From contig CM102284.1 in NCBI GenBank assembly GCA_046563655.1, positions 6,758,001 through 6,822,000 on the forward strand: DNA of 64,000 nt, written 5' to 3'. This document shows positions 1 through 64,000 of the stretch, piece by piece. The position numbers and the translations under genes were made by a program. This DNA is from Yuukianura sp. NJ FZ-2021. Taxonomy: Eukaryota. Each line of letters opens with the position of its first letter. Positions within the stretch are counted from its first letter, which is position 1. The notes under the pieces are model-generated. The model saw only the letters and a program-made list of their open reading frames with translations. It did not search any database and had not been told where the DNA came from.

Positions 1-3000
1 CAAAGTGTTCGTCTCTAGAGACACATTAGGAAGAAAGTTGAGGTTAGGTTAGAAAGTTCTCTCTTCCAGAACCAACTTGTGTCCAATGACCTCCCCAACA
101 AATCTCCAGTCGTGGTCCAAAATGTAAACAACTCTACAACTTTCTCTTTACAAAATTTTTGGTTTTCAAAACCCGTCCTTTTCAAAATGTTCAAAATATA
201 CAAAGATATGCTCCAAAGGCATTGGAATTCAGCACATGACAAAACGCCCAGAGGTGCTGAAAGTACACGGTCTAAGCTCCCAACTTGATAAGGGCTTGTG
301 AAAGTTGACGTTTATGAAAAGCTTATGAGGATTTATCACTCGTTCCTTCTAGCTTTGAATACAAGTCCACTTTCTCCTTGTACCGGGAAAGTTATGATGA
401 CATTTGCCTAGTCTAAGCCTAAAACCTCAAAATTGGAACCTAACCTGAAATCCAAATAGGTTAGGTTCCCTATGCAGAGTTGCGTGAATTCTGGAAGGTG
501 AGGTAGGGAGCCTTTTATTGCTGTTCCATTATGCTTCCAGGAAGGCTTCAAGTCCTCTTTGGATATTCAGATCATGTCGAAGGATAGTCGTACTATCGAA
601 GTGCAAATATTGGCGTTTCACAATGAGCATCTCCGTTCACCGTTTCCAAAAGAAGCTTTGGCTTCTGAAGTGGTTTTCAAAAAATAGCGGTTATGTAAAC
701 TACATCTACAGCTTCTTTTCAGATATACAAAAGTGAAAAGTTACGCCAGGATTCTGAACTAAGAGTTGGATTTAGGTTAGAAATTTCGTTTTTGGAGAAA
801 GTATTTTTCGAAAAATCCAAATTTGAATAATCAAGTAAAAAATATAACCAGAAATTTTGTTAACTCTGTTTCTTTTTTGCAGCAGTGCGTAAGTGTATAA
901 AATATAAGTGAACGTGAGATGACTGCGATCAGGACAAAGTTCATATTTTACGTCACGTGTGTGCCTCGACTGTAAAAGTACGTTGGAACTTAGAAGAGAA
1001 AGCACATTGTAAGGAGTCAAAAGCATAAATCAAGGTGTCGCGCGTGAAAGTGGGAAGTGACCTGCGACTTTCTTTTTCTTCCAATTTCGAACAATGTCAA
1101 CGACATTCCTGAATTCAGAAGACCATGGAAGTGGAAAGTGAAAGGTGTGTGAGATCATGGGGAAGGAATTGGGCCTTGAAGAATTCAAAATTTTGAAAAA
1201 AGGATAAAAAAAAGTTCGAAAGCGGTGTAGGTTTAAGATCTTGCTTACTACGCACTATAACTCTGCTCCAAAGTATAGGAAATCACGCACTTTCACTTTC
1301 TTTCTTTTTTTTTTTGATAACTTTCTTTTTCTGAAATGACAAAGTGCTGCAAGATTCTACTGGAGTCTGGAGAAACTATGGACCCGGAGGGACGAATTAT
1401 TAAGGGAATTGACTGATTGAAAAATTTTGGAAACTAAACTTTGGAGGCAGTTCCCACTCTCTAAGGAACCGAACCCCCTTTTCATCAAACAAAGAGTTCA
1501 AATTAGAAAAGTTTTTCAAAAAACGAGGAGAAAAAACTTTGACAACTTGCTTTTGTGACAGGAAAGCTTCTTGAAAGCAAAAAAAGAACTTCCAAATCTA
1601 TCATTTCACAAAAAAGAGAAAGATGACAAGACAAAATTTGGCATTTTTCCCGAAAATTTATTCATTCCCGCTTTCTAAACAATTTTGAACAGGTACTACC
1701 ACATTCTTGTTCATTAAAAATCCAAATTTTGAAAAAAAAAATATTCAATCGTTTAAAAAAAGTGAAAGTGAAGAAATCTTCCGTCGATAATTTGGAAAAA
1801 ATGTGACTGAAATTTCTTTTCGATAATTTAGAGATGAGAAAGAAAGTTTTTTTTAGCAGAAACGAATGGCTGGACGCTTTAGGCTTTTGAACTGAAACTA
1901 AAAAGCGCAGAACTTAATTTATTTAAAATACTTTCTCTTCTTTTGCAAACACGAGCAAAAAAATTCATTTTTTGCTTGCTGTTTTTCCATTTTCTCCAGC
2001 CCGTTTTTCTCTCGTAAAATAGAAAGGAGGCAGAGGAGATTCATGACTTTGTAATAGATAGAAAACTTCTTCTTTTTCCCGTTCCTACGTGTACTGTATG
2101 CTCTTTTACGGTAGGTAGTCCCGCTTTCCATGTAATACAATCTCTCGTATACACACAATTTAGGATTCTCTTCAGGAGAGCATGTTTTCATTCCATTTCA
2201 ATCCCAACCAAATTTTCAAGTCGAAACCCCACCCGCTGTGAAATATTTCCAAAAAAGAAAAATAGAAGATACTACACTTACAACTTTCTATTTTGAAAAA
2301 GAAAAAAAACTGAAATTGCTTTTTCCTTGATCCCTGATTTTCCTATCGCCTAACCCAAAGCCTCATAGTCTCCTGAAACCAAAAGTCTACGGTTTTGGAA
2401 AACCTAATTAAAAATCGGCTTTTCAATACAAAAATCAAAGTTAAATTCCAAAAATAGAAAGTTTTCTAAAAACAGAAACTCGCAGTTTCTGCCCAATTAA
2501 CCAAATTACTGAGCGAGAGTTTTCAAAATGTCCTTTGAGGTTTGTCTTGTGAATCATAAAACGAGTCGATTATTCGATTCGTTTGCAGAAGCAGTAGGCT
2601 TTTTCAAGATTCAAAATTTTGAAAATTCAAAGAACTTTCCGTTCAATTTCCTTTAGGCCTAGAGAAAGCAACTCCTTGTGTTATAAAGTACGTACTTAAA
2701 ATGGAAATTAGTTTCAACAACATAGTAAGTCTTGTACCTTCTCTCACTAGTAAGTTGCATTTGGAAAGCATTTTGAAATTAGGAATTTTAGGAATTCGGA
2801 ACCACTTCTTCCAGTTATAGTTTGGTTAGGTTCTAAATCTTGTAGAGTCAAGAACACTACCCTCAAACCACCCAAAAACCGAATTGGCTTGGGCTACCGA
2901 CTGAGCAGTTTCTGAAGAATGTTCGGAAGGAGGAACTGGGGAAAGTTGTGGCCTTTTAAGCCCAAACTTTTACTTTTCTGCTCTATTTCCAAACGCAAAA

Positions 3001-6000
3001 CTTTTTTCTCTTTACTTTACTTTCAGCTGAGTAGCAAAAGGAAGTTTTTACGACGGAACTCGTTTGATATTAAAGTCAGAATAGGGGTCTGTGCACACTT
3101 CAAACAGCCCTTTTCCAGCACGTTTCGTTTCCTACGTCCCTTCATAAAAATAATCACATCACTACCACAGAGACTAAGGAAGTTCAAGAGGGACATTAGC
3201 AAGAGGTCAAAGGTCACAAGAAAACTGATTTTTTTCAATTTTTTTTTGTAATCTTTAACTTTGTAAGTCTGCAAATCGAAAGAGTTACCGTTCCTTGATT
3301 TTAGAATTTTGAAATTTGTGCAGCTGAAATGAGGAAGAGCCAAACGTCATGCTGTGGTCTTTCAAAAAATAGAACCACACCGATAGGCTGACAGAGCATT
3401 TGGTTGTTCCAGAATCTGCTGAGCACGTAGCAAGTCCCTTGACGCAGCGTCGGTGGAATGACAAATGACTAGAAAACTGTGGAAATGTAAATGGAAGGAT
3501 CACTTTTCTTTTGCTTTCACCTTCTCAAACTGTGACCTATCCTATTTCCAACGTCAGCGAAAGCTTCCAGCATATTGGACAAGGAGAAAAGTTTCATTCA
3601 AACGGAAAAACTACCATCCATCCATCCATCAACAGCTTTTTTGAAAAAAAAAACATCTTTTTGTTCTAAAGAAAAGAGAGAAAGTTTGAAACAAACCAGA
3701 CTGTTTCCGTCGATGAATTTGGTAAAGTTCAAATCCTTTGAAATTTTTAAACCAGTGTAATAAATCAAAAACGAATCGGAAATAGATTCTCTGCCGGAAT
3801 TATTCATTTTGGACAAAAAAAATGGTAAAAAAATTTACAATAAATATTGGTAAAAAAATACAGTTTGTGTGATGAAGGCTCGTTTTGATTGGAATTGAGT
3901 AGATTTTTAAAGAAAAACAAGGACGCGGACAGATGGTGAGAGTCATTAAAGCCTATTTGTTCGGGTTAGTGTAAATGTCTATCCAATTTTTGTGGACACA
4001 AGTCCTGGAGTTCCTGGAGCATGATGATGGAGTAGACGACACAACTTTCACTCCATCTGCCACCATTTTGAAAACCCGGGTATTTTTCTAGGCAGGATAT
4101 TTTACCACAATCTAACTTGTGCCAGCGTAACGTAAAAGCCAAATTACAATTCAGTGTTTCTCCATTTTCTATCTAGCTCTACTGCCTTTTAAACTCCAGT
4201 TTTGAAAACACCCAATTTGTACCAACTGGAGAGTTTTCAAACATGTTCAAACAGCCACCACCACCAGCAGCTCCTCTTCCATTTTAAATTCAAAAACTTG
4301 TTTGAAAACAAAGAGTTACTGCTTCCTTCCTCTCCTCTTCTCTGTTCATTTACATCTTAATGAAGTCCATTCTGTTGGCTTCCTAGCAACAGCACCACTT
4401 CCAGTACTCTTTGATTTTGGAACTTCAATTTTCCAAAGGAAAAGGCTTGAATTCAACTTCAGAAAATCAAAAAACAAAAAGCCCGGGTGAAAGTCTGGAC
4501 AAAACCGAGATCTCTTCCTTTTGAGTCCAGCAGGCTTTCGTAACCATAAACCCAAACCAACAAAGTTCCATTTCTGGATTTCCTAGAAGTTTTGAACTTT
4601 CAAAAGACTCTGGCACTAACTAGGGCTGGAAACGGAAGTGCTCTTGAAGCGTTCAGCTTCCTTCGTGTTGACCCGAGGCAGGAGGTTAATAATGCCAACG
4701 ACCGCTTTCGACACTGGAAGCGCTCCAGCCTCGGTTTTTGGCTCTCATCAAAATGGAAGAACGGGAATTGGATTAGCTGGAATCTCATTCCAGTCCGGAA
4801 ATAAGAATAAAACGGAAAGACACGAAGAAGGGGTTACTGTATTTCAAAATGCTCGAGGCTGTGAGAATGCTTTGGAACGTTAGGTTGTTAGGTTAACTCT
4901 TCCTGAAGAGCCGCTAACTTAAGTAACCTAATATAAAGTGAAAGCATTCCATACAAAAGCGATCGAAATTACGAAAACTTAGTTTTTCTAACTTTCTTTT
5001 TGAATTCGCACAACTTTAGTAGCAATTTCCCATTTCAGAAGAAGACGTATCTAAACGTTTGCATTTTGTTGCCGCAAATTTCCTATGAAAAATTCAGCAG
5101 CGGATTTGTTCACCAAAAATTGCAACTGCAAAACAGATTTTTCGTTTTCAAGTTTTTTGGTTCGAAAAGACTCATTGTTGTAAATTGGATTTTTTCTCTA
5201 ACAAAAATAGAAAAATTATTTTGAAAAGGAAAGGTTCAAAAAATTTGTAGGAAAATTTTTTCGCGTTTTTCTTGTAAGCTGTGCTTTCTCTGCGCTCTTC
5301 ATTGTAATGTCTCGTTCTTTTTTTTTACACAAAACTTTCAATTCATCATGCACATAGAAAATCCACATTTTCTCTCTCTTTTCTTTCAAAGACTTAAAAC
5401 CTTAATCCACCTTTCCAAAAACGAAATTCTTCTTCGAAAGAGTTTTTTCTCAGTAGGTTTTTCTTGCTTTCCAACGTGTTCCATGTTCAGAATACTTTCA
5501 CTTTGAAATCATTTTCACTTTTCCCAAGTTTCAAATAAACTTTTTCCCTGTTTGTCTTCCTTTCCTGTTCTAAGCTCCTTTTCCCTCCAACTTTCTCGTA
5601 TTATAGCGATAGGCTCCCTACGACTTAAAAACTCCCGCTCTCCGTTAGTTCTACTCTCTAAGGAATATTTTATGATCTTGATTTTTTATATCGAAGGGTA
5701 TCCATCATGCGTGTACCAAGCTCATTGTTCTCCTTATCCCACGATACTTATCCTTTATCTTTACAACGATACTTTCTAACAGTACTGCTACTTTCCCCTA
5801 ATCTAAAGTTAACCTCGTTAAGCTTACACTCAGTTTTTTTCCCAGTTTTTGATGTAAAGTGCTTCCAAAGGCTTCTTTGAACTTTGAAAAACTGTACTTT
5901 TCTTGACTTTCTTGGACTTTGAAAAAACTTGTACTTTTTTTTGGTTTTGGGTTTTTGAACTTTGAAAAAATGGAGAAAGTGAGCCAAGAAAAAATTGGAG

Positions 6001-9000
6001 GAAGGATGTACACGAGGATGGGAGACAAGCGATCAATAACTGGCTCAAAACCTTTTCCCTCTGTACTACTATGTCATTATGGAGCAAGCAACCCGCATTC
6101 AGCATGAACTTTCCCTTTTTGAAACTTCCCTCTCTCGCTCTTATGAGGTCCTTCTGGACATGGACTAACACAGCCTAACTTTTGGTTGTTTTCATGCTTT
6201 AGCATAAACGATGGGAACGGAACATGCTATGGACTCGTTTACAATGGTTATTGAACCCTGGGCTCTCTAGAAAGAAAGAAGTAAGGGAAAACAAAGAAGG
6301 GCGGAGGGAAGTGAATTATACAGACAAATAATGCTAAACAAAAACAAAACAAAAGCAAAACTTTCACTTTTCAGAAAAATCGAGACAGAAAATTCAAAAT
6401 TCAAAATTTCTTGGTTACAGGCATGCAGACATGTTGTTCAATAATGATTTGTGGATAAAAGGCTAAGGTGCTACAAAGATCTTCAAAATTGTTGAAATAA
6501 TTTTTGTCAATTTCCTAGAAATTATTTCTGATGTCAGAAAGTACATGAAATTTTCCGTTTTTGTAAACAAGGGGTGTAAAATTTAATATTTTTGTGCACA
6601 AGAAGTGTAAAATTTTCCACTTTTTAGGCAAGAGGGGTGTAGAAATTTGCAATTTTGTACACAAATAATTTCAAAATTCGTCTTTTACATAAATCGTATG
6701 AGAGATTCTTTCTTTTTATCGAAGAATTTCAAATTTATGGTCTTTCCGCACGAATTTGAGGTTTAAGTTTTTACCTTATGATGAATTACTGGATTTGATT
6801 TCAATTCCAAAATTAGGCATAGCATGAGTGCTAAAACTGAAGCACGAAAACCGTAAAGTGTTAAAACTGAAACCAAAATTCAATTATTAAACTTTGTATA
6901 AATTAATTATGAAAAGCACTTTACACAATTGAATTTACACTCCCACTTCTCCCAAACACAAACATCATTGTTTAGTTAATAAAACCTTAGTTCAATTCCT
7001 TTTTTTATGTAAATGATGCAACTTTGATGTAACTAAACAATTGTGTAACTGTCCATATGTTATGTGCTTTCACCGGGGAACTCAGCACTGTAAGTTTTGT
7101 AACTTTTACAGCAAGGGACTCGAGTGTACTAGGAGTAGGCGGAGAAAGCAGCCGCTGTCCCTCGCTCTCCCGCTGGAACTGTGTGTTTCCAGGACTGACG
7201 GTTCCGTTCCAGCTCCAAGCTGGGTTCCAGCACCACCAAGCTGCCAGGAGCCAACAAAAACCCCGAAATTCGGAGCGGAGTGAGAGAGACCCACTATTTA
7301 GGCAAGCACACGGAAAAACCAGAGGCAGAAAAGATCAGATCCGAAGATTCCATTCGTCGTTTCGGAAGAAGAAAACAAGCCGTCCAGGAAATAATAGGGA
7401 TCTTGCCATCTCCTGGAGAAAGTCCCACGCTTTCATCTCCCACCCTCACGACTCTCTTGTCTACACTTCCAGCATTATAAAACAGCCTCCACTGTTCCCA
7501 CTTTTACCGCCAAAACCCAAAAAATACTGCTTTTGGTTGATGAAAATTTGAAACTTCTTTGAGGTTAGGTTAGGAATAAAGGAGTGAAAGCGGCAGGAAA
7601 AGGCGTTAATTTTTCATTGGAATTAGAAGAAAGCGTTGCTTTTGGCTCCTTTACTTTCTTCAGCGTGTCTCTATAACCCTGCTGGAAAAAGAGATCTACC
7701 ACTGATTTTCTTTTGCCTTTAGCCCGGAAGAAACTGGTGAAAGACAAAGTCCGGGTGAAAACTGCTTCCAGAATACTAAAAAAGGGAATGGATCCACTTT
7801 CACTTTGAAGTCTACTTCTAGAACTAGGAAGAAGGAGAACTTACATGAGGACGAAAAGCTAAGAGAGCCACTGCAAACCTTAAAGCGGAAGATAATGAGG
7901 ACCGTGTTTCTGTTTCCCTATTGTGCTTTCCCCTCTTTTCTCTCCGTGTGCCATAAAAAAATAGAAAAAAAGAGAACAAAGAAATTGGGCTGGAAGGTGA
8001 AAAGGAAAAGAGGGTGTAACTATGACTTTGGTGTTGAAATGGAAGTTTCAACAGACACGGTAGTGCCAGTCAGAGAGCTAGTTTTGACTTTACTCAGGCA
8101 AAAAAAGCAGGAAAGTGAACCTTCACTTCCGAAACGTCATGTTTTGAAGTGATGAAACGAAAGGAATCGGATTTTCCTGGAATTCGGGCTATTTTCAGCA
8201 TGTCGATGTCAAAATTTCAAAGAAGAATCGAAAGAAAAGTAAACAAAATTTCGATGTAGGCGCAAAAACCGTGAAAACAGCTTACACAAAAAATAAAAAG
8301 GCCAAAATAAGATACAATTTAACACCATTTTGATTAGGAAATTTTTGAAGGTACGAGTTTTTCGGAAAATATAAAAAGTTTCATTTAAGAGATAATGGGT
8401 GGTTATTTTTGAAATTTGACCAAAATGGTGAAAGTAATACAAAGAAATTTCAAAAGTAACGAGGCTATTAACTTTCTCCAGAAAAAAAGTACAATGCTTT
8501 CTACTTTCTCTTTTCGAAAATTTTCTTTTTCCAACCCAAAATGTTTTCTTTTTCCAATTATCCGCCGTAAGCTGCACACTTTTGGATATCGATTACTCAA
8601 TTTTCTTTTTCCAAAGTTTTATGACATATATCATGTCTCAATTTGATACAAAAGGCTTCAGGGTAGTTCCAGCCCTCAAAATTTCTTTTCTTAGACACTG
8701 AAGACGTTAATTGTAGTAAGTTGGCTGAAACTCTTTTTCCTGTTGGCAAAACTTAATGGGGTCTGGAAGGAGAAGATAATCGCTTTCTCCATCTATTTGT
8801 TCTTCACGTCCAGGAACTTTCTCTTATGGACTCTTCAACTTCCCATTTTCTGCGTCTTAATTACTAAAGCCCGCTTTAAGACAGAACCTCCAGTTTTCGG
8901 AATTTGACAGGAGAGACATGAGATCCTGAGCAAACGGTGTCTCTTTGTGCAATTCTGCAGGAGAGAAAGAGAAATGTTTAGCTCCCAACATTTGTTTATG

Positions 9001-9589
9001 TTCCGTAGAAGTGGTTATTCGCATAACGTTGCAGGGGAGAAAGGCGTTGGACGGGGGATCGCTTCCCAGTTTGGGCAAAGTGAGCTACAGCTGTTGGTAG
9101 CCATTTGAGACAGGAGCATGAAATACTTTTATTCATTCCATGCTCCTTTCCCTTCGTCTCAGAATGAGGGCTGCCTTTCTGTACTTTCTCCGGCAGAAAT
9201 GCTTGGAGTTGGAGCTTTCCCTATCTTGTGGAATCCAGAACTGTGCTTCTGCTACTGCTGGATCGATGAGCTAGACCAACAGTACTGGAAGACACATGAC
9301 ACAAGGCTTTCTATGCTTTCCCTGACTCTCCTGGAAAGAAAAAAAAAGTGTTTTATGAGAATGGTAAGTGCTTACTGGCTCATTTCAGAGCTATTGGACC
9401 GGTTATGAAAGTATATAATGACCAATGCGAAGAGGACACTTTCACCAACCTTTAAGAAGCTGAGGCGTTAGTCTCAAATTTCTGGAAATAAAAATCCGAG
9501 CAATCCTGGAAATTGTTATGGCCGTAACCAGGCAAATCCTACCAGAAAATTTCCTGTGGCTGGAAAAATTAGAAACTGAACAAGAAAAC

Positions 9590-9895
9590 TAAAAATGTGT
9601 CTTGCTAGATTACGACGCCGGATTAAAATAAATTATTTTCTTACGTGCTATTAAAAATGGGAATGCGAGATAAGTGACGTCACAAAGTCAGAGTGACTGA
9701 CGTCACAAAAATGTTGAAAAAAGGCGAGAACCTTTTTGCTCCGCATAATCCCCGCATAGCATCCGGCCAAAATCGAGGGTCCACTTTTTGGATAGCAGTC
9801 TGCACGACACGCAAAAATCAACACACATCACACTGTGACTTTGTAGCAACCGACACTCACTGTCTACCGAGTCTGCATCATATTATTTTTCACGT
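9590..9895 (+). repeat. Dispersed repeat family, copy 1 (unclassified, probably a non-autonomous element)
   Basis: Shares the core ccggccaaaatcgagggtccactttttggatagcagtctgcacgac, two tgacgtca palindromes and the cactcactg block with five other copies in the window. Boundaries approximate. Confidence 0.85.
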
Positions 9896-10588
9896 GATGT
9901 TCAAACGATGAGATTTCTGCAATCTATCAATAATTGATAAATTAATAATTAAATAAATAATTGAGAAATTAATTAAAATTTTTTGTAATATTTCACGTAT
10001 TTCGACGACATTTTTTTTTGAACACGCACTTTTAGAACTTGGCTATATTTAAATATCCCACGTCTATAGTTTTTGGTAAAACTTTAAAAAAAATCGAAAA
10101 ATCAGCAAGAGATTTCGGATTTCTAAATTGAAAATAAAAACAAGTATATGATCAAAATTTAGATTCTTAAAAACTTGAAAACAGGGTAAAAAACTAAAAG
10201 AATTCAAAAAGAGTTCATGTTATAACTTTTGATTCAACAGCGTTAAACGAAATGTTATTATTCCGGAGTGTATGGTTTGGCTTTTATTTTTAAAATTGTG
10301 GAAAGAGTGAGCGTGTAATAGTTGTAAGATTATTGCCGACGAAACAACCAATTTTTAAAATTTGAACACGCGTGCTAATTTCCAAAAGAAAAAAGTTTTG
10401 CTACTCTTTTAAACATTTTAAATTAAAACGAATTTTAAAAAGAGTAATTTAAAAGTTGTGATGTTTTCGTGTGTAGTTAGTCACACGGTTAGTTAAAACT
10501 TTAGATTCGAATTCCTAAAAAGACGTTAGTAAGAATGGCACAACACGTAATTTCCAGTGCAACATTGCTTGAAATGTGCGTAGTTTAG

Positions 10589-12177
10589 TTATTTGTGCTT
10601 GGACAAGTTGAGATTCACGTCCTTGGTGTGAAACAGTTCGAACATCAACTCAGGGTACTGCAGCGTAAAGGCTTTGAACCGTTGCGAATCAGCGAGAAGG
10701 CTGTCACGATTACTGTGAAAACAATTAAAAGTTTAGAATTTCAGTTTTAGAAAGTTCAAAATGTCGTGTGTAAGAATAACTTACCTGAGAATCAAATTTT
10801 TGGCCATTTGGACCAAAACTTTTCCGTTGCACTTGGTTCCGACAGTGTACATCTCCGTGGCGTTGTCAATGTTGATCTTGGTAGCCAAATGCCGTTCGCA
10901 CATCAGATGAAGGTCAGTGACCAAGTATTTGTCGGCAGCCCAGAACAAGAGCTTGACTGAATCTTCAAAATCTTCCACTTCTCCGGTGTACATGAATCGT
11001 AGGACTTCCTTGAACAAGTATGGGTCACAATCTGTGATGTTGATGGCACCTTGGTTGTCAGTAATGTCTTGCAGTGAAGAGAGAAACAGATTCGCAAAGT
11101 AACTGCTCCGTGCTGAAATCGACATAAGACGATGGGTCATACTAACTGTAATTGTGAAGATTTTTTTTTGTAGATGTTGAGTTTTACCAGCTAGGACGAG
11201 ACGATGAGCCGGGAACTCCTGGTCTGCACATCTAATGCGAATGTCTGACAGTGTCGGGGACAAAAACAATGGTTTCGTGTCCATGAGGCCTCGATGGGAA
11301 TGAAAAGGCATGAGAAAGTCGTTGTCTGATGATTCGACCAGGAACTTCATCGGTTTATCTGGAATCATCAACAACAAAGTTGAGTAACAGGTTAGATATT
11401 AAACTTACGGAATGATTGATTGGCCACTTACACTCCCGTCGCACGATATCCATAGTAAATCGGAGTTCAGTGACCTTGTCCGTCCATGTACTGGAGTTGT
11501 CATACGTGTCTCCTGCCCACATCCAGTACTTGTAGTTTTGATACTTCCGTATCCCAAATTCATAATCACATTCTTTGGTAGCTGGTCCCATTGACTTGAC
11601 CTCTCGTTCCGAGGGCGAGTAATCCAGTCCATCAGAGGCACTGATGAATCGAACTCGGAAATTGGTCACATTAACTTCCTCGTTTGGTTGAGATGACAGG
11701 CAAACAAAGATAAAAATGTCCAGCACTTGTGGATCCGAGCTACTCGAGGCCATTGGTTGGTACTCGTAGGGGTTGAATGGCTTCGGAGATTCCGCCTTTG
11801 ACAACACATTTGGTTTGGCAAAGTACAATTTCCTGGAATGTATGAATAACAAATTACTTCCTTGTCAAAATACATCAACAAAGACTGTTATTCCAGAAAT
11901 AAACTTACACTGAATGCTGCACATTAAACAGGATTCCAGTTGAGAAACTGATGTCCTGACCTGCGACCTTGAGATTCTGCTTATTCAAGTGGTCAACAAT
12001 CTCACTGCGTGGGGGAACTTTGACGGAGAAAATATACGTATCGTCTTCCTTGGTCCCGCACTAATGAAACAAAAAACACGGTTTCAATTAGACTAAATGT
12101 ATCCTTAAAATTTCAAACGAATCGATTGATGAATTCAGTAACCTTACCTCCAGCCTGAAATGTTTGATCTCAGCCAT
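10589..12177 (-). CDS. SPOP/roadkill-like BTB(-BACK) protein with a divergent N-terminal region
   Basis: Six in-frame GT-AG exons: 12177-12148, 12060-11909, 11832-11432, 11358-11188, 11112-10785, 10712-10589. BTB motifs SDIRIRCADQEFPAHRLVLAARSSYF, ITDCDPYLFKEVLRFMYTG and AADKY...LHLMCE; SPOP-like C-terminus YPELMFELF. Confidence 0.85.
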
Positions 12178-13291
12178 TCGACCTGCCTGAACCGAACCTT
12201 AACCTGTGTTGGGACTGGGAGTTAGGGAAGTCACGTCAAATTGGAGATTTCGTATCCGTATATAAGTGTTTCGCTCGCCACCGACGGTACTGCTTGACCT
12301 ATGAGGTGTGATTGATGATATGATAAAAGTAAATGACAGGAAATTGAATACTTATTAAACAACATGATTATGAGAATAGCTTACTGAAATTCGCAAACTA
12401 CCTTACCTTAGACAGGTCAAAGACAGAGTGTACACGAATTGATCAGGGCAGTGACCCGAGGTGGATTAACCGGTGATTCTGTCAGTAGCTGTTTCCTTCT
12501 GGGATGAAACTAATGCAGTTTCCAGTGATTATCCACTGACTGAATGAAGTTTTCAACGATAACACAGCTGAAAGATTAATCTAGATTCTCTAAAACACTA
12601 CGTTTTATGTTGTGTGTGTTGAATCACCTGGACTATAGATGACGTCATTTGTTGTGGTGTGACGTACTTAGTAGACCACTTAAGTGGGCGTCAACATCCT
12701 TCGAAGACGCTTAAGAACACGCTTATCCCAATGAAAAAACTACTATTTTCAAAAATTCATCAAAATTTTGAACATCAATTTAAACACAAGTGATACTAAA
12801 ATTTCAAACATGCTTTTAGACACACTGACCTTAAACCCCTTTTATTTTCATCGAATCGTAGAACCTAACTTATTGGTAAGTACTTACGTCTAGTATCACA
12901 TGATTTGGAAATGATTCATCTACTACTTCCATAAGTTCTTGTAAACAACCAAAAACGTTGAAATAGGTTGGTTTTCGAAACGAAAAATGTTTAATTTTGG
13001 CATGAATTTAGAATGCTATCATTTTTCCGATCCAGTTGTTACCTTCTCCGTGTTATTGTATTCTCATGTCCCTGAATTAGATTTGCAAAATACAAAATAA
13101 AACCTTCATCTGAAACATATTTCAGGAAATTGGAATTTAGAATTTTGATTTCAAACTGTTGCTTTAAAAATCTAGTTAATTTTGAAGTTAAAATTTGAGG
13201 AAGTGATGGCGAATCTTAATAAAAACAGAGGTCGAAATGCTTCAGATTATTGGAAACGTGAAATCCAAAGTTTTCGAATAGTAGTTTCAAA

Positions 13292-14027
13292 ATGCGTTTT
13301 GCTTTAATTTTTTGTGCACTTGCAATTAGTAAACATCTACTAATTGTTCTCTGCGTAAGTAGTTTCAAGAAATTTTCTAAATCTAAATAAGTTTAGAAAT
13401 AACAAATCCTATCTAGGAATTTTGTTCTAAAATTTTAAAGTTTGCATTTTACTTTTTTTCTGAATCTACAGTTACCTAACGAAAATGACTCGGGTGAACC
13501 GCTCTTTATCAAGGAAGCAAGTAAGGATTATGGTTTCAAAATTCTGTAGTATTTCCAGGCCACCAAATTTTGAAAAATCTTGAAATTTGAAATTTCACTT
13601 TCGACATATTTTCTAAATCAAAATCCTTCGAATTCTAGGAAACTTTGGTGGGATTTTGGGAGGTGGGACCGGTATAGGAGGCGGTGGATTTCCTGGAATT
13701 GGCGGTGGATCCAACATAAGATTTTACAAGTTGAATGTGCCTACAAAACCACCCGGTACACAAACAACAACAACAACAACAACAAAAGCACCCCTTACCA
13801 AAGAACTCTGTTGCAAACATATGTGCGCTGATTCTTGCAATGATGCCGATGGAGCTGATCCTGCCCAACATTGTCTAGTTGGAGGAAGTCCTACAGCTGG
13901 AACACCATGTGTAAACAGTGCCAAATACCCAGAATGTAAAACATTCGCAGAAAAGCTTAATGATCCTAACTGTAAATCGGATACGGGCTCATGTCCAGCT
14001 GATGAAACAATGGTCTGTCCAAAATAA
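13292..14027 (+). CDS. Small secreted Gly-rich/Thr-rich/10-Cys protein (~166 aa), family not recognised
   Basis: Exons 13292-13354 (signal-like MRFALIFCALAISKHLLIVLC), 13472-13520 and 13639-14027 join in frame through canonical gtaag...ag introns. Confidence 0.75.
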
Positions 14028-14590
14028 TTTTCTTACGTGAAATTAGAATTTTGTGTTTCAAAATTATATAAAAATTATGACAAATTGCTTTTATTGTTAA
14101 AAACAAAATTGGATCTTCAAAGGAAGCTTTTCTTTTGATAATTTTATGCGTAAACACGATGTTCATTCCTGAGCTTATATTTTTAGAGCATTTAGGATTT
14201 TAATGTTAATTAGTAAACTCATGATTCAAAAATCGGCTCGTGTTAATCAATCTCCTACTTTTAGCTGCTTCATCCCGCCCATTTATACTAAATTTTGAAA
14301 TTTTGAAATTTTTCCAAATATTTTTAAAATTAGGAAAGTAATAGCAGGTATTTTAGAACAGATTTGATTCAGACGCATTTTGACCTTTGACCTTTCGTTC
14401 ACCCCGCTCAGTAATACCACAACATGGTGACTAATCGATAATGTCAAAATTTCAACAATGGAATGGAGAATGGAACCTGTTGCACTGACGCGACGAAGAG
14501 TCAGGTGAATTTGCACAAGTGAAATTTTTGCATCTTCTCCTTCACGTGCAAAAACAAGTCCAAAATCATACGGCGTGTCAAGACTTGGCC

Positions 14591-14743
14591 TCAGTTGCGT
14601 TTTGGCATTGGAATGGCAACAATATTCCCAAGTACTCAGCACACGCACTGAAAGTGGATCTTGTGCTTGGACGTTTGAAATTCGCCACAATTAGTTGCAA
14701 ACTAGGCCAAATTGCACCAAATCCTAATTTTCGAAACCAAAAG
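14591..14743 (+). promoter_or_regulatory. Putative initiator (TCAGTT) and non-coding first exon of the EAAT gene
   Basis: Arthropod Inr TCAGTT at 14591, donor AAG|gtaaac at 14743, and a pyrimidine-rich acceptor (cttccag) at ~16547 just upstream of the EAAT ATG. Inference only. Confidence 0.35.
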
Positions 14744-16593
14744 GTAAACAAATCATTATTTCAAAGTACTTGAGATTTTTTATTAATCTTGCAACAATCA
14801 ATACTTTTTCCTTGTCGGACTAAATTTGCTATTTCATTTTTAGTTTACATATTCTGTTCTGAATTTTTTGCAAAAACCTTTCCTTACCGTAGTTTTACAC
14901 GAATCTTGTTTTTTTTCACGATAACCGAATAATTGAAAAAAAAATGTAGGATGCACAGATCAGATCCACTTCTGCAATTTTTTTCCTCGAAATTCCACAA
15001 AATCAACCTTTGAGGTCATGACTGCTGCACGTCCATTCAAATTACAATAGGTAATTCCGATGATGGAACAAAAAAGCAAAAGATTTTTAAAATTTCAGGT
15101 CAAAAGTTCAAAAGTCAACGGTGAAGGAAGATGTTTCCTCAGGTTATAACATTAAATATTTATTCATACTTAATGATGAAATTTTTGCAAAGTGCCAAGC
15201 ATCTTACATTCCTTGAATTGTGAATAGACAATGTAGGTAGAAAGGTCAGAGGTCACTTTTCATTTGATTTTCTTCGATTCGATTCTGGCCACCATCTCAC
15301 ATTAACAAAGCGTCACTGTGATCTTCCTTTGATCTTGACTCTTTTTCAAGTCTTCACTAAATTATATTTCATGTCACGCCGATTTTCAGCTACAAAAGAC
15401 TATTCTTGTTCTGAAAGTACTAAAAAAATAGCTTTCTCCACCTAACTGAATGTAGCATTTGGTATTTAGAAATTAACTAGTAAAATTTTGTTTGCGAAGG
15501 TCATCAAATTGAAACTAGGAATTGTTAGGGTAGGTGTGATTTAATAGGCTTTAGATTAACTAAGATGAGTTGTCCATTTTTAGCAAAAGCCTGGACAGAT
15601 TTGGCTAATTGAAGTGAGGAAGTGTGAAACTTGGCATTTCCTTTCGTCGCTTATGGCTGGAGGGCCTGGATGATGCACTGGAGCGTGATCCAGATTATCT
15701 TGACTCTGTTGACGTTTCGTCATGATCAATTAGATGAGGTTGTGCTTTGGAGTGTCGAAGCATGAGATTTTTAGTTAATTTCATTCTTTTTTCATTCTAA
15801 AAGTCTTGTGCTTGGATTTTCACTAGTTCAATTTAGATTCGCATGCCTAATCCATCCATCAATGGAAAGGCTTAGCCTTTTCGTCAAAAGTGTCTCCAGA
15901 AAAAGAAGCATGAAAAAGCGAGTCAAAGTGTATCTTCGTATTTTTCTGGAGTTGAGAGCACAAATTGATGCCGTAGCTAAGCAACCTCGAATCAAATTAA
16001 TGACAGACGGGAAATCCGCTTTTTATGGAAAGAAAGTGAAAGAGCCCAGAAAAAAGCTGTCATTTTGAACAAAAAATTTAGCCCTGTAATGTACTCCGTA
16101 AAAACTCAGTTTCCTGACAGTTTTCAAAATTGCAAAATATTTTTCAGCAAAAAGTGGTTTGCTATGTAACTAGTGTTTGACAGGACGAAATTTCTACCGA
16201 GGAAATAAAAAGAGTGCAAAAATTGTTTCCAGGAAATTTTGAATGATGAAGGCGCAGTAAAAATGGCATATCGCACCTGACCAAGTTCTTTTCCAAAATT
16301 GCAAACAAGTAAACACGGAACTTTTTTTTCCTGGAAGAATCTATAAAATTCGATTATCTCATCAAATGACGCTTGATTATAAAATTTAGTTTTGCGTTGG
16401 CACTGTAGACTGAAATTTGTATCAAAACGTAAAAAACCAGTTTTTAGTTTTGTCACCTTAATCAATTGAAACTTGTTCTCAAGTCTGAAAATTTATAGAC
16501 TTTTTCAAAATTTGACTTTAAAATTTTGTCATTTCGTGAACTTCCAGATTCATTTTGCAATTTCACCTTCCTTGAGAAATTCCGACGTAAATC

Positions 16594-19057
16594 ATGGCGT
16601 TAGGAAAAAAGAAACCTGAAAGCGAATCCAGCGACGACGGAATGACGCTGCGCAGTTGCTTGCGTCAAAATTCCTTAACGCTGCTCACCGTCGCTGGTGT
16701 AATCGCTGGCATAATTCTTGGATTTGGCCTTCACGAAGCCAAGGACGAATGGATGCAACGGGAAGTCATTTACGTCAGATTCATCGGCGATCTTTTTCTA
16801 CGCATGCTCAAGGCCCTCATCCTCCCCCTCATAGTTTCTTCGCTCGTTTCCGCCATTGGATCGCTGGACTTAAGTCTCTCTGGCAAAATTGGCACAAGAG
16901 CAATCATTTACTACTTGGTCACGACCGTATGTGCTGTCATACTGGGCATCATACTTGTCATGACGATTCAGCCAGGCAAGGGAGCCGAGGAGAGTGACCT
17001 TGAGAAACAACAAGCCAGAAACATAACTACTCCGGATACGTTGATGGACTTGGTTCGTAATATGTTTCCACCGAATTTGGTTCAAGCAGCACTGGAACAG
17101 TATCAAACAGTTCTCATTTATCCAGGAAACGATTCAATCCGTAAGTCCAATTTGCCTAATTTGCTGAAAAAGTAATTTTCTCAAGAAGTTCGAGCAAATT
17201 GAAAATCGATTTGATCAAATTGGTTTGACCTTTGACCTTTGCTTTAGCCATGGAAGAGTGGAAGATGACCTCGACTCACCAAGAAGGAACGAACATCTTA
17301 GGCCTCGTCGTTTTTGCAACAGTTCTGGGAATTTGTCTTGGAAAAATGCGGGAAAAGGGAAAGCCACTTTTGGACTTTTTCTCGTGCCTCTCAGAAGCTA
17401 TGATGATCGTAACAAATTGGGTGGTTTGGTATGACCTTTAACCTTTAAAATTCTGAAAAAGTGAAAAATTGCGACACTTTCTGTCTTTAGGTTGTCGCCC
17501 GTCGGTGTTTGTTTCCTAATTGCAAGTCAGTTGCTTGAACAAGAAGATTTTGGCAAAGTTTTTCGGAATTTGGGCTACTACTTTGGAACTGTAATGGCGG
17601 GGCTGATCATTCATGGATTCATTGTACTTCCGCTAATTTACACTGTATTTACAAGAACACTTCCGTTTCGATTCATACTAAACATGACACAAGCCATTGC
17701 CACTGCATTTGGAACTGCTTCGAGGTAAGCAACAAATGACGAAGGCGGAAGAAATTTTGAGGTCACAAGGTCAACTGGATTCTGAAAAAAAAATAACAGA
17801 CTTCAATTTTTGTTAGTGCCGCAACATTGCCAATTACAATTCAGTGTTTGGAGGAAAAGAATGGGGTGGATACAAGGGTGGCTCGCTTTGTACTGCCAAT
17901 TGGAGCCACCATTAACATGGATGGAACTGCTCTGTATGTAAGTGCTGCAGAAACCTATCAAAATTTGCGTTGACACAAAAATTTGAAATTTTCGAAACTT
18001 TCTAATTTCTAATTCATGAAAATTTCATTCCCTTTTTGATTTTTCAGGAAGCGGTTGCTGCAATTTTCATTGCTCAGATGGTTGGAAGGTCGTTGGATTT
18101 GGGAAAAATTATTGCCATAAGGTGAACATACTACTAAAATTTTCATGAAACCAGAAAGTGCCAGAGTGTTTAAATGTTGGAACTAGGAAATTCGAAATTT
18201 TTGAAGCCTTTGTAATTTTGAATTTCAACACGGTTTCAAACTTTAGAAAGCTTCCTCTTACATATTTCTCAGTAGTTTCGAGCAGTTAAAATGCAGGAAT
18301 TACTGGTATGTTGTAAATTTAACTTTCGAAACGACAATGCCGGATTGGTCTGCTTCTTTTAAATGTAGAGTTGAAATTTCAAAATTTCAGTAGGGTGTAG
18401 GGTTTCAGTGAGATTTGCGTGACCTTTGTTTGACCTTGTGGTTTTTGTTTGCAGTATCACCAGTACAGCAGCCAGTATTGGAGCAGCGGGGATTCCACAG
18501 GTTCAAAATTACTCATGTTGTTATTGTTGTACTAAGTTTGGATTAGTAATTGAAATTCATCACGGTATGTTTTCCCTGAAGTGACGATGATTCATTGTTC
18601 TTTGTCATCAAACAGGCAGGACTAGTAACAATGGTTATGGTTCTCAACACAATTGGACTTCCAGCAGAATATGTTGCTTACATCATCCCAGTCGACTGGC
18701 TTCTGTAAAATTTTCACTTTTAAATAAATACTTTGCAATGTGTTTACCAATTTTTTCGAACTTAAAGCAATTCTGAATGATGATGATTATCAAAATGCTT
18801 TCTCTTTTTCAGTGACAGATTTCGAACGGCCATCAACGTCCTGGGAGATTCAATTGGTTTGAATAAAATTTCATTAATAAACGAAGTTATTTAAATTATT
18901 TACATAGTAGAGTAAAATTGATGATAAATTGTAATTTTTAGGCGCTGGAATAGTAGACAAGTTGAGCAGTAAAGAACTGGGCAAACTTGCAGCGCGGACG
19001 CCGTCAGAAGAAGCAGAGCTGAATGACTTTGATCACAATTTGCACACAATTTCCTAA
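16594..19057 (+). CDS. Eaat: Excitatory amino acid transporter (SLC1/EAAT family)
   Basis: Nine exons: 16594-17140, 17248-17428, 17491-17724, 17817-17937, 18048-18121, 18455-18500, 18616-18704, 18813-18856, 18942-19057. Motifs [62 protein letters not shown] and [16 protein letters not shown] (Arg of acidic-substrate EAATs). Confidence 0.96.
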
Positions 19058-19368
19058 ATGGTTTTAGGCTCAAATGCTTTACTTTTAAATATTTAAAGTT
19101 AAAACACTTTGTTTAACAACTTTTTGTAATTTACAGTATACAGTTCAACTGATTTTACATTTGTAAAGTTATGACTAAAATGTAGTACAACTGCCCTGTA
19201 TGTAATTGTTCTATTTGATTCCAACTTAAGTGTACGTCCGCTTACCTTGTACAATACGACTTTTTGAAATTACGAACAACGTGTTTTCCAGTATTATGTT
19301 TTCGAAATAAATTGTTGTCTAAATTCGTCTTACTTAATTTTCAAAAATTTAACACTTACAGTCTTGAT

Positions 19369-19825
19369 AACGAAGGTGTAGTAGAAAGAAGAAAGTTAAT
19401 TAATTAATTAAAGTTGTGGGATTTAGAAATTAGTAAATGTAATAAATTATTACTATATATTATAAATAAATCTATAATATAAGTATTTAGTCCTCCCACG
19501 CCATGTAAATAATAATTTAATTCAGAATAGGTAAACAGTGAGCCTCGGTTGCTAAAAGATCACAGTGCGTTTTGTGTTGATCTTTGCGTGTCGTGCAGAC
19601 TGCTATCCAAAAAAGTGGACCCTCGATTTTGGCCGGATGCTATGCGGGGATTATGCGGAGCAAAAAGGTTCCCGTCTTTTTTCAAATTTTTTGTGACGTC
19701 ACTTCTTCTAATTTTGTGACGTCACTTATCTTATCTCGCATTCCCTTACGGCATTCCCATAATTTCCATAGCCGAGAAAAATTAATTTTTATGCGGCGTC
19801 TCGGCTTTTAGTGATGAATTTTCTT
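19369..19825 (-). repeat. Dispersed repeat family, copy 2 (long form with AT-rich arm)
   Basis: Reverse complement of the core in copies 1, 4 and 6. The AT-rich arm aligns with copies 5 and 6. Confidence 0.85.
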
Positions 19826-20641
19826 AAAATTGTTCTTTTGAGTTTTGGAATTTCTGAAAACTAAATTAATTTTGAAATTCACAGCCAAAGCTTTAATAAC
19901 GAATTAATAGTCATTTTTTGTCAACTTTGTGCTTCTTCACCATTGAATTGAAGTTGAGCTGTAGGTAGTACATAGTACATGTTTCACTGTTTAATTATTC
20001 TTAAGCTATGAGTTTTCTTTCATTAGAGAATGAAGGAACGCAGAAGACTAATATAACTTTTTAGCATTTTGGCACAATTGGCTACGTTGTGTCCAGAATC
20101 TATTTTTTGTTTGGTTTGAAGGTCAGTGGTTCAGGTGTGTCTGTGTTGGCCATAATTTTCTCCAGTTGGTTGATGAGATGTCAATTCCAATTCCAGTTTG
20201 GGTGGTATTTCCCACGGGAGGACCAGATTCTAGTTAAGTTTCTGAGAAACATGCGATGAATATTCTCAAATTAATGTCTGGACAATTCTAATTTAAGTCA
20301 TGTTTTAGTATTAGTAGGATGTCAATGTCAACTAGGCAGAAGTGACAGAGCACGCGTCTTCCAGTGTTCTGGTGACCTTTGGATCACTTTCCAACAGTAG
20401 CAGTTAAATTGGATTTTAGTGGCTCTCGGAACAGCGGTTTTATTTCTGTCTTCGTCATTCCATTGTTCTTCCGTTCTTTGTCTTGTCATCAGCCTTCTTC
20501 TGAATTGCAAAACAGAAGAGGTGGGAGTGAACAAAAACAGATTAGTCAACAACTGAACTCTACAGTGGCAACAATACCTCTAACAACTTCCAAAATTCAA
20601 TCAGTGAAGTACTTGCATCAGTTGCAACGCAAATCCTTGAA

Positions 20642-20660
20642 ATGGGATTGTTCAGAACAG
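20642..20660 (+). CDS. Candidate alternative first coding exon of the serpin (MGLFRT)
   Basis: ATG GGA TTG TTC AGA ACA G|gtaag: strong phase-1 donor, in frame with exon 2 at 21812. Confidence 0.5.
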
Positions 20661-21690
20661 GTAAGATTTCAAAATCAATTTCAGAAACTAAACGCATCTA
20701 GACTTTGTCAATTTTGAATTCTACGGGATTCGTTTAAAGTTGCAAAAATTTCAAAAGAGCTTGGGGTTTTCTAATTCCAAATTTTTCCAGACTAGTTTGT
20801 TGCATTTGCGTCATTTTCCAAGAAAACCTCGAACCTGTTTCAAATTTACAATTGAAATTATTTCGTGAAGCGTCAAATTGTATTTGACTTTGATTCTTAT
20901 GCATAAATTGATTCCAAACTCACTTCGTTAATGTATAAATAGCTTAGTATTGCGTTAATTACTGCAACTTCTCCAAAGTAAAGTAAATCCGAATAGAACT
21001 CAATATTTAAATGGAAGTTTAGCATTAGGTAATAAGTTGAGAATTTAAGGAGGATGGAAATTCCATAATTGGATTTACGCAACCTACCTTTCTAAGAACA
21101 GAGCAAACTTGGAGCTAAGCTTTGTTCAACTTCGTATTTTGCATGTTAGTAAACATGCAATTGCAAACTAAAATTCAATTTAGGATGCTCTCACCCTAAC
21201 ACAATTTTGGCTAAACTTTTTTTGGTCTTTTAGCGATATCCTACGTGTAGCTGTCCATGTTAAACCGTTAGCCTTGTTCCCTACACGTCGAAAGAACTCT
21301 ATTAGGAAGAACAGCAAAAAGCCTCAGGTCACATTAGAGTTTCTAAATTAGTCGATTGACCTTTGCACGTAGTACCTGTTGGGAAATTCAAATTCCTAAA
21401 AAGTGCTTTTGTCCATCGTCAAAAATAAATTTCTACACGTACACGTTCGCTCGAATTTTAGTTGGATTTTTACTTCTACTTGGAAGTTGAGACGCGAAAG
21501 ACAATTTTTGCACTGAAATCTGCAAAACTTTTTGCAAACGCGCGAAAGCAGCTCTTTCGATTCCAAAATCTGAGCAAAATAAACAAAGTGAAGCAGATTA
21601 TAAAGTTGTGCGAAAGTGGTAGTAACAGTTTAGTTGTGTAGAATCTGTTCACAAAACAAGTTACGATAAAACTGAGTGAAAGCCATAAAA

Positions 21691-24126
21691 ATGCGGACGC
21701 TTTGTACTACGTGTAAGTTTGAACTTTGTTAGAACGTTTGTAGCAATTTTTTGGAAGTTGATTTTTGGTATAGTGTTTGAAATTCATAATTTTTGTAATT
21801 TTTTTTTCCAGATTTTCGATTTGTGGCTATGTCCACAGTGATCTTCGGTTCGTTACTGTCAAGCTGTATCGGTTCACGGGTAGACCCTACTGTCAATCCT
21901 ACTGCTATTGGAGCTGCTTCAGAAGCAAATGTCCACTTTGCCAGTGACCTGTACTCGGTAATTTTGGAAATAAAAATTTCAAAATTCCAACATTTTCAGT
22001 TTCAGTAGTTAGAGATGATGATTTTTAAGTTGTTCATATTTAAGGCTTACTTCAATCACATCTGCAAAAAATAACAAACTTTCACATATTGGTGTCTTCA
22101 TATTTCTGTTCCAAAATTTTTGTTTAAAAGGCTTTGAGGAAATCTCAACCAGAAAATTTGATCTTTTCTCCGCTGAGTGTGAGCGCAGTCCTTGCCATGC
22201 TGAAAACTGGTGCTCGTGGTGAAACTGAAAGAGAAATTCAAAAGGCTTTGCGCTTTCCACTTGAAGATAACAGACTTAACGAAGGCTGGAAGGGCATTCT
22301 GGAGTCAATGCGGGTAAGACAAAATTTGACATAACATGCCCGAACTTTGCTAAATTTCACTTTCTTAAGGAATACAGAGTAAAGATTGACGCAAAACGGT
22401 TTGCTTTAGTTTCGCCCGAGGTGTCGAAAAAAGTTTTCTGGAACACTTCAAACGAATTTTCTCACCTTCGCTTCTCTTAATGACAAAAATTAACGCCAAT
22501 TTCCTAACAACTTTCACCTTGAAGCCAAATCGGTTTTCTTCCACCATTAAATTTTATGATTCATTTCATTACGAGAGCTTGCTTGAACCAAAAACATAAA
22601 CAACTTACATAATGTTTGCAAAAACAAGTTCAAGTTTGCGTCATTTGTTAACTTTGTTAACTAACCTAAAAAGCATAACTTTTGATTCCAGGGAAAGAAA
22701 AACGTAACCTTGGATATTGCAAACAACGTTTACTCCAGTGCTGGATTTGAATTGAATCCGCAGTATGTCAAAGATCTTGCAAATTATTTTGCGGTCAAAG
22801 TTGAGCAATTGGATTTCACATCAGCACAATCTGCACGAACGATTAATAATTGGGTGGAAGGACTCACGCACAATCGGATCAAGGATTTGATCAGTCCAGG
22901 TAAGACTGATCAAAAATTAATGTTAAACTATGCCTAGGTCACTTTTTAGCTGATTTTTTAGTTAGAGGTCATTGACCTTTTGACCTATTTTGGTTTCTAG
23001 GTGACCTGGATTCGAATACCCGGCTCGTCCTGGTCAATGGAATTTACTTCAAGGGAAAATGGGCTAAGCAATTTGACCCAGAAGAAACAGCTCCAGGCCA
23101 ATTCCATATTTCACCGACGCAAGAAGTGACTGTGGACATGATGCAGATTGTTTCTGATTTTTCTTATGCCGAAGTCCCAGAACTTGATGCCCAAGCAGTT
23201 GGAATTCCATATCAGGCAAATTTCAAATTTTTAGAAAGGAACTTGGTTTTCAAAGAAAGTTTTCAAAAATGTTGATTTTTTTCAAATTTAGGAGAAGAAT
23301 TTCATGATGATCATCCTGCTTCCTCATAAGAAGAACGGACTTGCAGAAATGGAAGCCAAACTTAAGGATTATCCATTGACCCGCCTTCCACCGACGATGG
23401 AAAAAGAGAAAGTCAATTTGCAAATGCCAAAATTCAAGTTAGAGTCTACCATCGACTTGAAGGCTCCATTAAGCGCTGTAAGTTTTTGGCTTTTCGAGCA
23501 AATTGACATCAAATTTTGAAGGGTTTTTGCAATTTTGAAATTTTGAATTCTTCTTACGTTATAGTTAGGTTTGAGCTCCATTTTCTCTGAGGAGAAAGCC
23601 GATTTCACTGGAATTCCACAGAATCCACTTGGGAACAACCTCTACGTTTCCAAAGCCGTTCAGAAGGCATTCATTGAAGTGAATGAAGAAGGAAGCGAAG
23701 CGGCGGCAGCTACAGGTCAGTTTTTTTTTAGTGTTAAAAGATGACCTTCGTCCTTTGTCACATTGTAGAATCGTAGAATTTGGGAGTATAGCTTCAACGC
23801 TTTTCTAAACTTTCCTCTGCTTTCACTAGTTTCTAGCTTTTTGACTAAAATAGGTAATTCGGACTTCTTTTGAGAATTTGCAAGAGGTCAAGGGTTAAGT
23901 TAAGACAAAAAATGAATCTCATGAATGAGAAATTGACGGTTTGTTGAAATTAGGATCTTTGATACGGATGAAGAGATCTCTACCGGAGTTTAAAACAATT
24001 CAATTTGAAGTGAATCACCCATTTGTTAGTCTAATTGTTACGACTGATGACGAACCTACTCTCCTCTTCATGATCTCAGTTACTAAACCGTTAGGATTTG
24101 AAACGTCGCCTAAAGATGAACTCTAG
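21691..24126 (+). CDS. Inhibitory serpin, Spn42Da/Spn4-like; common exons plus terminal exon A (RMKR-S loop, C-terminal KDEL)
   Basis: Exons 21691-21712, 21812-21957, 22131-22313, 22692-22899, 23001-23215 (GC donor), 23292-23477, 23565-23715, 23954-24126. Motifs [36 protein letters not shown], hinge [20 protein letters not shown] at 24168. Confidence 0.93.
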
Positions 24127-24576
24127 TTACCTACAAAAAATCCTCACCTTACTAATTCAAATCTTCAAATAAAATTAAACGTTCAATTTTGTTGGTCAAC
24201 ACTGCTTCTCTAAACATCCGCTTAAATTTTTGTTTCCTTCTACGCACTCTTTTAAATCATAAAAACATAAGTTTGAATTGTAATATAGACCTGTGTTGTG
24301 ATTTGTTTCTTAAATAGTTATAATTATTAATGTGCCAAATACTTAGCTTTCAAAACGAAAATTTGAAATTTTGAAAAACTTGTTCTAAAAATTAGAGCTG
24401 AATCCTACATCGCAACTAATCTAATCCTTGCCTAGCTAAGCTGACAAACTTTGGTGAAGCGTTTTCCTGCGAATTTTTGGAATTTGTCCAGTTGAAATTT
24501 CCCAATTCTAAAAAGTGAATTTCATAAAGTGAAAGTTGCATTTTCTCGATTTACTTTCTCGCGGAACGCTCTTTAG

Positions 24577-24734
24577 AGGAAGCGGTAGCAGCCAGATTTC
24601 TATCAGATTCTGATGGGATTCCAGTGACAATTGACCACCCTTTTCTGTTTTTGGTTGTTTCGAAAACTGATCGACGCAATTCTAAATTTAAAATTAGGCA
24701 AATTCTGTTCATAGGCGTCATTTCATCAAAATGA
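24577..24734 (+). CDS. Serpin alternative terminal (RCL) exon B
   Basis: Phase-1 acceptor ctttag. Reads EEAVAAR-FLSDSDGIPVTIDHPFLFLVV...QILFIGVISSK*. Too short to appear in the ORF track. Confidence 0.8.
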
Positions 24735-24984
24735 ATTTTGTAAAACACCAAACTAAAAAAAACTGAATGAAAGAATCAAAAAGAAAATTACTTTCTCTTT
24801 GAAAAAACGGAAAACGATTTCAAATGAAAGTCGTCAATCAGTCATGAGAAATCGATAACATTTGCTTGACCTTTGGTTGAAATTGGAACTAAAATTGATT
24901 AAACTTGTACAAATTCGGAATGAACTTAATGAAACTAATAGTTTTGGTTTGAATGGGCGTGTCCCTTTGTATCCTTTATTCCAG

Positions 24985-25292
24985 GCGTAATGATTCAGGT
25001 CAAGAGTGCTTTTCCCAGACAACAACCAATTGATTTCATCTGTGACCAACCGTTCATGGCCATCATCTACGATATGAACTACGATCTCCATCTTTTCTGG
25101 ACTTCCGTCAGAAATCCACTGGTTGCAGAAGCTCAATTCAGAAACGAACCACTTACAGATGAAGAACACAAGAATAGTGAAGCAGGAGGCACCAAGGACA
25201 CCAAGGGCAGCGCAATTGCAGGTCAAGGGTCAATGACCTTGACTCTTGTCACCATAGGGTTCCTACACCTCACTTACCGAGCTTTTTACTAA
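24985..25292 (+). CDS. Serpin alternative terminal (RCL) exon C with a 57-aa extension ending in a GPI-like signal
   Basis: Phase-1 acceptor ttccag. Reads GVMIQVK-SAFPRQQPIDFICDQPF...LFWTSVRNP, then a polar linker and KGSAIAGQGSMTLTLVTIGFLHLTYRAFY*. Confidence 0.85.
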
Positions 25293-25517
25293 AATAACGA
25301 TTTTACTAAGCAAAGTCACAGTTTAACTTAAAATTTACGAATTTTTGACTTCTCATTTGGAAAAATTGTTCGTAGTTTTAATTTTTAATTCTCCCGTCCT
25401 TGGGTGTGGTGGGGCACGCACGGCCAAACTCACACTGACAACTTACACTTTTTTAAATTTAAGTTTTTTTGAAATCTTCACTGAATTTTGAAAAACAAAC
25501 AAGATTTTGTTGTGTAG

Positions 25518-25702
25518 TCGCCCGAATCGGTCGACGATTTTTCTTTGTGGAACAACAACCAGAGCCACGCAATGTCCGAGTCGACCATCCCTTTCACCTT
25601 ATGATTCTTGCGTCAACTGGACAAGCATTTGCGTCAGCAGTGACGCAGACGCTGCTCTTTTCAGCATCAGTAGTCCAGCCGACTCCGTCAGCCTCCAGCT
25701 AA
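25518..25702 (+). CDS. Serpin alternative terminal (RCL) exon D
   Basis: Phase-1 acceptor tgtgtag. Reads VARIGRR-FFFVEQQPEPRNVRVDHPFHLMIL...LLFSASVVQP. AATAAA at ~25829. Confidence 0.82.
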
Positions 25703-26038
25703 AATGTGTTACCCACCAACCCCCAAAAGTTTAAAACTCTTCCATTCCATATGTATAGATATGATTTTTAGAAATTTCAGTTTTTCTTTGAAAACCTTGT
25801 CTCAAATTTAGTTCAAACAACTGATAATAATAAAATACTTTTAATTTAAATCTGGAAGCTTTCGGAGTTCCACTTGTTTAATAGCGGTCTTTAGCGTCTG
25901 TAGAGTTGTACTTGCGGGGTTTGATGTCTGTAAAGTCTAAAATGTGATTTGGTTTGTTAAAGCTTATGGGACTTATTTAGTTCAAAAAAATTTCGGTGGT
26001 TTTAATTAACCTCTGCTTGGAAACTTGTGACCTTGTAG

Positions 26039-26220
26039 CGTTTACATTGATGGCGAGGTCAGCTAAGAGACCAACAAAACCAAAACAAATGATCGTTGAT
26101 CATCCGTTTGCGTTTGCAATCTGTGCCAAGCCAGGAAAAACGGAAAACTGGACGCTACTTTTCGTCGGAAAAGTGACAAATCTACCAAAGAAGCATCCAA
26201 AATCTAAGCAAAAGTTCTGA
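26039..26220 (+). CDS. Serpin alternative terminal (RCL) exon E
   Basis: Phase-1 acceptor ttgtag. Reads AFTLMAR-SAKRPTKPKQMIVDHPFAFAI...LLFVGKVTNLPKKHPKSKQKF*. AATAAA at ~26290. Confidence 0.85.
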
Positions 26221-26394
26221 AATCTCTATCGTTTCCTTCATAATTTTTACTAAAACTTGGAAAATTAAAATGTAAAGTTTTTAATTTTAAATAAAGAGTT
26301 TTTAATTGGATGATTAAATTTTGTTTAAATTGTTCAAAATAAGGCAGATCAGTGTGTTGTGAACTGATAATTATTCTTGTACGTCACTTAGAAC

Positions 26395-26606
26395 ATAATT
26401 TAATTCAGCATTGGAGAGCAGTGAGTGTCGGTAGCTACAATCTCACAGTGTGATTTGTGTTGACTTTTGCGTGTCGTGCAGACTGCTATCTTAAAAGTGA
26501 GCCTTCGATTTTGGCCGGATGCTATGCGGGGATTATGCGGAGCAGAAAGGTTCCCGCCTTTTTTCAACTTTTCTGTGACGTCACTGATTCCAACTTTGTG
26601 ACGTCT
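26395..26606 (-). repeat. Dispersed repeat family, copy 3 (truncated)
   Basis: cagtgagtgtcggt...gtcgtgcagactgctatc...ttggccggatgctatgcggggattatgcgg...gtgacgtcac. Confidence 0.85.
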
Positions 26607-27089
26607 TGAATGCTCTTCTCTGGCGGGAAAAGTTTGAATTTTTCAATTTTAAAATTTAAACATTTTTAATTTCAAATTGATTCAAACATCAAACTTCAAA
26701 GCATTTATCTTTACGCAGTTTCTGCAACGATAGTTTTAATTAACTTTTTTAATTAATTAGGTGTAGCGTCGTTTGACAACTGTCTTTGTGATTTTGTACA
26801 ATACATTGTGATTCTGTGAGTGAAATAGCGTCGTGTAGCGGGGATCACTTGAGGTTCAAAATGGGAAAACAACAACTTTGAGAAAACATCTTTTGCGACT
26901 AAGGTTAAGTTAGATTTCAAATCAAAGTTTAAATTAAGTAAGCATGAAACTGTAATGGTAATGATTAATTGTGGCTACTTGTTGACAGTTTCTCAGAAAT
27001 CACGAATTGCAAGCAGTTTTTTAATTGAGGCGCGGAGGACAGTGAACCAAGCAGTCAAATGAAGAGCAAATTGATCGAAGAATAGCAAA

Positions 27090-30000
27090 ATGGAGTTCAC
27101 GTCTGATAATTTGGTGAAGGCTGTACTTGAATTTTACAACCATGCAGAATCACTGAATGTGGAATGTCATGAATGGCTAAAAAGTTGCCAGTCGTCACGA
27201 CAAGCATGGACACTCGTCTGGCCACTGCTCGAGTCATCCCAGGTCATTCACGTTCAATACATGGCAGCCAATATACTGCATTACAAAGTATCAAGACAGC
27301 TGTCGGAACTTCCGGTGGAGGACTATTTGGCATTGAAGGATAATTTGGTGGCTGCAGTGGCTCGATGCATCAATGGTCCGTCAGTTGTTTTGACAAGGTT
27401 GCAGTTGACGGTAAGATTTCTACATGGGAATTCAAATTCGATCTAATAGGAGGCCAGCAGAAGTTCTGCTGCAGAACTTATACTTTTGTTTTTGTTTTGC
27501 AGCTTGGTGTCTTCATTGCAAACACGATTGGTCAGATTTGGCCTAACCCATTAGAAGATCTAGGAGCTGTGTTTCAACCCCACAATTTCCCTGGAGTTCC
27601 AGAAGAAGCAGTTACCAAACTCCTAATTCAAGTCTTCGGTTATGTTCCTGAACAAGCGCAATCGGTCTGGCAACATTCTTCCAGAAAAAGTGAAGCGCAT
27701 CGCGAGTTACAGAGTAAAGGAGAGTCAAGTAAGTTTCTGACATCATCGTGTTGTAATATCTGGTATTTAGAGTGACTAAGATTTGATTCAGCGTACGTTT
27801 ATTTTATATCAACAGTGTTCAACTGGCTATTTACTATCGTAAAATCACAACAGAACGTTGAATTGATAAAAGAAGCGCTGCGAGCCATGACCCTCTGGAT
27901 GAAAATGCTGAGTATCTGCGAGTGGCATGACATGTCGAATCTTCTGGACATTCTAGTCAGTCTTTGCAAAGACTCCATACGTTTGGGAGACTTTACATTA
28001 TGCGATCTTTGTCTTGAGATGCTCAGTGGGATTATCTGTGATCCAAACACGCATCACTTTCCTACGGTCATTCTTCTCATATTGGACAAAATCGTCCAAC
28101 TGGAGCCTACTCTGGAGGTCATTTTAGAACTTCATGATATGGTAGCTTTCTAAAACAATTATCATCATTGCCTACTAGTATTGAATAGTGATTCACAAAG
28201 TTTACTTTTATAAACAAACAGGAGATGGCCGGATCCTTCTACGGTATGTACGTCGCATTGGCTGAATGTCACTCCAGACTCGTTGTCGAAGTTTGTGACG
28301 AGGAGTGCAGTCATAACAAGGCCAACCCGAAGAATCGTGCGAATATGCTCAAGTTGGTTGATATTCTTCTTCGCTGTGCTGCCACTCCTGGAGCCTATCC
28401 AATTGACGAAACAGTTAGCAGCATTACGATCTCAGTCTGGTATTCGTTTGTGGTAAGTCATTAATAATTCTAAGTAACTTATTATAATTTTCAGTTTTCT
28501 CTAATGTTAAATTCTGTTTGTAGGAGGAAATACAACCAAAGCAATCGGAAGGACTCAAGTACGCAAGGTTGATGCAAGTATTTGAATGGGTTTATAAGTC
28601 TCTTGGAGAAATATTGGTAAAGAAGGCTCGGTTTCCTTTGAGTGACTCGGACTGGAACGCTGAAGAGAAAGAACAGTTTCGCATTTACCGACAAGACGTT
28701 TGTGATTGCCTTACTTACTGCTTCGAACTTCGCGGATGGACAATGCTCAATGAAATGATCGACGCCGCTGAGCAACAATTGAGTGTTATCAAGGTAGTGA
28801 TTTGCAGACTCTTAATTAAGATGAACATCGTCTGAACTGTTTTGTATTTTGTCGTTTAGAATCCAGAAATGCTGACCACTTTGTGGCCAGAACTCGAAAG
28901 CCTTCTCATGGGAATACGTGCCGTCACTGAAAACATATCAAATGACACAGATCCACTGCTGATAGAACCAATGACTCGGGCGTTCAACGTTGTCATCAAG
29001 ATTCTCAAACTGAATCAAGTCTTTCGTATGCCTAAAGTTTACCAAGCAGCTGCTGAATGCATAAGTACGAGCGAAGTACTCAAATTGCAAAATACAACAA
29101 ACTTGTCTTAATTTTGTTCTGTTTTTCTTCAGGTTCATGCAGCGGGATGCTGCATTTGTTTGAAAATGCTGTAAGGAACTTGATTGGTTTCATACTCGAA
29201 GGTCTCTTCATTCCAGAATCGTCATCTTCAGCAACTCTGACACTCAAATCTCTCAGTCGCGATTGTACGAAACTCTTGGCTGGATTTACCCCACAAATTC
29301 TTTCGTCTTGTAAAGTAAGTTTAACACCAATTTCAAAAATCTGACCGAAGTTTTGCTAATTGGTTTCCTTTGTAATGTAATTCAGCAAGCATTGGACAGT
29401 GGTGTGATGTCACAAAACGATTCGATAAGACTGGTATTCTGTATTGGAAAATTCTTGCCTTATTTACCACATGAACAAATCATCACCGCTGTCAACGAAA
29501 TCTTTTCTCCAAGTTTGCTGAACCTTCATGGAATAGCGGGCGAAGAGGTGAGAATTCAATAAGTCGCGTCAATTGTTAGAGTTTACATAACTCCATTTTT
29601 ACAGCCACGAGTGGAAACGAGACATCAATTGATCGTGATTTTGCGCATTATGAGCACTCTCTGCTCATCACTGGACGTGGATGACCGTGATTCGGAAGAG
29701 GAAGAGGACATGTCTGCTTCAGAATCAGCTGTTCCCGGAGACAACAACAATTATTCTAGTCAAAACAGAGTTGAATCACCGGGCCCTTCTGGTTCCAGTG
29801 CCAGGACGTCTGGATCCAGAATTGTGGAAGAAGTGAATCCAAATGTGAAACCGAGGAAACTCCGTGACCTCTCTAGTCAACCTTTGATTCCAGTAGTAGA
29901 ACAGATTCTGCCTGTTCTTGTTCCGCTTGCGGAGAAGTGGTCCAGAGATGAAGAAGTTATGGAAACACTGTTTTCGATTTTGAAGCATACACTCAGCACG

Positions 30001-31625
30001 ATCCACGCTTCGAGTCAAATTGTCATTGACTTTGCCGTGAAGCTGGTCATAATTTCGTACCGACTTCATCCGGTTCCTCCTGCAACAGCGCTTGCGAAGC
30101 AGGTCAGACACTGAAAACTTTCACACTTGCTGAATTCTGTATTTGATTGATTTTGTTGAAGACACTGGGTTTTTGTATTGCAGATTCTACTGATGCTCGG
30201 CGGAGAAAATTTTCATTCACAATGTCAATTTTTGAAAGAAATTCACATGCTCTGTGCCGATACTCTGAAGAATCCTAGAGAGAATTTGGATTTTACGGAG
30301 TCTTACTTCTCCTTTATTGGTCATCTCATACGTAAACAGCCAGAAATTGTGAATGGATCTTCAATTGATATCGAACCCATGCTAACCATGTGTAAGTTAA
30401 TACACTTTCACTTGATTTTTAAACCAATGCTGTAGTTTGCTTGTTCTTGCAGCTATCAACCTTTTGAACTACTCGGAAGCACCGCTGCTGAAGGCAGGAA
30501 TCTACTTTGTACAAGTGACGCTGGAAAAAGCTGGATCTCTTACTCCACCACTGGTGGATTTTTACCGAAGTCGTGGACAGTTGCTGCTGCACACGATTAT
30601 TTTAGGAATTGGTAATGCAATTGTCCGTCTCGAACGATTATAAGCGTTAAAAATTAATTGAATTCATATTGTTGTTTGAATGAATTACAGGCTGCTCTGT
30701 TCCACGATCAGCGGTTCACCATTTTTCGGAAATCTTTATTTTTCTAAACAAGACTTTTACGGGAGAGTGGAGAAAGTGGTTACAGGATGCATTGTCTCCG
30801 CCTGGATTTCCGTCGCCACATTGCTCGGCTGATGCGAAGAACAAATTTTTCATGAAACTTGCAAAGTAAGTTGCCGTACTAAAAAAAAAATTGGTGATCG
30901 TCAGAATTTTTCAGAGTTTTAAAGTTAACGTGAACTCTTCTCTTGGTCGAAGTAAACTTGGGTTCCGCGCCTGTCCCCACCCGTTCAAATTTTCGCGCTG
31001 CCTCATTGTCCCCACCCAGTGTCCCCACCGGATGGATACATTTGTCCCCACTTGGTGGGGACAAATGTGTACCCACCAGCCGTACACCAAGTCCCCCTAG
31101 CGGCTGAAGTGGAACTAGCGAATTTGAGCTGGCAACGTTGTAGCATTGCTCCATTGTACCCACCCAGGGCAGATGTAATCAACTTAGCTAAACTCAATAA
31201 GTCAAACCTACAGACGTAATCAATATTGCGTGCTTTACCAAACCTAACGCCGCGCCTTCGGCGCGGGAAAATATAACAGGATTTACCAAATCAAAAAGGA
31301 AAAAACGTTGCCAGCTTGAATTCAGATGTTATTATATTGCCGCTAGGTGGACGTACTGCTTTTGGTCGTGGTGGGGACAAATGTATCCATCCGGTGGGGA
31401 CACTGGGTGGGTACAATGGAGGCAGCGGGAAAATTTGAACGGGTGGGGACAGGCGCGGAACCCAAGTTTAGTTCAACCCTTCTCTTAGTAACAACATTTT
31501 AAATGTCGCTTTCTAGGGACCGAGCAACGAAAAGGACGATAGCAGATGCAATTACAGATTTTGCGTTGGCTTGTCGCAACATGTCTGGAAGTGAATATGC
31601 TTCAGCTACATCGAAGCGATTGTAG
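27090..31625 (+). CDS. IPO13: Importin-13 (karyopherin-beta family; cadmus-like)
   Basis: Multi-exon HEAT-repeat protein. N-terminal IBN_N-like domain (WLKSCQSSRQAW...QYMAANILHYKV), PGAYPIDETVS, EKEQFRIYRQD, and C-terminal DFALACRNMSGSEYA resembling the IPO13 end. Last exon 31517-31625. Confidence 0.88.
30945..31478. mobile_element. MITE with ~105-bp imperfect TIRs and an 8-bp TSD, in the last intron of importin-13
   Basis: Left ggtcgaagtaaacttgggttccgcgcctgtccccacccg... is the near reverse complement of right ...cgggtggggacaggcgcggaacccaagtttagttcaacc. Identical flanks cttctctt at 30937-30944 and 31479-31486. Confidence 0.92.
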
Positions 31626-32240
31626 AAGAAAGATGAAATCTCAGCGTCATTCCTTCGTCGACTGTCCAGTGGACTTCAAATAGCCTTGGTTCCTTTTAAT
31701 TTTTAATTTAGCATTTTCAAATTCTACTTATGAGTACATATTAGCAGTAGTTTTAACGTTGACCATAATTAGCCCGAGTGTTTTTGGAACTTTGTTTGAT
31801 GATTTTAAATATGGTAGATTTAGATCATTTAATTGAGTAACTTTTAATTCCATGATTTTTAATCCTTGTCCATTTCTGCTTTCAGTAAAGCCAGTCTTCA
31901 AAGATGGAATATCTCCTTTCTCCTATGTGTTTAGCGAAGATGTTTTGACATTTGCAATGCTGAGAATGATCTGAACCGATTTAAGTTCAAATCAGGGTTC
32001 TTCCGGGTGCTTATGATTTCAGTTTCAACAAAAACAAGCTTCCAGATGCTAAACAGTTTAGTCTTAATTTCATTTTACTACTCAAGGCTAATTTTTCAGG
32101 ATATAAAGTTACGGAAAATTTGGCTAGTTGGGAGAAGTTAGCAGTTTAGGCAAAAATTGCTACTTGCAATTTCTAACGAATTAATTAACCAACTTAATTA
32201 AAATTTCAGCAGAACAAATCGGTTGGTGGTTGTGAACAAG

Positions 32241-33342
32241 ATGGACATTTTGAAGATTTTGGTGTGCGTATTGATGGGGGCTTTAACAGGTAATGAAGAT
32301 ATGAAACGTTGAATTTTGAATCATTCCGAAGCATAAATTGCGAATAGTAATTGCGAAGCATTTTTTCAAAATATTTCTAAAATTTTTAGACTTTTGAAAT
32401 TGATTTTGTTTGTGCTGATATTTGCAGTGACTTCTGAAGCAGTAGCAGGAGATGCAGACAGAGAAGGGACAATGGACCAGAGAACTAGGCTCCATCGTGA
32501 ACTGTTGGACAATTATGACAGCAAAGTATATCCGGATAAACCAAATGTCACCTTTGGTGTCAGCCTCATCAACCTAGACATCGTATGTAAAACTTTTATG
32601 TACTTGATTTTCATTTTCAAAATATTTTGAACATTTTGAAAAGATTATAAAAATTGTCAATCTTTTGCAGAACGAATTGAGAAGTACGCTTGAGACGAAC
32701 GTTTGGATCAAAATGGTACGAAACTTCTTTGATTAGTTGACGAAGTGCAGAACAGTTGAAACGTTTTAACTGGAATGTTTAACTTTTAACTTTAGGTTTG
32801 GTACGACAGTCGCCTCATGTGGGACACTATGGAATTTCCAGTATCGCTTCTGCGCATGGACTACAATACAATATGGCATCCTGATATAACGCTTTACAAC
32901 TCCGCTGACGCCTCCATGTCCATTGGCGGCACTGCTTGTTGGAAGTCCAATGTCCTTGTGTATCCTTCTGGAAAAGTGCTGTGGGTTCCACCATGTCACT
33001 TTAGTTCATTCTGCATGCAGACCGCTTCGCAATACGATTTGCAAACCTGTTTTCTTAAATTCGGTTCGTGGACGATGGATTCGGAAATTATGGACCTTAA
33101 TTTGTACCAAAACGTGAGCAACTCGTAACAAATTCTTTCTGTTTCCAGTAATTCAATTGTGTTTTTAGGTAACGACAATTGACATGTCCGACTTTTGGGA
33201 TTTGTCCAATTGGAAAGTGGTGTCAACGGAGGCAGTCAAAAACGTCAAATTCTACGAGTGTTGTCCAGAACCCTATGCTGACCTGACGTTCAAGGTGAAC
33301 TTCAAGCGGAAACCACCAAAGGACCTTGTTTGCTCTGTTTAA
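32241..33342 (+). CDS. Soluble nicotinic-receptor ectodomain protein (AChBP-like) 1, ~246 aa
   Basis: Exons 32241-32289, 32428-32582, 32671-32715, 32796-33113, 33169-33342. Signal peptide; NVW (loop D), WHPDITLYN (loop A), Cys-loop, KFGSWT (loop B), YECCPEPY (loop C). Stop follows RKPPKDLVCSV with no TM region. Confidence 0.88.
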
Positions 33343-33836
33343 AATTGAAAACTGCAAGCATTTTAGATGATTTGAGGACAATAGTTAGTGAAAGTCATCT
33401 TGATTGAAGTTTTGCGTCAACAGGCTTGTTTATCACTTTTCAGCAGTAGCAATCGGATGATCCATGAAAAACAGATTTTGCTAAATTAAGCTTTTCCTTC
33501 ACTTTGTTATATACTTGCGTGACAAAAGACTCCGAATTGCATAATCTTTTGAGCATGTTTTTGTCTGTCATTACGCTGAGAATGACGACAATACGAACAT
33601 ATTGGTCATTACAATGGCCTGTTTTTCTCTAAGAAAGCAATTAACTTTTATTTTGGAATTGTAAGAACCTCACATCTGTCCTTGCTGGATTAAACTTGAC
33701 GTCTTTGGAGGTCATACTAATTCTAGAGCACAGATTTTTTAACGGTTCCTATAAATACGAAGGTTTGACATTTTATTTGCACAAGACTTGGAAAATTTAA
33801 AATCTTGAATCACAGAAACTAAAGTTGCGGTGTATA

Positions 33837-34932
33837 ATGAAATCGGCGTTGGTTTTCGTTTTGGTCGTGGCAATTGGTGAGTAGTACTTACTTTTTCTGC
33901 TCATTTTCAAAATTTCTGAAAATTATGACATGTTATGAATTTCAGCATACTTTGCTGCTGGCGATGACACGGTCATCAGTACGAGTAAAAGTCAAACGCA
34001 AGGAATTTCGAAACAAGGAGATGCAAAACTTCGAACGAGTCTTTTTCGCTCGTTGATGGAAAATTACGAAAGTGGAATCAATCCGGATGAAGCCAGTGTC
34101 AAGTTTGGTGTTAGCCTCCTAAGTGTTGCCATTGTAAGTCAAAATTTTCAAAATCACGGGTCCAATTCAAAATTATCTTGCAAAATTCTTCAGTCTGTCG
34201 AAATTTTTACAATTTCAATTTTTCAGAATGAAGATGAGTCAACAATGGAATCTAACGTGTGGCTCCGATTTGTAAGTTTAGTTTATTTCAAATCAAAAAT
34301 CGTTTCCTAAATTTTGAAAATCAAGTGTCGCCTCATAATTGTTTGTCAATTTCCTTTTCATTTTTAGTCTTGGCACGACGCTCGCTTGGCTTGGGATACG
34401 AACGTTTTTCCAATTGACGTAATACGCATCGAGGCTTCTAACCTTTGGCGTCCTGACATAAGGTTGTTCAATGCTGCTGACACTTTCTCTACCTCCACTT
34501 CCTGTTCTGAAACTAACACAGTCGTGAAATCAAACGGAGATGTCATTTGGATTCCACCGTGTCACCTCAGTTCCATCTGCAAAACGACGCTCAAGTTGCA
34601 CCCCTTTGAGCAGCAGACGTGTCCACTCAAATTCGGATCTTGGACCTACGACAGCGCCATCATGGACGTCGACTTTTTTGGCAACGTTAGTAACAACTTA
34701 ATGCAATATTTGAATCCTCAACATGAAAAATCGGTTTTAACATTTTGTGTATGTTGATTTGCAGGAAACTACGATTGACGTGACTGAATTCCAAGACCTT
34801 ACAGACTGGAAACTACTGTCTACTCAAGGCGTCAAGAATATCAAGGTTTATCCGTGCTGTCCAGAACCCTACGGTGACCTGACCTTCAACGTGACGCTTC
34901 AGCGTAAACCCGAGGGAGATCGCTGCAACTAA
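33837..34932 (+). CDS. Soluble nicotinic-receptor ectodomain protein (AChBP-like) 2, ~252 aa
   Basis: Exons 33837-33876, 33946-34133, 34227-34271, 34368-34685, 34765-34932, with the same intron positions as copy 1. SNVWLR, WRPDIRLFN, C-13x-C loop, KFGSWTYD, YPCCPEPY. Stop after RKPEGDRCN. TATAAATA at ~33749. Confidence 0.88.
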
Positions 34933-35782
34933 ATTGCAGCTATTTTAACTTTTTGCTTTGGCAATTCTGAAATATTCGAAACGGTGAACCAAAATTACTA
35001 GCAAAATAGTTTTTTCTTTTCAAAAATTTGAAAAGGATATCAGAAATTAAATATAATCATAAAACACACGAATAGAAAACAAAATTTTAGAATGTTCTCA
35101 TAAGCTTATTCATGAAATTCTAACTGCAAGTACTCTGCTGAGGTCATCTCATCATGTGCATCCCGTCAAGGTTAGATTTAAAAAAGATTCCTTGGGGGTC
35201 ACAAAACAAAGATGAGGGAAAGTGTATTAACGTTTTTTGAGCAATTTTTGAAAATTGGTTGAAAATGAGATTAACTCGGGGAAAATTAAGTCCCGAGAGA
35301 CAAAAGAGAGGGATGAAGAAAGCTTCTTCTTCCTACACAAGAAATTTGCTGGAGAAAATTTTTATGCACGATGCATTACTTGTTCTCTGAGCTGGTTTTT
35401 AAAATCAAGGAGACACTTTGCCTATGTTCCTTAAGCGATTTGAGGTTGTGGCTGGAGGGTAAGGAAGTTAAGGTTTGTGGAAACGGAGAAATTATGCAAG
35501 ATGATTCTTCTGGCTGGATTGGCTGGAGATGTTCTGGAAGGAGACGCTTTTCCAGTAATTCCTGAGGGGCTGATGATGATAAATGACTTACTTTGGTCTA
35601 CCGAATCTACTCATCCATCCGAAACAGGATAAATTTGGACTGAAGATTTTTCAGCGTCGATGACCTTGGTGACCTCTTGTTATGAAAATAAGGGCGTGGT
35701 AGTTTTGGATGACTTTTGTACTAAATCAAGTGAAGTTAAGTTAGTGGAACGTTTAACTTTCAAAATTAACTGCAAAACCTAA

Positions 35783-36120
35783 GAAAAACTAAAAAACAAA
35801 TATTTTGCTACAATTAGACGCCAGACAAAAAATAATTATTTTCCTCTGAGGTAAAGAAAATGGGAATGCCGTAATGTAGGAATGCGAGATAAGACAAGTG
35901 ACGTCACAAAGTAAACGTGACGTCACAAAAAAAATTGAAAAAAGGCGAGAACCTTTTTGTTTCGCATAATATCCGCATAGCATCCGACCAAAATCGAGGG
36001 TTCACTTTTACTAGGATAACAGTCTGCACGACATGGAAAAATCAACACAAATCACACTGTGATTTTTTACCAAACGACACTCACTGTTTACCAATACCGA
36101 AATAATTTTTTATTTACACG
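35783..36120 (+). repeat. Dispersed repeat family, copy 4
   Basis: gggaatgc...gtgacgtcac twice, ccgaccaaaatcgagggt, cagtctgcacgac, cactcactg. Confidence 0.85.
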
Positions 36121-36609
36121 GATTCACTAATCCATCCATATAAAGAGAAAATTTATGCATTAGGGTACCCATTTTAGTTAGGAGTTAAAAAAATCAAGTT
36201 CGTTCCAAAATTATTAATTATAAAACCAAAATAAAATGCTGTTCTTTTGATTTCACACGCTTCGAAACTGTAAAATCGTTTTTTCGTAAAATCCTTAGGA
36301 CTTGAAAACAACTGTCAAAGAAGTTACCTTCAACTGAGCAATTGGAACAACACCCTATTAAAATTCAGCCTTGTTCTAGAAAGCTTAAAAATAAATTTCA
36401 ACTCTAGAAGCTTATGTCGATTCGTAGTGAAAAATATGTAAAAATTAAAATTTACTAAAACCTTTGAACAAAATGCAGTAGATAATCGAGTTAATAAAAT
36501 ACTCATTATATTGCAATTGTCTGTGACAGTCGAAAGGCTTTTTCTAGAATTTTTTTGACATAACACAACCATAATATGTTTTTAAGAATAAATACTTATT
36601 CTAGCCTAC

Positions 36610-36824
36610 TATAGTTTGTCTATTTTTAGAAGGCGGTTTTCAAATTTGAAAAAATTTCAGTCGCCTTATGGACCATTAACATAGAAATTATCAATTTTGT
36701 AAAATTTTGTATACAAACCTAATGGAGAAAGTGTTTTTCAAAAACTGAGTTTTGCCATAAGCGTCGCAATGGAAGCGAAAAAATCAACGAAACAAACCCG
36801 CCTTCTAAAAATAGACAAACTATA
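36610..36824. mobile_element. Tc1/mariner-type MITE (~215 bp), probable TA TSD
   Basis: Perfect 27-bp inverted repeat tatagtttgtctatttttagaaggcgg (36610-36636) / ccgccttctaaaaatagacaaactata (36798-36824). No coding capacity. Confidence 0.8.
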
Positions 36825-36999
36825 ACACTTATTTTTTTTTGGTAACCTTTCTATTAGGTAGTTACTCATGATGTGTTTTCCCCGAAACAATAAACCAAAC
36901 GTCTAACTTATGTCGTATTTTTTTTTTAAATTTTGTTCCAAACTTCAAATTTTAAATAACCTCAAATACGAGTTGTTTTTTTAGCTTAAAAGGTTCAAA

Positions 37000-37233
37000 A
37001 AAATAACAGGGTACGATGCCCTCGATTTTGACATAAATTCTAGAAAAACAGCAGTCAACAACATATCAGGAAAATACTTATAAAAATCACAATACACGTT
37101 AAAACTCATTTCTGTTCCAAAAACCTAAAATAACAGGCTACGATGCCTTCGAATTTGACATGAATTCTAGAAAGAAAGTAGTAAAGAACATATCAGAAAA
37201 ATACGTCATTAAAATTCAATTCTGTTCCAAAAA
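37000..37233 (+). repeat. Degenerate two-unit tandem duplication (~128-bp period)
   Basis: aaaataacagggtacgatgccctcgattttgacataaattctagaa recurs as aaaataacaggctacgatgccttcgaatttgacatgaattctagaa. Both units also share ttctgttccaaaaa. Confidence 0.7.
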
Positions 37234-37384
37234 TGTCAAAAATCAACCAGGCATTCAGGCGAGGACAAAAAATTGCTACAAATACACCAAACCCAACCAA
37301 GAACATAACAGAAGCAAATTGGTTTGTGTCTTTAAACCAATATCAACTAAACTTATTTCTGCTGAAGTAAAGTTTATTTCAAAA

Positions 37385-38515
37385 ATGACTCTTTTTCAAA
37401 ATTTTGTCGTCTGTATTCTATTCTTCATGTTTGGTCAAAACATACGCGAAACTAATGCTTACGAGGTAATACAAACTATTAATTTCCTAATCACCATTAA
37501 AAACTAACTTACTTAAAAAAACTTTTTTTTTTATTCGAGCAGAAATGTTCTACCACAGATGACTGTGAGCACGTTCTTACAGAAAAGGATGTGGAGAACC
37601 CTGCGATAAATGGGTTTTGTATGCAAAAGATAGTTCCAGGGACGTGTATCATTGCTTACTCTTATGTAAAATGTCACTAACAGTATTTATAATCTTGTCA
37701 ATTTTTGAATGTTTTCTCTGAAATTGCACATGTATGACTAAACTTAGGTTCCAGGTTTTGGTTATGACGAAAAACCAAAGGACCCCGTGGCTGATGGATG
37801 CACTAAGTTAAACTCGACGTGGGTCAAGACATGTGAAAAAGCCGTTAAAGAACTTCGACAGGACTATCCAGCTTTTGCTGAAAAAATTGCCAATGCCTAC
37901 GCGTGTAAAGATACCACGAAGGGCGATGTGGTCTATCTGACCTGCTCCTCACAAGCAACTAACAACAAAGAACGCCCAACTAAGGTTTGATTAAAAATTG
38001 TACGTTAAAAAATGACCAGTTTAAAAAAATCGTTATTATTTTTAGTCAAAGTCGGGTTGTGCTAAACCACAAGACTGTGAAGCAGTTTTGAGCGAACCTG
38101 ATAAAATGAACCATGGAATTTTTAAAGGTTGTTTCAATTCTGAGGAAGGCTGTACGGCTCCCAAAAGTTGTGACCACTCTTGTGGTTTCGTCTACTCGAA
38201 GGTTGGTAGTACTTCTAACAATTTCCGATTTGAAATGAAATATTTAATAATTTCAACAAATTTTGGTGCGTTCAGGTCGGCAAAGCAAATGAAGCTGCTC
38301 GAAACCCAAATCCTGCCAACTGCAAGGCTCCACCAGCTTCTCAACAGGCAATGGTTGACAAAATTTGCGACAATTTTTTAGCATCAGAACTGAATCAGAA
38401 ACTTTCGCCTAATACAAAGAATACCTTGTTCAGTCCAAAGGGATTTATTTGTAACAAATACATTGCTTGTGTAGCACAAATGGAACCAAAAGCAGGAAAA
38501 AAACAAAAGGGATAA
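37385..38515 (+). CDS. Secreted cysteine-rich protein (~278 aa) with two tandem copies of an unrecognised Cys domain
   Basis: Five exons, all phase 0: 37385-37465 (signal peptide), 37543-37665, 37748-37984, 38046-38201, 38276-38515. AATAAA at 38534. Confidence 0.78.
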
Positions 38516-41500
38516 ACTCTGACATCAAATTTCAATAAATTTGAGTTTGGCTTCAACTTTAGAAGCTATGCATTTGAACAGAAAAATATGACTCTTTTAA
38601 TTCAAACTTTACTGGAATTTAAAATTTACTGGAAACAACTGGAATTAAGTCGCCTAAATTCCAGTTGCTTCTTACGCGCGTAAAATTTCGATCATTTTTG
38701 GATTTGGTGGGGCTTAAAATAGTTGTAGTGGGAGAATGGATGGTGGATTGAGTTGATTGGATTTGGGGATTATTCTGAGGGGTCAAAGTTTAGGCGCGGA
38801 AAGTTTGGAGGGAAAGTGTGAAAGTTAGTGTCAATATTTCTAAGAAGAAAGTTGTGAAATGTGAACCTTAGAACATAGAAGCAGGAAGACAAGTCATAAG
38901 TTACGACCCTTCTGCTAGATCATACGACACTCCAGGGATCATCTTCCAATGATAAATTACAACTTCCCGACATGTCAACTTCCAAACTGAAGAGACAAAG
39001 TTCTTGTTCTGGACAAACTCAAAATGGAGCAAGGAAAGCGTTCAATCGTTGAAGTTTCACTTTCCAATTTTTACTTTCCTTTATTACTTGGTTCCTACGA
39101 AAAATCTCCTTCTTCTCCGGTTGCATTTTTATAGGAGATTCGCCAGTTGTGGTTATAATTTGAAAAAGATCAAAGCTTTCGGACATGTACTCTGTCCTTC
39201 TTCATGGAAAAAACTTAAAAACTTAAAAACTTTCTTTATTTGGTATAAAAACGTCGTTTCAAATACAAACTTTTGTGTCTCAAACTTAGTTTTTCTGTAG
39301 CTCTGTTTGAGAACATGTTTTTTTAGTGGTTGACCTTTGACCTTTTGTTATTTTGGAATTATGTAGCACCGAGTGCTGGAGCAAGAATGGAGAAAATGAT
39401 CAAAATAAGAAGGATTCTCCATGTGTATGACTTTATCTTTGGCTAAAGGGTAGAAAATCCTGTGGGAAATTTTCTTCTTGGAATTGGGAACATCCTGAAG
39501 ACTTGCTCTAAAATGACTTTCACTTTCACTTTCATTCCTGCACTTCCAAGGCCACCTAAACTTCATTCTTTCCATTTAGAACAACAATAGCACAAGAAAT
39601 CTACTTTCTGGAAGACAACTTACTAACGTTACCTTCGGCTACCCATAAATTATACCAGCGACAGTGCCGCATTATTTCTAAAGTTTCAATTTCAAGAAAA
39701 CGAATTTACCCTCGTTCTGTCTGAAATTTTCCACCGCGAGCATCTATTTAGTTTGTATTATTCAAATTTTTGTTTCATCGGGTAACTCCCGGGTAGTTTC
39801 TAAGTTGAGCCTAATGTGGATTTAATTCCTGATCGGATTGATTACCACGGTGGATACGATTTGAACCGCACCGTCAAAATTTCAGTTTGGTTTGGCTTTT
39901 AGCAGGGAGAAGTTTTAAAAATTTTGGGGGTTGGTCGATCCGACACGGATAATCATCCGCCTCACTTCTCCCTAATCTTCTGCTTCATGTATCTTGCTCC
40001 TAATGGAAAGCATGAAAGGAAGAAAATGGAGGTCACGCGACCAGAGGTCACGTGGCGACCTTCAATCCTTTGACCAAATATTGGGTAATAAACGATGGGA
40101 AACGATTTGGAGTTGAATGTTGAACCAAGCAGGGGCGTGGAGTTATGAGAAACAAACTAGGGAGGGGATGATTTCAAAACAGAAAAAATGAAAGTGAAAC
40201 CTTTGTGGTAAAACAGGGTAACACACACGGCAACTTTGTTTTTCTTGCAGAACTTTCGCTCGTGACCTTTTGTTTGAACAGACAAAACAATTTGGTAAGC
40301 ACATTTTTAAAACGAAACGCTGCTGATGATGGAATATTAATCAGAATTATATTGAAGGCACAGCAGTACAGAACTCATTTTTGGTTCGTTTTTTCTTCTG
40401 TTCGAATCATTACACTTGTGTAAAAATGGAAATTAATTTTTGAAAATACGGCTAATGCATATAAATAATTAATAACTTCACATTTAACTTTACTCAAACC
40501 AAAAATCTATCACTCTAACTTCTCTTAATTGTTACAATTTAATTAATTAATTATATTTTTGATCTATTGATTCAGTTGATGGTTTGTGCTGTAGGTCTTG
40601 TGGTTTGCAAAGAAAATTTTAGAGAGCAGATTTTTCTTGGAACAGAATTCACCGCAAAAACGGTTTTTGGTTAAAAATAAGTAAATCTCAAGAGAATTTG
40701 GGAAGCAGAGAATAAAATTGAATAAAAAATTGAATTTTTCTTCCTCAATAACTTTCTTTTCTCGTCTTGACTTTCGTTTTTCACAGAGAAGAAACGGAAA
40801 TTGAAGAAAATCAATTGTGAAAGTGTAGATTTAGGAATATTATTTGAGGTTTTTCTTTTGTGTTTCTTTTGAGTGTAAAAGGGTAAATAGATTTATATCT
40901 TTCTTTATCTCTCCAACATCTTGTTGTTCCGCCTTGTCTTACATGGTGAAAGCACCTAACTCTACCCTAACCTTAGTACTATGTTAGAATCCTCCTTAGA
41001 ATGAAGATGAACTTTGTATTTTACTTTCATTTTCACACTCCATTCCCAGGGATTCTTCTCTGTCTGTGTTCAATTGTAACCTCACAAGTATCAACTCTGG
41101 AATCAACTAGAATCTCTAGAGACTTGAGAACTCACAATTCGATTTAAGGAAGGAAGATGAACTTACTACGTGGAAATTCTCATATTGTTCACTTAAAGAG
41201 GCTCCTTTCTCTTCCGCCCTTCTTGGCACGGGCCTTATTTTCACGCCAAGACAACAGGAACAACGAACGCCTTTAAATTCCCGGGAGAACTCAAATGGAA
41301 AACGAAGTCCAAATGTACAACGAACGACCGAACCGAATCCGCCCACTTAATTTATTACAACGAATTTTCCAGCTTCCCGCCTTTTCCTGCTCGGCTTTCT
41401 CCAAAGTTCAAAGCTCAATTATACTTGTACGCTTGAAGTTCGGATCTAAGAGTGCTAGAACTTTTACTCTAGAATAAACAAATACTTGACACGAGAGCAT

Positions 41501-44500
41501 TTCAGAAATTCTTGAGTATTTTTAATCCAAAAACTAGCATTTTCACTTCATTTTTGAGAGTCGTAACTTTTCCCGTGTTGGGTTTAACTGAAATTGTTGA
41601 ATGGATTGTATATTTGGAGTAAAAGTTTGCCTTTTTGGGAAAAAGTGAAGAAAAGCAGGAATGAGAAAGTGGAAATTGTGGAGCGTGGCCTAAGTAATCA
41701 CGACGTGTTAATTAGGAATGGGATAAGAAACATTCCCCCAGGAGTCCTCTTCGTCTCTGCCTTTGGTCACATTTGAGCTTTCTCTGCATTTAGAAGGTTT
41801 GGTGGAAACTGAACTACCTTGTAATAAAACCAAAGTCAATTTGAAAATGAGGACTACGGACAATCCTCATTCTCTGGAATGTTAAGGAGTCCTTAGGGTC
41901 CACCTTAGTCAGTTTCACTGGACTTCTCAAGTCAATTGAAGAAACACAGGGTTCTGGTCCAGGAGTAGAACTTTTCATTAGAAACCAGAAGTAGACGCGG
42001 TTTCGTTTGAAAGTGAAAGTGGGTTGGAGGGAATTTATTTTAATATAATATATTTCTATTTATTTTTTGTATTTTGTGCCTAATCTGAGCCCATTATCAA
42101 CTTGTCTCCTCCCCTCACCCGCCAAACTTTCGAAATCTCTAAATGATGATTTATGGACAGAGAAAGTTGGATTTCACTGCTAGTGGTTGGGAGAGAAAGG
42201 CAATAAGGACGATAAGGACCAATGATGAAATAGGACTCTTGCGTTCATCAGCTCATTTGACGATCCTCTTTCGAAATTTGATTCTAAAAACGAAATTTGA
42301 AGAAACGATAAAACCAAAAACCTCGAATTATGATTTTGATTGTAAAAAAAGAAATCTTACGCAAAAGCGAGCGCCGCTGAAAAACAAATTAAACGAAACA
42401 AAGATCAGAGATTATGTTGCACAGATGTGGTTAAATCAATGACTTGCATGTTTTTAAAATTCCTAAAATTTTGATTATTTTTTTTGTAAGAGTTTTAAAA
42501 TTCTGGAAAATTTTTATTCATTACTTTCTCTCTCGTTTCCTTCCAGTTGAAATGAAGTCGTTTCTGGCTTGGTTTTTAATTTTCCAGTCTCATGTCAATT
42601 CCCAAGTGACTTGGAAATGAAGCCTCCCGGAACTTAAGAACTAAAAGTTGAAGCTTAAGAGAGAAAGGAGGAAATTAAGAGAAGAAAAGTCTAAATGAAA
42701 ATGAAAAGTTGGGGAGATGAGGAAGACAAGCTAAACAATTTTGTTCAAAATTTGAGTTGAAGGAACATGAAAATTATTTTTTGGGGGAAAAGAAATTAAT
42801 TTCAGTATGCAGAGGGAGACAACAGAGTCAAGATTTGTTCTTGAAAATGCTTTCACTCCTCCACCATGGCAAGAAGCTGCTGGTGAGATCACGTCCATTG
42901 GACTTTCTGGAAGGAAGAAAGTTAAGTTTCGTTTCTTGTTTCCAGTCACACTCACTCATTGGATATTCGTGACTAACGAGAATCCTTCCTTCCTATGCTT
43001 TCTTCCTATCCCAGGGGATGGATTTATCCGCACAGAATTTTCAGTCTTCCTTACTGCTCCTCTCCGTGTGTCTCTTTTTTCATCTTCTTTTTATGTATGA
43101 GCGTCCACCGAAGACCTCTGCTGCATCTGTCATTTCTATCTGCCCAACTACGCAATTTTGGAACAAAAAACTAACCTTACAAGGACTTTCTCTAGCATAA
43201 CCTAACTTTCTAGTTCTTTTTGGAAGCTGGAGGGTGGAGGGGGTGAAAGACAATGAAGCCAAGGGATGGCATGATCATGGACCATAAGAATTGGCGATAA
43301 AACGATAAGATTCTCGTTACTGAAGTCAACTTCAACAGTTGCCTCGTTCCGCTTTATGCCTTGTCAATAGGCTCTTCAACTGTAATAGAAACGATCCACT
43401 TCTGTACTTAACTTTTGGAAAAGATTTCTTGAAAAATCATACTTTCACCTAAGCAGAGCACCGTTGATGTTAACCCAAAGCGGTTTCAAAAATAATTGAA
43501 GTTCAGCGGTTTAAACGTTTTGAAGGAAAAAAAACAGTTTCATCAGAGAAGCTCTTCCTCAAAAATTTCAAAATCTTATGGTCGTAAACCAGAAGATGCT
43601 TTTTACATAAGTTAACTGTTAGGGAAAGTGGAAGAAAGTGGCATGAGATCAGAATTTTAATAAACGGCTGTAGAATGATTCAGAAAATGATTTGCAGAAT
43701 TCGAAAATTTCGAAATTTTGTATTGAATTTTCGAAATTTCATAATTTATAACTTCTCTACAATAATTGTAAACTTCACGATACAACAAAATTGACGCGCT
43801 CTAACTTGTATACTTGTATACTTTAATTGGACTTTGAGTAAACTAAATATTTATGTCGAGTTTTTCAATACCAAAGCTGAAAAGCAAAACCTTGCAAACA
43901 TGAAGTTTGAAAAAGAAAAATATGGGACTCCTTCCAACGCTCGTTACAAATCAAGATGTAATTAAGACCGTGTTAATTACAAATCTAAAAACTAGGTCCG
44001 CTTTATACAGAAACCGAAACTGAAAGTGGAGATATGACGACATTTTGATTAAAGCAAGAGAAAGTTTTGGAATGATTGAGTCTCACAAAGTAATAATTTC
44101 AGTCTATGTTATTAACCTAATCTAAACGTAACAAAGTAAGCTAAACTAAGTGAGTCTCATCACTCTGTGGTGTCCCTCTGGACCCAGCACAAGTTGTCTA
44201 GCCTATTCATTCCTTTCGACAACCAATTACTTTTCCCTATGATTAGTCACAGACTAACTCCATGCTACTACGAATATTTGGAACAAGAGTGGTGGAGAGA
44301 AAGTGCGGGAAATTAGATGAGATGAGGTGCGATGTTTCCAATCTGACAAATTTATCTGAATTGCTTTTTCCAGGAAAAAGTCCTTGGGGAGAAAGCACTA
44401 ACGATACAAGTTCCAACTACTTCTGCAGTACCACCAGCAGAATCCAATTCCATTCTCACTCTGCCCAAACAAAATGATATCCTACTCTTCCAGAATTAGC

Positions 44501-47500
44501 AATTGCCATTACCTCAACTGCCTGCAAACTTTCTCCTGCGATGATTTTTCAGTAAAAGTTGAATTGTAGTTGACTAAACACAATTACTCTCCTTTCTTTT
44601 CAACCTAACTATCAGTTCGAAAGACTTTTTAAAAAACTAAAACAGAATTTTAGTTGGAGCTTTTTGGAACTGAAAAACTGAAGTTTAGAGATCAGTAGTT
44701 CTGCCTCCCAAGTTACATCAGCAGTGAAAGTCAGAATAAAACTCGTAATTTCAGTTCCCTTTCCGTTTTTTGGAAAAGTGAACACTTTTTCTAGTTTTTC
44801 TTTCGTAATTTGACACTTTATGGAACTACAGTTCGAGCCATACGTTGTGCAGTCCCTTGACAATTACGACTTTGTAGCAAAGAAAAAAATTGTTTCAAGT
44901 TCTTCTTTTGACATTGACACCTTCCTCTCCCCTTTCTCTTGGTCCTTTCTTCCACTTAACCCAAAGCCACCAACCCCATCATCTAATTTGACACTTTACA
45001 AAAATTGATGGAACAAAAATGGCCTCCAAATTTCGAAAAACTGAAAAATCGAATGCAATTTTCTCTTTTTCAACCCTTTATCTCTTAACTCAAAGTGAAC
45101 TTAGCATAACCTCACGCATTTTCTGAACTTTCACTTTGGGATATAAAAATAATTTAGAATTTTTCATAAAATTAGAGTTTGGAATTTATGAACTTTCTCC
45201 CGCGAACTTTCAGTTTTTGTTGTTGCTGAAAATGGGTCTAATAAACAATGGAGCGCGTAATGAAATGGTAGAATGTTTCACTTGAGTCAAATGTATTATT
45301 CAGACGGCTAAAAGGCTACGGCCGGATGCTTTCTCTTCAAAAACTTTACCCCCACTGCATTTTTGAATTCCAAGTACAAATAAATCCTACTGGTTTTCGT
45401 CTATGCTAACATAAGAACAACTGAACTGCAGCGTTGTTGGTTGTAATTCTTCCTGTTCGGTTGGAATTAGACATGACTTTCCCTTGTTGTCTGAACAAAG
45501 AAGGGGCAAAGGTTGTCTAAAATATTTAAGAATCCATTTCTACTTTTTTCTGTCTACCACTACGTAGTACTGCCTTTGGATAATAAAATGGAGAAAGAGC
45601 ACGAGCAAGTCATGAATATCCAAATGGAACTTAACTTTATGTCTTACTTGTTCCTTTCACTTTCAAAAGAAAGTAAAAAAGACCAAAGAGGAAGAATAGG
45701 AAAAATTATGATTGTAGGCATTTGGCGTCGCGTTTCTTTTTCTGGAATAAAGAAAAGGAAATGTCGGAGAAAGTTTTGAAGCTAACCTGGTTCAAGTTAT
45801 TTCAAAAAGAGCAAATAACATAAAGTGAAAAATGAAAAAGAAACGATGAAAAACGAAAAAAGAAAGAGTTTTTGAGTAGACTTTTGTCAATTGTAGGATT
45901 TCGTTAATTTTTGATGAAGAACCAGGAAATTTTTCCACAACTTTCCAAATATTACTTTCTTTGTCGTTGCATTTTTTCGTTTCCACATTTCATGGGACAA
46001 ATTTTTGAAAAATTGGGCCGTTTTAAAAAAAGACTACACAAGAACTGCCCCTTTTGTAAGAACAAATTGGTTTGGTATACGTTATGACCTAACGTGAAGG
46101 AGAGGGCAGTTTGTAGAAAGTTGAATAAAAAAATGGAGTGTCAGGAAAGGCCGGCGCTTTCCCCAGGGGGCACAACCCGGGCATTTCAATTTGTTTCAAA
46201 CTTGGCTTTTTGCGCCTTACCCGGGTTTCGGATTCTCACGAGAAAAAAAGTGTTTCGAAATGACCAAACACGTCTAACGTCCAGTTTTTTGGTGGATTTG
46301 GATCTTAGAAATTCTAGAAATCTATCAGCCCTCTGATCCATTACTTTTGTTCAAATCCCACAAGGGGTTGAAAACTCTCCAAATCCAACCTAAAGTGAAA
46401 GTGGAGGAGATGGGATAAAGTGGGCTGATTTTATATTCAAAGTCCATCGGCAGACAATGGAATTGGAGAGAATCCTTACGCTCTGGGATAAAAAAAATGA
46501 AAAATGAAAATAAAATGAAAAAAAAATTCCCCGAGACAAAGTTGTCAGTGGTAATCACACTTTCCCGTTCATTTCATTTCTTCCAGAAGATGATCAGCAT
46601 CTGAAATGAAATCCAGGAGGGAAATCAAATGAAGCGTTCTGAATTTCGACTCAAATTTACTTTCTCCCTTTGTTTCTTTGATTTATTGCTGTCTTGGAAA
46701 ATATGGTTAGTCCCCAGTCATGACTCCGGAATCATGACTCAAAAAACGTGACAAAATTTACAAAAATTAAAAGTACAAAATTTCGAGAAAAAAAATGAGT
46801 CTGGAGAGTTTTCAAAGCACTTTTTTTAAAAAAGGTTAACGCATTAGGAAATCAAGTTCAAAATGAAAATAGCAAAAAGAGAAAGTTGTAAATCCGAGTC
46901 CATTAATTTCCTTGAATATTTTGACAGAGACAATAAATTACCGTACGGTTTCTCCATTGGACCAAAATGTCTCTCACTTTCTCTTCCCGCCATTCCCACT
47001 TTCCCGCCACTTTCTACTCGGGATGAGAAATGGTCCAATCCTAATTCTCATTTTCGGTTTTTGGAAAACTTTTCTGGGTTTAGAGACTACAGTGGAGAAG
47101 ATAGATTTGGTCCAGAGTAAGTCCAATGATTTCCGTTAACAAACAACCGAAGAACCCAAAGTTAGTTTCAGTTCTACCAACAGCAGCAAGAAGAGTAATG
47201 GGAAGTGTCAAATGAGCAAAAATTACTTTATCCAATACCCTTGGTCTCTTCCATAACGTTACTTTTTGCCGGTGAAAGTTGAGAAGTCGGGGTGTAGGGT
47301 ACTATGAAGCTTCACTAATAATAAATTATTCCCTGGTGACTTCCTGCTGGAAGTAGAGGGGCTGAGCAGCCTTGGGTTGAAGATGATCAGGTTACTCAAA
47401 CTGAGAACAAGATTTATCATCCATAAACCATTATAAATCCATCCTTCTTTTGTTTTCCTTTACTTTTTTTCTTTCCGCATTTAATGAATGAGCCTTACTG

Positions 47501-50500
47501 TTTAACTTTCAAAGTTAAAACAAGAAAAAAGTGGTTTGAGAGAAAAGTAAGGTCCCTCGAGTCATTAAAGTTGAATCCATCTTCGAAGAGGAGGATGGTA
47601 AAGTCCAGTAGGGACTTGAATATTCTAGAAGAAACAAGAAAAATTTCTCATCCGAAAAAATCAAAAACAGATTTTTTTTGTTAGGTTAGGCTATGCTAAG
47701 GTTATGCTGACCATCGAAGTGAATGTGGAACTACAAAAGTAAGAAAAACATAAGGGATGAGTGAGGGGAAGCTTACGAGAGAAATTGGAAGAGAAAGTGG
47801 AAGCGAGAGAAAAGGAATTTCCCTGTGGAATTTTTTAGAAACTTTTCCAGAAATTCTTGTTCCAGCTTTTTATTGTTTTACGACTTCCAGGATTTTGGAA
47901 CAGCTTTTGACTAGATTCTGGAAAAGTCGCAGCTAAATCTTCAGCGTTAGGTTTAAGGCAATGTTATGCTTTTGCGTTAGGTTTGTTAGGATAAAACTTT
48001 GGTTAGGTTCACGCCACTTTTAAGAAAAAAATTTGATCTTTAGTCCGGTTAGTTTCTAGTGGAAAGTTGGATAGGTTTCATCCTTCCCTTCTGGCGTACT
48101 GTTAGCTAATAACTTATGCTTGGAGTAAATTGGAAAATTACATTTGTACCCGCACCGGATTGTCGGGTTTCGTAATTTTGAGTCATCAAAACCCGTTTTT
48201 CGAAAAACCCGCCAGATTGTCTGTTTGTCCATTTACTCAAGCGAGGCGGTTTTGATTGAATGGAATTGGGACTTGGGAGAAAGTTGGTGTCTGAGGGGGT
48301 TGATTTGAAAAATAATGAAAGGGGGTTGGAAATGAACAATTTCCAAAGGAAAAGGGTAGGGTGATGGTGGTTTGGTTAGGCTGAGGGGGATGAAGAGTTC
48401 GGGAGCCTTTTACAATGGGTTTTCAATGGAGAGAAAGCAATTGGAGTGACAATGGAACATTAAACTTTTCCTAGGCAGAGCACAATGAAAGAAGAGGAAA
48501 GTAGGATCCGAGGATAACCCTATGGTGGTATCCATTTCCAGAGAAGAGAATCATATTGGTTACCATACGACTCTAGAAAATGTTAGGTTTGGAGACATAT
48601 TTTGAAGGGAGAGGGAAAGTTGGAAAGTAGCAATTCCAAAAGTTAAAATTATTGTCAGTGTCAGGAAGTCAGAGGAAGGCCTCGAGGGAACGAACGCCGA
48701 GAAACGGGAACGGAAAAAATAGAATTGGAAAAAAGGATTATTTATTGTTCCGTTTTTCTACTTTTTCGGTTTTTGGAAGTGGATATTTCAAAAAAAAAAC
48801 TTTCAATTTTAGTTATTGTCACGTACCTGAACAAGTCACTTCCTTTTATTTGTTAGTTGGACACACAAAAAGAACGATTTTTCAAAATTGTAGCCAAAAT
48901 TTGAAACATTTGAATCGTTCCAAAGTAAGACTGATTCAAATTGAGGTACTTATTGACAAGACAAATGGAGATTTTATGTTAAAATTTAAAATGAAATTTC
49001 AAAAAATTGGAGCACGATTTTTACAAGTTCCAATTTTTCATTTTGGCCTAAATTGTTTGAAACTGGTTGGCTTGAAATGTCTGACTTGTGAGCATCTGCT
49101 GCCTTCGGAAGGCCTTTGTAGCTGTTAAGCTGGTGGCTAATGTGTTTTGAAGTTGACCCCTAACCTAAACCTGATGTAGCTCAGTTGACAATTGGCAAAA
49201 CCCTAAGTTAATCCATTTCAGAAGAACACACAGTGACATGAGGTCAGTCAAACCTCCTTTTCGACACAATCGGAGCATGAAATCCCTACTTTTCTGTCGC
49301 ATCATTTAACACCAACAGCTCCCTCTTCATCCCTCCATCTTTCACTTTACCATCAAAACAAACGGATTAAATTCTTAACCTCTTTTCAAAAGCGAATTTT
49401 AAATTTCCATCTTCAAACAAGTACGGCATGAAAGTAACTGGGAACTTCAATTGCTGCAAGCAATTTCTTGAGCTTACTTTCTCCAAAAATATACTCAGGC
49501 TGCAAAATTCTAAAAAAAAAATCCTCAAAAAGAAATTCTGTTAATTTTTGGTCTTGATGAATCAAATTCTTCACACTCGACCACAAAGTGTTCCGTTAAA
49601 TTAGAAAATGAAAGCATTGTTATTTATTTTGATACTTTTAACACATTTTTTCTTATTACTTTTGAACTTTCACTTTTCCACTCTACTTTTTTTCCTACTA
49701 GCTGAAAGTGAAAGTAGAAATGAAATAATCAGATAGTAAATAAGTAATGATGGATGGAAATGGAAGAACTGGGGAACTGGGGATAATAAAACAGTTTCCT
49801 TGTTTTTCTCAAAAGTAGACCCCTGTTCCATCCAAAGCCTTCTTCTGTTGTTTTTATATTTTTTTGGCAAATCCTAAAAGAGAAAGCTTTTATTCGCCCT
49901 TTCCCCTTTTTATGAACATAAATAATGCATCATAAGCCCTTATGTCATCTCCTACTCATCCCCAAAAGCACACCAACTTAACAGCCAAATCCTACCAGCA
50001 GAAGGAACAGCAGCAGCAGATCAGGGCCCTTTGAAGGGCCAGATTGGATTTGGGTTAGGGGAGAGGGGATGGAAGAAGGGACAGGTCAAGGGTCAGGTTT
50101 CAAAGGAACATGGGCCTTCGGAGTTCTATTTTCCACCTAATATTTTATGTAACAAGTTCTTTTGAAATTGGTTTGCTCATTTTCAAAAATGTTACAAAAA
50201 GAGGCTAGCGTAACTTTCTTTTCTGTCTATTTTTCAAAAATCGTAAAAAAAGTTGATGAACTTACACTGCTTCTACTAGTTATTACTAAAACTGTACTGC
50301 TGAAATTTCTCAATTTTTGTATTTTAGTTTTGACAATTTTTGTAAAAAGGTGTTTTATTTGAAATTTGTAAATTAGTAATTAATTGGTGAAAGCTAATTT
50401 CTAAACTTCTGTTCATAGCCGGTAGCTTGAGGATTGTGAAGATGGATGAGCAGGAAGCAGGAGCGGAAGGAAGGGGTAACCCACGACACGTGACCTTCAA

Positions 50501-53013
50501 ACCTCCCCTCTGCGCTCTTAATTTCACGCTCTGTGCCTAATGAAGGGCCCCCCTCTTACCAAACAACTTAAAAAATCCATCCACTTTTTAAAAGATACAA
50601 AACAGTTCTTATTTGATCTCAAGTTGCCAGCAGGTCCTCCCTTTACAGAAGGGGGAACTTTTGCACTTTCTCTTCCTGGAAGGTCACGTGTGCTCAACCT
50701 TCCGTGGTAAACAAACAGGCCAGCGTCGTCCAGACTCGTGTCCGGAGGACTTAACGTAACAAAGGGCTCCCGGAAGGAACCAATCCCTTATCACTTCAAA
50801 CAAACACGAAAGCAGCATGAATAAATTGGATCAGCACCCAAGGGTCCTCCCTGCTCCTCACTCCCATAATTATCATCCGCAGTCCAGCATTGTGTTAAGG
50901 GCTCCCATTCCGGAAATCTCAAGGGCCCTTACTCCAATTCCGTCGATTCAAAAGGGGTAGGAATCTAAATTTTAAAAAATGAAATAGGCTGTTTTACTTT
51001 AAAAAATGAAAGAGAAAGCAAACAATGTGCGTGGTGTCCACTTCTGAAATTGAAACTAAAATTTGTTCAAGTACTAACAGCGTTCCTAGTTTGTAGTTTT
51101 TAATCGATTTCAAGTTTACACTGTCACGTAATAGAGGGAGGCATAACGATAAAGTAAAAGAAAAAGTTAGGCTTTCACTTGGAAACTTTTTCTGTGATAC
51201 AAAAGGTCACAACTTGTGATTAGTCTGATGCTTTCTGTTGACCTGGACTGATCCATTGAGACTCTATAAGCTTCGCTATGCTTTCCTGATGGAGTTAGGA
51301 CAGATAAGGGGTGATAAAGTTTCATTTTTGTGAAACCATTTACAAGGAAACGCACTTTGAGAGAAAAAATCCTTAGTATTACTGCCAAGGAAGAAAGGGG
51401 AGAAAGTTCTAGTCAAGAAATGAATGAATTTATGTCAATTTTTGAAAAGAAAAAGTGTCTAAAACCATTATGATTTCTTCAGTTGCAAAAATAGTAATTC
51501 TTGATAACTTTTCTTTGAGAAACTATGCTTTCACCCTGAAAAAAGTAAGTCAAAGGAAAGCAGGAAAATTTTTATATTAGAAAAGCCATTTTTCAAACTA
51601 TTCAATCATTCACGTATTCCCGTTTGCTGACACCTTTTCAATTACAAATGCATGTCACCTTAATCCAGAATCTGAGGCAAACGTACAATCTAAGGCTGAA
51701 GTGTCAAAATTTTATCATTTTTCATTTCAAAATTTTAGAATTTTGCAAAGTTTTCGAAAAGAGTTCGATTGAAACGAAGTTGTGAGCAGAGAAAGTGATT
51801 TTCACCCCAAATCCCAGCGGGAGGCGGACTGAAGGAGTCTCTAGTGACTGAGGGTTCCTCCCCTGAGAAAACCGAATTCTCCGAATTCCCCGAGGTTCCA
51901 CTACTCAAAGGTAGGTGGCTCACGTTAATATAAGTTATTAGCCTAAGTGAAAGTTTTCAAACAGAATTTTCCAAAAACCAAGAATTTTACTTTCAATTCA
52001 AATTTTGAATTTTGAACCCCAAAATTTCAGCCAATATATGGTTTATGATATAAGGTGACCAACTGTCTAGCAGTTTCATGCCTTTTGAGGTGTTGTTGAG
52101 CATAGAGCCAGTGCTGTACTGGGGCCAGGGGGTCCACAGTGGTAGAAAGTGAAAGCAAAGGAGGACGGGGACGCTGGGAGTTGAACTCGGAGAGGTTTGT
52201 GGACTTTCGTCCTGTTCTGGAATGGCTCAGGAGGGGACTTGGAGGCGGAGCGTCGGGATTCGGGCTCCGTCCGAAGTGCCCCCAGTCCCAACCTCCTCTT
52301 CCTAAACAACAAACCGACAAACCCCAAGCGAGATTTTCTCAGTGTTTTTTTCGGGCAGTCACCAGAGAGAATAAAATCCTACAGGGACTGTCGGAATGAA
52401 AATTTCACCAGGAGGACTTGTGCTGTTCCTCCGAGGGTGGTGTAGGCTCAAACTACCCGCTTTTCCATTCCTGGGCCCTTTGATAAACCCAAGTTGAGTT
52501 CAAGTCCCTTGGTAGTCCAAAGTAGGAGCCAGAAGTCAAGGACCCTTCATTTTCACTAGGGACATTCCAAAGCTCAAATCCTATTACTCCTACCCCACAA
52601 AAGCAGAAAAGACTTTTCTGCCTACTAACTGCCGTTGAGGGAACTTTTTTTCAGTCTAAGTCCCCACCCTCCTGACCCACTCTCGCTTTTGGAAACTTGA
52701 AAATCCTCCCCTTCACCCCCTCGGGGGCCCTTTTCATCCCCTAATTACTCCCAGGTCACTTCCTCCTTGCCTAAGTAAGCACACAGTTGGGACGCATAAC
52801 CAACTAAACTTTGCCAGTGAAAGTGACTTTCTCCAAAACCTAACAACCCCCTTACCTTTTAATTTCCAAATTCATTTTTCCCCACAAATTTTGGCAAACA
52901 AAATTTGATTTAAAAAATCTCTTGACCTTTACCTACCTGTCGCCTTTCACTCATCTTCCAATACGGAATCGGATCAGTTTGGAAGTTTTTTGTCCCATCA
53001 ATCTGCTGCCACA

Positions 53014-56187
<3,174 letters not shown>

Positions 56188-56268
56188 TAAGGATTTATAA
56201 CACTTTGGATTTATTTATTACCTTAATAATCAAGTTTTAATTACCATTTTAGTTAAATGCTAAGTTAT

Positions 56269-56786
56269 TTAACTTGTAGTAAAGTGAAGCGTGACGGTTT
56301 GATTTTGGTTTGGAAGCGAACGATTCGATGCAACAGTTAGGCACAGATAAATTAACGCACGGCTGACCAGTAGAATCACGGTAGTTGAAAGACAGGCTAC
56401 AGCGTGCTTGTTGTACACAAAATTGCAAAAGTTTTGGAACGATCTTTGAGTCGATGCTAACTTTGGACATCTCTCCAGAATCCACGTGATGGTCCAGCTT
56501 AGGACGCTGATTAGCACTCCAATGAATATCAGTCCTCCGAGAAAACTCAAATTGATCAGAGCAGCTACCTAGAAAGTCAGAGGTCATGTTTAGTAGGTCA
56601 GGAAACTGTAAATTGCTATGAAAATTTAGACAAAGTACTTACGATGTAGGTAAGACCTTCCTCTAGTCTCCAATCTCTCATCCACAATCGGATGGCTTGA
56701 TTTTCAATTTCCTCTATTGGAGTCATCCAATACATTAACTCACCTGTGAGTCGCCAAATGATCCACATTGTTACAAGTTCGACCAT
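56269..56786 (-). CDS. Candidate small membrane protein nested antisense in a collier intron
   Basis: Exons 56786-56643 and 56568-56269 join in frame through a 74-nt gtaagt...ttctag intron. Hydrophobic segments; minus-strand AATAAA at ~56214-56219. Start codon uncertain. Confidence 0.45.
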
Positions 56787-59700
56787 CAGTGAGTCAAGCA
56801 AGTGAACCACTTCTTCCTAAAAATTGATAAAAATTGAATCAAAATTTCGATTCTTCAGAAATTACATTAAGCTCATCTCAAAAAATTCTGGCATAAAAAG
56901 TACCGAAAGAAAGTCTGGCTCCTGATCCAAGTTTTTCTGGTCAAAATCAAACGAGAAACTCATCTTGATAGAAATCCGAACAGACACAAAAATGTAATCG
57001 TTTTTAGAACTTTTAGTATTTTTGAAACTATTTTTAAACAATTTTTCAAAAGAGATACGTTTTTTGAAAACAAAGTTTTAAAAATGAACGCAGAAGTTGG
57101 GGAAAGTTGATGCTTTCCTACTGCCATGCCGGTTGACGATTGTTTGTTATTTGAGAAAAAAAAAGTTCTTAGAGAATTGGTTTCCCGGGAGATTTCAAAA
57201 TTTTAAATGGAGAATGAAGTAGCTGTAAAAGAAGAAACAGAAGTTACGTGATTGGTGAAAAGGGATTGGAGTTTCCATAATTAATGGACTCCGATTCAGA
57301 TTTCTGATTCTGAATGGAAACGCGGGAACTTTTGCTACAGGATTCGGATGAGGTCATCTCTGCCCTGCTGAATCATGCGACACAGCAGAACTTACTGAAG
57401 GGAGCTCCTGGGCAAACAAACTTTCACTTCCACTTTCTTCTGTTTGACCGATAGAGTGGGGTGGTGGTTGTTCAGAATGATCTCTATGCACAGTGTTGTC
57501 AATGTTCCCCTGGGACAGTGTCAAAGGTCAACTTCCCGCATTTTTTGAATTTCCAAAAATTAAAAAAAAATGACAGAGCTGACATATCAATAAACATATT
57601 CAAAAATATTCTGGTTAGATTTGGAATTGAATGCACATTACAACTGTAACCTAAGAATTTTCCAAAATTGTTTTTGTTAATAGAAAATTTAATACAAAGT
57701 GGCAGTTTTGTTGATGTTGGTTTTTAAAATTGTTAGTTTCTGATTTTTTGAAAATGAAGATGTAATTTTGGAGCGTTTTGATTGGTTGACTGAAGGATGT
57801 GGTCCCAGAGGTATTGATTTCTCCTGTGGGATGAGAGTCCCTGGAGAACTCTCTCCTCACCTCCACTTCAGGTGCCTTTCACCGCACTTTCTCCAGACGC
57901 CATCCCAGATTTCCAGCGCCATTTTCAGCTCAATTCAAAACCTAACACAAATTGCCTCTCTGTTGCTCTCCTTTTACTCTACCTAGACTTAAGAAGATGA
58001 ATTCATGCTCGTTTTCTAAAAATCTAGACCAAAAAGTAACAATTTGTACATTTCCAGCCTTGTTTTTTCCAAATTGTCCCGCTGTAGAACATAATTTAAT
58101 TAATATTCCCCAAAAAATTTAATTCTGAAAACTCCCGTTTTCTTACGATGTTCTTAGATCATATGAGAGATGAGATTAAAGTTGTTTTTTAGAAAGAGAT
58201 TTTAAGATGCTGGAGCAGCATGCTGTCGTACTTCCTAGAATGTTGGGAGACTTTAATTTGGTTCTGCGAACGGTCCAAATGAAACCGTGGGGGATATTTT
58301 TTGACGTTTTTATCGTACCTAAAACTCCCTTTGCATAATGTCATTTAGACTGTGTCCAGAATGAGGTGGCGCTCAGCTACTTAAGTTCTGGCTTCAACTT
58401 TCTCCTCCTTTGTCCCTATTACTTTCACCGTCAAAACGCAACCTATCCATTTTTCCACAAGCAGCCTAAGACTCTCCAGCCTCTTTCAAAGTGCACGAGA
58501 TTCCATTAAGAAGGAAAGCACAAGATGGAGGCGAGAGCGATAGAAGAGGCAATTTAAAAGACTGTCGCAAGTCTTATTACTCTAAAGTAAATATTCACAA
58601 AATTGGAGGGGGAGGGCTTTCGAAACCTGCCCGGCTTTTTACAAAAAAAAATGAACCAATTTTGGGCACAACTTTCTTGTTCATAAACAAGTTAGCCACA
58701 AAAGGTCAGAGTTCAACCGGAAATTAACAAGGAAGTTTGATATGGCCAAGTTTTGTGTTCTTATTTCACATGATGGGCGGTATAGGTTACCTGAACAAAT
58801 CTTCCTTATTTTAGGATTTTTACGACGCAGAATTTTGTTTCATCCAGCGTAAAGGCATATCAAATTTTTGAAAAAGTTTGCAATTTTGATTTTTTTTTTC
58901 GGTTTAGTTTTTCTAAATTATTTTAGTGAACCTAATGAATCCAACTGTTGATGACGTTTAGAATTGCTCTTCTGGGACTAGCCTACCTTCAATTGGTCTC
59001 CAACATGCCAAATCCTAATATCACTTTATTGCAAGCGATGAACAGGAAGAAGGTGGAAAATCTAATTGTGTTTTTAGAAAATAGACAACGGGACGTAGGG
59101 AATGAGTCCCTTAAGGGACTTTCGTCTTCCCAACCCTCCCTCATCAACACAACTGAGCAAGGAGAGGGACATAACCTAACCTGTGGAAGTCACTAAATGT
59201 AAAGGTCAATATACTTTATGACCTCTGCTCACTTTGGACAGTTGATGTAATGAGGTTTCCACAAAATTAAAGTTTAAGAAACTTTTTCCGTTGGGAAAAG
59301 CCAAAGCTGAGAGAAAGTTTCGGTAAAAGTAAATATTTTGAAACAAAATTTTGAGCAAATCGGCTTTGCTGGTTTCAAACAAAAGTTTTGGAGTTGGTTT
59401 TCAAAATTTTTGTTCAAATTTTTTTTAATGATGCAGTGTGATTTTTGGAAAAGCCAAACTAACAATAGTACTGTTGATTGGACAGGGAACACCTAATGGT
59501 TATTGTTATTGTATCTGGTTATTATTGCCTCCTACTTGGAAAAAGAGAAGGACGTCGTGACATATGGGCCCTTAGAAGTTGCATGTCAGAGGGGCCTTAA
59601 CTGCTCTCACTTCCATTCATTTCCATAAAGAAAGTCAAGGGGACTTGGACATAAAAAGTCACTCTTTTTATGACTACACTTTTTCAAAAAACGTGAAAAG

Positions 59701-60483
59701 AAGCATCGGAATAATTCAGGGCGGGGTAATGATTGTGAAGAGTGAAAAAGAGCCTTCTGAGAGCATAATAGGAGGATGGTGATTTAATTCACCCGAGCCC
59801 TTCAAGTCCCCCCTTCCCTTTACAGTCGACATGTGTTCAGAAGAAACAAGTGGATCTTGTTCTATTATTTCAAAGGGACCCGTTACGTTAGACAAGCCTA
59901 GGTTAGATATTGTTAGGCTAGTCAACCACCACGAGCAAAACAAGGACAAGGGAGACTTAAGGGCTCACTTGTCTTTTTACGAATGGAAACAACAGACTGG
60001 GCTTCTGTTTGCCTCTTCTGACCTTTTCATGCTTCGGTTTGGACTCAATAGAAAGTTATCAATTTCTCTGGGTTACGTTTCAATAGAAGAGTTTGAACCC
60101 ATATGCCACCAATTTTGGTTCGTGCAGGGCAAGTGGATCAAAACAGGTTTCAAAATTTTGCGTAACAATTGATTTTTGATTTTTCAGAAAGCTATGTCAG
60201 AAGGTCAAGGTCAAAAAGTGAAAATTAAACTGAAATCCAATTTAAATCTACTTTCCTTGCTGTACTTTTCAAATTCAAAAGTGTCTTTACTCCGAAATTG
60301 AATTTTACACTTTTTTTCACTTTGAGAAAAGATATTCAAACTTTATTATCACAAAATGTGTTCAATTCGTCCGGCTTGTTTCAAAAGTGTTTTCAAAATT
60401 CATTAAAAAATTATTCATTAAATTATTCAATAAAAAAAAGTTTTCAAAAGCTTGTTTCAAAAGTTAAAAAACATTGAGATTTG

Positions 60484-60940
60484 AACGGAAGTGTAGCCGA
60501 TGGGAGAGAATTAATTAATTAAGTTGCGGAAATTAAGAAAATACTGAATGTAATGAATTATTATTACATATTATAAATAAATCTATTATATAAATATTTA
60601 GTACTAGTACGCCATGTAAGTAAAAATGTCATTCAGAATAGGATTACAGTGAGTGTCGGTTGCTAAAAAGTCACAGTGTGATTTGCATTGATTTTTGCGT
60701 GTCGTGCAGACTGCTATCCAAAAAAAGAACCCTCGATTTTGGCCTGATGCTATGCGGAGATTATGCGAACCAAAAAGGTTCCCGCCTTTTTTCAAGTTTT
60801 TTGTGACGTCACTCAGTTTGTCTTTGTGACGTCACTTATCTTATCTCGCATTCCCATTGTGCGGCATTCCCATTTTTTTTTCATCGGAAAAAATTATTAT
60901 TTTTAATTTGGCGTCTAGATGTAACAATAAAATTTTCTTA
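60484..60940 (-). repeat. Dispersed repeat family, copy 5
   Basis: Colinear with copy 2 over core and AT-rich arm. Confidence 0.85.
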
Positions 60941-62499
60941 CTTTTTTTTAAAATATCACAACAAAACTTAACCTTAAATTTGAATTAACATTGCAATTTG
61001 TGAATTTGTACAGGAAATTAATTTTTGGATGAGTTACAATGTTGTGTAAAAAAACCTGTAGAGCTGGAATTTAATTCCTAATGGGACTAATAACTTGTCC
61101 TCGTTTTACAGTTGGTTCCAAATGGACAGAAATTAATGTCAAAAACATTGCGTGTCTCTGCCATGAAAACTAATCATTCAAGTGCATTTTAATGATAGGT
61201 TGACCTCTGAACTCTGTCTCCGCACATCCTGCTCATTTCATAGTAATCATGTTGAAAAGACAAGTTTTTGTTAAAGTTAACTTTAACCTTTACTGAACAT
61301 TGTGTAACTTTCTAAGTTCGTCTTTCCCTCAAAAGTCCATTTTTGATACTTTTGTAAAAGTTTACGGTTGCGTTGAAGAACCTTTTGTTCTGCTTTCTCG
61401 TTCAAGAGATTGTGAATAAGAGATAATCTGATCTTGTGAGTTCACAATCCCTGAATGGTTCGTTAAGGACATTTGGACGCTTTTGCTTTCTTTTTTAGTC
61501 TTTCATGTTCTTTGTGTCTCCTGGCTGGTTTATTGGAGAAGGAAATTGAATTTTTGTGCTTGAATCCATCTGGCAGCAGAGGAGAAAGTAGCAAGGGAAG
61601 AATTGAAAATTAGAAAACAACTGAAATCATTCGACACAATCTTAATTTGGACGGAGAACCACAGGGACAGAATAGGAAATTAAAGACTTTCTTTCCTAAT
61701 TTCTGATTTGTAACTAACCGCCCACAGTAACACGAACTTAAACGTACTAAATGACAACCACTTATCAATCAAAGCTACAAATCATTAGAGCTGAAATTTT
61801 CAAAAAAAAAATTGATAGAATTTTTAGCATTTAGTCGTGGTGCTTTCTTCAAATTTTCGAAAAGTGACCATTGACACCCACAGGATAACTGCAAATGGAT
61901 GTTTACAGTTCTAAGAAAAAGTGAAAATTTGTGTCAGGTATAAAAAGAAGTGAAGCTTTTTTTGAGAGCTTGAACCACTTTCTTTGGAGAAGTTGAACTT
62001 TTTTCGGTTTGTGTCCCAACAGACCACTTAGTGTTGTGGAGTGCCATTGATTATGGACTTTCTCCCTTGTTTTTCATCCACTTTTTTATTAAAATTTGGA
62101 TCCTCTCGTGCTTAATTACGACGAAAGGAATTACTATGACTTGTTCAGATGGATTATACGGAATAGAAAAGCATTGGGCTTGTACGCTTCTTCCTAAAGA
62201 TTGACAGGAACACGCAAATCCTCCCATCGATTCATACTTGGATATTCTTATTTGTTCCATCATAGCCTAATTCCCTTAATTAACAGCCAAGCACAAACCA
62301 ATAATTACAAAGTGCTTTTCTGACTTCTACGGGAAAACATAGTCCTAACCAAATTAATTTCCATCTAAAAACTCAACAACAAGACAAAACTAAACTTTTA
62401 CTTCTTATGTGAACATTAATTTTAGTATTAATCCTAAAGAATACGTTTTTCCCATAACGTTTTTCAAATAAAACTTTCAAAATTTTAGACAATAAAAGA

Positions 62500-62940
62500 A
62501 AAATTAAAATTTTTATTGCTACATCTCGACGCCAGATTAAAATAAATTATTTTCTTGTATGCTCTGATAATGGGAATGCGAGATAAGGGAATGCGGTGAT
62601 AAGTGACGTCACAAAGTTTAGTAAGTGACGTCACAAAAAAATTGAAAAAAGGCGGGAAGCTTTTTGATTCGTATAATATCCGCATAGGATCCGGCCAAAA
62701 TCGAGGGTCCACTTTTTGGATAGCAGTCTGCACGACTTGAAAAATTCAACACAAATCACACTGTGTATTACTACCAACCGACACTCACTGTTCGCCAATT
62801 CTGAATGAAATTATGATTTACACATAATAAGATTTATTTATAATATATAATAATAATAATTTATTGTATTCTCTATTTTCTTAATTCCCAATTTAATTAA
62901 TTAATTGACTCTCTTCTCTATGCTCTGTTACACTTTCGTT
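62500..62940 (+). repeat. Dispersed repeat family, copy 6
   Basis: Colinear with copies 1 and 4. Ends tacactttcgtt, matching the arm ends of copies 2 and 5. Confidence 0.85.
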
Positions 62941-64000
62941 TAATTCTCAACAAAAACGGAAAAATGTTACTTAAATTGTTGTTTTTTGTTCAAAATTTTT
63001 TAAAATTAGGGTATGCCAAGAGTGGAATGTGACGGGAGATGGAGAGCATACATGACTAATAAGATGACGCTGAGCAGGGTGTGACGCCTGGGGGCGAAAA
63101 GAGAAAGTCCAGGCGACTCTGTTCGTTTCTCGGTTTGATTAGTTGAATTTCGTTTGCATAAAGAGGTTATGTACGCCGGGAAAGGCTCATTTCTGGAAGG
63201 AGTCCACCCGAGGGTACTCCAACTGCCCCCCACTTCCTTCTTTGCCTTGACAGTTAAGAGTCACTTTCTCCGAAAAGTCTCTATTTCGTATTATTTTATA
63301 CAATTTCCCGCCTTTCCCCTTCTTCTTTTGCCTTGCCTGAGGATGGATCCTAATCTCATATTTTGACATTTTCCTTCCATTCGTCTCCCTACGTCTTTTC
63401 CCGGGCAACAACTATAACATTATTCTGCTTCCCCCACCACTCTACTGTACCTTCTGATCTTCCAAATGCAGAGAAAGTCTAAGGGTTCAGTGTGTTCAGG
63501 GGGAGAAAACTGAATTGGAGGGAACCGGGGAAAAGGCGATAATGAGATTTCCAATCTACAGAAAGAACGAAACGACGCATCACTTTTACTTTTTCAGTTC
63601 AACCTAAGTTAAGTTAGTCTTTGCTCAAAGAGAAATCATAACAGTCTTCAGCGTGAATTCCTAAATTTAGTACTACGCAAAGTATGGATTTCTATGCTGA
63701 AAAACTTAAGAAATTGCAAAAAGAAAGGTGCACATTTCGCTGAATTCTGACATTTTTAAATTTCGGAAAAATGATAAACTTCCACTTCATACAGCTAAAA
63801 AATGTGTGATCTTCAGGTAAACCAAGTCATTAAGCCAATTAGGTTTGAAGTATGCTTTTCCGCGAGATTCAGCAGAATTGGTGAGAAAAGTTCCTGTTTT
63901 CACTTATTTTTTAGGAGTGAAAGCCACAATGCTGCCTATACTGGCTGCTGCTATGAAAGTAAATTTGAGCATATGTGACTCTGAGATAAAAGTTTTTGTT

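Follow-up and report, generated by a model that had tools for sequence, protein, structure and literature searches.

A springtail serpin gene with five candidate last exons that pair reactive loops with different putative C-terminal addresses

The serpin gene described here, from the springtail Yuukianura sp., is very probably a single inhibitory gene in which one donor is spliced to one of five last exons, each supplying its own loop and its own address. The sequence of the shared exons encodes a predicted signal peptide and the body of the serpin as far as the hinge. Judged by splice sites and orthologs, the chosen last exon would add the bait loop, the final strands and the C-terminal address. 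Exon A would thus offer a furin/proprotein-convertase (PC)-type bait and be retained in the ER by its KDEL, while exon C would carry a Lys bait and have its tail removed in exchange for a GPI anchor, placing it at the outer cell surface or apical membrane. Exon E would present an Arg bait with a cationic tail that might conceivably bind polyanions, and exons B and D would make soluble Arg/Phe baits for trypsin-like proteases. Because all five loops are basic, the cassette would vary location as much as specificity. With less assurance, we also lean towards a broader view in which the cassette, GPI-anchored isoforms included, is shared across springtail orders and delivers basic-specific inhibitors to the ER lumen, to the cell surface and to solution or polyanions. 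The cassette itself is a common device, and the interest lies more in the tail of exon C.

Gene layout and the five last exons

The gene lies within the window, by which we mean the whole 64 kb stretch of DNA analysed, and runs from an ATG through seven shared exons to the common phase-1 donor CAG/gtcagt (Table 1). The original prediction had the common gene ending at the hinge with this donor, as it does. In inhibitory serpins the hinge has Glu at P17, Gly at P15, Ser or Thr at P14 and small residues from P12 to P9, and exon 7 ends with all of these features. Two of the shared exons, 5 and 7, exceed the cut-off of the Pfam Serpin profile (PF00079), and each spliced model retains 68-69 of 70 serpin core columns (those at least 90% conserved in 65 relatives). 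The signal-peptide core is predicted from hydropathy only, the best 11-residue stretch (2.12) covering residues 17-27. It is encoded by exon 2 and is retained with either candidate first exon; the upstream candidate would use one of only two GT[AG]AG donors in 19700-21800, each of which has an in-frame ATG. All 11 isoforms of the Folsomia ortholog likewise start with a hydrophobic leader, and no cytosolic form lacking one was found among these or the two candidate first exons. In cassette genes of the serpin-1 and Spn42Da type, N-termini that alternate between having and lacking a signal peptide are frequent but do not occur in all. A 230-nt direct repeat flanks the gene; it was rejected as part of the cassette, being a dispersed repeat with 40 scored copies.

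Table 1. Predicted exons of the Yuukianura sp. serpin gene (window coordinates)
Feature	Position	Strand	Content	Other
Candidate alternative first coding exon	20642..20660	+	ATG	phase-1 donor GTAAG at 20661; in-frame splice to 21812 possible
First coding exon	21691..21712	+	ATG	phase 1
Shared exon 2	21812..21957	+	predicted signal-peptide hydrophobic core, helix A start
Shared exon 3	22131..22313	+	shutter SPLS
Shared exon 4	22692..22899	+
Shared exon 5	23001..23215	+	LVNGIYFKG, then GC-AG intron	Pfam Serpin E 4e-21
Shared exon 6	23292..23477	+
Shared exon 7	23565..23715	+	10-residue inhibitory hinge plus one G; common phase-1 donor	Pfam E 1.4e-13
Last exon A	23954..24126	+	loop RMKR/S; C-terminal KDEL	AATAAA at 24168
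Last exon B	24577..24734	+	loop VAAR/F; no tail	ATTAAA at 24898
Last exon C	24985..25292	+	loop QVK/SAF; polar linker, GSA small-residue site, hydrophobic C-terminus
Last exon D	25518..25702	+	loop IGRR/F; short Ser/Pro tail	AATAAA at 25829
Last exon E	26039..26220	+	loop LMAR/S; basic tail	AATAAA at 26290

The five downstream exons had been proposed to begin at phase-1 acceptors and to encode a loop, a (D/N)(H/Q)PF motif and the final strands, and each part of that proposal held. An AG acceptor precedes every exon start, every frame is open to the stop at the exon's end, and the [DN][HQ]PF motif lies 19-22 residues into each exon. Even the broader pattern [DN][HQRK]PF occurs only five times in the six frames of the window, always inside these exons. 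A scan of the window for acceptor plus motif returned seven plus-strand hits, which are the five exons with three possible acceptors for B, and none on the minus strand. The C-terminal end of the Pfam Serpin profile is matched by all five (E 2.7e-5 to 0.074, the best-matching parts all falling in profile positions 331-370), with scores below the 27-bit whole-protein cut-off, as expected since the exons are protein fragments. Their GC content is 38-52%, against 23-34% in the surrounding gaps. No sixth serpin-like exon appeared when every phase-1 acceptor frame of at least 38 aa in 23716-27000 was listed. Other Pfam-hit serpin loci were rejected as sources or as further cassettes because none carried a run of extra terminal exons in ten stretches of 10 kb, searched by tblastn and by a motif scan that would miss exons with a diverged motif.

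Counted strictly from P17, the P1 residues of exons A to E are K, R, K, R and R; the furin-type R/S bond of exon A lies one residue beyond its strict-count P1, which is basic on both readings, so that the claim of uniformly basic P1 residues stands. The tail of exon E has a net charge of +5 over its last 14 residues. The five exons are exclusive because each one ends the reading frame, and the mutual exclusivity originally predicted thus survives in the form of alternative last exons; docking/selector RNA pairing did not stand out, since pairing of the intron after 23715 with the 200 nt upstream of each of exons B-E did not beat shuffled sequence (5, 8, 10 and 8 of 30 shuffles as low). Exon choice is most likely made by competition among 3' splice sites combined with polyadenylation of each exon. 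A point against the proposed model is that exon C has no canonical poly(A) hexamer before exon D.

Springtail orthologs and known cassettes

The nearest named protein is a serpin of Folsomia candida (XP_021950948-56, XP_035706985-7), whose RefSeq isoforms have 10 distinct C-termini and switch at the same hinge; that of Allacma fusca (CAG7786208/9) has two, the isoforms of both species being automatic database gene models with generic names. Together with CAL8143173 from Orchesella they are orthologs at 50-54% core identity, with a switch point identical to that of the window gene. In a quick tree the window gene falls into a 13-row clade (SH-aLRT 98) with two proteins from Orchesella and those of Folsomia and Allacma, and this clade shares a 55-row group (support 99) with insect cassette genes and copepod serpins, within which the sister group is not settled. 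A homolog search with one exon gave 8 distant hits only. The refuting condition named at the outset, a lack of exon conservation in related species, does not hold. For A and C conservation extends to individual exons: an ER exon is present in Folsomia and Orchesella, and a K/SAF exon with a hydrophobic tail in Folsomia and Allacma. Exons B and D, however, have no clear loop counterpart among 330 other serpin ends (best scores 14 and 9). Two of the 10 Folsomia ends have hydrophobic tails, and 3 of 10 have a non-basic P1.

Among natural PDB entries shared exon 5 matches 4p0f best, and the Folsomia model is closest in fold to 4p0o, both Spn42Da (Spn4); the next natural matches of exon 5 are serpin K (1sek) and alaserpin (1k9o), both of which we take to be isoforms of Manduca serpin-1. 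The claim that insects use the same strategy was sound for Spn42Da and serpin-1. In one insect survey loop-exon cassettes were found in 192 of 731 genes, and the insect rule given in PMC10513286 places the switch at the hinge end plus one G, in phase 1. The window gene has this switch and at least two alternative loop/strand exons. Like Spn42Da, it sets alternative loop exons on one serpin body, but the available sections on Spn42Da describe four loop exons, targets in the subtilase, papain and chymotrypsin families, and forms with or without a signal peptide, whereas the window gene has five all-basic loops and a predicted signal peptide from both candidate starts.

By its sequence, the product of exon A is of the known ER-retained proprotein-convertase (furin)-inhibitor type, the Spn42Da-A/B kind, and inhibition is predicted accordingly. 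Its isoform has an R-x-K/R-R loop, a KDEL-type tetrapeptide and a hydrophobic leader; its best loop match among the 330 ends is Folsomia X5 (RKRR/S ... RSEL), and an ER-type tetrapeptide occurs at 14 other ends, each with a furin-like Arg loop, dibasic in 13. A Spn42Da isoform is described with the furin-type loop RRKR and the ER tetrapeptide HDEL (PMC4006314, PMC4147316). The ER-retained, PC-inhibiting Spn-1 proteins of lancelet and sea urchin likewise join an MKR/S loop to KDEL or HEEL, but the sections of PMC2556349 consulted describe no loop-exon cassette for them, and the likeness to arthropod Spn4 is there considered possibly convergent.

The tail of exon C

Exon C encodes 102 aa, against 44-50 aa for the alternative regions of Pteromalus PpSerpin-1. 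A GPI signal typically consists of a polar linker, small residues at omega, omega+1 and omega+2, a spacer and a hydrophobic C-terminus with no cytoplasmic tail. The tail of exon C fits this pattern and seems to be such a signal, from which anchoring would follow: its GSA triplet lies 28 residues from the end, and the last 22 residues include one charged residue. The pattern recurs in three ortholog ends. In each of these four hydrophobic tails a triplet of small residues sits 23-34 residues before the end, a distance typical of omega sites; no more than one of the last 22 residues is charged, there is no charged cytoplasmic tail, and nothing like these tails was seen among the sampled insect serpin ends.

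The loop of exon C points the same way. Among the 330 other ends it most resembles Folsomia X2 (score 33) and then Allacma CAG7786209 (28), against 23 for the next best and a mean of 5.5. Just three non-window ends have a long hydrophobic tail, and these are two of the three. Because a similar tail goes with each of the closest loops, it appears that loop and address are inherited as a unit; as the counterparts of exon A also keep loop and tail joined, the original suggestion that one splice choice sets both target and address gains support. A point against this is that, although the three K/SAF tails (window, Folsomia, Allacma) share the pattern just described, BLAST of exon C against Folsomia X2 gives a match limited to the first 46-48 residues. 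An Atlas search with exon C returned short serpin fragments only, with scores under 0.8.

The main competing view, which we consider unlikely, accepts the cassette and takes the tail as a retained C-terminal membrane helix, or a hydrophobic segment that holds the protein in the ER or Golgi. The AlphaFold model of Folsomia X2 has the tail outside the fold, which favours our reading: a linker at 421-443 (pLDDT <50) precedes a terminal helix at 445-460. That 16-residue helix, of low confidence (pLDDT about 50-59), speaks for the rival, as does the hydrophobicity of the Folsomia and Allacma tails, which would suffice for a membrane span (best 15-residue mean 2.1-2.45). The window tail, however, is weak for a stable span at 1.45; moreover, none of the four ends in a charged cytoplasmic segment, and all have the triplet at the omega-typical distance. 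That the window tail is the least hydrophobic of the four (last-20 mean hydropathy 0.94 versus 1.74-1.96) counts in turn against a GPI signal, which we nevertheless continue to favour.

Weaker alternatives and the significance of a possible anchored isoform

Somewhat less probable still is the view that only A, C and perhaps E are functional, with B and D decaying duplicates or seldom used. Exon B is the least secure of the five, having an acidic start, several possible acceptors and no counterpart; B and D share this last trait and score lowest of the five against Pfam (E 0.051 and 0.074), and exon turnover in insects is reported as high in PMC10513286. Both frames are nevertheless open and keep all conserved terminal columns (69/70), both have an Arg P1 exactly 17 residues from P17, and both are followed by a poly(A)-like hexamer. 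We give very little credence to the idea that the tail of exon C has no targeting role and arose when the frame ran on by chance into untranslated sequence. The window holds 333 stop-free segments of at least 58 aa, of which 30 end as hydrophobically as C, but exon C is the only one in which the polar linker is present as well; its tail has a coding-like GC content of 47%, and this explanation is largely refuted by two further springtail genera in which the same loop comes with a tail of this kind. It is scarcely credible that the five are pseudo-exons or remnants of separate, truncated serpin genes, given that the gaps between them contain neither a hinge nor upstream serpin sequence, that all are phase-compatible with the single donor and that the ortholog is annotated with the same switching.

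Taken alone, the cassette adds one further member to a known system, extending it beyond the surveyed insects to non-insect hexapods. Should exon C be GPI-anchored, serpins would gain a cell-surface address by a route that we have not found described: a natural GPI-anchored serpin made by exon switching and absent from the insect cassettes sampled. The main text of the published insect survey, which covered RefSeq proteins, makes no mention of Collembola, Folsomia, GPI, transmembrane or anchor, and the sections of PMC4006314 and PMC4147316 consulted describe no GPI-like tail for Spn42Da, as opposed to one exon in the window gene. A search of titles and abstract starts, with most subscription journals outside its scope, found no description of a natural GPI-anchored serpin or of springtail serpin isoforms. 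The title of a 1999 paper describes the Schistosoma haematobium serpin ShSPI as "membrane-anchored", and the protein is listed at the adult worm surface (entry in PMC8310332). Membrane-attached serpins are thus not unheard of. The ShSPI anchor is probably N-terminal rather than a C-terminal GPI signal switched by exon choice. If tethered, a suicide inhibitor of this kind could control trypsin-like cascades at the membranes of gut, epidermis or haemocytes, and could also bring the protease that it traps into the cell. A matching isoform (XP_021950949) is already annotated in Folsomia candida, which is a laboratory species.

A serpin gene with five predicted alternative last exons

The serpin gene lies on the forward strand, flanked by a dicarboxylate/amino-acid transporter gene (best match Allacma fusca, 72%) and a gene of the importin-beta family. 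Its seven shared exons read through 370 codons and one further base without a stop and close with the hinge [10 protein letters not shown]; removal of the non-canonical GC-AG intron after exon 5 (CAG/gcaaat) is required for this frame.

Features of the serpin gene and its surroundings (window positions)
Feature	Position	Strand	Remarks
Candidate first exons	20642-20660 and 21691-21712	+	either one reads into hydrophobic leader of exon 2
Shared exons 1-7	21691-21712, 21812-21957, 22131-22313, 22692-22899, 23001-23215, 23292-23477, 23565-23715	+	
Intron after exon 5	23216-23291	+	GC-AG
Last exons A-E	23954-24126, 24577-24734, 24985-25292, 25518-25702, 26039-26220	+	acceptor AG before each; donor-compatible phase; own stop each
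GC-richer stretch upstream of serpin	20052-20579	-	short open frames of unknown nature
Dispersed repeat, ~230 nt	19498-19723 and 26381-26605		direct orientation
Two tandem ORF groups	32796-34757		likeness to nicotinic receptor ligand-binding domains
BTB-domain-like gene (by eye)	10781-11864	-	
Exon of probable secreted protein	13617-14027		Gly-rich, Thr-rich, Cys-rich

Across all six frames of the window the motif [DN][HQRK]PF is found five times, one copy per last exon, and all five exons match the final 40 positions of Pfam Serpin, with scores under the whole-protein cut-off. Their GC content is 38-52%, whereas that of the gaps is 23-34%. No sixth serpin-like exon was found among phase-1 frames of at least 38 aa as far as position 27000. 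The five-exon observation of the original prediction is confirmed, and all of its coordinates were correct. Because the serpin parts of exons A-E are mutually only 23-39% identical, the duplications are old.

From the splice sites, frames, motifs and ortholog ends, we infer that a single donor selects one of five acceptors, and the exons would be mutually exclusive because each is terminal. AATAAA or ATTAAA lies downstream of A, B, D and E, and a search for docking/selector pairing gave none better than shuffles. Both candidate first exons lead to the leader in exon 2, so that entry into the secretory pathway is probable for every isoform. Which last exon is used would then fix the address: the ER for A, the cell surface for C and a soluble form for B and D, with the E isoform perhaps polyanion-bound. 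The E tail has a net charge of +5, and one Allacma isoform whose loop reads MAR likewise has a basic end (+6). Serpins inhibit by a standard suicide mechanism, and the window isoforms are predicted to do likewise. The earlier suggestion that one splice choice sets both target and address is supported.

In its architecture the gene is an ordinary loop-exon cassette member, a strategy for which Anopheles SRPN10 is said to offer a comparison. Drosophila Spn42Da, with which a parallel was originally drawn, has four loop exons and, in all, eight isoforms according to PMC4006314, which also cites similar patterns in nematodes and urochordates. In one insect clade, according to PMC10513286, 192 of 731 genes have C-terminal splicing, 161 of those at +1 after the hinge. 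The cassette itself is well described, and the new part, if true, is the anchor of exon C.

Reactive-centre loops and exon A

Counted strictly from P17, the predicted P1 residues of exons A-E are K, R, K, R and R, in keeping with the all-basic set first proposed. K or R occupies strict P1 in 140 of 330 ends (42%) and in 7 of 10 Folsomia candida ends. Five of five is thus mildly notable, at 0.42^5 or about 0.013 if the ends were independent, but they are not.

Exon A ends in KDEL, and its RMKR/S bond falls one residue past strict P1. An ER-type tetrapeptide terminates 15 of 340 distinct ends among the matches listed (the window's five included). Since all 14 such ends from other species (springtails, a cockroach, beetles) carry a furin-like Arg loop, dibasic in 13, exon A is, as read from its sequence, the known ER convertase-inhibitor exon. 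Published work describes cleavage of Spn42Da-A/B after RRKR (PMC4006314), RRKR with HDEL in Spn4A (PMC4147316) and MMKR/S with KDEL in lancelet Spn-1 (PMC2556349).

The exon C tail and its springtail relatives

Past its last serpin strand, exon C runs on for ~58 further codons (47% GC) encoding a polar linker, a GSA triplet 28 residues before the end and a hydrophobic finish with one charged residue among the last 22, the pattern expected of a GPI-attachment signal. Ends of at least 75 aa numbered 12 of 340 among the matches listed, a count drawn from at most 15 members per cluster, so that insect sampling is partial, and made after dropping ends that lacked a recognised hinge or extended >200 aa beyond it. 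Four finish clearly hydrophobic (best 15-residue mean 1.45-2.45): window C, Folsomia isoforms X2 and X1/X3, and Allacma CAG7786209. The next two, Gryllus models at 1.02 that have one tail in common, look like annotation artefacts.

Among the matches listed, the nearest named relatives of the window serpin are from Folsomia, Orchesella and Allacma, and a quick tree built from 63 serpin cores places it in a 13-row clade (SH-aLRT 98) with four named springtail proteins of these genera and 8 others. Together with the transporter match, this points to a springtail host. Gene models among these matches give Folsomia 11 named RefSeq isoforms with 10 distinct C-termini, all diverging directly after the same hinge, and Allacma two annotated isoforms with a common N-terminus and different ends.

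For every window exon, the ten residues directly after the hinge were matched against a set of 330 distinct ends from all serpins collected. Exon A was best matched by Folsomia X5 (RKRR/S, RSEL end). For exon E, Folsomia X1 (TAR/S) shared first place with a second protein, whereas neither B nor D had a good match among these ends. The top two for exon C, Folsomia X2 (SLK/SAF) and Allacma CAG7786209 (TLK/SAF), both belong to the three hydrophobic-tailed ends outside the window, which argues that loop and tail travel together. AlphaFold, whose model for Folsomia X2 has a mean pLDDT of 86.9 and cleaved Spn42Da as its best fold match, places the tail outside the fold as a low-confidence linker (421-443) and a helix (445-460). 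Against the GPI reading, the window's tail is weaker than the other three, and no canonical poly(A) hexamer was found between exons C and D. We consider the exon C isoform to be conserved and probably GPI-anchored, and such an isoform is what would be new in this gene. Attachment of a serpin to a membrane has a precedent, since a Schistosoma serpin is called membrane-anchored in a reference title and a table of PMC8310332; at the level of listings, the literature searched brought up no natural serpin with a GPI anchor and no account of serpin isoforms in springtails.

Folsomia X1 and X3 (P0279 and P0285) represent a second GPI-like-tail exon. Their TAR/S loop resembles that of window exon E, whose tail is basic instead, and tails may have been gained or lost independently of loops.

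Other serpin loci and neighbouring features

A Pfam search of the host genome (98.7 Mb, 22 contigs) gave 39 exon-level matches, and no comparable run of terminal exons was found in 10 stretches spanning the other serpin loci. One locus, C5:9526000-9535999, holds three tandem serpin domains whose hinges are non-canonical and whose loop regions are basic; they make up either one multi-domain protein or a group of closely packed serpin genes. Within the window, the reverse-strand stretch upstream of the serpin is possibly a decayed gene piece. The dispersed repeat brackets the serpin gene; all 40 scored copies (of 69 candidates) map to the 5.5-9.0 Mb part of contig C2, a confinement that suggests a non-autonomous element spreading locally.

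Follow-up and report, generated by a model that had tools for sequence, protein, structure and literature searches.

The last exon C (24985-25292, + strand) of a serpin gene in the window, by which we mean the whole 64-kb stretch of DNA that was analysed, encodes a normal serpin end followed by a 57-residue tail, and the best-supported reading of this tail, which we hold with moderate confidence, is that it carries a C-terminal GPI-attachment signal, so that isoform C would be GPI-anchored. Isoform C is thus probably tethered to the cell surface. The reading draws on the layout of the tail and on the reappearance of the same layout in a diverged relative, P0001.

The gene is a single serpin gene on the + strand, spanning 21829-26220, and its six common exons give an uninterrupted frame. 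Exon 1 (21829-21957) provides the start codon and an N-terminal stretch that runs into SRVDP..., the beginning of the serpin core, and it is followed by the common serpin exons 2 (22131-22313), 3 (22692-22899), 4 (23001-23215) and 5 (23292-23477). Exon 6 (23565-23715) ends in an inhibitory hinge, the sole hinge motif within the 64-kb window, and in a phase-1 donor, CAG|GTCAGT, at 23715. When single common exons were compared with the Pfam Serpin profile (PF00079), E-values of 4e-21, 1.2e-10 and 1.4e-13 were obtained. The hinge of exon 6 fits the inhibitory consensus, which has Glu at P17, Gly at P15, Ser or Thr at P14 and small residues at P12-P9. Part of this consensus is restated in a section of PMC8310332. 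Judged from these matches, the gene product is a member of the serpin superfamily, of the inhibitory type by its hinge, and inhibition is predicted. As for the gene structure, exon 4 apparently uses a GC donor (CAG|GCAAAT; intron 23216-23291), across which the frame passes from ...IPYQ directly to EKNFMM.... The serpin introns are short (76-378 bp) and the genome is compact, and an importin-beta family gene (27075-30114; Pfam IBN_N, E 7.1e-6 for its first exon) lies on the same strand, ~850 bp 3' of the last serpin cassette.

The phase-1 donor at 23715 is followed by five cassettes, all of them on the + strand and phase-compatible with it. Since each has its own stop, they would be mutually exclusive last exons. 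Each encodes an -[HQ]PF- core motif (DHPF, DQPF or NHPF) together with a weak match to the Serpin C-terminus. Exon A (23954-24126) has a dibasic loop, RMKR, and the C-terminus ...SPKDEL, which is of the ER-retrieval type, with an AATAAA 42 nt past the stop. Exon B (~24577-24734), for which several AG are possible as the acceptor, ends at the normal serpin C-terminus; its acceptor and those of exon D (~25518-25702) and exon E (~26039-26220) were placed by inference. All four of these exons stop 0 to about 14 residues past the serpin end, and exon C alone is long-tailed. At its end, exon E has a basic, lysine-rich tail, ...LPKKHPKSKQKF, which extends about 11-12 residues past the serpin fold and may serve as a further address, for instance by binding polyanions or membranes.

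The acceptor of exon C (...cctttattccAG|G, with the AG at 24983-24984) sets the exon start at 24985, and its pyrimidine tract is the best among the five cassettes. In the phase dictated by the common donor CAG|GTCAGT, the frame is open to the TAA at 25290-25292. The serpin part (24985-25118) encodes the loop VMIQVK|SAF and then strands s1C, s4B and s5B up to VRNP; counted from the hinge Glu, the P1 residue is a Lys (codon 25002-25004), at the canonical distance, and the P1' residue a Ser. The exon-C peptide matched positions 334-370 of the Serpin profile weakly (E 0.0062; on its own below the gathering score), and the final profile position (370 of 370) corresponded to residue 44 of the peptide, at VRNP, leaving 57 residues. 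The sequence-only reading had claimed precisely such a 57-residue extension after VRNP, composed of a polar linker, a G-S-A triplet, the spacer IAGQGS and a hydrophobic end without a cytoplasmic tail; the frame and the profile end bear out the extension, and every part was located where it had been placed. Thus, the linker (LVAEAQFRNEPLTDEEHKNSEAGGTKDTK, 25119-25205) consists of 29 polar and charged residues, the candidate omega, omega+1 and omega+2 residues G432-S433-A434 (25206-25214) lie 28-26 residues from the end, the spacer IAGQGS (25215-25232) takes up 6-7 residues, and the terminal hydrophobic stretch (MTLTLVTIGFLHLTYRAFY, 25233-25289, or 25233-25292 including the TAA) has nothing after it. 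A search of 24985-25700 for an internal donor that would remove the tail gave no site at ≥7/9 consensus, a measure on which the gene's real donors score 6-8. On the opposite strand, an antisense ORF (24834-25229, - strand, 131 aa) gave no match to Pfam and was discarded as a gene candidate; the simplest view is that the coding strand produces it incidentally.

We scored the exon-C peptide (101 residues) against 1,835,955,588 representative proteins with a cut-off of E ≤0.001. As a result, P0001 (161 aa, E 5.5e-7) was the sole match. This protein is of JGI/IMG origin, forms a cluster of one member and is found on 2 contigs, the longer of 1642 bp. It runs colinear with residues 290-458 of the 459-aa spliced isoform C, without gaps at the junctions 307|308 and 357|358, and is identical to it at 55/67 positions of the common part, 21/44 of the exon C serpin part and 15/49 of the aligned tail positions (31%), the exon-C region overall being 35-38% identical. 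P0001 matched the Pfam Serpin profile with an E-value of 1e-29, and the domain ends at residue 111, with a 50-residue tail beyond. Its reactive site reads VK|SA, with Lys at P1 as in exon C. The best PDB match of P0001 was neuroserpin (E 3.3e-19), and in that alignment VK|SA is placed over ISR|MA, the Arg of which we take to be the neuroserpin reactive-site residue. Whether P0001 derives from a spliced transcript or from a gene copy lacking introns, its tail is encoded in continuity with the serpin body.

Comparison of the two tails revealed that NPLV, the Gly of [KR]-G-[SA]-[AS], G-Q-x-S in the spacer, the T-L and G of the hydrophobic block and the R-A near the end are invariant, as are N53 and E59-E60. 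The counterparts in P0001 are RGAS at omega, the spacer PTGQQS(A) and AWTLISLGLFYAF, a block of about 13 residues without charge. As aligned, the P0001 tail therefore matches that of exon C in its parts, their order and their spacing, despite the low identity. The check for the tail in orthologous exons, which had been proposed along with the initial claim, was thus positive in the one relative found, and P0001, although a single relative, provides the strongest new support for the tail layout.

Other searches were directed at further relatives. Word-index protein searches gave 63 candidates for the exon-C peptide and 53 for P0001 residues 69-161, both against longer proteins and with none significant, and 16 for the two-sequence alignment against similar-length proteins, among which only P0001 itself was recovered; these blanks are weak, as annotated isoforms may hide in clusters represented by another isoform. 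An ESM Atlas search with the tail gave no usable match. A metagenome scan with P0001 returned at least 603 pattern matches, with 499 relatives by tblastn among the matches listed, of which 80 loci were kept; the matches were dominated by generic serpins sharing the FIEVNEEG pattern, and the contig of P0001 lies outside the 80 loci. When both tails were compared with these 80 loci by tblastn, nothing was found below E = 1. The sole close relative among the 80 loci was L062, a genomic contig that is 75% identical in the last common exon, has a phase-1 donor as in the window, and stops before any C-type exon. At the first-cassette position (1733-2023), L062 encodes RTRR...RDEL, as exon A encodes RMKR...KDEL. 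Judged by these motifs, the furin-type ER isoform is conserved and is first in the array in both the window and L062. In addition, the equivalents of exons 3 and 4 form one continuous exon in L062 (280-867), without an intron at ...ISPG|D..., and by this comparison intron positions differ between close relatives of the serpin gene.

The tail was compared with the published layout of GPI signals. As set out in the sections of PMC2571997 that treat the signal, a little-structured linker of ~11 residues is followed by small residues at omega-1 to omega+2, with omega typically C, D, G, N or S, by a moderately polar spacer at omega+3 to omega+9, and by a hydrophobic tail that starts at omega+10 and takes up the rest of the protein. 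With G432 as omega, the window tail has S and A at omega+1 and omega+2, an uncharged spacer IAGQGS(M) and a tail of 18-19 residues, and the 10 residues preceding the omega candidate have a mean Kyte-Doolittle (KD) value <0. Likewise, with the Gly of P0001 as omega, A and S follow, the spacer PTGQQS(A) is uncharged, and the tail has 16-17 residues. The hydrophobic tail reaches the last residue in both the window and P0001, but it is weak and contains His and Arg, and the residue at omega-1, Lys in the window and Arg in P0001, is not small. The GPI assignment of the sequence-only reading thus stands as to the layout, which fits the published one and is kept in P0001, and is less well served at omega-1 and by the weak hydrophobic end.

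We turned the layout of PMC2571997, as given in those sections, into a rule of thumb; it was devised after the window tail had been seen, so that only the pass of P0001 is independent, and it does not equal a trained predictor. Both tails passed, in comparison with 32/100,000 shuffled versions of the window tail and 50/100,000 of the P0001 tail. None of the 309 control ORFs (≥100 aa, from the 80 fetched loci) passed, nor did exons A, B, D and E. Across the window, the exon-C ORF was the only one to pass, as 1/14 ATG ORFs of ≥100 aa and 1/352 stop-to-stop ORFs of ≥57 aa. According to the relevant part of PMC10863630, GPI and TM predictors are unreliable for fly proteins, and only about a third of the GPI-anchored members of the Dpr/DIP proteins of Drosophila are predicted as such. 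This weakens any GPI call made purely from sequence, our rule of thumb included.

A GPI-anchored precursor is expected to have an N-terminal ER signal peptide. An in-frame stop lies 10 codons 5' of the exon 1 start codon. The N-terminus of exon 1 contains an 11-residue hydrophobic core (best KD mean 2.12) without a basic n-region, and, as a rule of thumb, the C and G found at -3/-1 are compatible with cleavage; this N-terminus is signal-like. A KDEL-type end is meaningful only for a protein inside the secretory pathway. Given the KDEL of exon A and the RDEL of L062, ER entry of the common N-terminus can be argued, and the KDEL on the sister isoform argues for it better than the N-terminal sequence does. 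Two further claims of the sequence-only reading, that the common exons supply a signal-like N-terminus and that the same gene makes an ER-retained furin-type isoform, are accordingly in keeping with the hydrophobic core of exon 1 and with the RMKR loop plus KDEL of exon A, respectively.

Three other accounts of the tail were weighed. It is very unlikely, in our estimate, that exon C or its tail is unused here, as a decaying or rarely spliced cassette with a functionless frame after VRNP. Such an account could point to the annotated protein collections, in which no protein with exon C was found, and to the 3' side of the exon, where no AATAAA or ATTAAA occurs for 536 nt past the stop, until 25829, beyond exon D; exons A, B, D and E have a poly(A) hexamer within 42-164 nt of the stop, and exon C transcripts may use a non-canonical poly(A) signal or a long 3' UTR through cassette D. 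The strong acceptor, the correct phase and the coding character of the tail speak against it. Given the local base composition, 57 codons would lack a stop with a probability of 0.018, and 6.8% of 57-codon + strand windows are open empirically, real exons counted in. With a codon table of 891 codons, taken from the six common exons and four stretches of the importin-like neighbour gene, the codon-usage log-likelihood of 56/57 tail codons (25122-25289) was +9.6 bits in frame, versus -1.3 and -23.5 bits in the other frames, and none of the 169 non-coding windows between the cassettes reached this total (mean -26.5, maximum 6.9). The tail and the serpin part of exon C are similar in this respect (0.17 vs 0.21 bits per codon). 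The tail is therefore coding-like and more than a chance open frame. In addition, the tail layout is kept in P0001 even though the exon-C region has diverged to the extent given above. In terms of gene structure, we read exon C as a genuine last coding exon, probably mutually exclusive with the other four cassettes, in a serpin gene of the Spn42Da type.

If exon C is used, its tail could instead be an uncleaved type I single-pass anchor with a 4-residue cytoplasmic stub, which would make the protein membrane-bound and not GPI-linked, an account that we regard as improbable. A signal-like N-terminus combined with a C-terminal hydrophobic stretch and a subsequent basic residue does resemble a stop-transfer arrangement, the ends being R-A-F-Y in the window and Q-R-A-L in P0001, and a schistosome serpin has reportedly been published as membrane-anchored, in the title of Huang et al. 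1999. Furthermore, software easily confuses TM and GPI signals, as stated in the part of PMC10863630 on prediction. The hydrophobic end is strongly hydrophobic at about 11 positions and also includes four Thr, one His and, four residues from the end, an Arg; its best 9-mer, LTLVTIGFL, has a KD of 2.34, and over the last 20 residues the KD averages 0.94 in the window, a value reached by 5.8% of control ORFs, and 0.54 in P0001. A membrane-spanning helix usually needs a 19-mer KD of ≥1.6, whereas the best 19-mers reach 1.29 in the window tail and 0.75 in the P0001 tail, the uncharged stretches have about 15 and about 13 residues, and the summed 19-mer insertion energies are about +4.5 and +8.1 kcal/mol. 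By these values, neither tail is hydrophobic enough to cross the membrane as a helix. The same weakness of the hydrophobic block would suit a soluble isoform C, in which the tail is kept for another role, such as a sorting or retention signal, an amphipathic helix for a partner or lipid particles, or a propeptide. We consider this unlikely, yet less so than the other two accounts. C-terminal address codes of serpins are known, including the 13-residue neuroserpin signal and KDEL/HDEL-type ends, as described in part of PMC2556349, and the invariant N53, E59-E60, G-Q-x-S and R-A are not required of a pure GPI signal. However, the triplet, the spacer and the uncharged block keep their order and spacing at 15/49 identity, which is typical of a physicochemical signal and not of a binding motif, and the hydrophobic block is terminal in both species, with nothing after it. 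An AlphaFold2 model of the exon-C peptide from the two-row alignment, with a helix at 80-100, coil around the candidate omega residue and no confident structure in the linker, was too poor to use (mean pLDDT 39.8).

With GPI anchoring as the preferred reading, exon C would supply two things together, a Lys-P1 reactive loop and a candidate GPI-attachment signal, and we favour this combination somewhat over its absence. The common N-terminus would bring isoform C into the ER, where GPI transamidase would cut at or near G432, with loss of the last 27 residues, and the serpin would be transferred to the GPI lipid, to stand at the outer cell surface on a flexible stalk of about 29 residues. There, isoform C would trap proteases that cleave after Lys, its predicted target class. 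If the loop were cut at K364|S365, the anchor would be on the small C-terminal fragment, residues 365-432. In cleaved serpins, the C-terminal fragment stays in the fold non-covalently. Because the anchored fragment 365-432 would remain in the fold in this way, a covalent serpin-protease complex would stay on the cell.

By architecture, the window gene is a multi-loop serpin gene of the Spn42Da/Spn4 type. Spn42Da (Serpin 4) of Drosophila melanogaster has, in the passages of PMC4006314 and PMC2556349 that describe it, four loop exons and eight isoforms, among them forms with and without a signal peptide and an ER form that inhibits furin, and alternative first exons set the presence of the signal peptide (PMC4006314). 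The two genes share one serpin body followed by mutually exclusive exons for the loop and C-terminus, and one furin-type inhibitor isoform with an ER-retention end (PMC4006314, PMC2556349), but the fly gene has four loop exons and the window gene five, and the same passages describe the fly isoforms as cytosolic, secreted or ER-retained and mention no hydrophobic or GPI-type tail. In comparisons with PDB sequences, the Spn42Da structure 4p0f was one of the best natural matches, in 4th place with exon 4 as the query and in 7th with P0001.

The closest likeness by mechanism is TFPI-beta, in which alternative 3' splicing swaps a soluble C-terminus for a GPI attachment sequence, so that one gene gives a soluble and a cell-surface protease inhibitor, as described in part of PMC9314982. 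TFPI is, however, a Kunitz-type reversible inhibitor and not a serpin, and its splice choice leaves the inhibitory loop unchanged, whereas the exon C cassette carries both loop and address. We know of no alternative loop exons in the Schistosoma haematobium serpin ShSPI, the one that is reportedly called membrane-anchored in the title of Huang et al. 1999. That protein, reported from the 'surface of adult worms' in a section of PMC8310332, is alike in being a serpin on the cell surface and differs in coming from a flatworm and in having an atypical hinge. Neuroserpin and the KDEL-, HEEL- and SDEL-ended serpins resemble isoform C in that a short C-terminal extension serves as a localisation code (PMC2556349), although their extensions have 4-13 residues and work via luminal receptors. 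The exon C tail differs from these in its 57 residues, its terminal hydrophobic block and its layout, which is that of a cleaved lipid-anchor signal.

Serpins are regarded as soluble, whether secreted, cytosolic or ER-retained. A review of fly serpins states that very few of them have N- or C-terminal extensions (PMC2770083). In full-text searches of the open literature (about 8.1 million PMC papers and 0.36 million preprints), we found no report of a GPI-anchored serpin in the titles and abstract openings of the matches listed. The sequence-only reading, too, knew of no characterised splice isoform of this kind. Among the wordings for membrane-anchored or transmembrane serpins only 'membrane-bound serpin' occurs.

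The cassettes could be viewed as 'specificity plus postcode' modules, in which A combines a furin-type loop with KDEL and the ER, C a Lys-P1 loop with GPI and the surface, and E a loop with a lysine-rich tail that may bind to matrix or membranes; we offer this view tentatively, as a little short of evenly balanced. If GPI anchoring is true, isoform C would be the first lipid-anchored serpin, and the cell surface a fourth serpin location, made by exon choice, with a single cassette switching target specificity and cellular address together. A trapped protease would be kept on the cell's own surface, where the complex could be endocytosed or sensed, and isoform C would be a cell-autonomous guard against, or a regulator of, pericellular trypsin-like proteases. 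This would provide a testable model for the control of such proteases in arthropods, a role that in vertebrates has its counterpart in membrane-bound Kunitz inhibitors, such as TFPI-beta. It would also raise a question specific to serpins, namely the fate of a covalent complex that is held at the membrane only via a non-covalently bound C-terminal fragment.

Follow-up and report, generated by a model that had tools for sequence, protein, structure and literature searches.

Do the two neighbouring genes analysed here, g1 and g2, encode complete, soluble ligand-binding domains (LBDs) of the nicotinic acetylcholine receptor (nAChR) type, or are they pieces of ordinary receptor genes? For the 64-kb stretch of Yuukianura sp. 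NJ FZ-2021 DNA that was analysed (the window), the original prediction had proposed a tandem pair of secreted nicotinic ectodomains without transmembrane (TM) segments, laid out like acetylcholine-binding proteins (AChBPs). Spliced by coordinates, g1 consists of five exons at 32241-33342 (+) with a product of 246 amino acids, and g2 of five exons at 33837-34932 (+) with a product of 252 amino acids. Exon 1 of g1 (32241-32289, +) carries the ATG start codon and the signal peptide, with a hydrophobic N-terminus and a GT donor; exon 2 (32428-32582, +), which has AG/GT borders and phase 1 and can be aligned with relatives, covers the end of the signal peptide, the N-terminal helix and beta1; exon 3 (32671-32715, +; phase 0) is a 45-nt micro-exon containing the loop D Trp; exon 4 (32796-33113, +) encodes loop A, an extra Cys pair, a Cys-loop of 11 residues and loop B; and exon 5 (33169-33342, +) encodes the vicinal Cys-Cys of loop C, the pre-M1 RKP motif and an 8-residue tail that includes a Cys, followed by TAA. 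The same parts recur in g2, with the start codon and signal peptide in exon 1 (33837-33876, +), the signal-peptide end, N-terminal helix and beta1 in exon 2 (33946-34133, +; phase 1, GT..AG borders), the loop D Trp in the 45-nt micro-exon 3 (34227-34271, +), loop A, the extra Cys pair, a 13-residue Cys-loop and loop B in exon 4 (34368-34685, +), and the loop C vicinal Cys-Cys, RKP and a 6-residue tail including a Cys, ending in TAA, in exon 5 (34765-34932, +).

All eight introns are of the GT..AG type and 55-138 nt long; their phases (1,0,0,0) are alike in the two genes, as are the lengths of exon 3 (45 nt) and exon 4 (318 nt), and the spliced models with their matching phases thus confirm the predicted arrangement of adjacent five-exon genes with the same intron positions. 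The stop codon of g1 and the start codon of g2 lie 494 nt apart, and the two proteins share 48% identity over 239 aligned residues. No direct repeats of at least 25 nt between g1 and g2 were found in the interval 30500-36500, indicating that the duplication is old at the DNA level. A pattern scan, by consensus match only, places candidate TATA boxes (TATAAA) at 32102-32107 (+), 139 nt 5' of the g1 ATG, and at 33750-33755 (+), 87 nt 5' of the g2 ATG, together with candidate poly(A) signals (ATTAAA) at 33689-33694 (+), 347 nt 3' of the g1 stop, and at 35046-35051 (+), 114 nt 3' of the g2 stop. The prediction of an arthropod-like genome also fits, since a neighbouring EAAT exon is most similar to that of the springtail Allacma fusca (72%), with other hexapods and crustaceans at 55-69%.

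Both proteins begin with a hydrophobic, signal-like segment. A Pfam scan, carried out exon by exon on pieces other than the 15-aa exon 3, matched Neur_chan_LBD (PF02931) in exon 4 of g1 (E 1.3e-22) and g2 (E 1.7e-28), and again in exon 5, up to profile position 216 of 216, at E 2.5e-07 (30.8 bits) in g1 and E 3.1e-05 in g2 (23.9 bits, so that this exon alone falls slightly below the cut-off of 26 bits). PF02931 was the sole family among the pieces scanned, the exon-2 pieces of both genes remaining without any family, and PF02932, which comprises the four transmembrane helices, had no match in the exon pieces of either gene; the Pfam check suggested with the original prediction, Neur_chan_LBD without Neur_chan_memb, therefore gave the anticipated result, and the spliced models and PF02931 matches bear out a signal peptide and a complete nAChR LBD in both genes. 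The stop codon follows the pre-M1 RKP motif by 8 residues in g1 and 6 residues in g2, exactly the range that had been proposed, and the C-terminal tails are short and hydrophilic, the LBD being followed by no hydrophobic stretch. A GPI anchor or lipid tail was ruled out on the basis of these tails of 6-8 hydrophilic residues. Thus, g1 and g2 have the layout of AChBPs, namely a signal peptide plus an LBD only, with a soluble C-terminus.

We searched the whole window for channel exons by tblastn with 151 relatives as queries, 89 of which possess channel domains. This yielded 683 HSPs within 32100-35000 (+) and 512 elsewhere in the window. The best HSP outside the locus (E 0.006) is a piece of the LBD N-terminus on the minus strand, and the best off-locus HSP from a part of a query beyond the LBD has an E of 0.062, which is at chance level given 151 queries. 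No channel exons were found in the 64-kb window with these queries, upholding the claim that TM1-4 exons are missing downstream and extending it to the full window.

Relatives of the pair end at the same point. A word-indexed search with exon 4 of g2 gave one relative among 39 candidates, and exhaustive and profile searches were then used. One relative, L001, is an intronless contig of 1186 nt with a complete 244-aa ORF that shares 55% identity with g2 and runs collinearly over the exon junctions of the g1 and g2 genes; it ends 9 residues past pre-M1 and is followed by ~400 nt without an ORF of at least 60 aa, which is the 3'UTR. Another, P0001, encodes 239 aa, is 64% identical to g2 and has the same end point on a 999-nt contig. 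All ten short relatives that were checked (10/10) lie on contigs of 916-1182 nt, and from their length and absence of introns these ~1-kb contigs would appear to be transcript-like. In the profile search, the 17 best matches contain PF02931 only (E 6.8e-101 to 9.7e-63), and the top channel-bearing match follows at E 3.1e-51. Folsomia candida contributes four of these 17, RefSeq proteins 241-250 aa in length, and three of the four share one 4.88-Mb contig. Named members of the family are so far from springtails only, and no description of springtail proteins of this type was found in a literature search of openly accessible article text. The g1/g2 family is a conserved hexapod family that has apparently been undescribed so far.

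Phylogenetic analysis against nAChR subunits and mollusc LBD-only sequences, which had been put forward as a check, placed g1 and g2 in a separate, supported clade of 26 representative sequences, comprising 24 complete LBD-only proteins, 1 fragment and 1 protein with a hydrophobic tail only. The clade holds zero channel-bearing receptors, and its end point is common to all. Its support was SH-aLRT 99 in a quick PMSF tree and 98/95 (SH-aLRT/UFBoot) in a full IQ-TREE LG+G4 search; FastTree also recovered the split, with a local support of just 0.27. Within it, g1, g2, L001, P0001 and P0002 group together with support of 98.9/100. In addition to this placement, g1 and g2 share the third Cys pair and the C-terminal tail Cys of the hexapod (springtail) LBD-only clade. 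The trees were built without the crystallised AChBP sequences and without the spider AChBPs, and the two mollusc LBD-only sequences that they do contain (Haliotis and Potamilus) fall outside the clade of 26; at support of 98/95, and with crystallised AChBPs absent from the tree, the topology does not show common descent with the mollusc LBD-only proteins. Copepod LBD-only proteins likewise branch separately from the g1/g2 family, and the starred branches imply at least four changes of the LBD-only label on the tree.

We then compared the sites of the binding pocket and the cysteines between 75 channel-bearing and 33 LBD-only sequences. Among the latter, the loop A Tyr/Phe is present in 33/33, the loop B Trp, the first loop C Tyr and both vicinal cysteines in 32/33 each, and the loop D Trp and the second loop C Tyr in 31/33 each. 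The Asp of the Cys-loop (FPFD-type), which couples the LBD to the channel and its gating, is found in 73 of the 75 channel-bearing sequences versus 5 of the 33 LBD-only ones, whereas an extra Cys pair is found in none of the 75 (0/75) and in 21 to 22 of the 33. In the g1/g2 family, the gating Asp of the Cys-loop has been lost, and a third Cys pair and an odd C-terminal Cys have been gained. Both g1 and g2 possess the loop D Trp, the loop B Trp and the loop C Tyr-x-Cys-Cys...Tyr, as well as the two extra cysteines and the one in the tail, and each chain retains residues of the principal and the complementary face, as had been proposed. The two proteins display the vicinal Cys-Cys and aromatic box of alpha-type nAChR subunits and lack their four TM helices and FPFD-type coupling Asp. 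They differ from each other in the aromatic residue of loop A (Tyr in g1, Phe in g2), in the number of residues between the cysteines of the Cys-loop (13 in g2, only 11 in g1), in the Asp column of that loop (Glu in g2; Asp in g1, though in a shortened loop without an FPFD-type motif) and at the second position past the loop B Trp, where the aromatic residue is replaced by Met in g1 and is Tyr in g2. The short Cys-loop and this Met suggest that the pocket of g1 may differ from that of g2.

An AF2 model of P0001 (pLDDT 84.3) provides a structural view of the family. Human alpha4, human alpha7 and Torpedo alpha were its best PDB matches in Foldseek (E ~1e-19), with a query-normalised TM-score of 0.75-0.80, an rmsd of ~2 Å and 30-34% identity to the alpha4, alpha7 and alpha1 chains in the structure-based alignment, and the ectodomain beta-sandwich fold, tested on this model, was recovered. 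By sequence, nAChR alpha ectodomains match the g1/g2 family at E 1.5e-39 to 1e-34 (alpha2 at ~1e-39), versus ~1e-22 for the mollusc AChBP chains of the PDB. In the model, Cys 126 and Cys 145 of P0001, the extra pair, line up in register along a single antiparallel ladder (126+145 = 130+141 = 133+138), and such a pair could pin a beta hairpin together as a third disulfide.

How does the family compare with known systems? Like the molluscan AChBPs (Lymnaea, Aplysia, Bulinus, Biomphalaria), its members combine a signal peptide with one Cys-loop-receptor LBD and no channel, retain the aromatic box and the loop C vicinal Cys-Cys, and have relaxed Cys-loops; there is even a precedent for an odd Cys that cross-links subunits, Cys71 of BgAChBP2 (PMC3423370). 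Unlike them, however, the g1/g2 family is by sequence much nearer to real nAChR alpha ectodomains, has a 13-residue Cys-loop and a C-terminal Cys tail, and carries its third Cys pair elsewhere than the C16-C64 pair of BgAChBP1. Among arthropods, AChBPs have been published for two spiders (PMC4569296; Bao et al. 2017 as cited in PMC10934791): CsAChBP of Cupiennius salei (246 aa) and Pp-AChBP of Pardosa pseudoannulata, which resemble g1 and g2 in being LBD-only transcripts of similar length with a start and a stop (PMC4569296). The Cys-loop of CsAChBP is reported to have 16 residues (PMC4569296), versus 13 in g2 and 11 in g1. Spider AChBPs have also been put forward as soluble mimics of insect nAChRs (Bao et al. 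2017, as cited in PMC10934791).

Close counterparts are the four Folsomia candida proteins (P0159, P0160, P0161 and P0166), which RefSeq names 'acetylcholine receptor subunit alpha-like 1', 'beta-like 1' and 'alpha-type acr-16'. They resemble g1 and g2 in their length of 241-250 aa, PF02931 as sole domain, signal peptide, RKPE-type end followed by a Cys, extra Cys pair, clustering (3/4 on one contig) and membership of the same clade, but share only 34-40% identity with the g1 and g2 proteins and belong to another sub-clade (support 100/100). Given the two published spider AChBPs and these homologues already deposited under receptor names, the novelty of g1 and g2 as arthropod AChBP-like genes had been estimated too high; the core reading of secreted, AChBP-like nicotinic ectodomains without TM segments is supported by the clade, by the transcript-like stops of the relatives and by the conservation of the pocket alongside a relaxed gating residue. 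The divergent insect nAChR alphas (such as Locusta migratoria alpha9 and Schistocerca alpha-L1-like, the P0140 cluster) share the alpha-type LBD and vicinal Cys-Cys and lay in the same half of the first tree as g1 and g2, without support, in a grouping that the second tree did not recover; unlike g1 and g2, they possess M1-M4 and keep the Cys-loop Asp.

Could the two genes nevertheless each be just the 5' half of an ordinary receptor gene, with TM exons that were missed or lie beyond the window? The searched span downstream of g2 is only 29 kb, and g2 has a potential GT donor at 34904, within the cagc|gtaaac (34900-34909) from which splicing to TM exons had been suggested as conceivable. This donor, however, is missing in g1 and in the L001 transcript and leads to no TM exon, there being no TM-like HSP with E <0.06 throughout the window; both genes have in-frame stops, L001 has a stop followed by its 3'UTR, and g2 begins so soon after g1 that g1 would need to be spliced across it. 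We regard this alternative as extremely improbable. It is just as hard to believe that g1 and g2 are decaying pseudogene fragments left by a receptor duplication: although the Cys-loop of g1 is shortened and its FPFD-type motif is missing, the frames are open through five exons with intact splice sites, g1, g2 and L001 have zero internal stops and zero frameshifts, and the same architecture prevails throughout the clade of 26. Moreover, pN among g1, g2 and L001 is 0.27-0.35 against a pS of 0.76-0.80, which is saturated, so that the ratio dN/dS is not computable. The g1/g2 family is under long-term purifying selection. With pN well below saturated pS, a whole clade sharing the end point and transcript-like contigs of relatives with the same stop, the argument against random truncation made in the original prediction stands. 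Thus, g1 and g2 are likely an old, intact tandem pair belonging to a hexapod family of secreted, channel-less LBDs of the nAChR alpha type, derived from a true alpha-like subunit and apparently separate from the LBD-only proteins of molluscs and copepods.

As members of such a family, the g1 and g2 proteins would be secreted and N-glycosylated, would form AChBP-like rings and would bind nicotinic ligands, acetylcholine or others, where subunits meet, and rings of this kind could buffer acetylcholine or nicotinic toxins outside cells or serve as a decoy for them. The odd C-terminal Cys may covalently join chains or rings. The spider study considers an AChBP improbable as a needed regulator of acetylcholine levels when acetylcholinesterases are present (PMC4569296), an argument that weakens the reading as a simple synaptic buffer. 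It is improbable that the secreted rings have a physiological ligand other than acetylcholine, such as a different amine, a metabolite of microbes or plants, or, as with molluscan ACCBP, a mineral phase, and that the nicotinic pocket is re-used for it. Molluscan relatives have diverged to bind CaCO3, or algal toxins with picomolar affinity (PMC3423370), and g1 and g2 differ next to the pocket (loop A Tyr versus Phe; Met versus Tyr after the loop B Trp), yet each of the five aromatic-box residues, like the vicinal Cys-Cys, is found in 31 to 33 of the 33 LBD-only sequences, the pattern that one would expect if a quaternary or protonated amine is bound through cation-pi contacts. Truncated nAChR isoforms with dominant-negative or chaperone-like effects exist in other animals, and the products might instead remain within the secretory pathway and join full-length nAChR subunits in mixed assemblies, as assembly regulators of this sort. 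We give this a slightly smaller chance still: the retention, on the principal and the complementary face alike, of the residues seen in real alpha subunits and the 30-34% structure-based identity to alpha4, alpha7 and alpha1 chains speak for it, but both C-termini lack an ER-retention motif, and the family's own third Cys pair, lost Cys-loop Asp and long persistence as separate genes better fit a free-standing soluble protein.

Beyond the secreted LBD family itself, a more far-reaching scenario is tentative, and we think it rather unlikely in full. Springtails and their relatives would possess an expanded, independently evolved set of soluble nicotinic decoys, with a third disulfide per subunit and a C-terminal Cys that joins rings, for example into tail-to-tail double rings; carried in the haemolymph, these would soak up nicotinic toxins of soil microbes, fungi and plants as well as insecticides of the neonicotinoid and spinosyn type, and so set the sensitivity of these animals, which are standard in soil testing.

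Snail AChBPs have served as structural stand-ins for nicotinic receptors, and a spider AChBP has been put forward as a mimic closer to those of insects (Bao et al. 2017, as cited in PMC10934791). A hexapod family with an intact pocket and 30-34% identity to real alpha ectodomains would be a still closer, easily expressed surrogate, possibly of use in studies of insecticide binding and selectivity, and, if the decoy reading is true, its hexapod alpha origin would make it the closest soluble stand-in yet for the binding sites of insect nAChRs. For annotation, the naming of RefSeq members as receptor subunits means that nAChR gene counts are inflated. Finally, a duplicated and conserved decoy in soil hexapods raises the question of whether it would buffer extrasynaptic acetylcholine or protect the animal from natural and synthetic nicotinic toxins.

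Splicing the sequence at positions 31500-36500 by coordinates gave two forward-strand genes of five exons each, g1 (32241-32289, 32428-32582, 32671-32715, 32796-33113 and 33169-33342) and g2 (33837-33876, 33946-34133, 34227-34271, 34368-34685 and 34765-34932), the last exon of each ending in a stop codon. All eight introns (55-138 nt) start with GT and end with AG, and the two genes share intron phases (1,0,0,0) and the lengths of exon 3 (45 nt) and exon 4 (318 nt). Their products, of 246 and 252 amino acids respectively, share 48% identity across 239 aligned positions. The g1 stop and g2 start lie 494 nt apart, and no direct DNA repeat of at least 25 nt was found joining the copies, so the duplication is old. 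A Pfam scan, as proposed in the original prediction, matched the nicotinic ligand-binding domain (LBD; Neur_chan_LBD, PF02931) and no other family: in exon 4 (E = 1.3e-22 for g1, 1.7e-28 for g2) and, up to the final profile position, in exon 5 (2.5e-07 and 3.1e-05; g2 exon 5 by itself reaches 23.9 bits, under the 26-bit cut-off). The stop codons follow the pre-M1 RKP motif by 8 residues in g1 and 6 in g2. These data bear out the coordinates and description originally predicted, and show that a signal peptide and a complete alpha-type binding domain are all that g1 and g2 encode.

The original prediction had also found no transmembrane exons downstream, and this holds across the whole 64-kb window. 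Searching it by tblastn with 151 relatives from an exhaustive protein search, 89 of which have channel domains (75 one-LBD proteins and 14 multi-domain gene models), returned 1195 HSPs, 683 within 32100-35000 (+) and 512 elsewhere. Outside the locus, the top HSP (E = 0.006) is an LBD N-terminal piece at 8600-8728 on the minus strand, and the top HSP from a post-LBD part of a query has E = 0.062, which is a chance match given 151 queries. Within the locus, four HSPs drew on query residues past the first LBD; only two of them (relative P0027, E = 6e-05 and 1.3e-04) are significant, and these fall on exon 5 of g2 and g1 and reveal no additional exons. The GT of the candidate splice donor that the original prediction named in g2 (cagc/gtaaac, 34900-34909) has no counterpart in g1 or in L001, a relative's metagenome contig. 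Several cysteine-rich ORFs lie 3' of g2 at 37501-38381 (+); the two scanned (37748-37990 and 38046-38381) gave no Pfam match and no significant tblastn match with nAChR queries. A small secreted protein is a possible product of these ORFs, which are unconnected with receptor channel exons. The gap 3' of g2 also holds two copies, 8 nt apart, of the CRE-like palindrome GTGACGTCAC (35899-35926).

Relatives point to the short form as the mature product. A word-indexed search seeded with exon 4 of g2 found a single protein, P0001 (239 aa, on a 999-nt contig), which shares 69% identity with that exon and 64% with g2 as a whole, and has the same end point as g1 and g2, with a terminal Cys. Scanning metagenome contigs with P0001 yielded L001 (1186 nt), whose uninterrupted 244-aa ORF (46-780) is collinear with g1 and g2 over all four exon junctions, ends in a Cys 9 residues past pre-M1, and is followed by about 400 nt of AT-rich sequence without a further ORF of at least 60 aa. 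The contigs of other short relatives measure 916-1182 nt (10 of 10) and, in a second set, 901-1585 nt (8 of 10). Because g1 and g2 carry four introns each, such intronless contigs of about 1 kb with UTRs are most simply read as transcripts.

The exhaustive search with P0001 identified 7386 representatives at E ≤1e-3, 106 of them at ≤1e-30. Classifying 154 rows (151 proteins, g1, g2 and the L001 ORF) gave 75 channel-bearing proteins, 40 fragments, 23 complete LBD-only proteins (including g1, g2, the L001 ORF and P0001), 14 multi-LBD gene models and 2 others. The multi-LBD models among the 151 representatives (P0003, P0005, P0006, P0010 and ten more; 575-1181 aa, 2-4 LBD matches) probably reflect tandem genes, receptor or LBD-only, that gene callers fused. 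When a profile built from 13 LBD-only members was scored against 8000 candidates, 43 proteins reached E ≤1e-20; the top 17 (6.8e-101 to 9.7e-63) contain PF02931 only, and the top channel-bearing protein scored 3.1e-51. The springtail Folsomia candida accounts for four of these 17, all of them RefSeq entries (241-250 aa; three on a single 4.88-Mb contig) and 34-40% identical to g1/g2. Family members are already in RefSeq, named as receptor subunits ('acetylcholine receptor subunit alpha-like 1', 'beta-like 1' twice, and 'alpha-type acr-16'). Arthropoda is the commonest phylum in one LBD-only cluster of the ESM Atlas (261 aa, 145 members), and Mollusca in two others.

We then placed g1 and g2 in trees built without spider or crystallised sequences of soluble acetylcholine-binding proteins (AChBPs). 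A quick IQ-TREE PMSF tree of 101 rows, excluding the 14 multi-domain rows and all fragments but one (39 of 40), grouped g1, g2, L001, P0001 and P0002 (SH-aLRT 98) within a 14-row group (support 87) consisting exclusively of LBD-only rows and the P0002 fragment. The second tree comprised 79 rows: 36 LBD-only (23 from the first tree, 13 from the profile search), 40 of the 75 channel-bearing (P0055 counted here), fragment P0002 and the 'other' rows P0023 and P0111. It recovered a 26-row clade (SH-aLRT 99) of 24 complete LBD-only proteins, P0002 and P0055; the last (283 aa) lacks the short Cys tail and has instead a hydrophobic C-terminal end of about 20 residues, and may represent a variant of the family tethered to the membrane or carrying a GPI anchor. 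A full IQ-TREE search on the same columns (LG+G4, 1000 UFBoot and 1000 SH-aLRT replicates) supported the 26-row clade (SH-aLRT/UFBoot 98/95), the group of g1, g2, L001, P0001 and P0002 (98.9/100), the same group without g1 (98.3/100), and a 9-row sub-clade including the four Folsomia proteins (100/100); FastTree found the 26-row split again, with local support of just 0.27. The second tree and the full search place the pair in a supported LBD-only clade whose named members all come from one springtail, F. candida, with the mollusc proteins outside it (Haliotis P0145, the bivalve Potamilus P0187), as are copepod Neocalanus P0089 and several unnamed LBD-only proteins. Since g1 splits off before g2 and its three relatives, the duplication is older than those divergences. 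The starred branches of the second tree require at least four changes of LBD-only label, from which it follows that the channel-less state has evolved repeatedly or has been reversed, the unrooted tree being compatible with either; the family in this window is one old, coherent instance.

Could either gene be a drifting pseudogene? Nei-Gojobori counts over 217-227 codons, signal peptide excluded, gave pS of 0.757-0.798 against pN of 0.271-0.352 for the pairs g1/g2, g2/L001 and g1/L001. Because pS at this level is saturated, no dN/dS ratio is given. Replacement change is still much lower than silent change, no frame or splice site is disrupted, and neither g1 nor g2 has drifted as a pseudogene. 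The nearest solved protein to P0001 by sequence is the human alpha2 ectodomain (1.5e-39), followed by alpha4, alpha6 and alpha7 chains (1e-34 to 1e-36), against about 1e-22 for Lymnaea-type and Aplysia-type AChBP chains. Its AF2 model (pLDDT 84.3, pTM 0.77) matches nAChR alpha chains in Foldseek (E ~1e-19, TM 0.75-0.80 relative to the query, rmsd ~2 Å, identity 30-34%).

Comparison of 75 channel-bearing with 33 LBD-only rows showed that the binding residues are kept: the loop D Trp (73/75 and 31/33, respectively), loop A Tyr or Phe (69/75, 33/33), loop B Trp (74/75, 32/33), loop C first Tyr and each vicinal Cys (72/75, 32/33), and loop C second Tyr (59/75 plus 14 Phe, 31/33). The Asp of the FPFD-type Cys-loop motif, which couples ectodomain to channel in Cys-loop receptors, is present in 73/75 channel-bearing but 5/33 LBD-only rows (Gly in 13, Glu in 7, Lys in 3); g2 has Glu here, and the g1 Cys-loop is cut to 11 residues. 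Conversely, an extra Cys pair occurs in 0/75 channel-bearing and 21 to 22 of 33 LBD-only rows, including g1, g2, L001, P0001 and all four Folsomia proteins. In the P0001 model, DSSP strands 130-133 and 138-141 make up a hairpin, and residues 125-126 are paired with 144-146; as 126+145 = 130+141 = 133+138, the two cysteines (126 and 145) lie opposite each other on one ladder, and a third disulfide is therefore likely in the modelled fold. The mature chain has seven cysteines, of which the one in the short C-terminal tail (g1, g2, L001, P0001, P0002, P0004, the Folsomia proteins and others) would be unpaired. An odd cysteine in Biomphalaria BgAChBP2 gives disulfide-linked subunit dimers, and probably double pentamers (PMC3423370). 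By analogy, the tail Cys may link subunits at the face that in a receptor would meet the membrane. An N-x-T site opening exon 5 is common to g1, g2, P0001, P0002 and L001.

Immediately 5' of g1 lies an importin-13/transportin-3-like gene (27075-30900 (+); IBN_N, E = 7.8e-06; TPR_TNPO3_IPO13_4th, E = 9.9e-06), separated from it by an element of about 535 nt (30945-31478) that looks like a MITE; its terminal inverted repeats span about 108 nt, in two neighbouring arm pairs that are 95% and 98% complementary. A serpin C-terminal motif of the 'HPF/QPF' type recurs in each of five consecutive stop-to-stop ORFs at 23929-26220 (+) (23929-24126, 24528-24734, 24942-25292, 25463-25702 and 25981-26220); the third has a weak match, under cut-off (E = 0.0069), to the end of the Pfam Serpin profile, and the fourth has no Pfam match. 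The array resembles the cassettes of alternative reactive-centre-loop exons known in insect serpin genes. Further 5' are the first large exon of an SLC1 excitatory amino acid transporter (16594-17175 (+)), 72% identical to the springtail Allacma fusca (best named), 64% to F. candida, 59-63% to Orchesella dallaii and 55-69% to insects and crustaceans, and a BTB/POZ gene (10781-11864 (-); Pfam E = 1.4e-20) with an upstream ORF lacking a Pfam match. The similarities of the transporter exon, together with the springtail origin of the named clade members, make a hexapod, probably a springtail, the most likely source of the window.

We infer that the g1 and g2 proteins are secreted, would assemble into rings through the principal and complementary faces that receptors and AChBPs use, and would bind acetylcholine or other nicotinic ligands in the aromatic box beneath loop C. 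Because there is no channel to gate, ligand sequestration, the established mechanism of molluscan AChBP, would be their sole possible action. The family would thus act as an AChBP does, but we do not assign it to the molluscan AChBP lineage. Molluscs and the annelid Capitella are known to have AChBPs, as are, among arthropods, two spiders, Cupiennius salei (PMC4569296) and Pardosa pseudoannulata (cited as Bao et al. 2017 in PMC10934791); our search, outside which subscription journals and supplements fell, found no published description in springtails or other hexapods. The g1/g2 family is a real, well-conserved LBD-only lineage with its own structural signature, apparently undescribed in print. 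The spider paper argues that, with acetylcholinesterases present, AChBP is unlikely to be needed for regulating acetylcholine levels (PMC4569296), and molluscan AChBPs are reported to bind algal toxins at picomolar affinity (PMC3423370). In soil hexapods, toxin scavenging is at least as plausible a role for these proteins as synaptic buffering.
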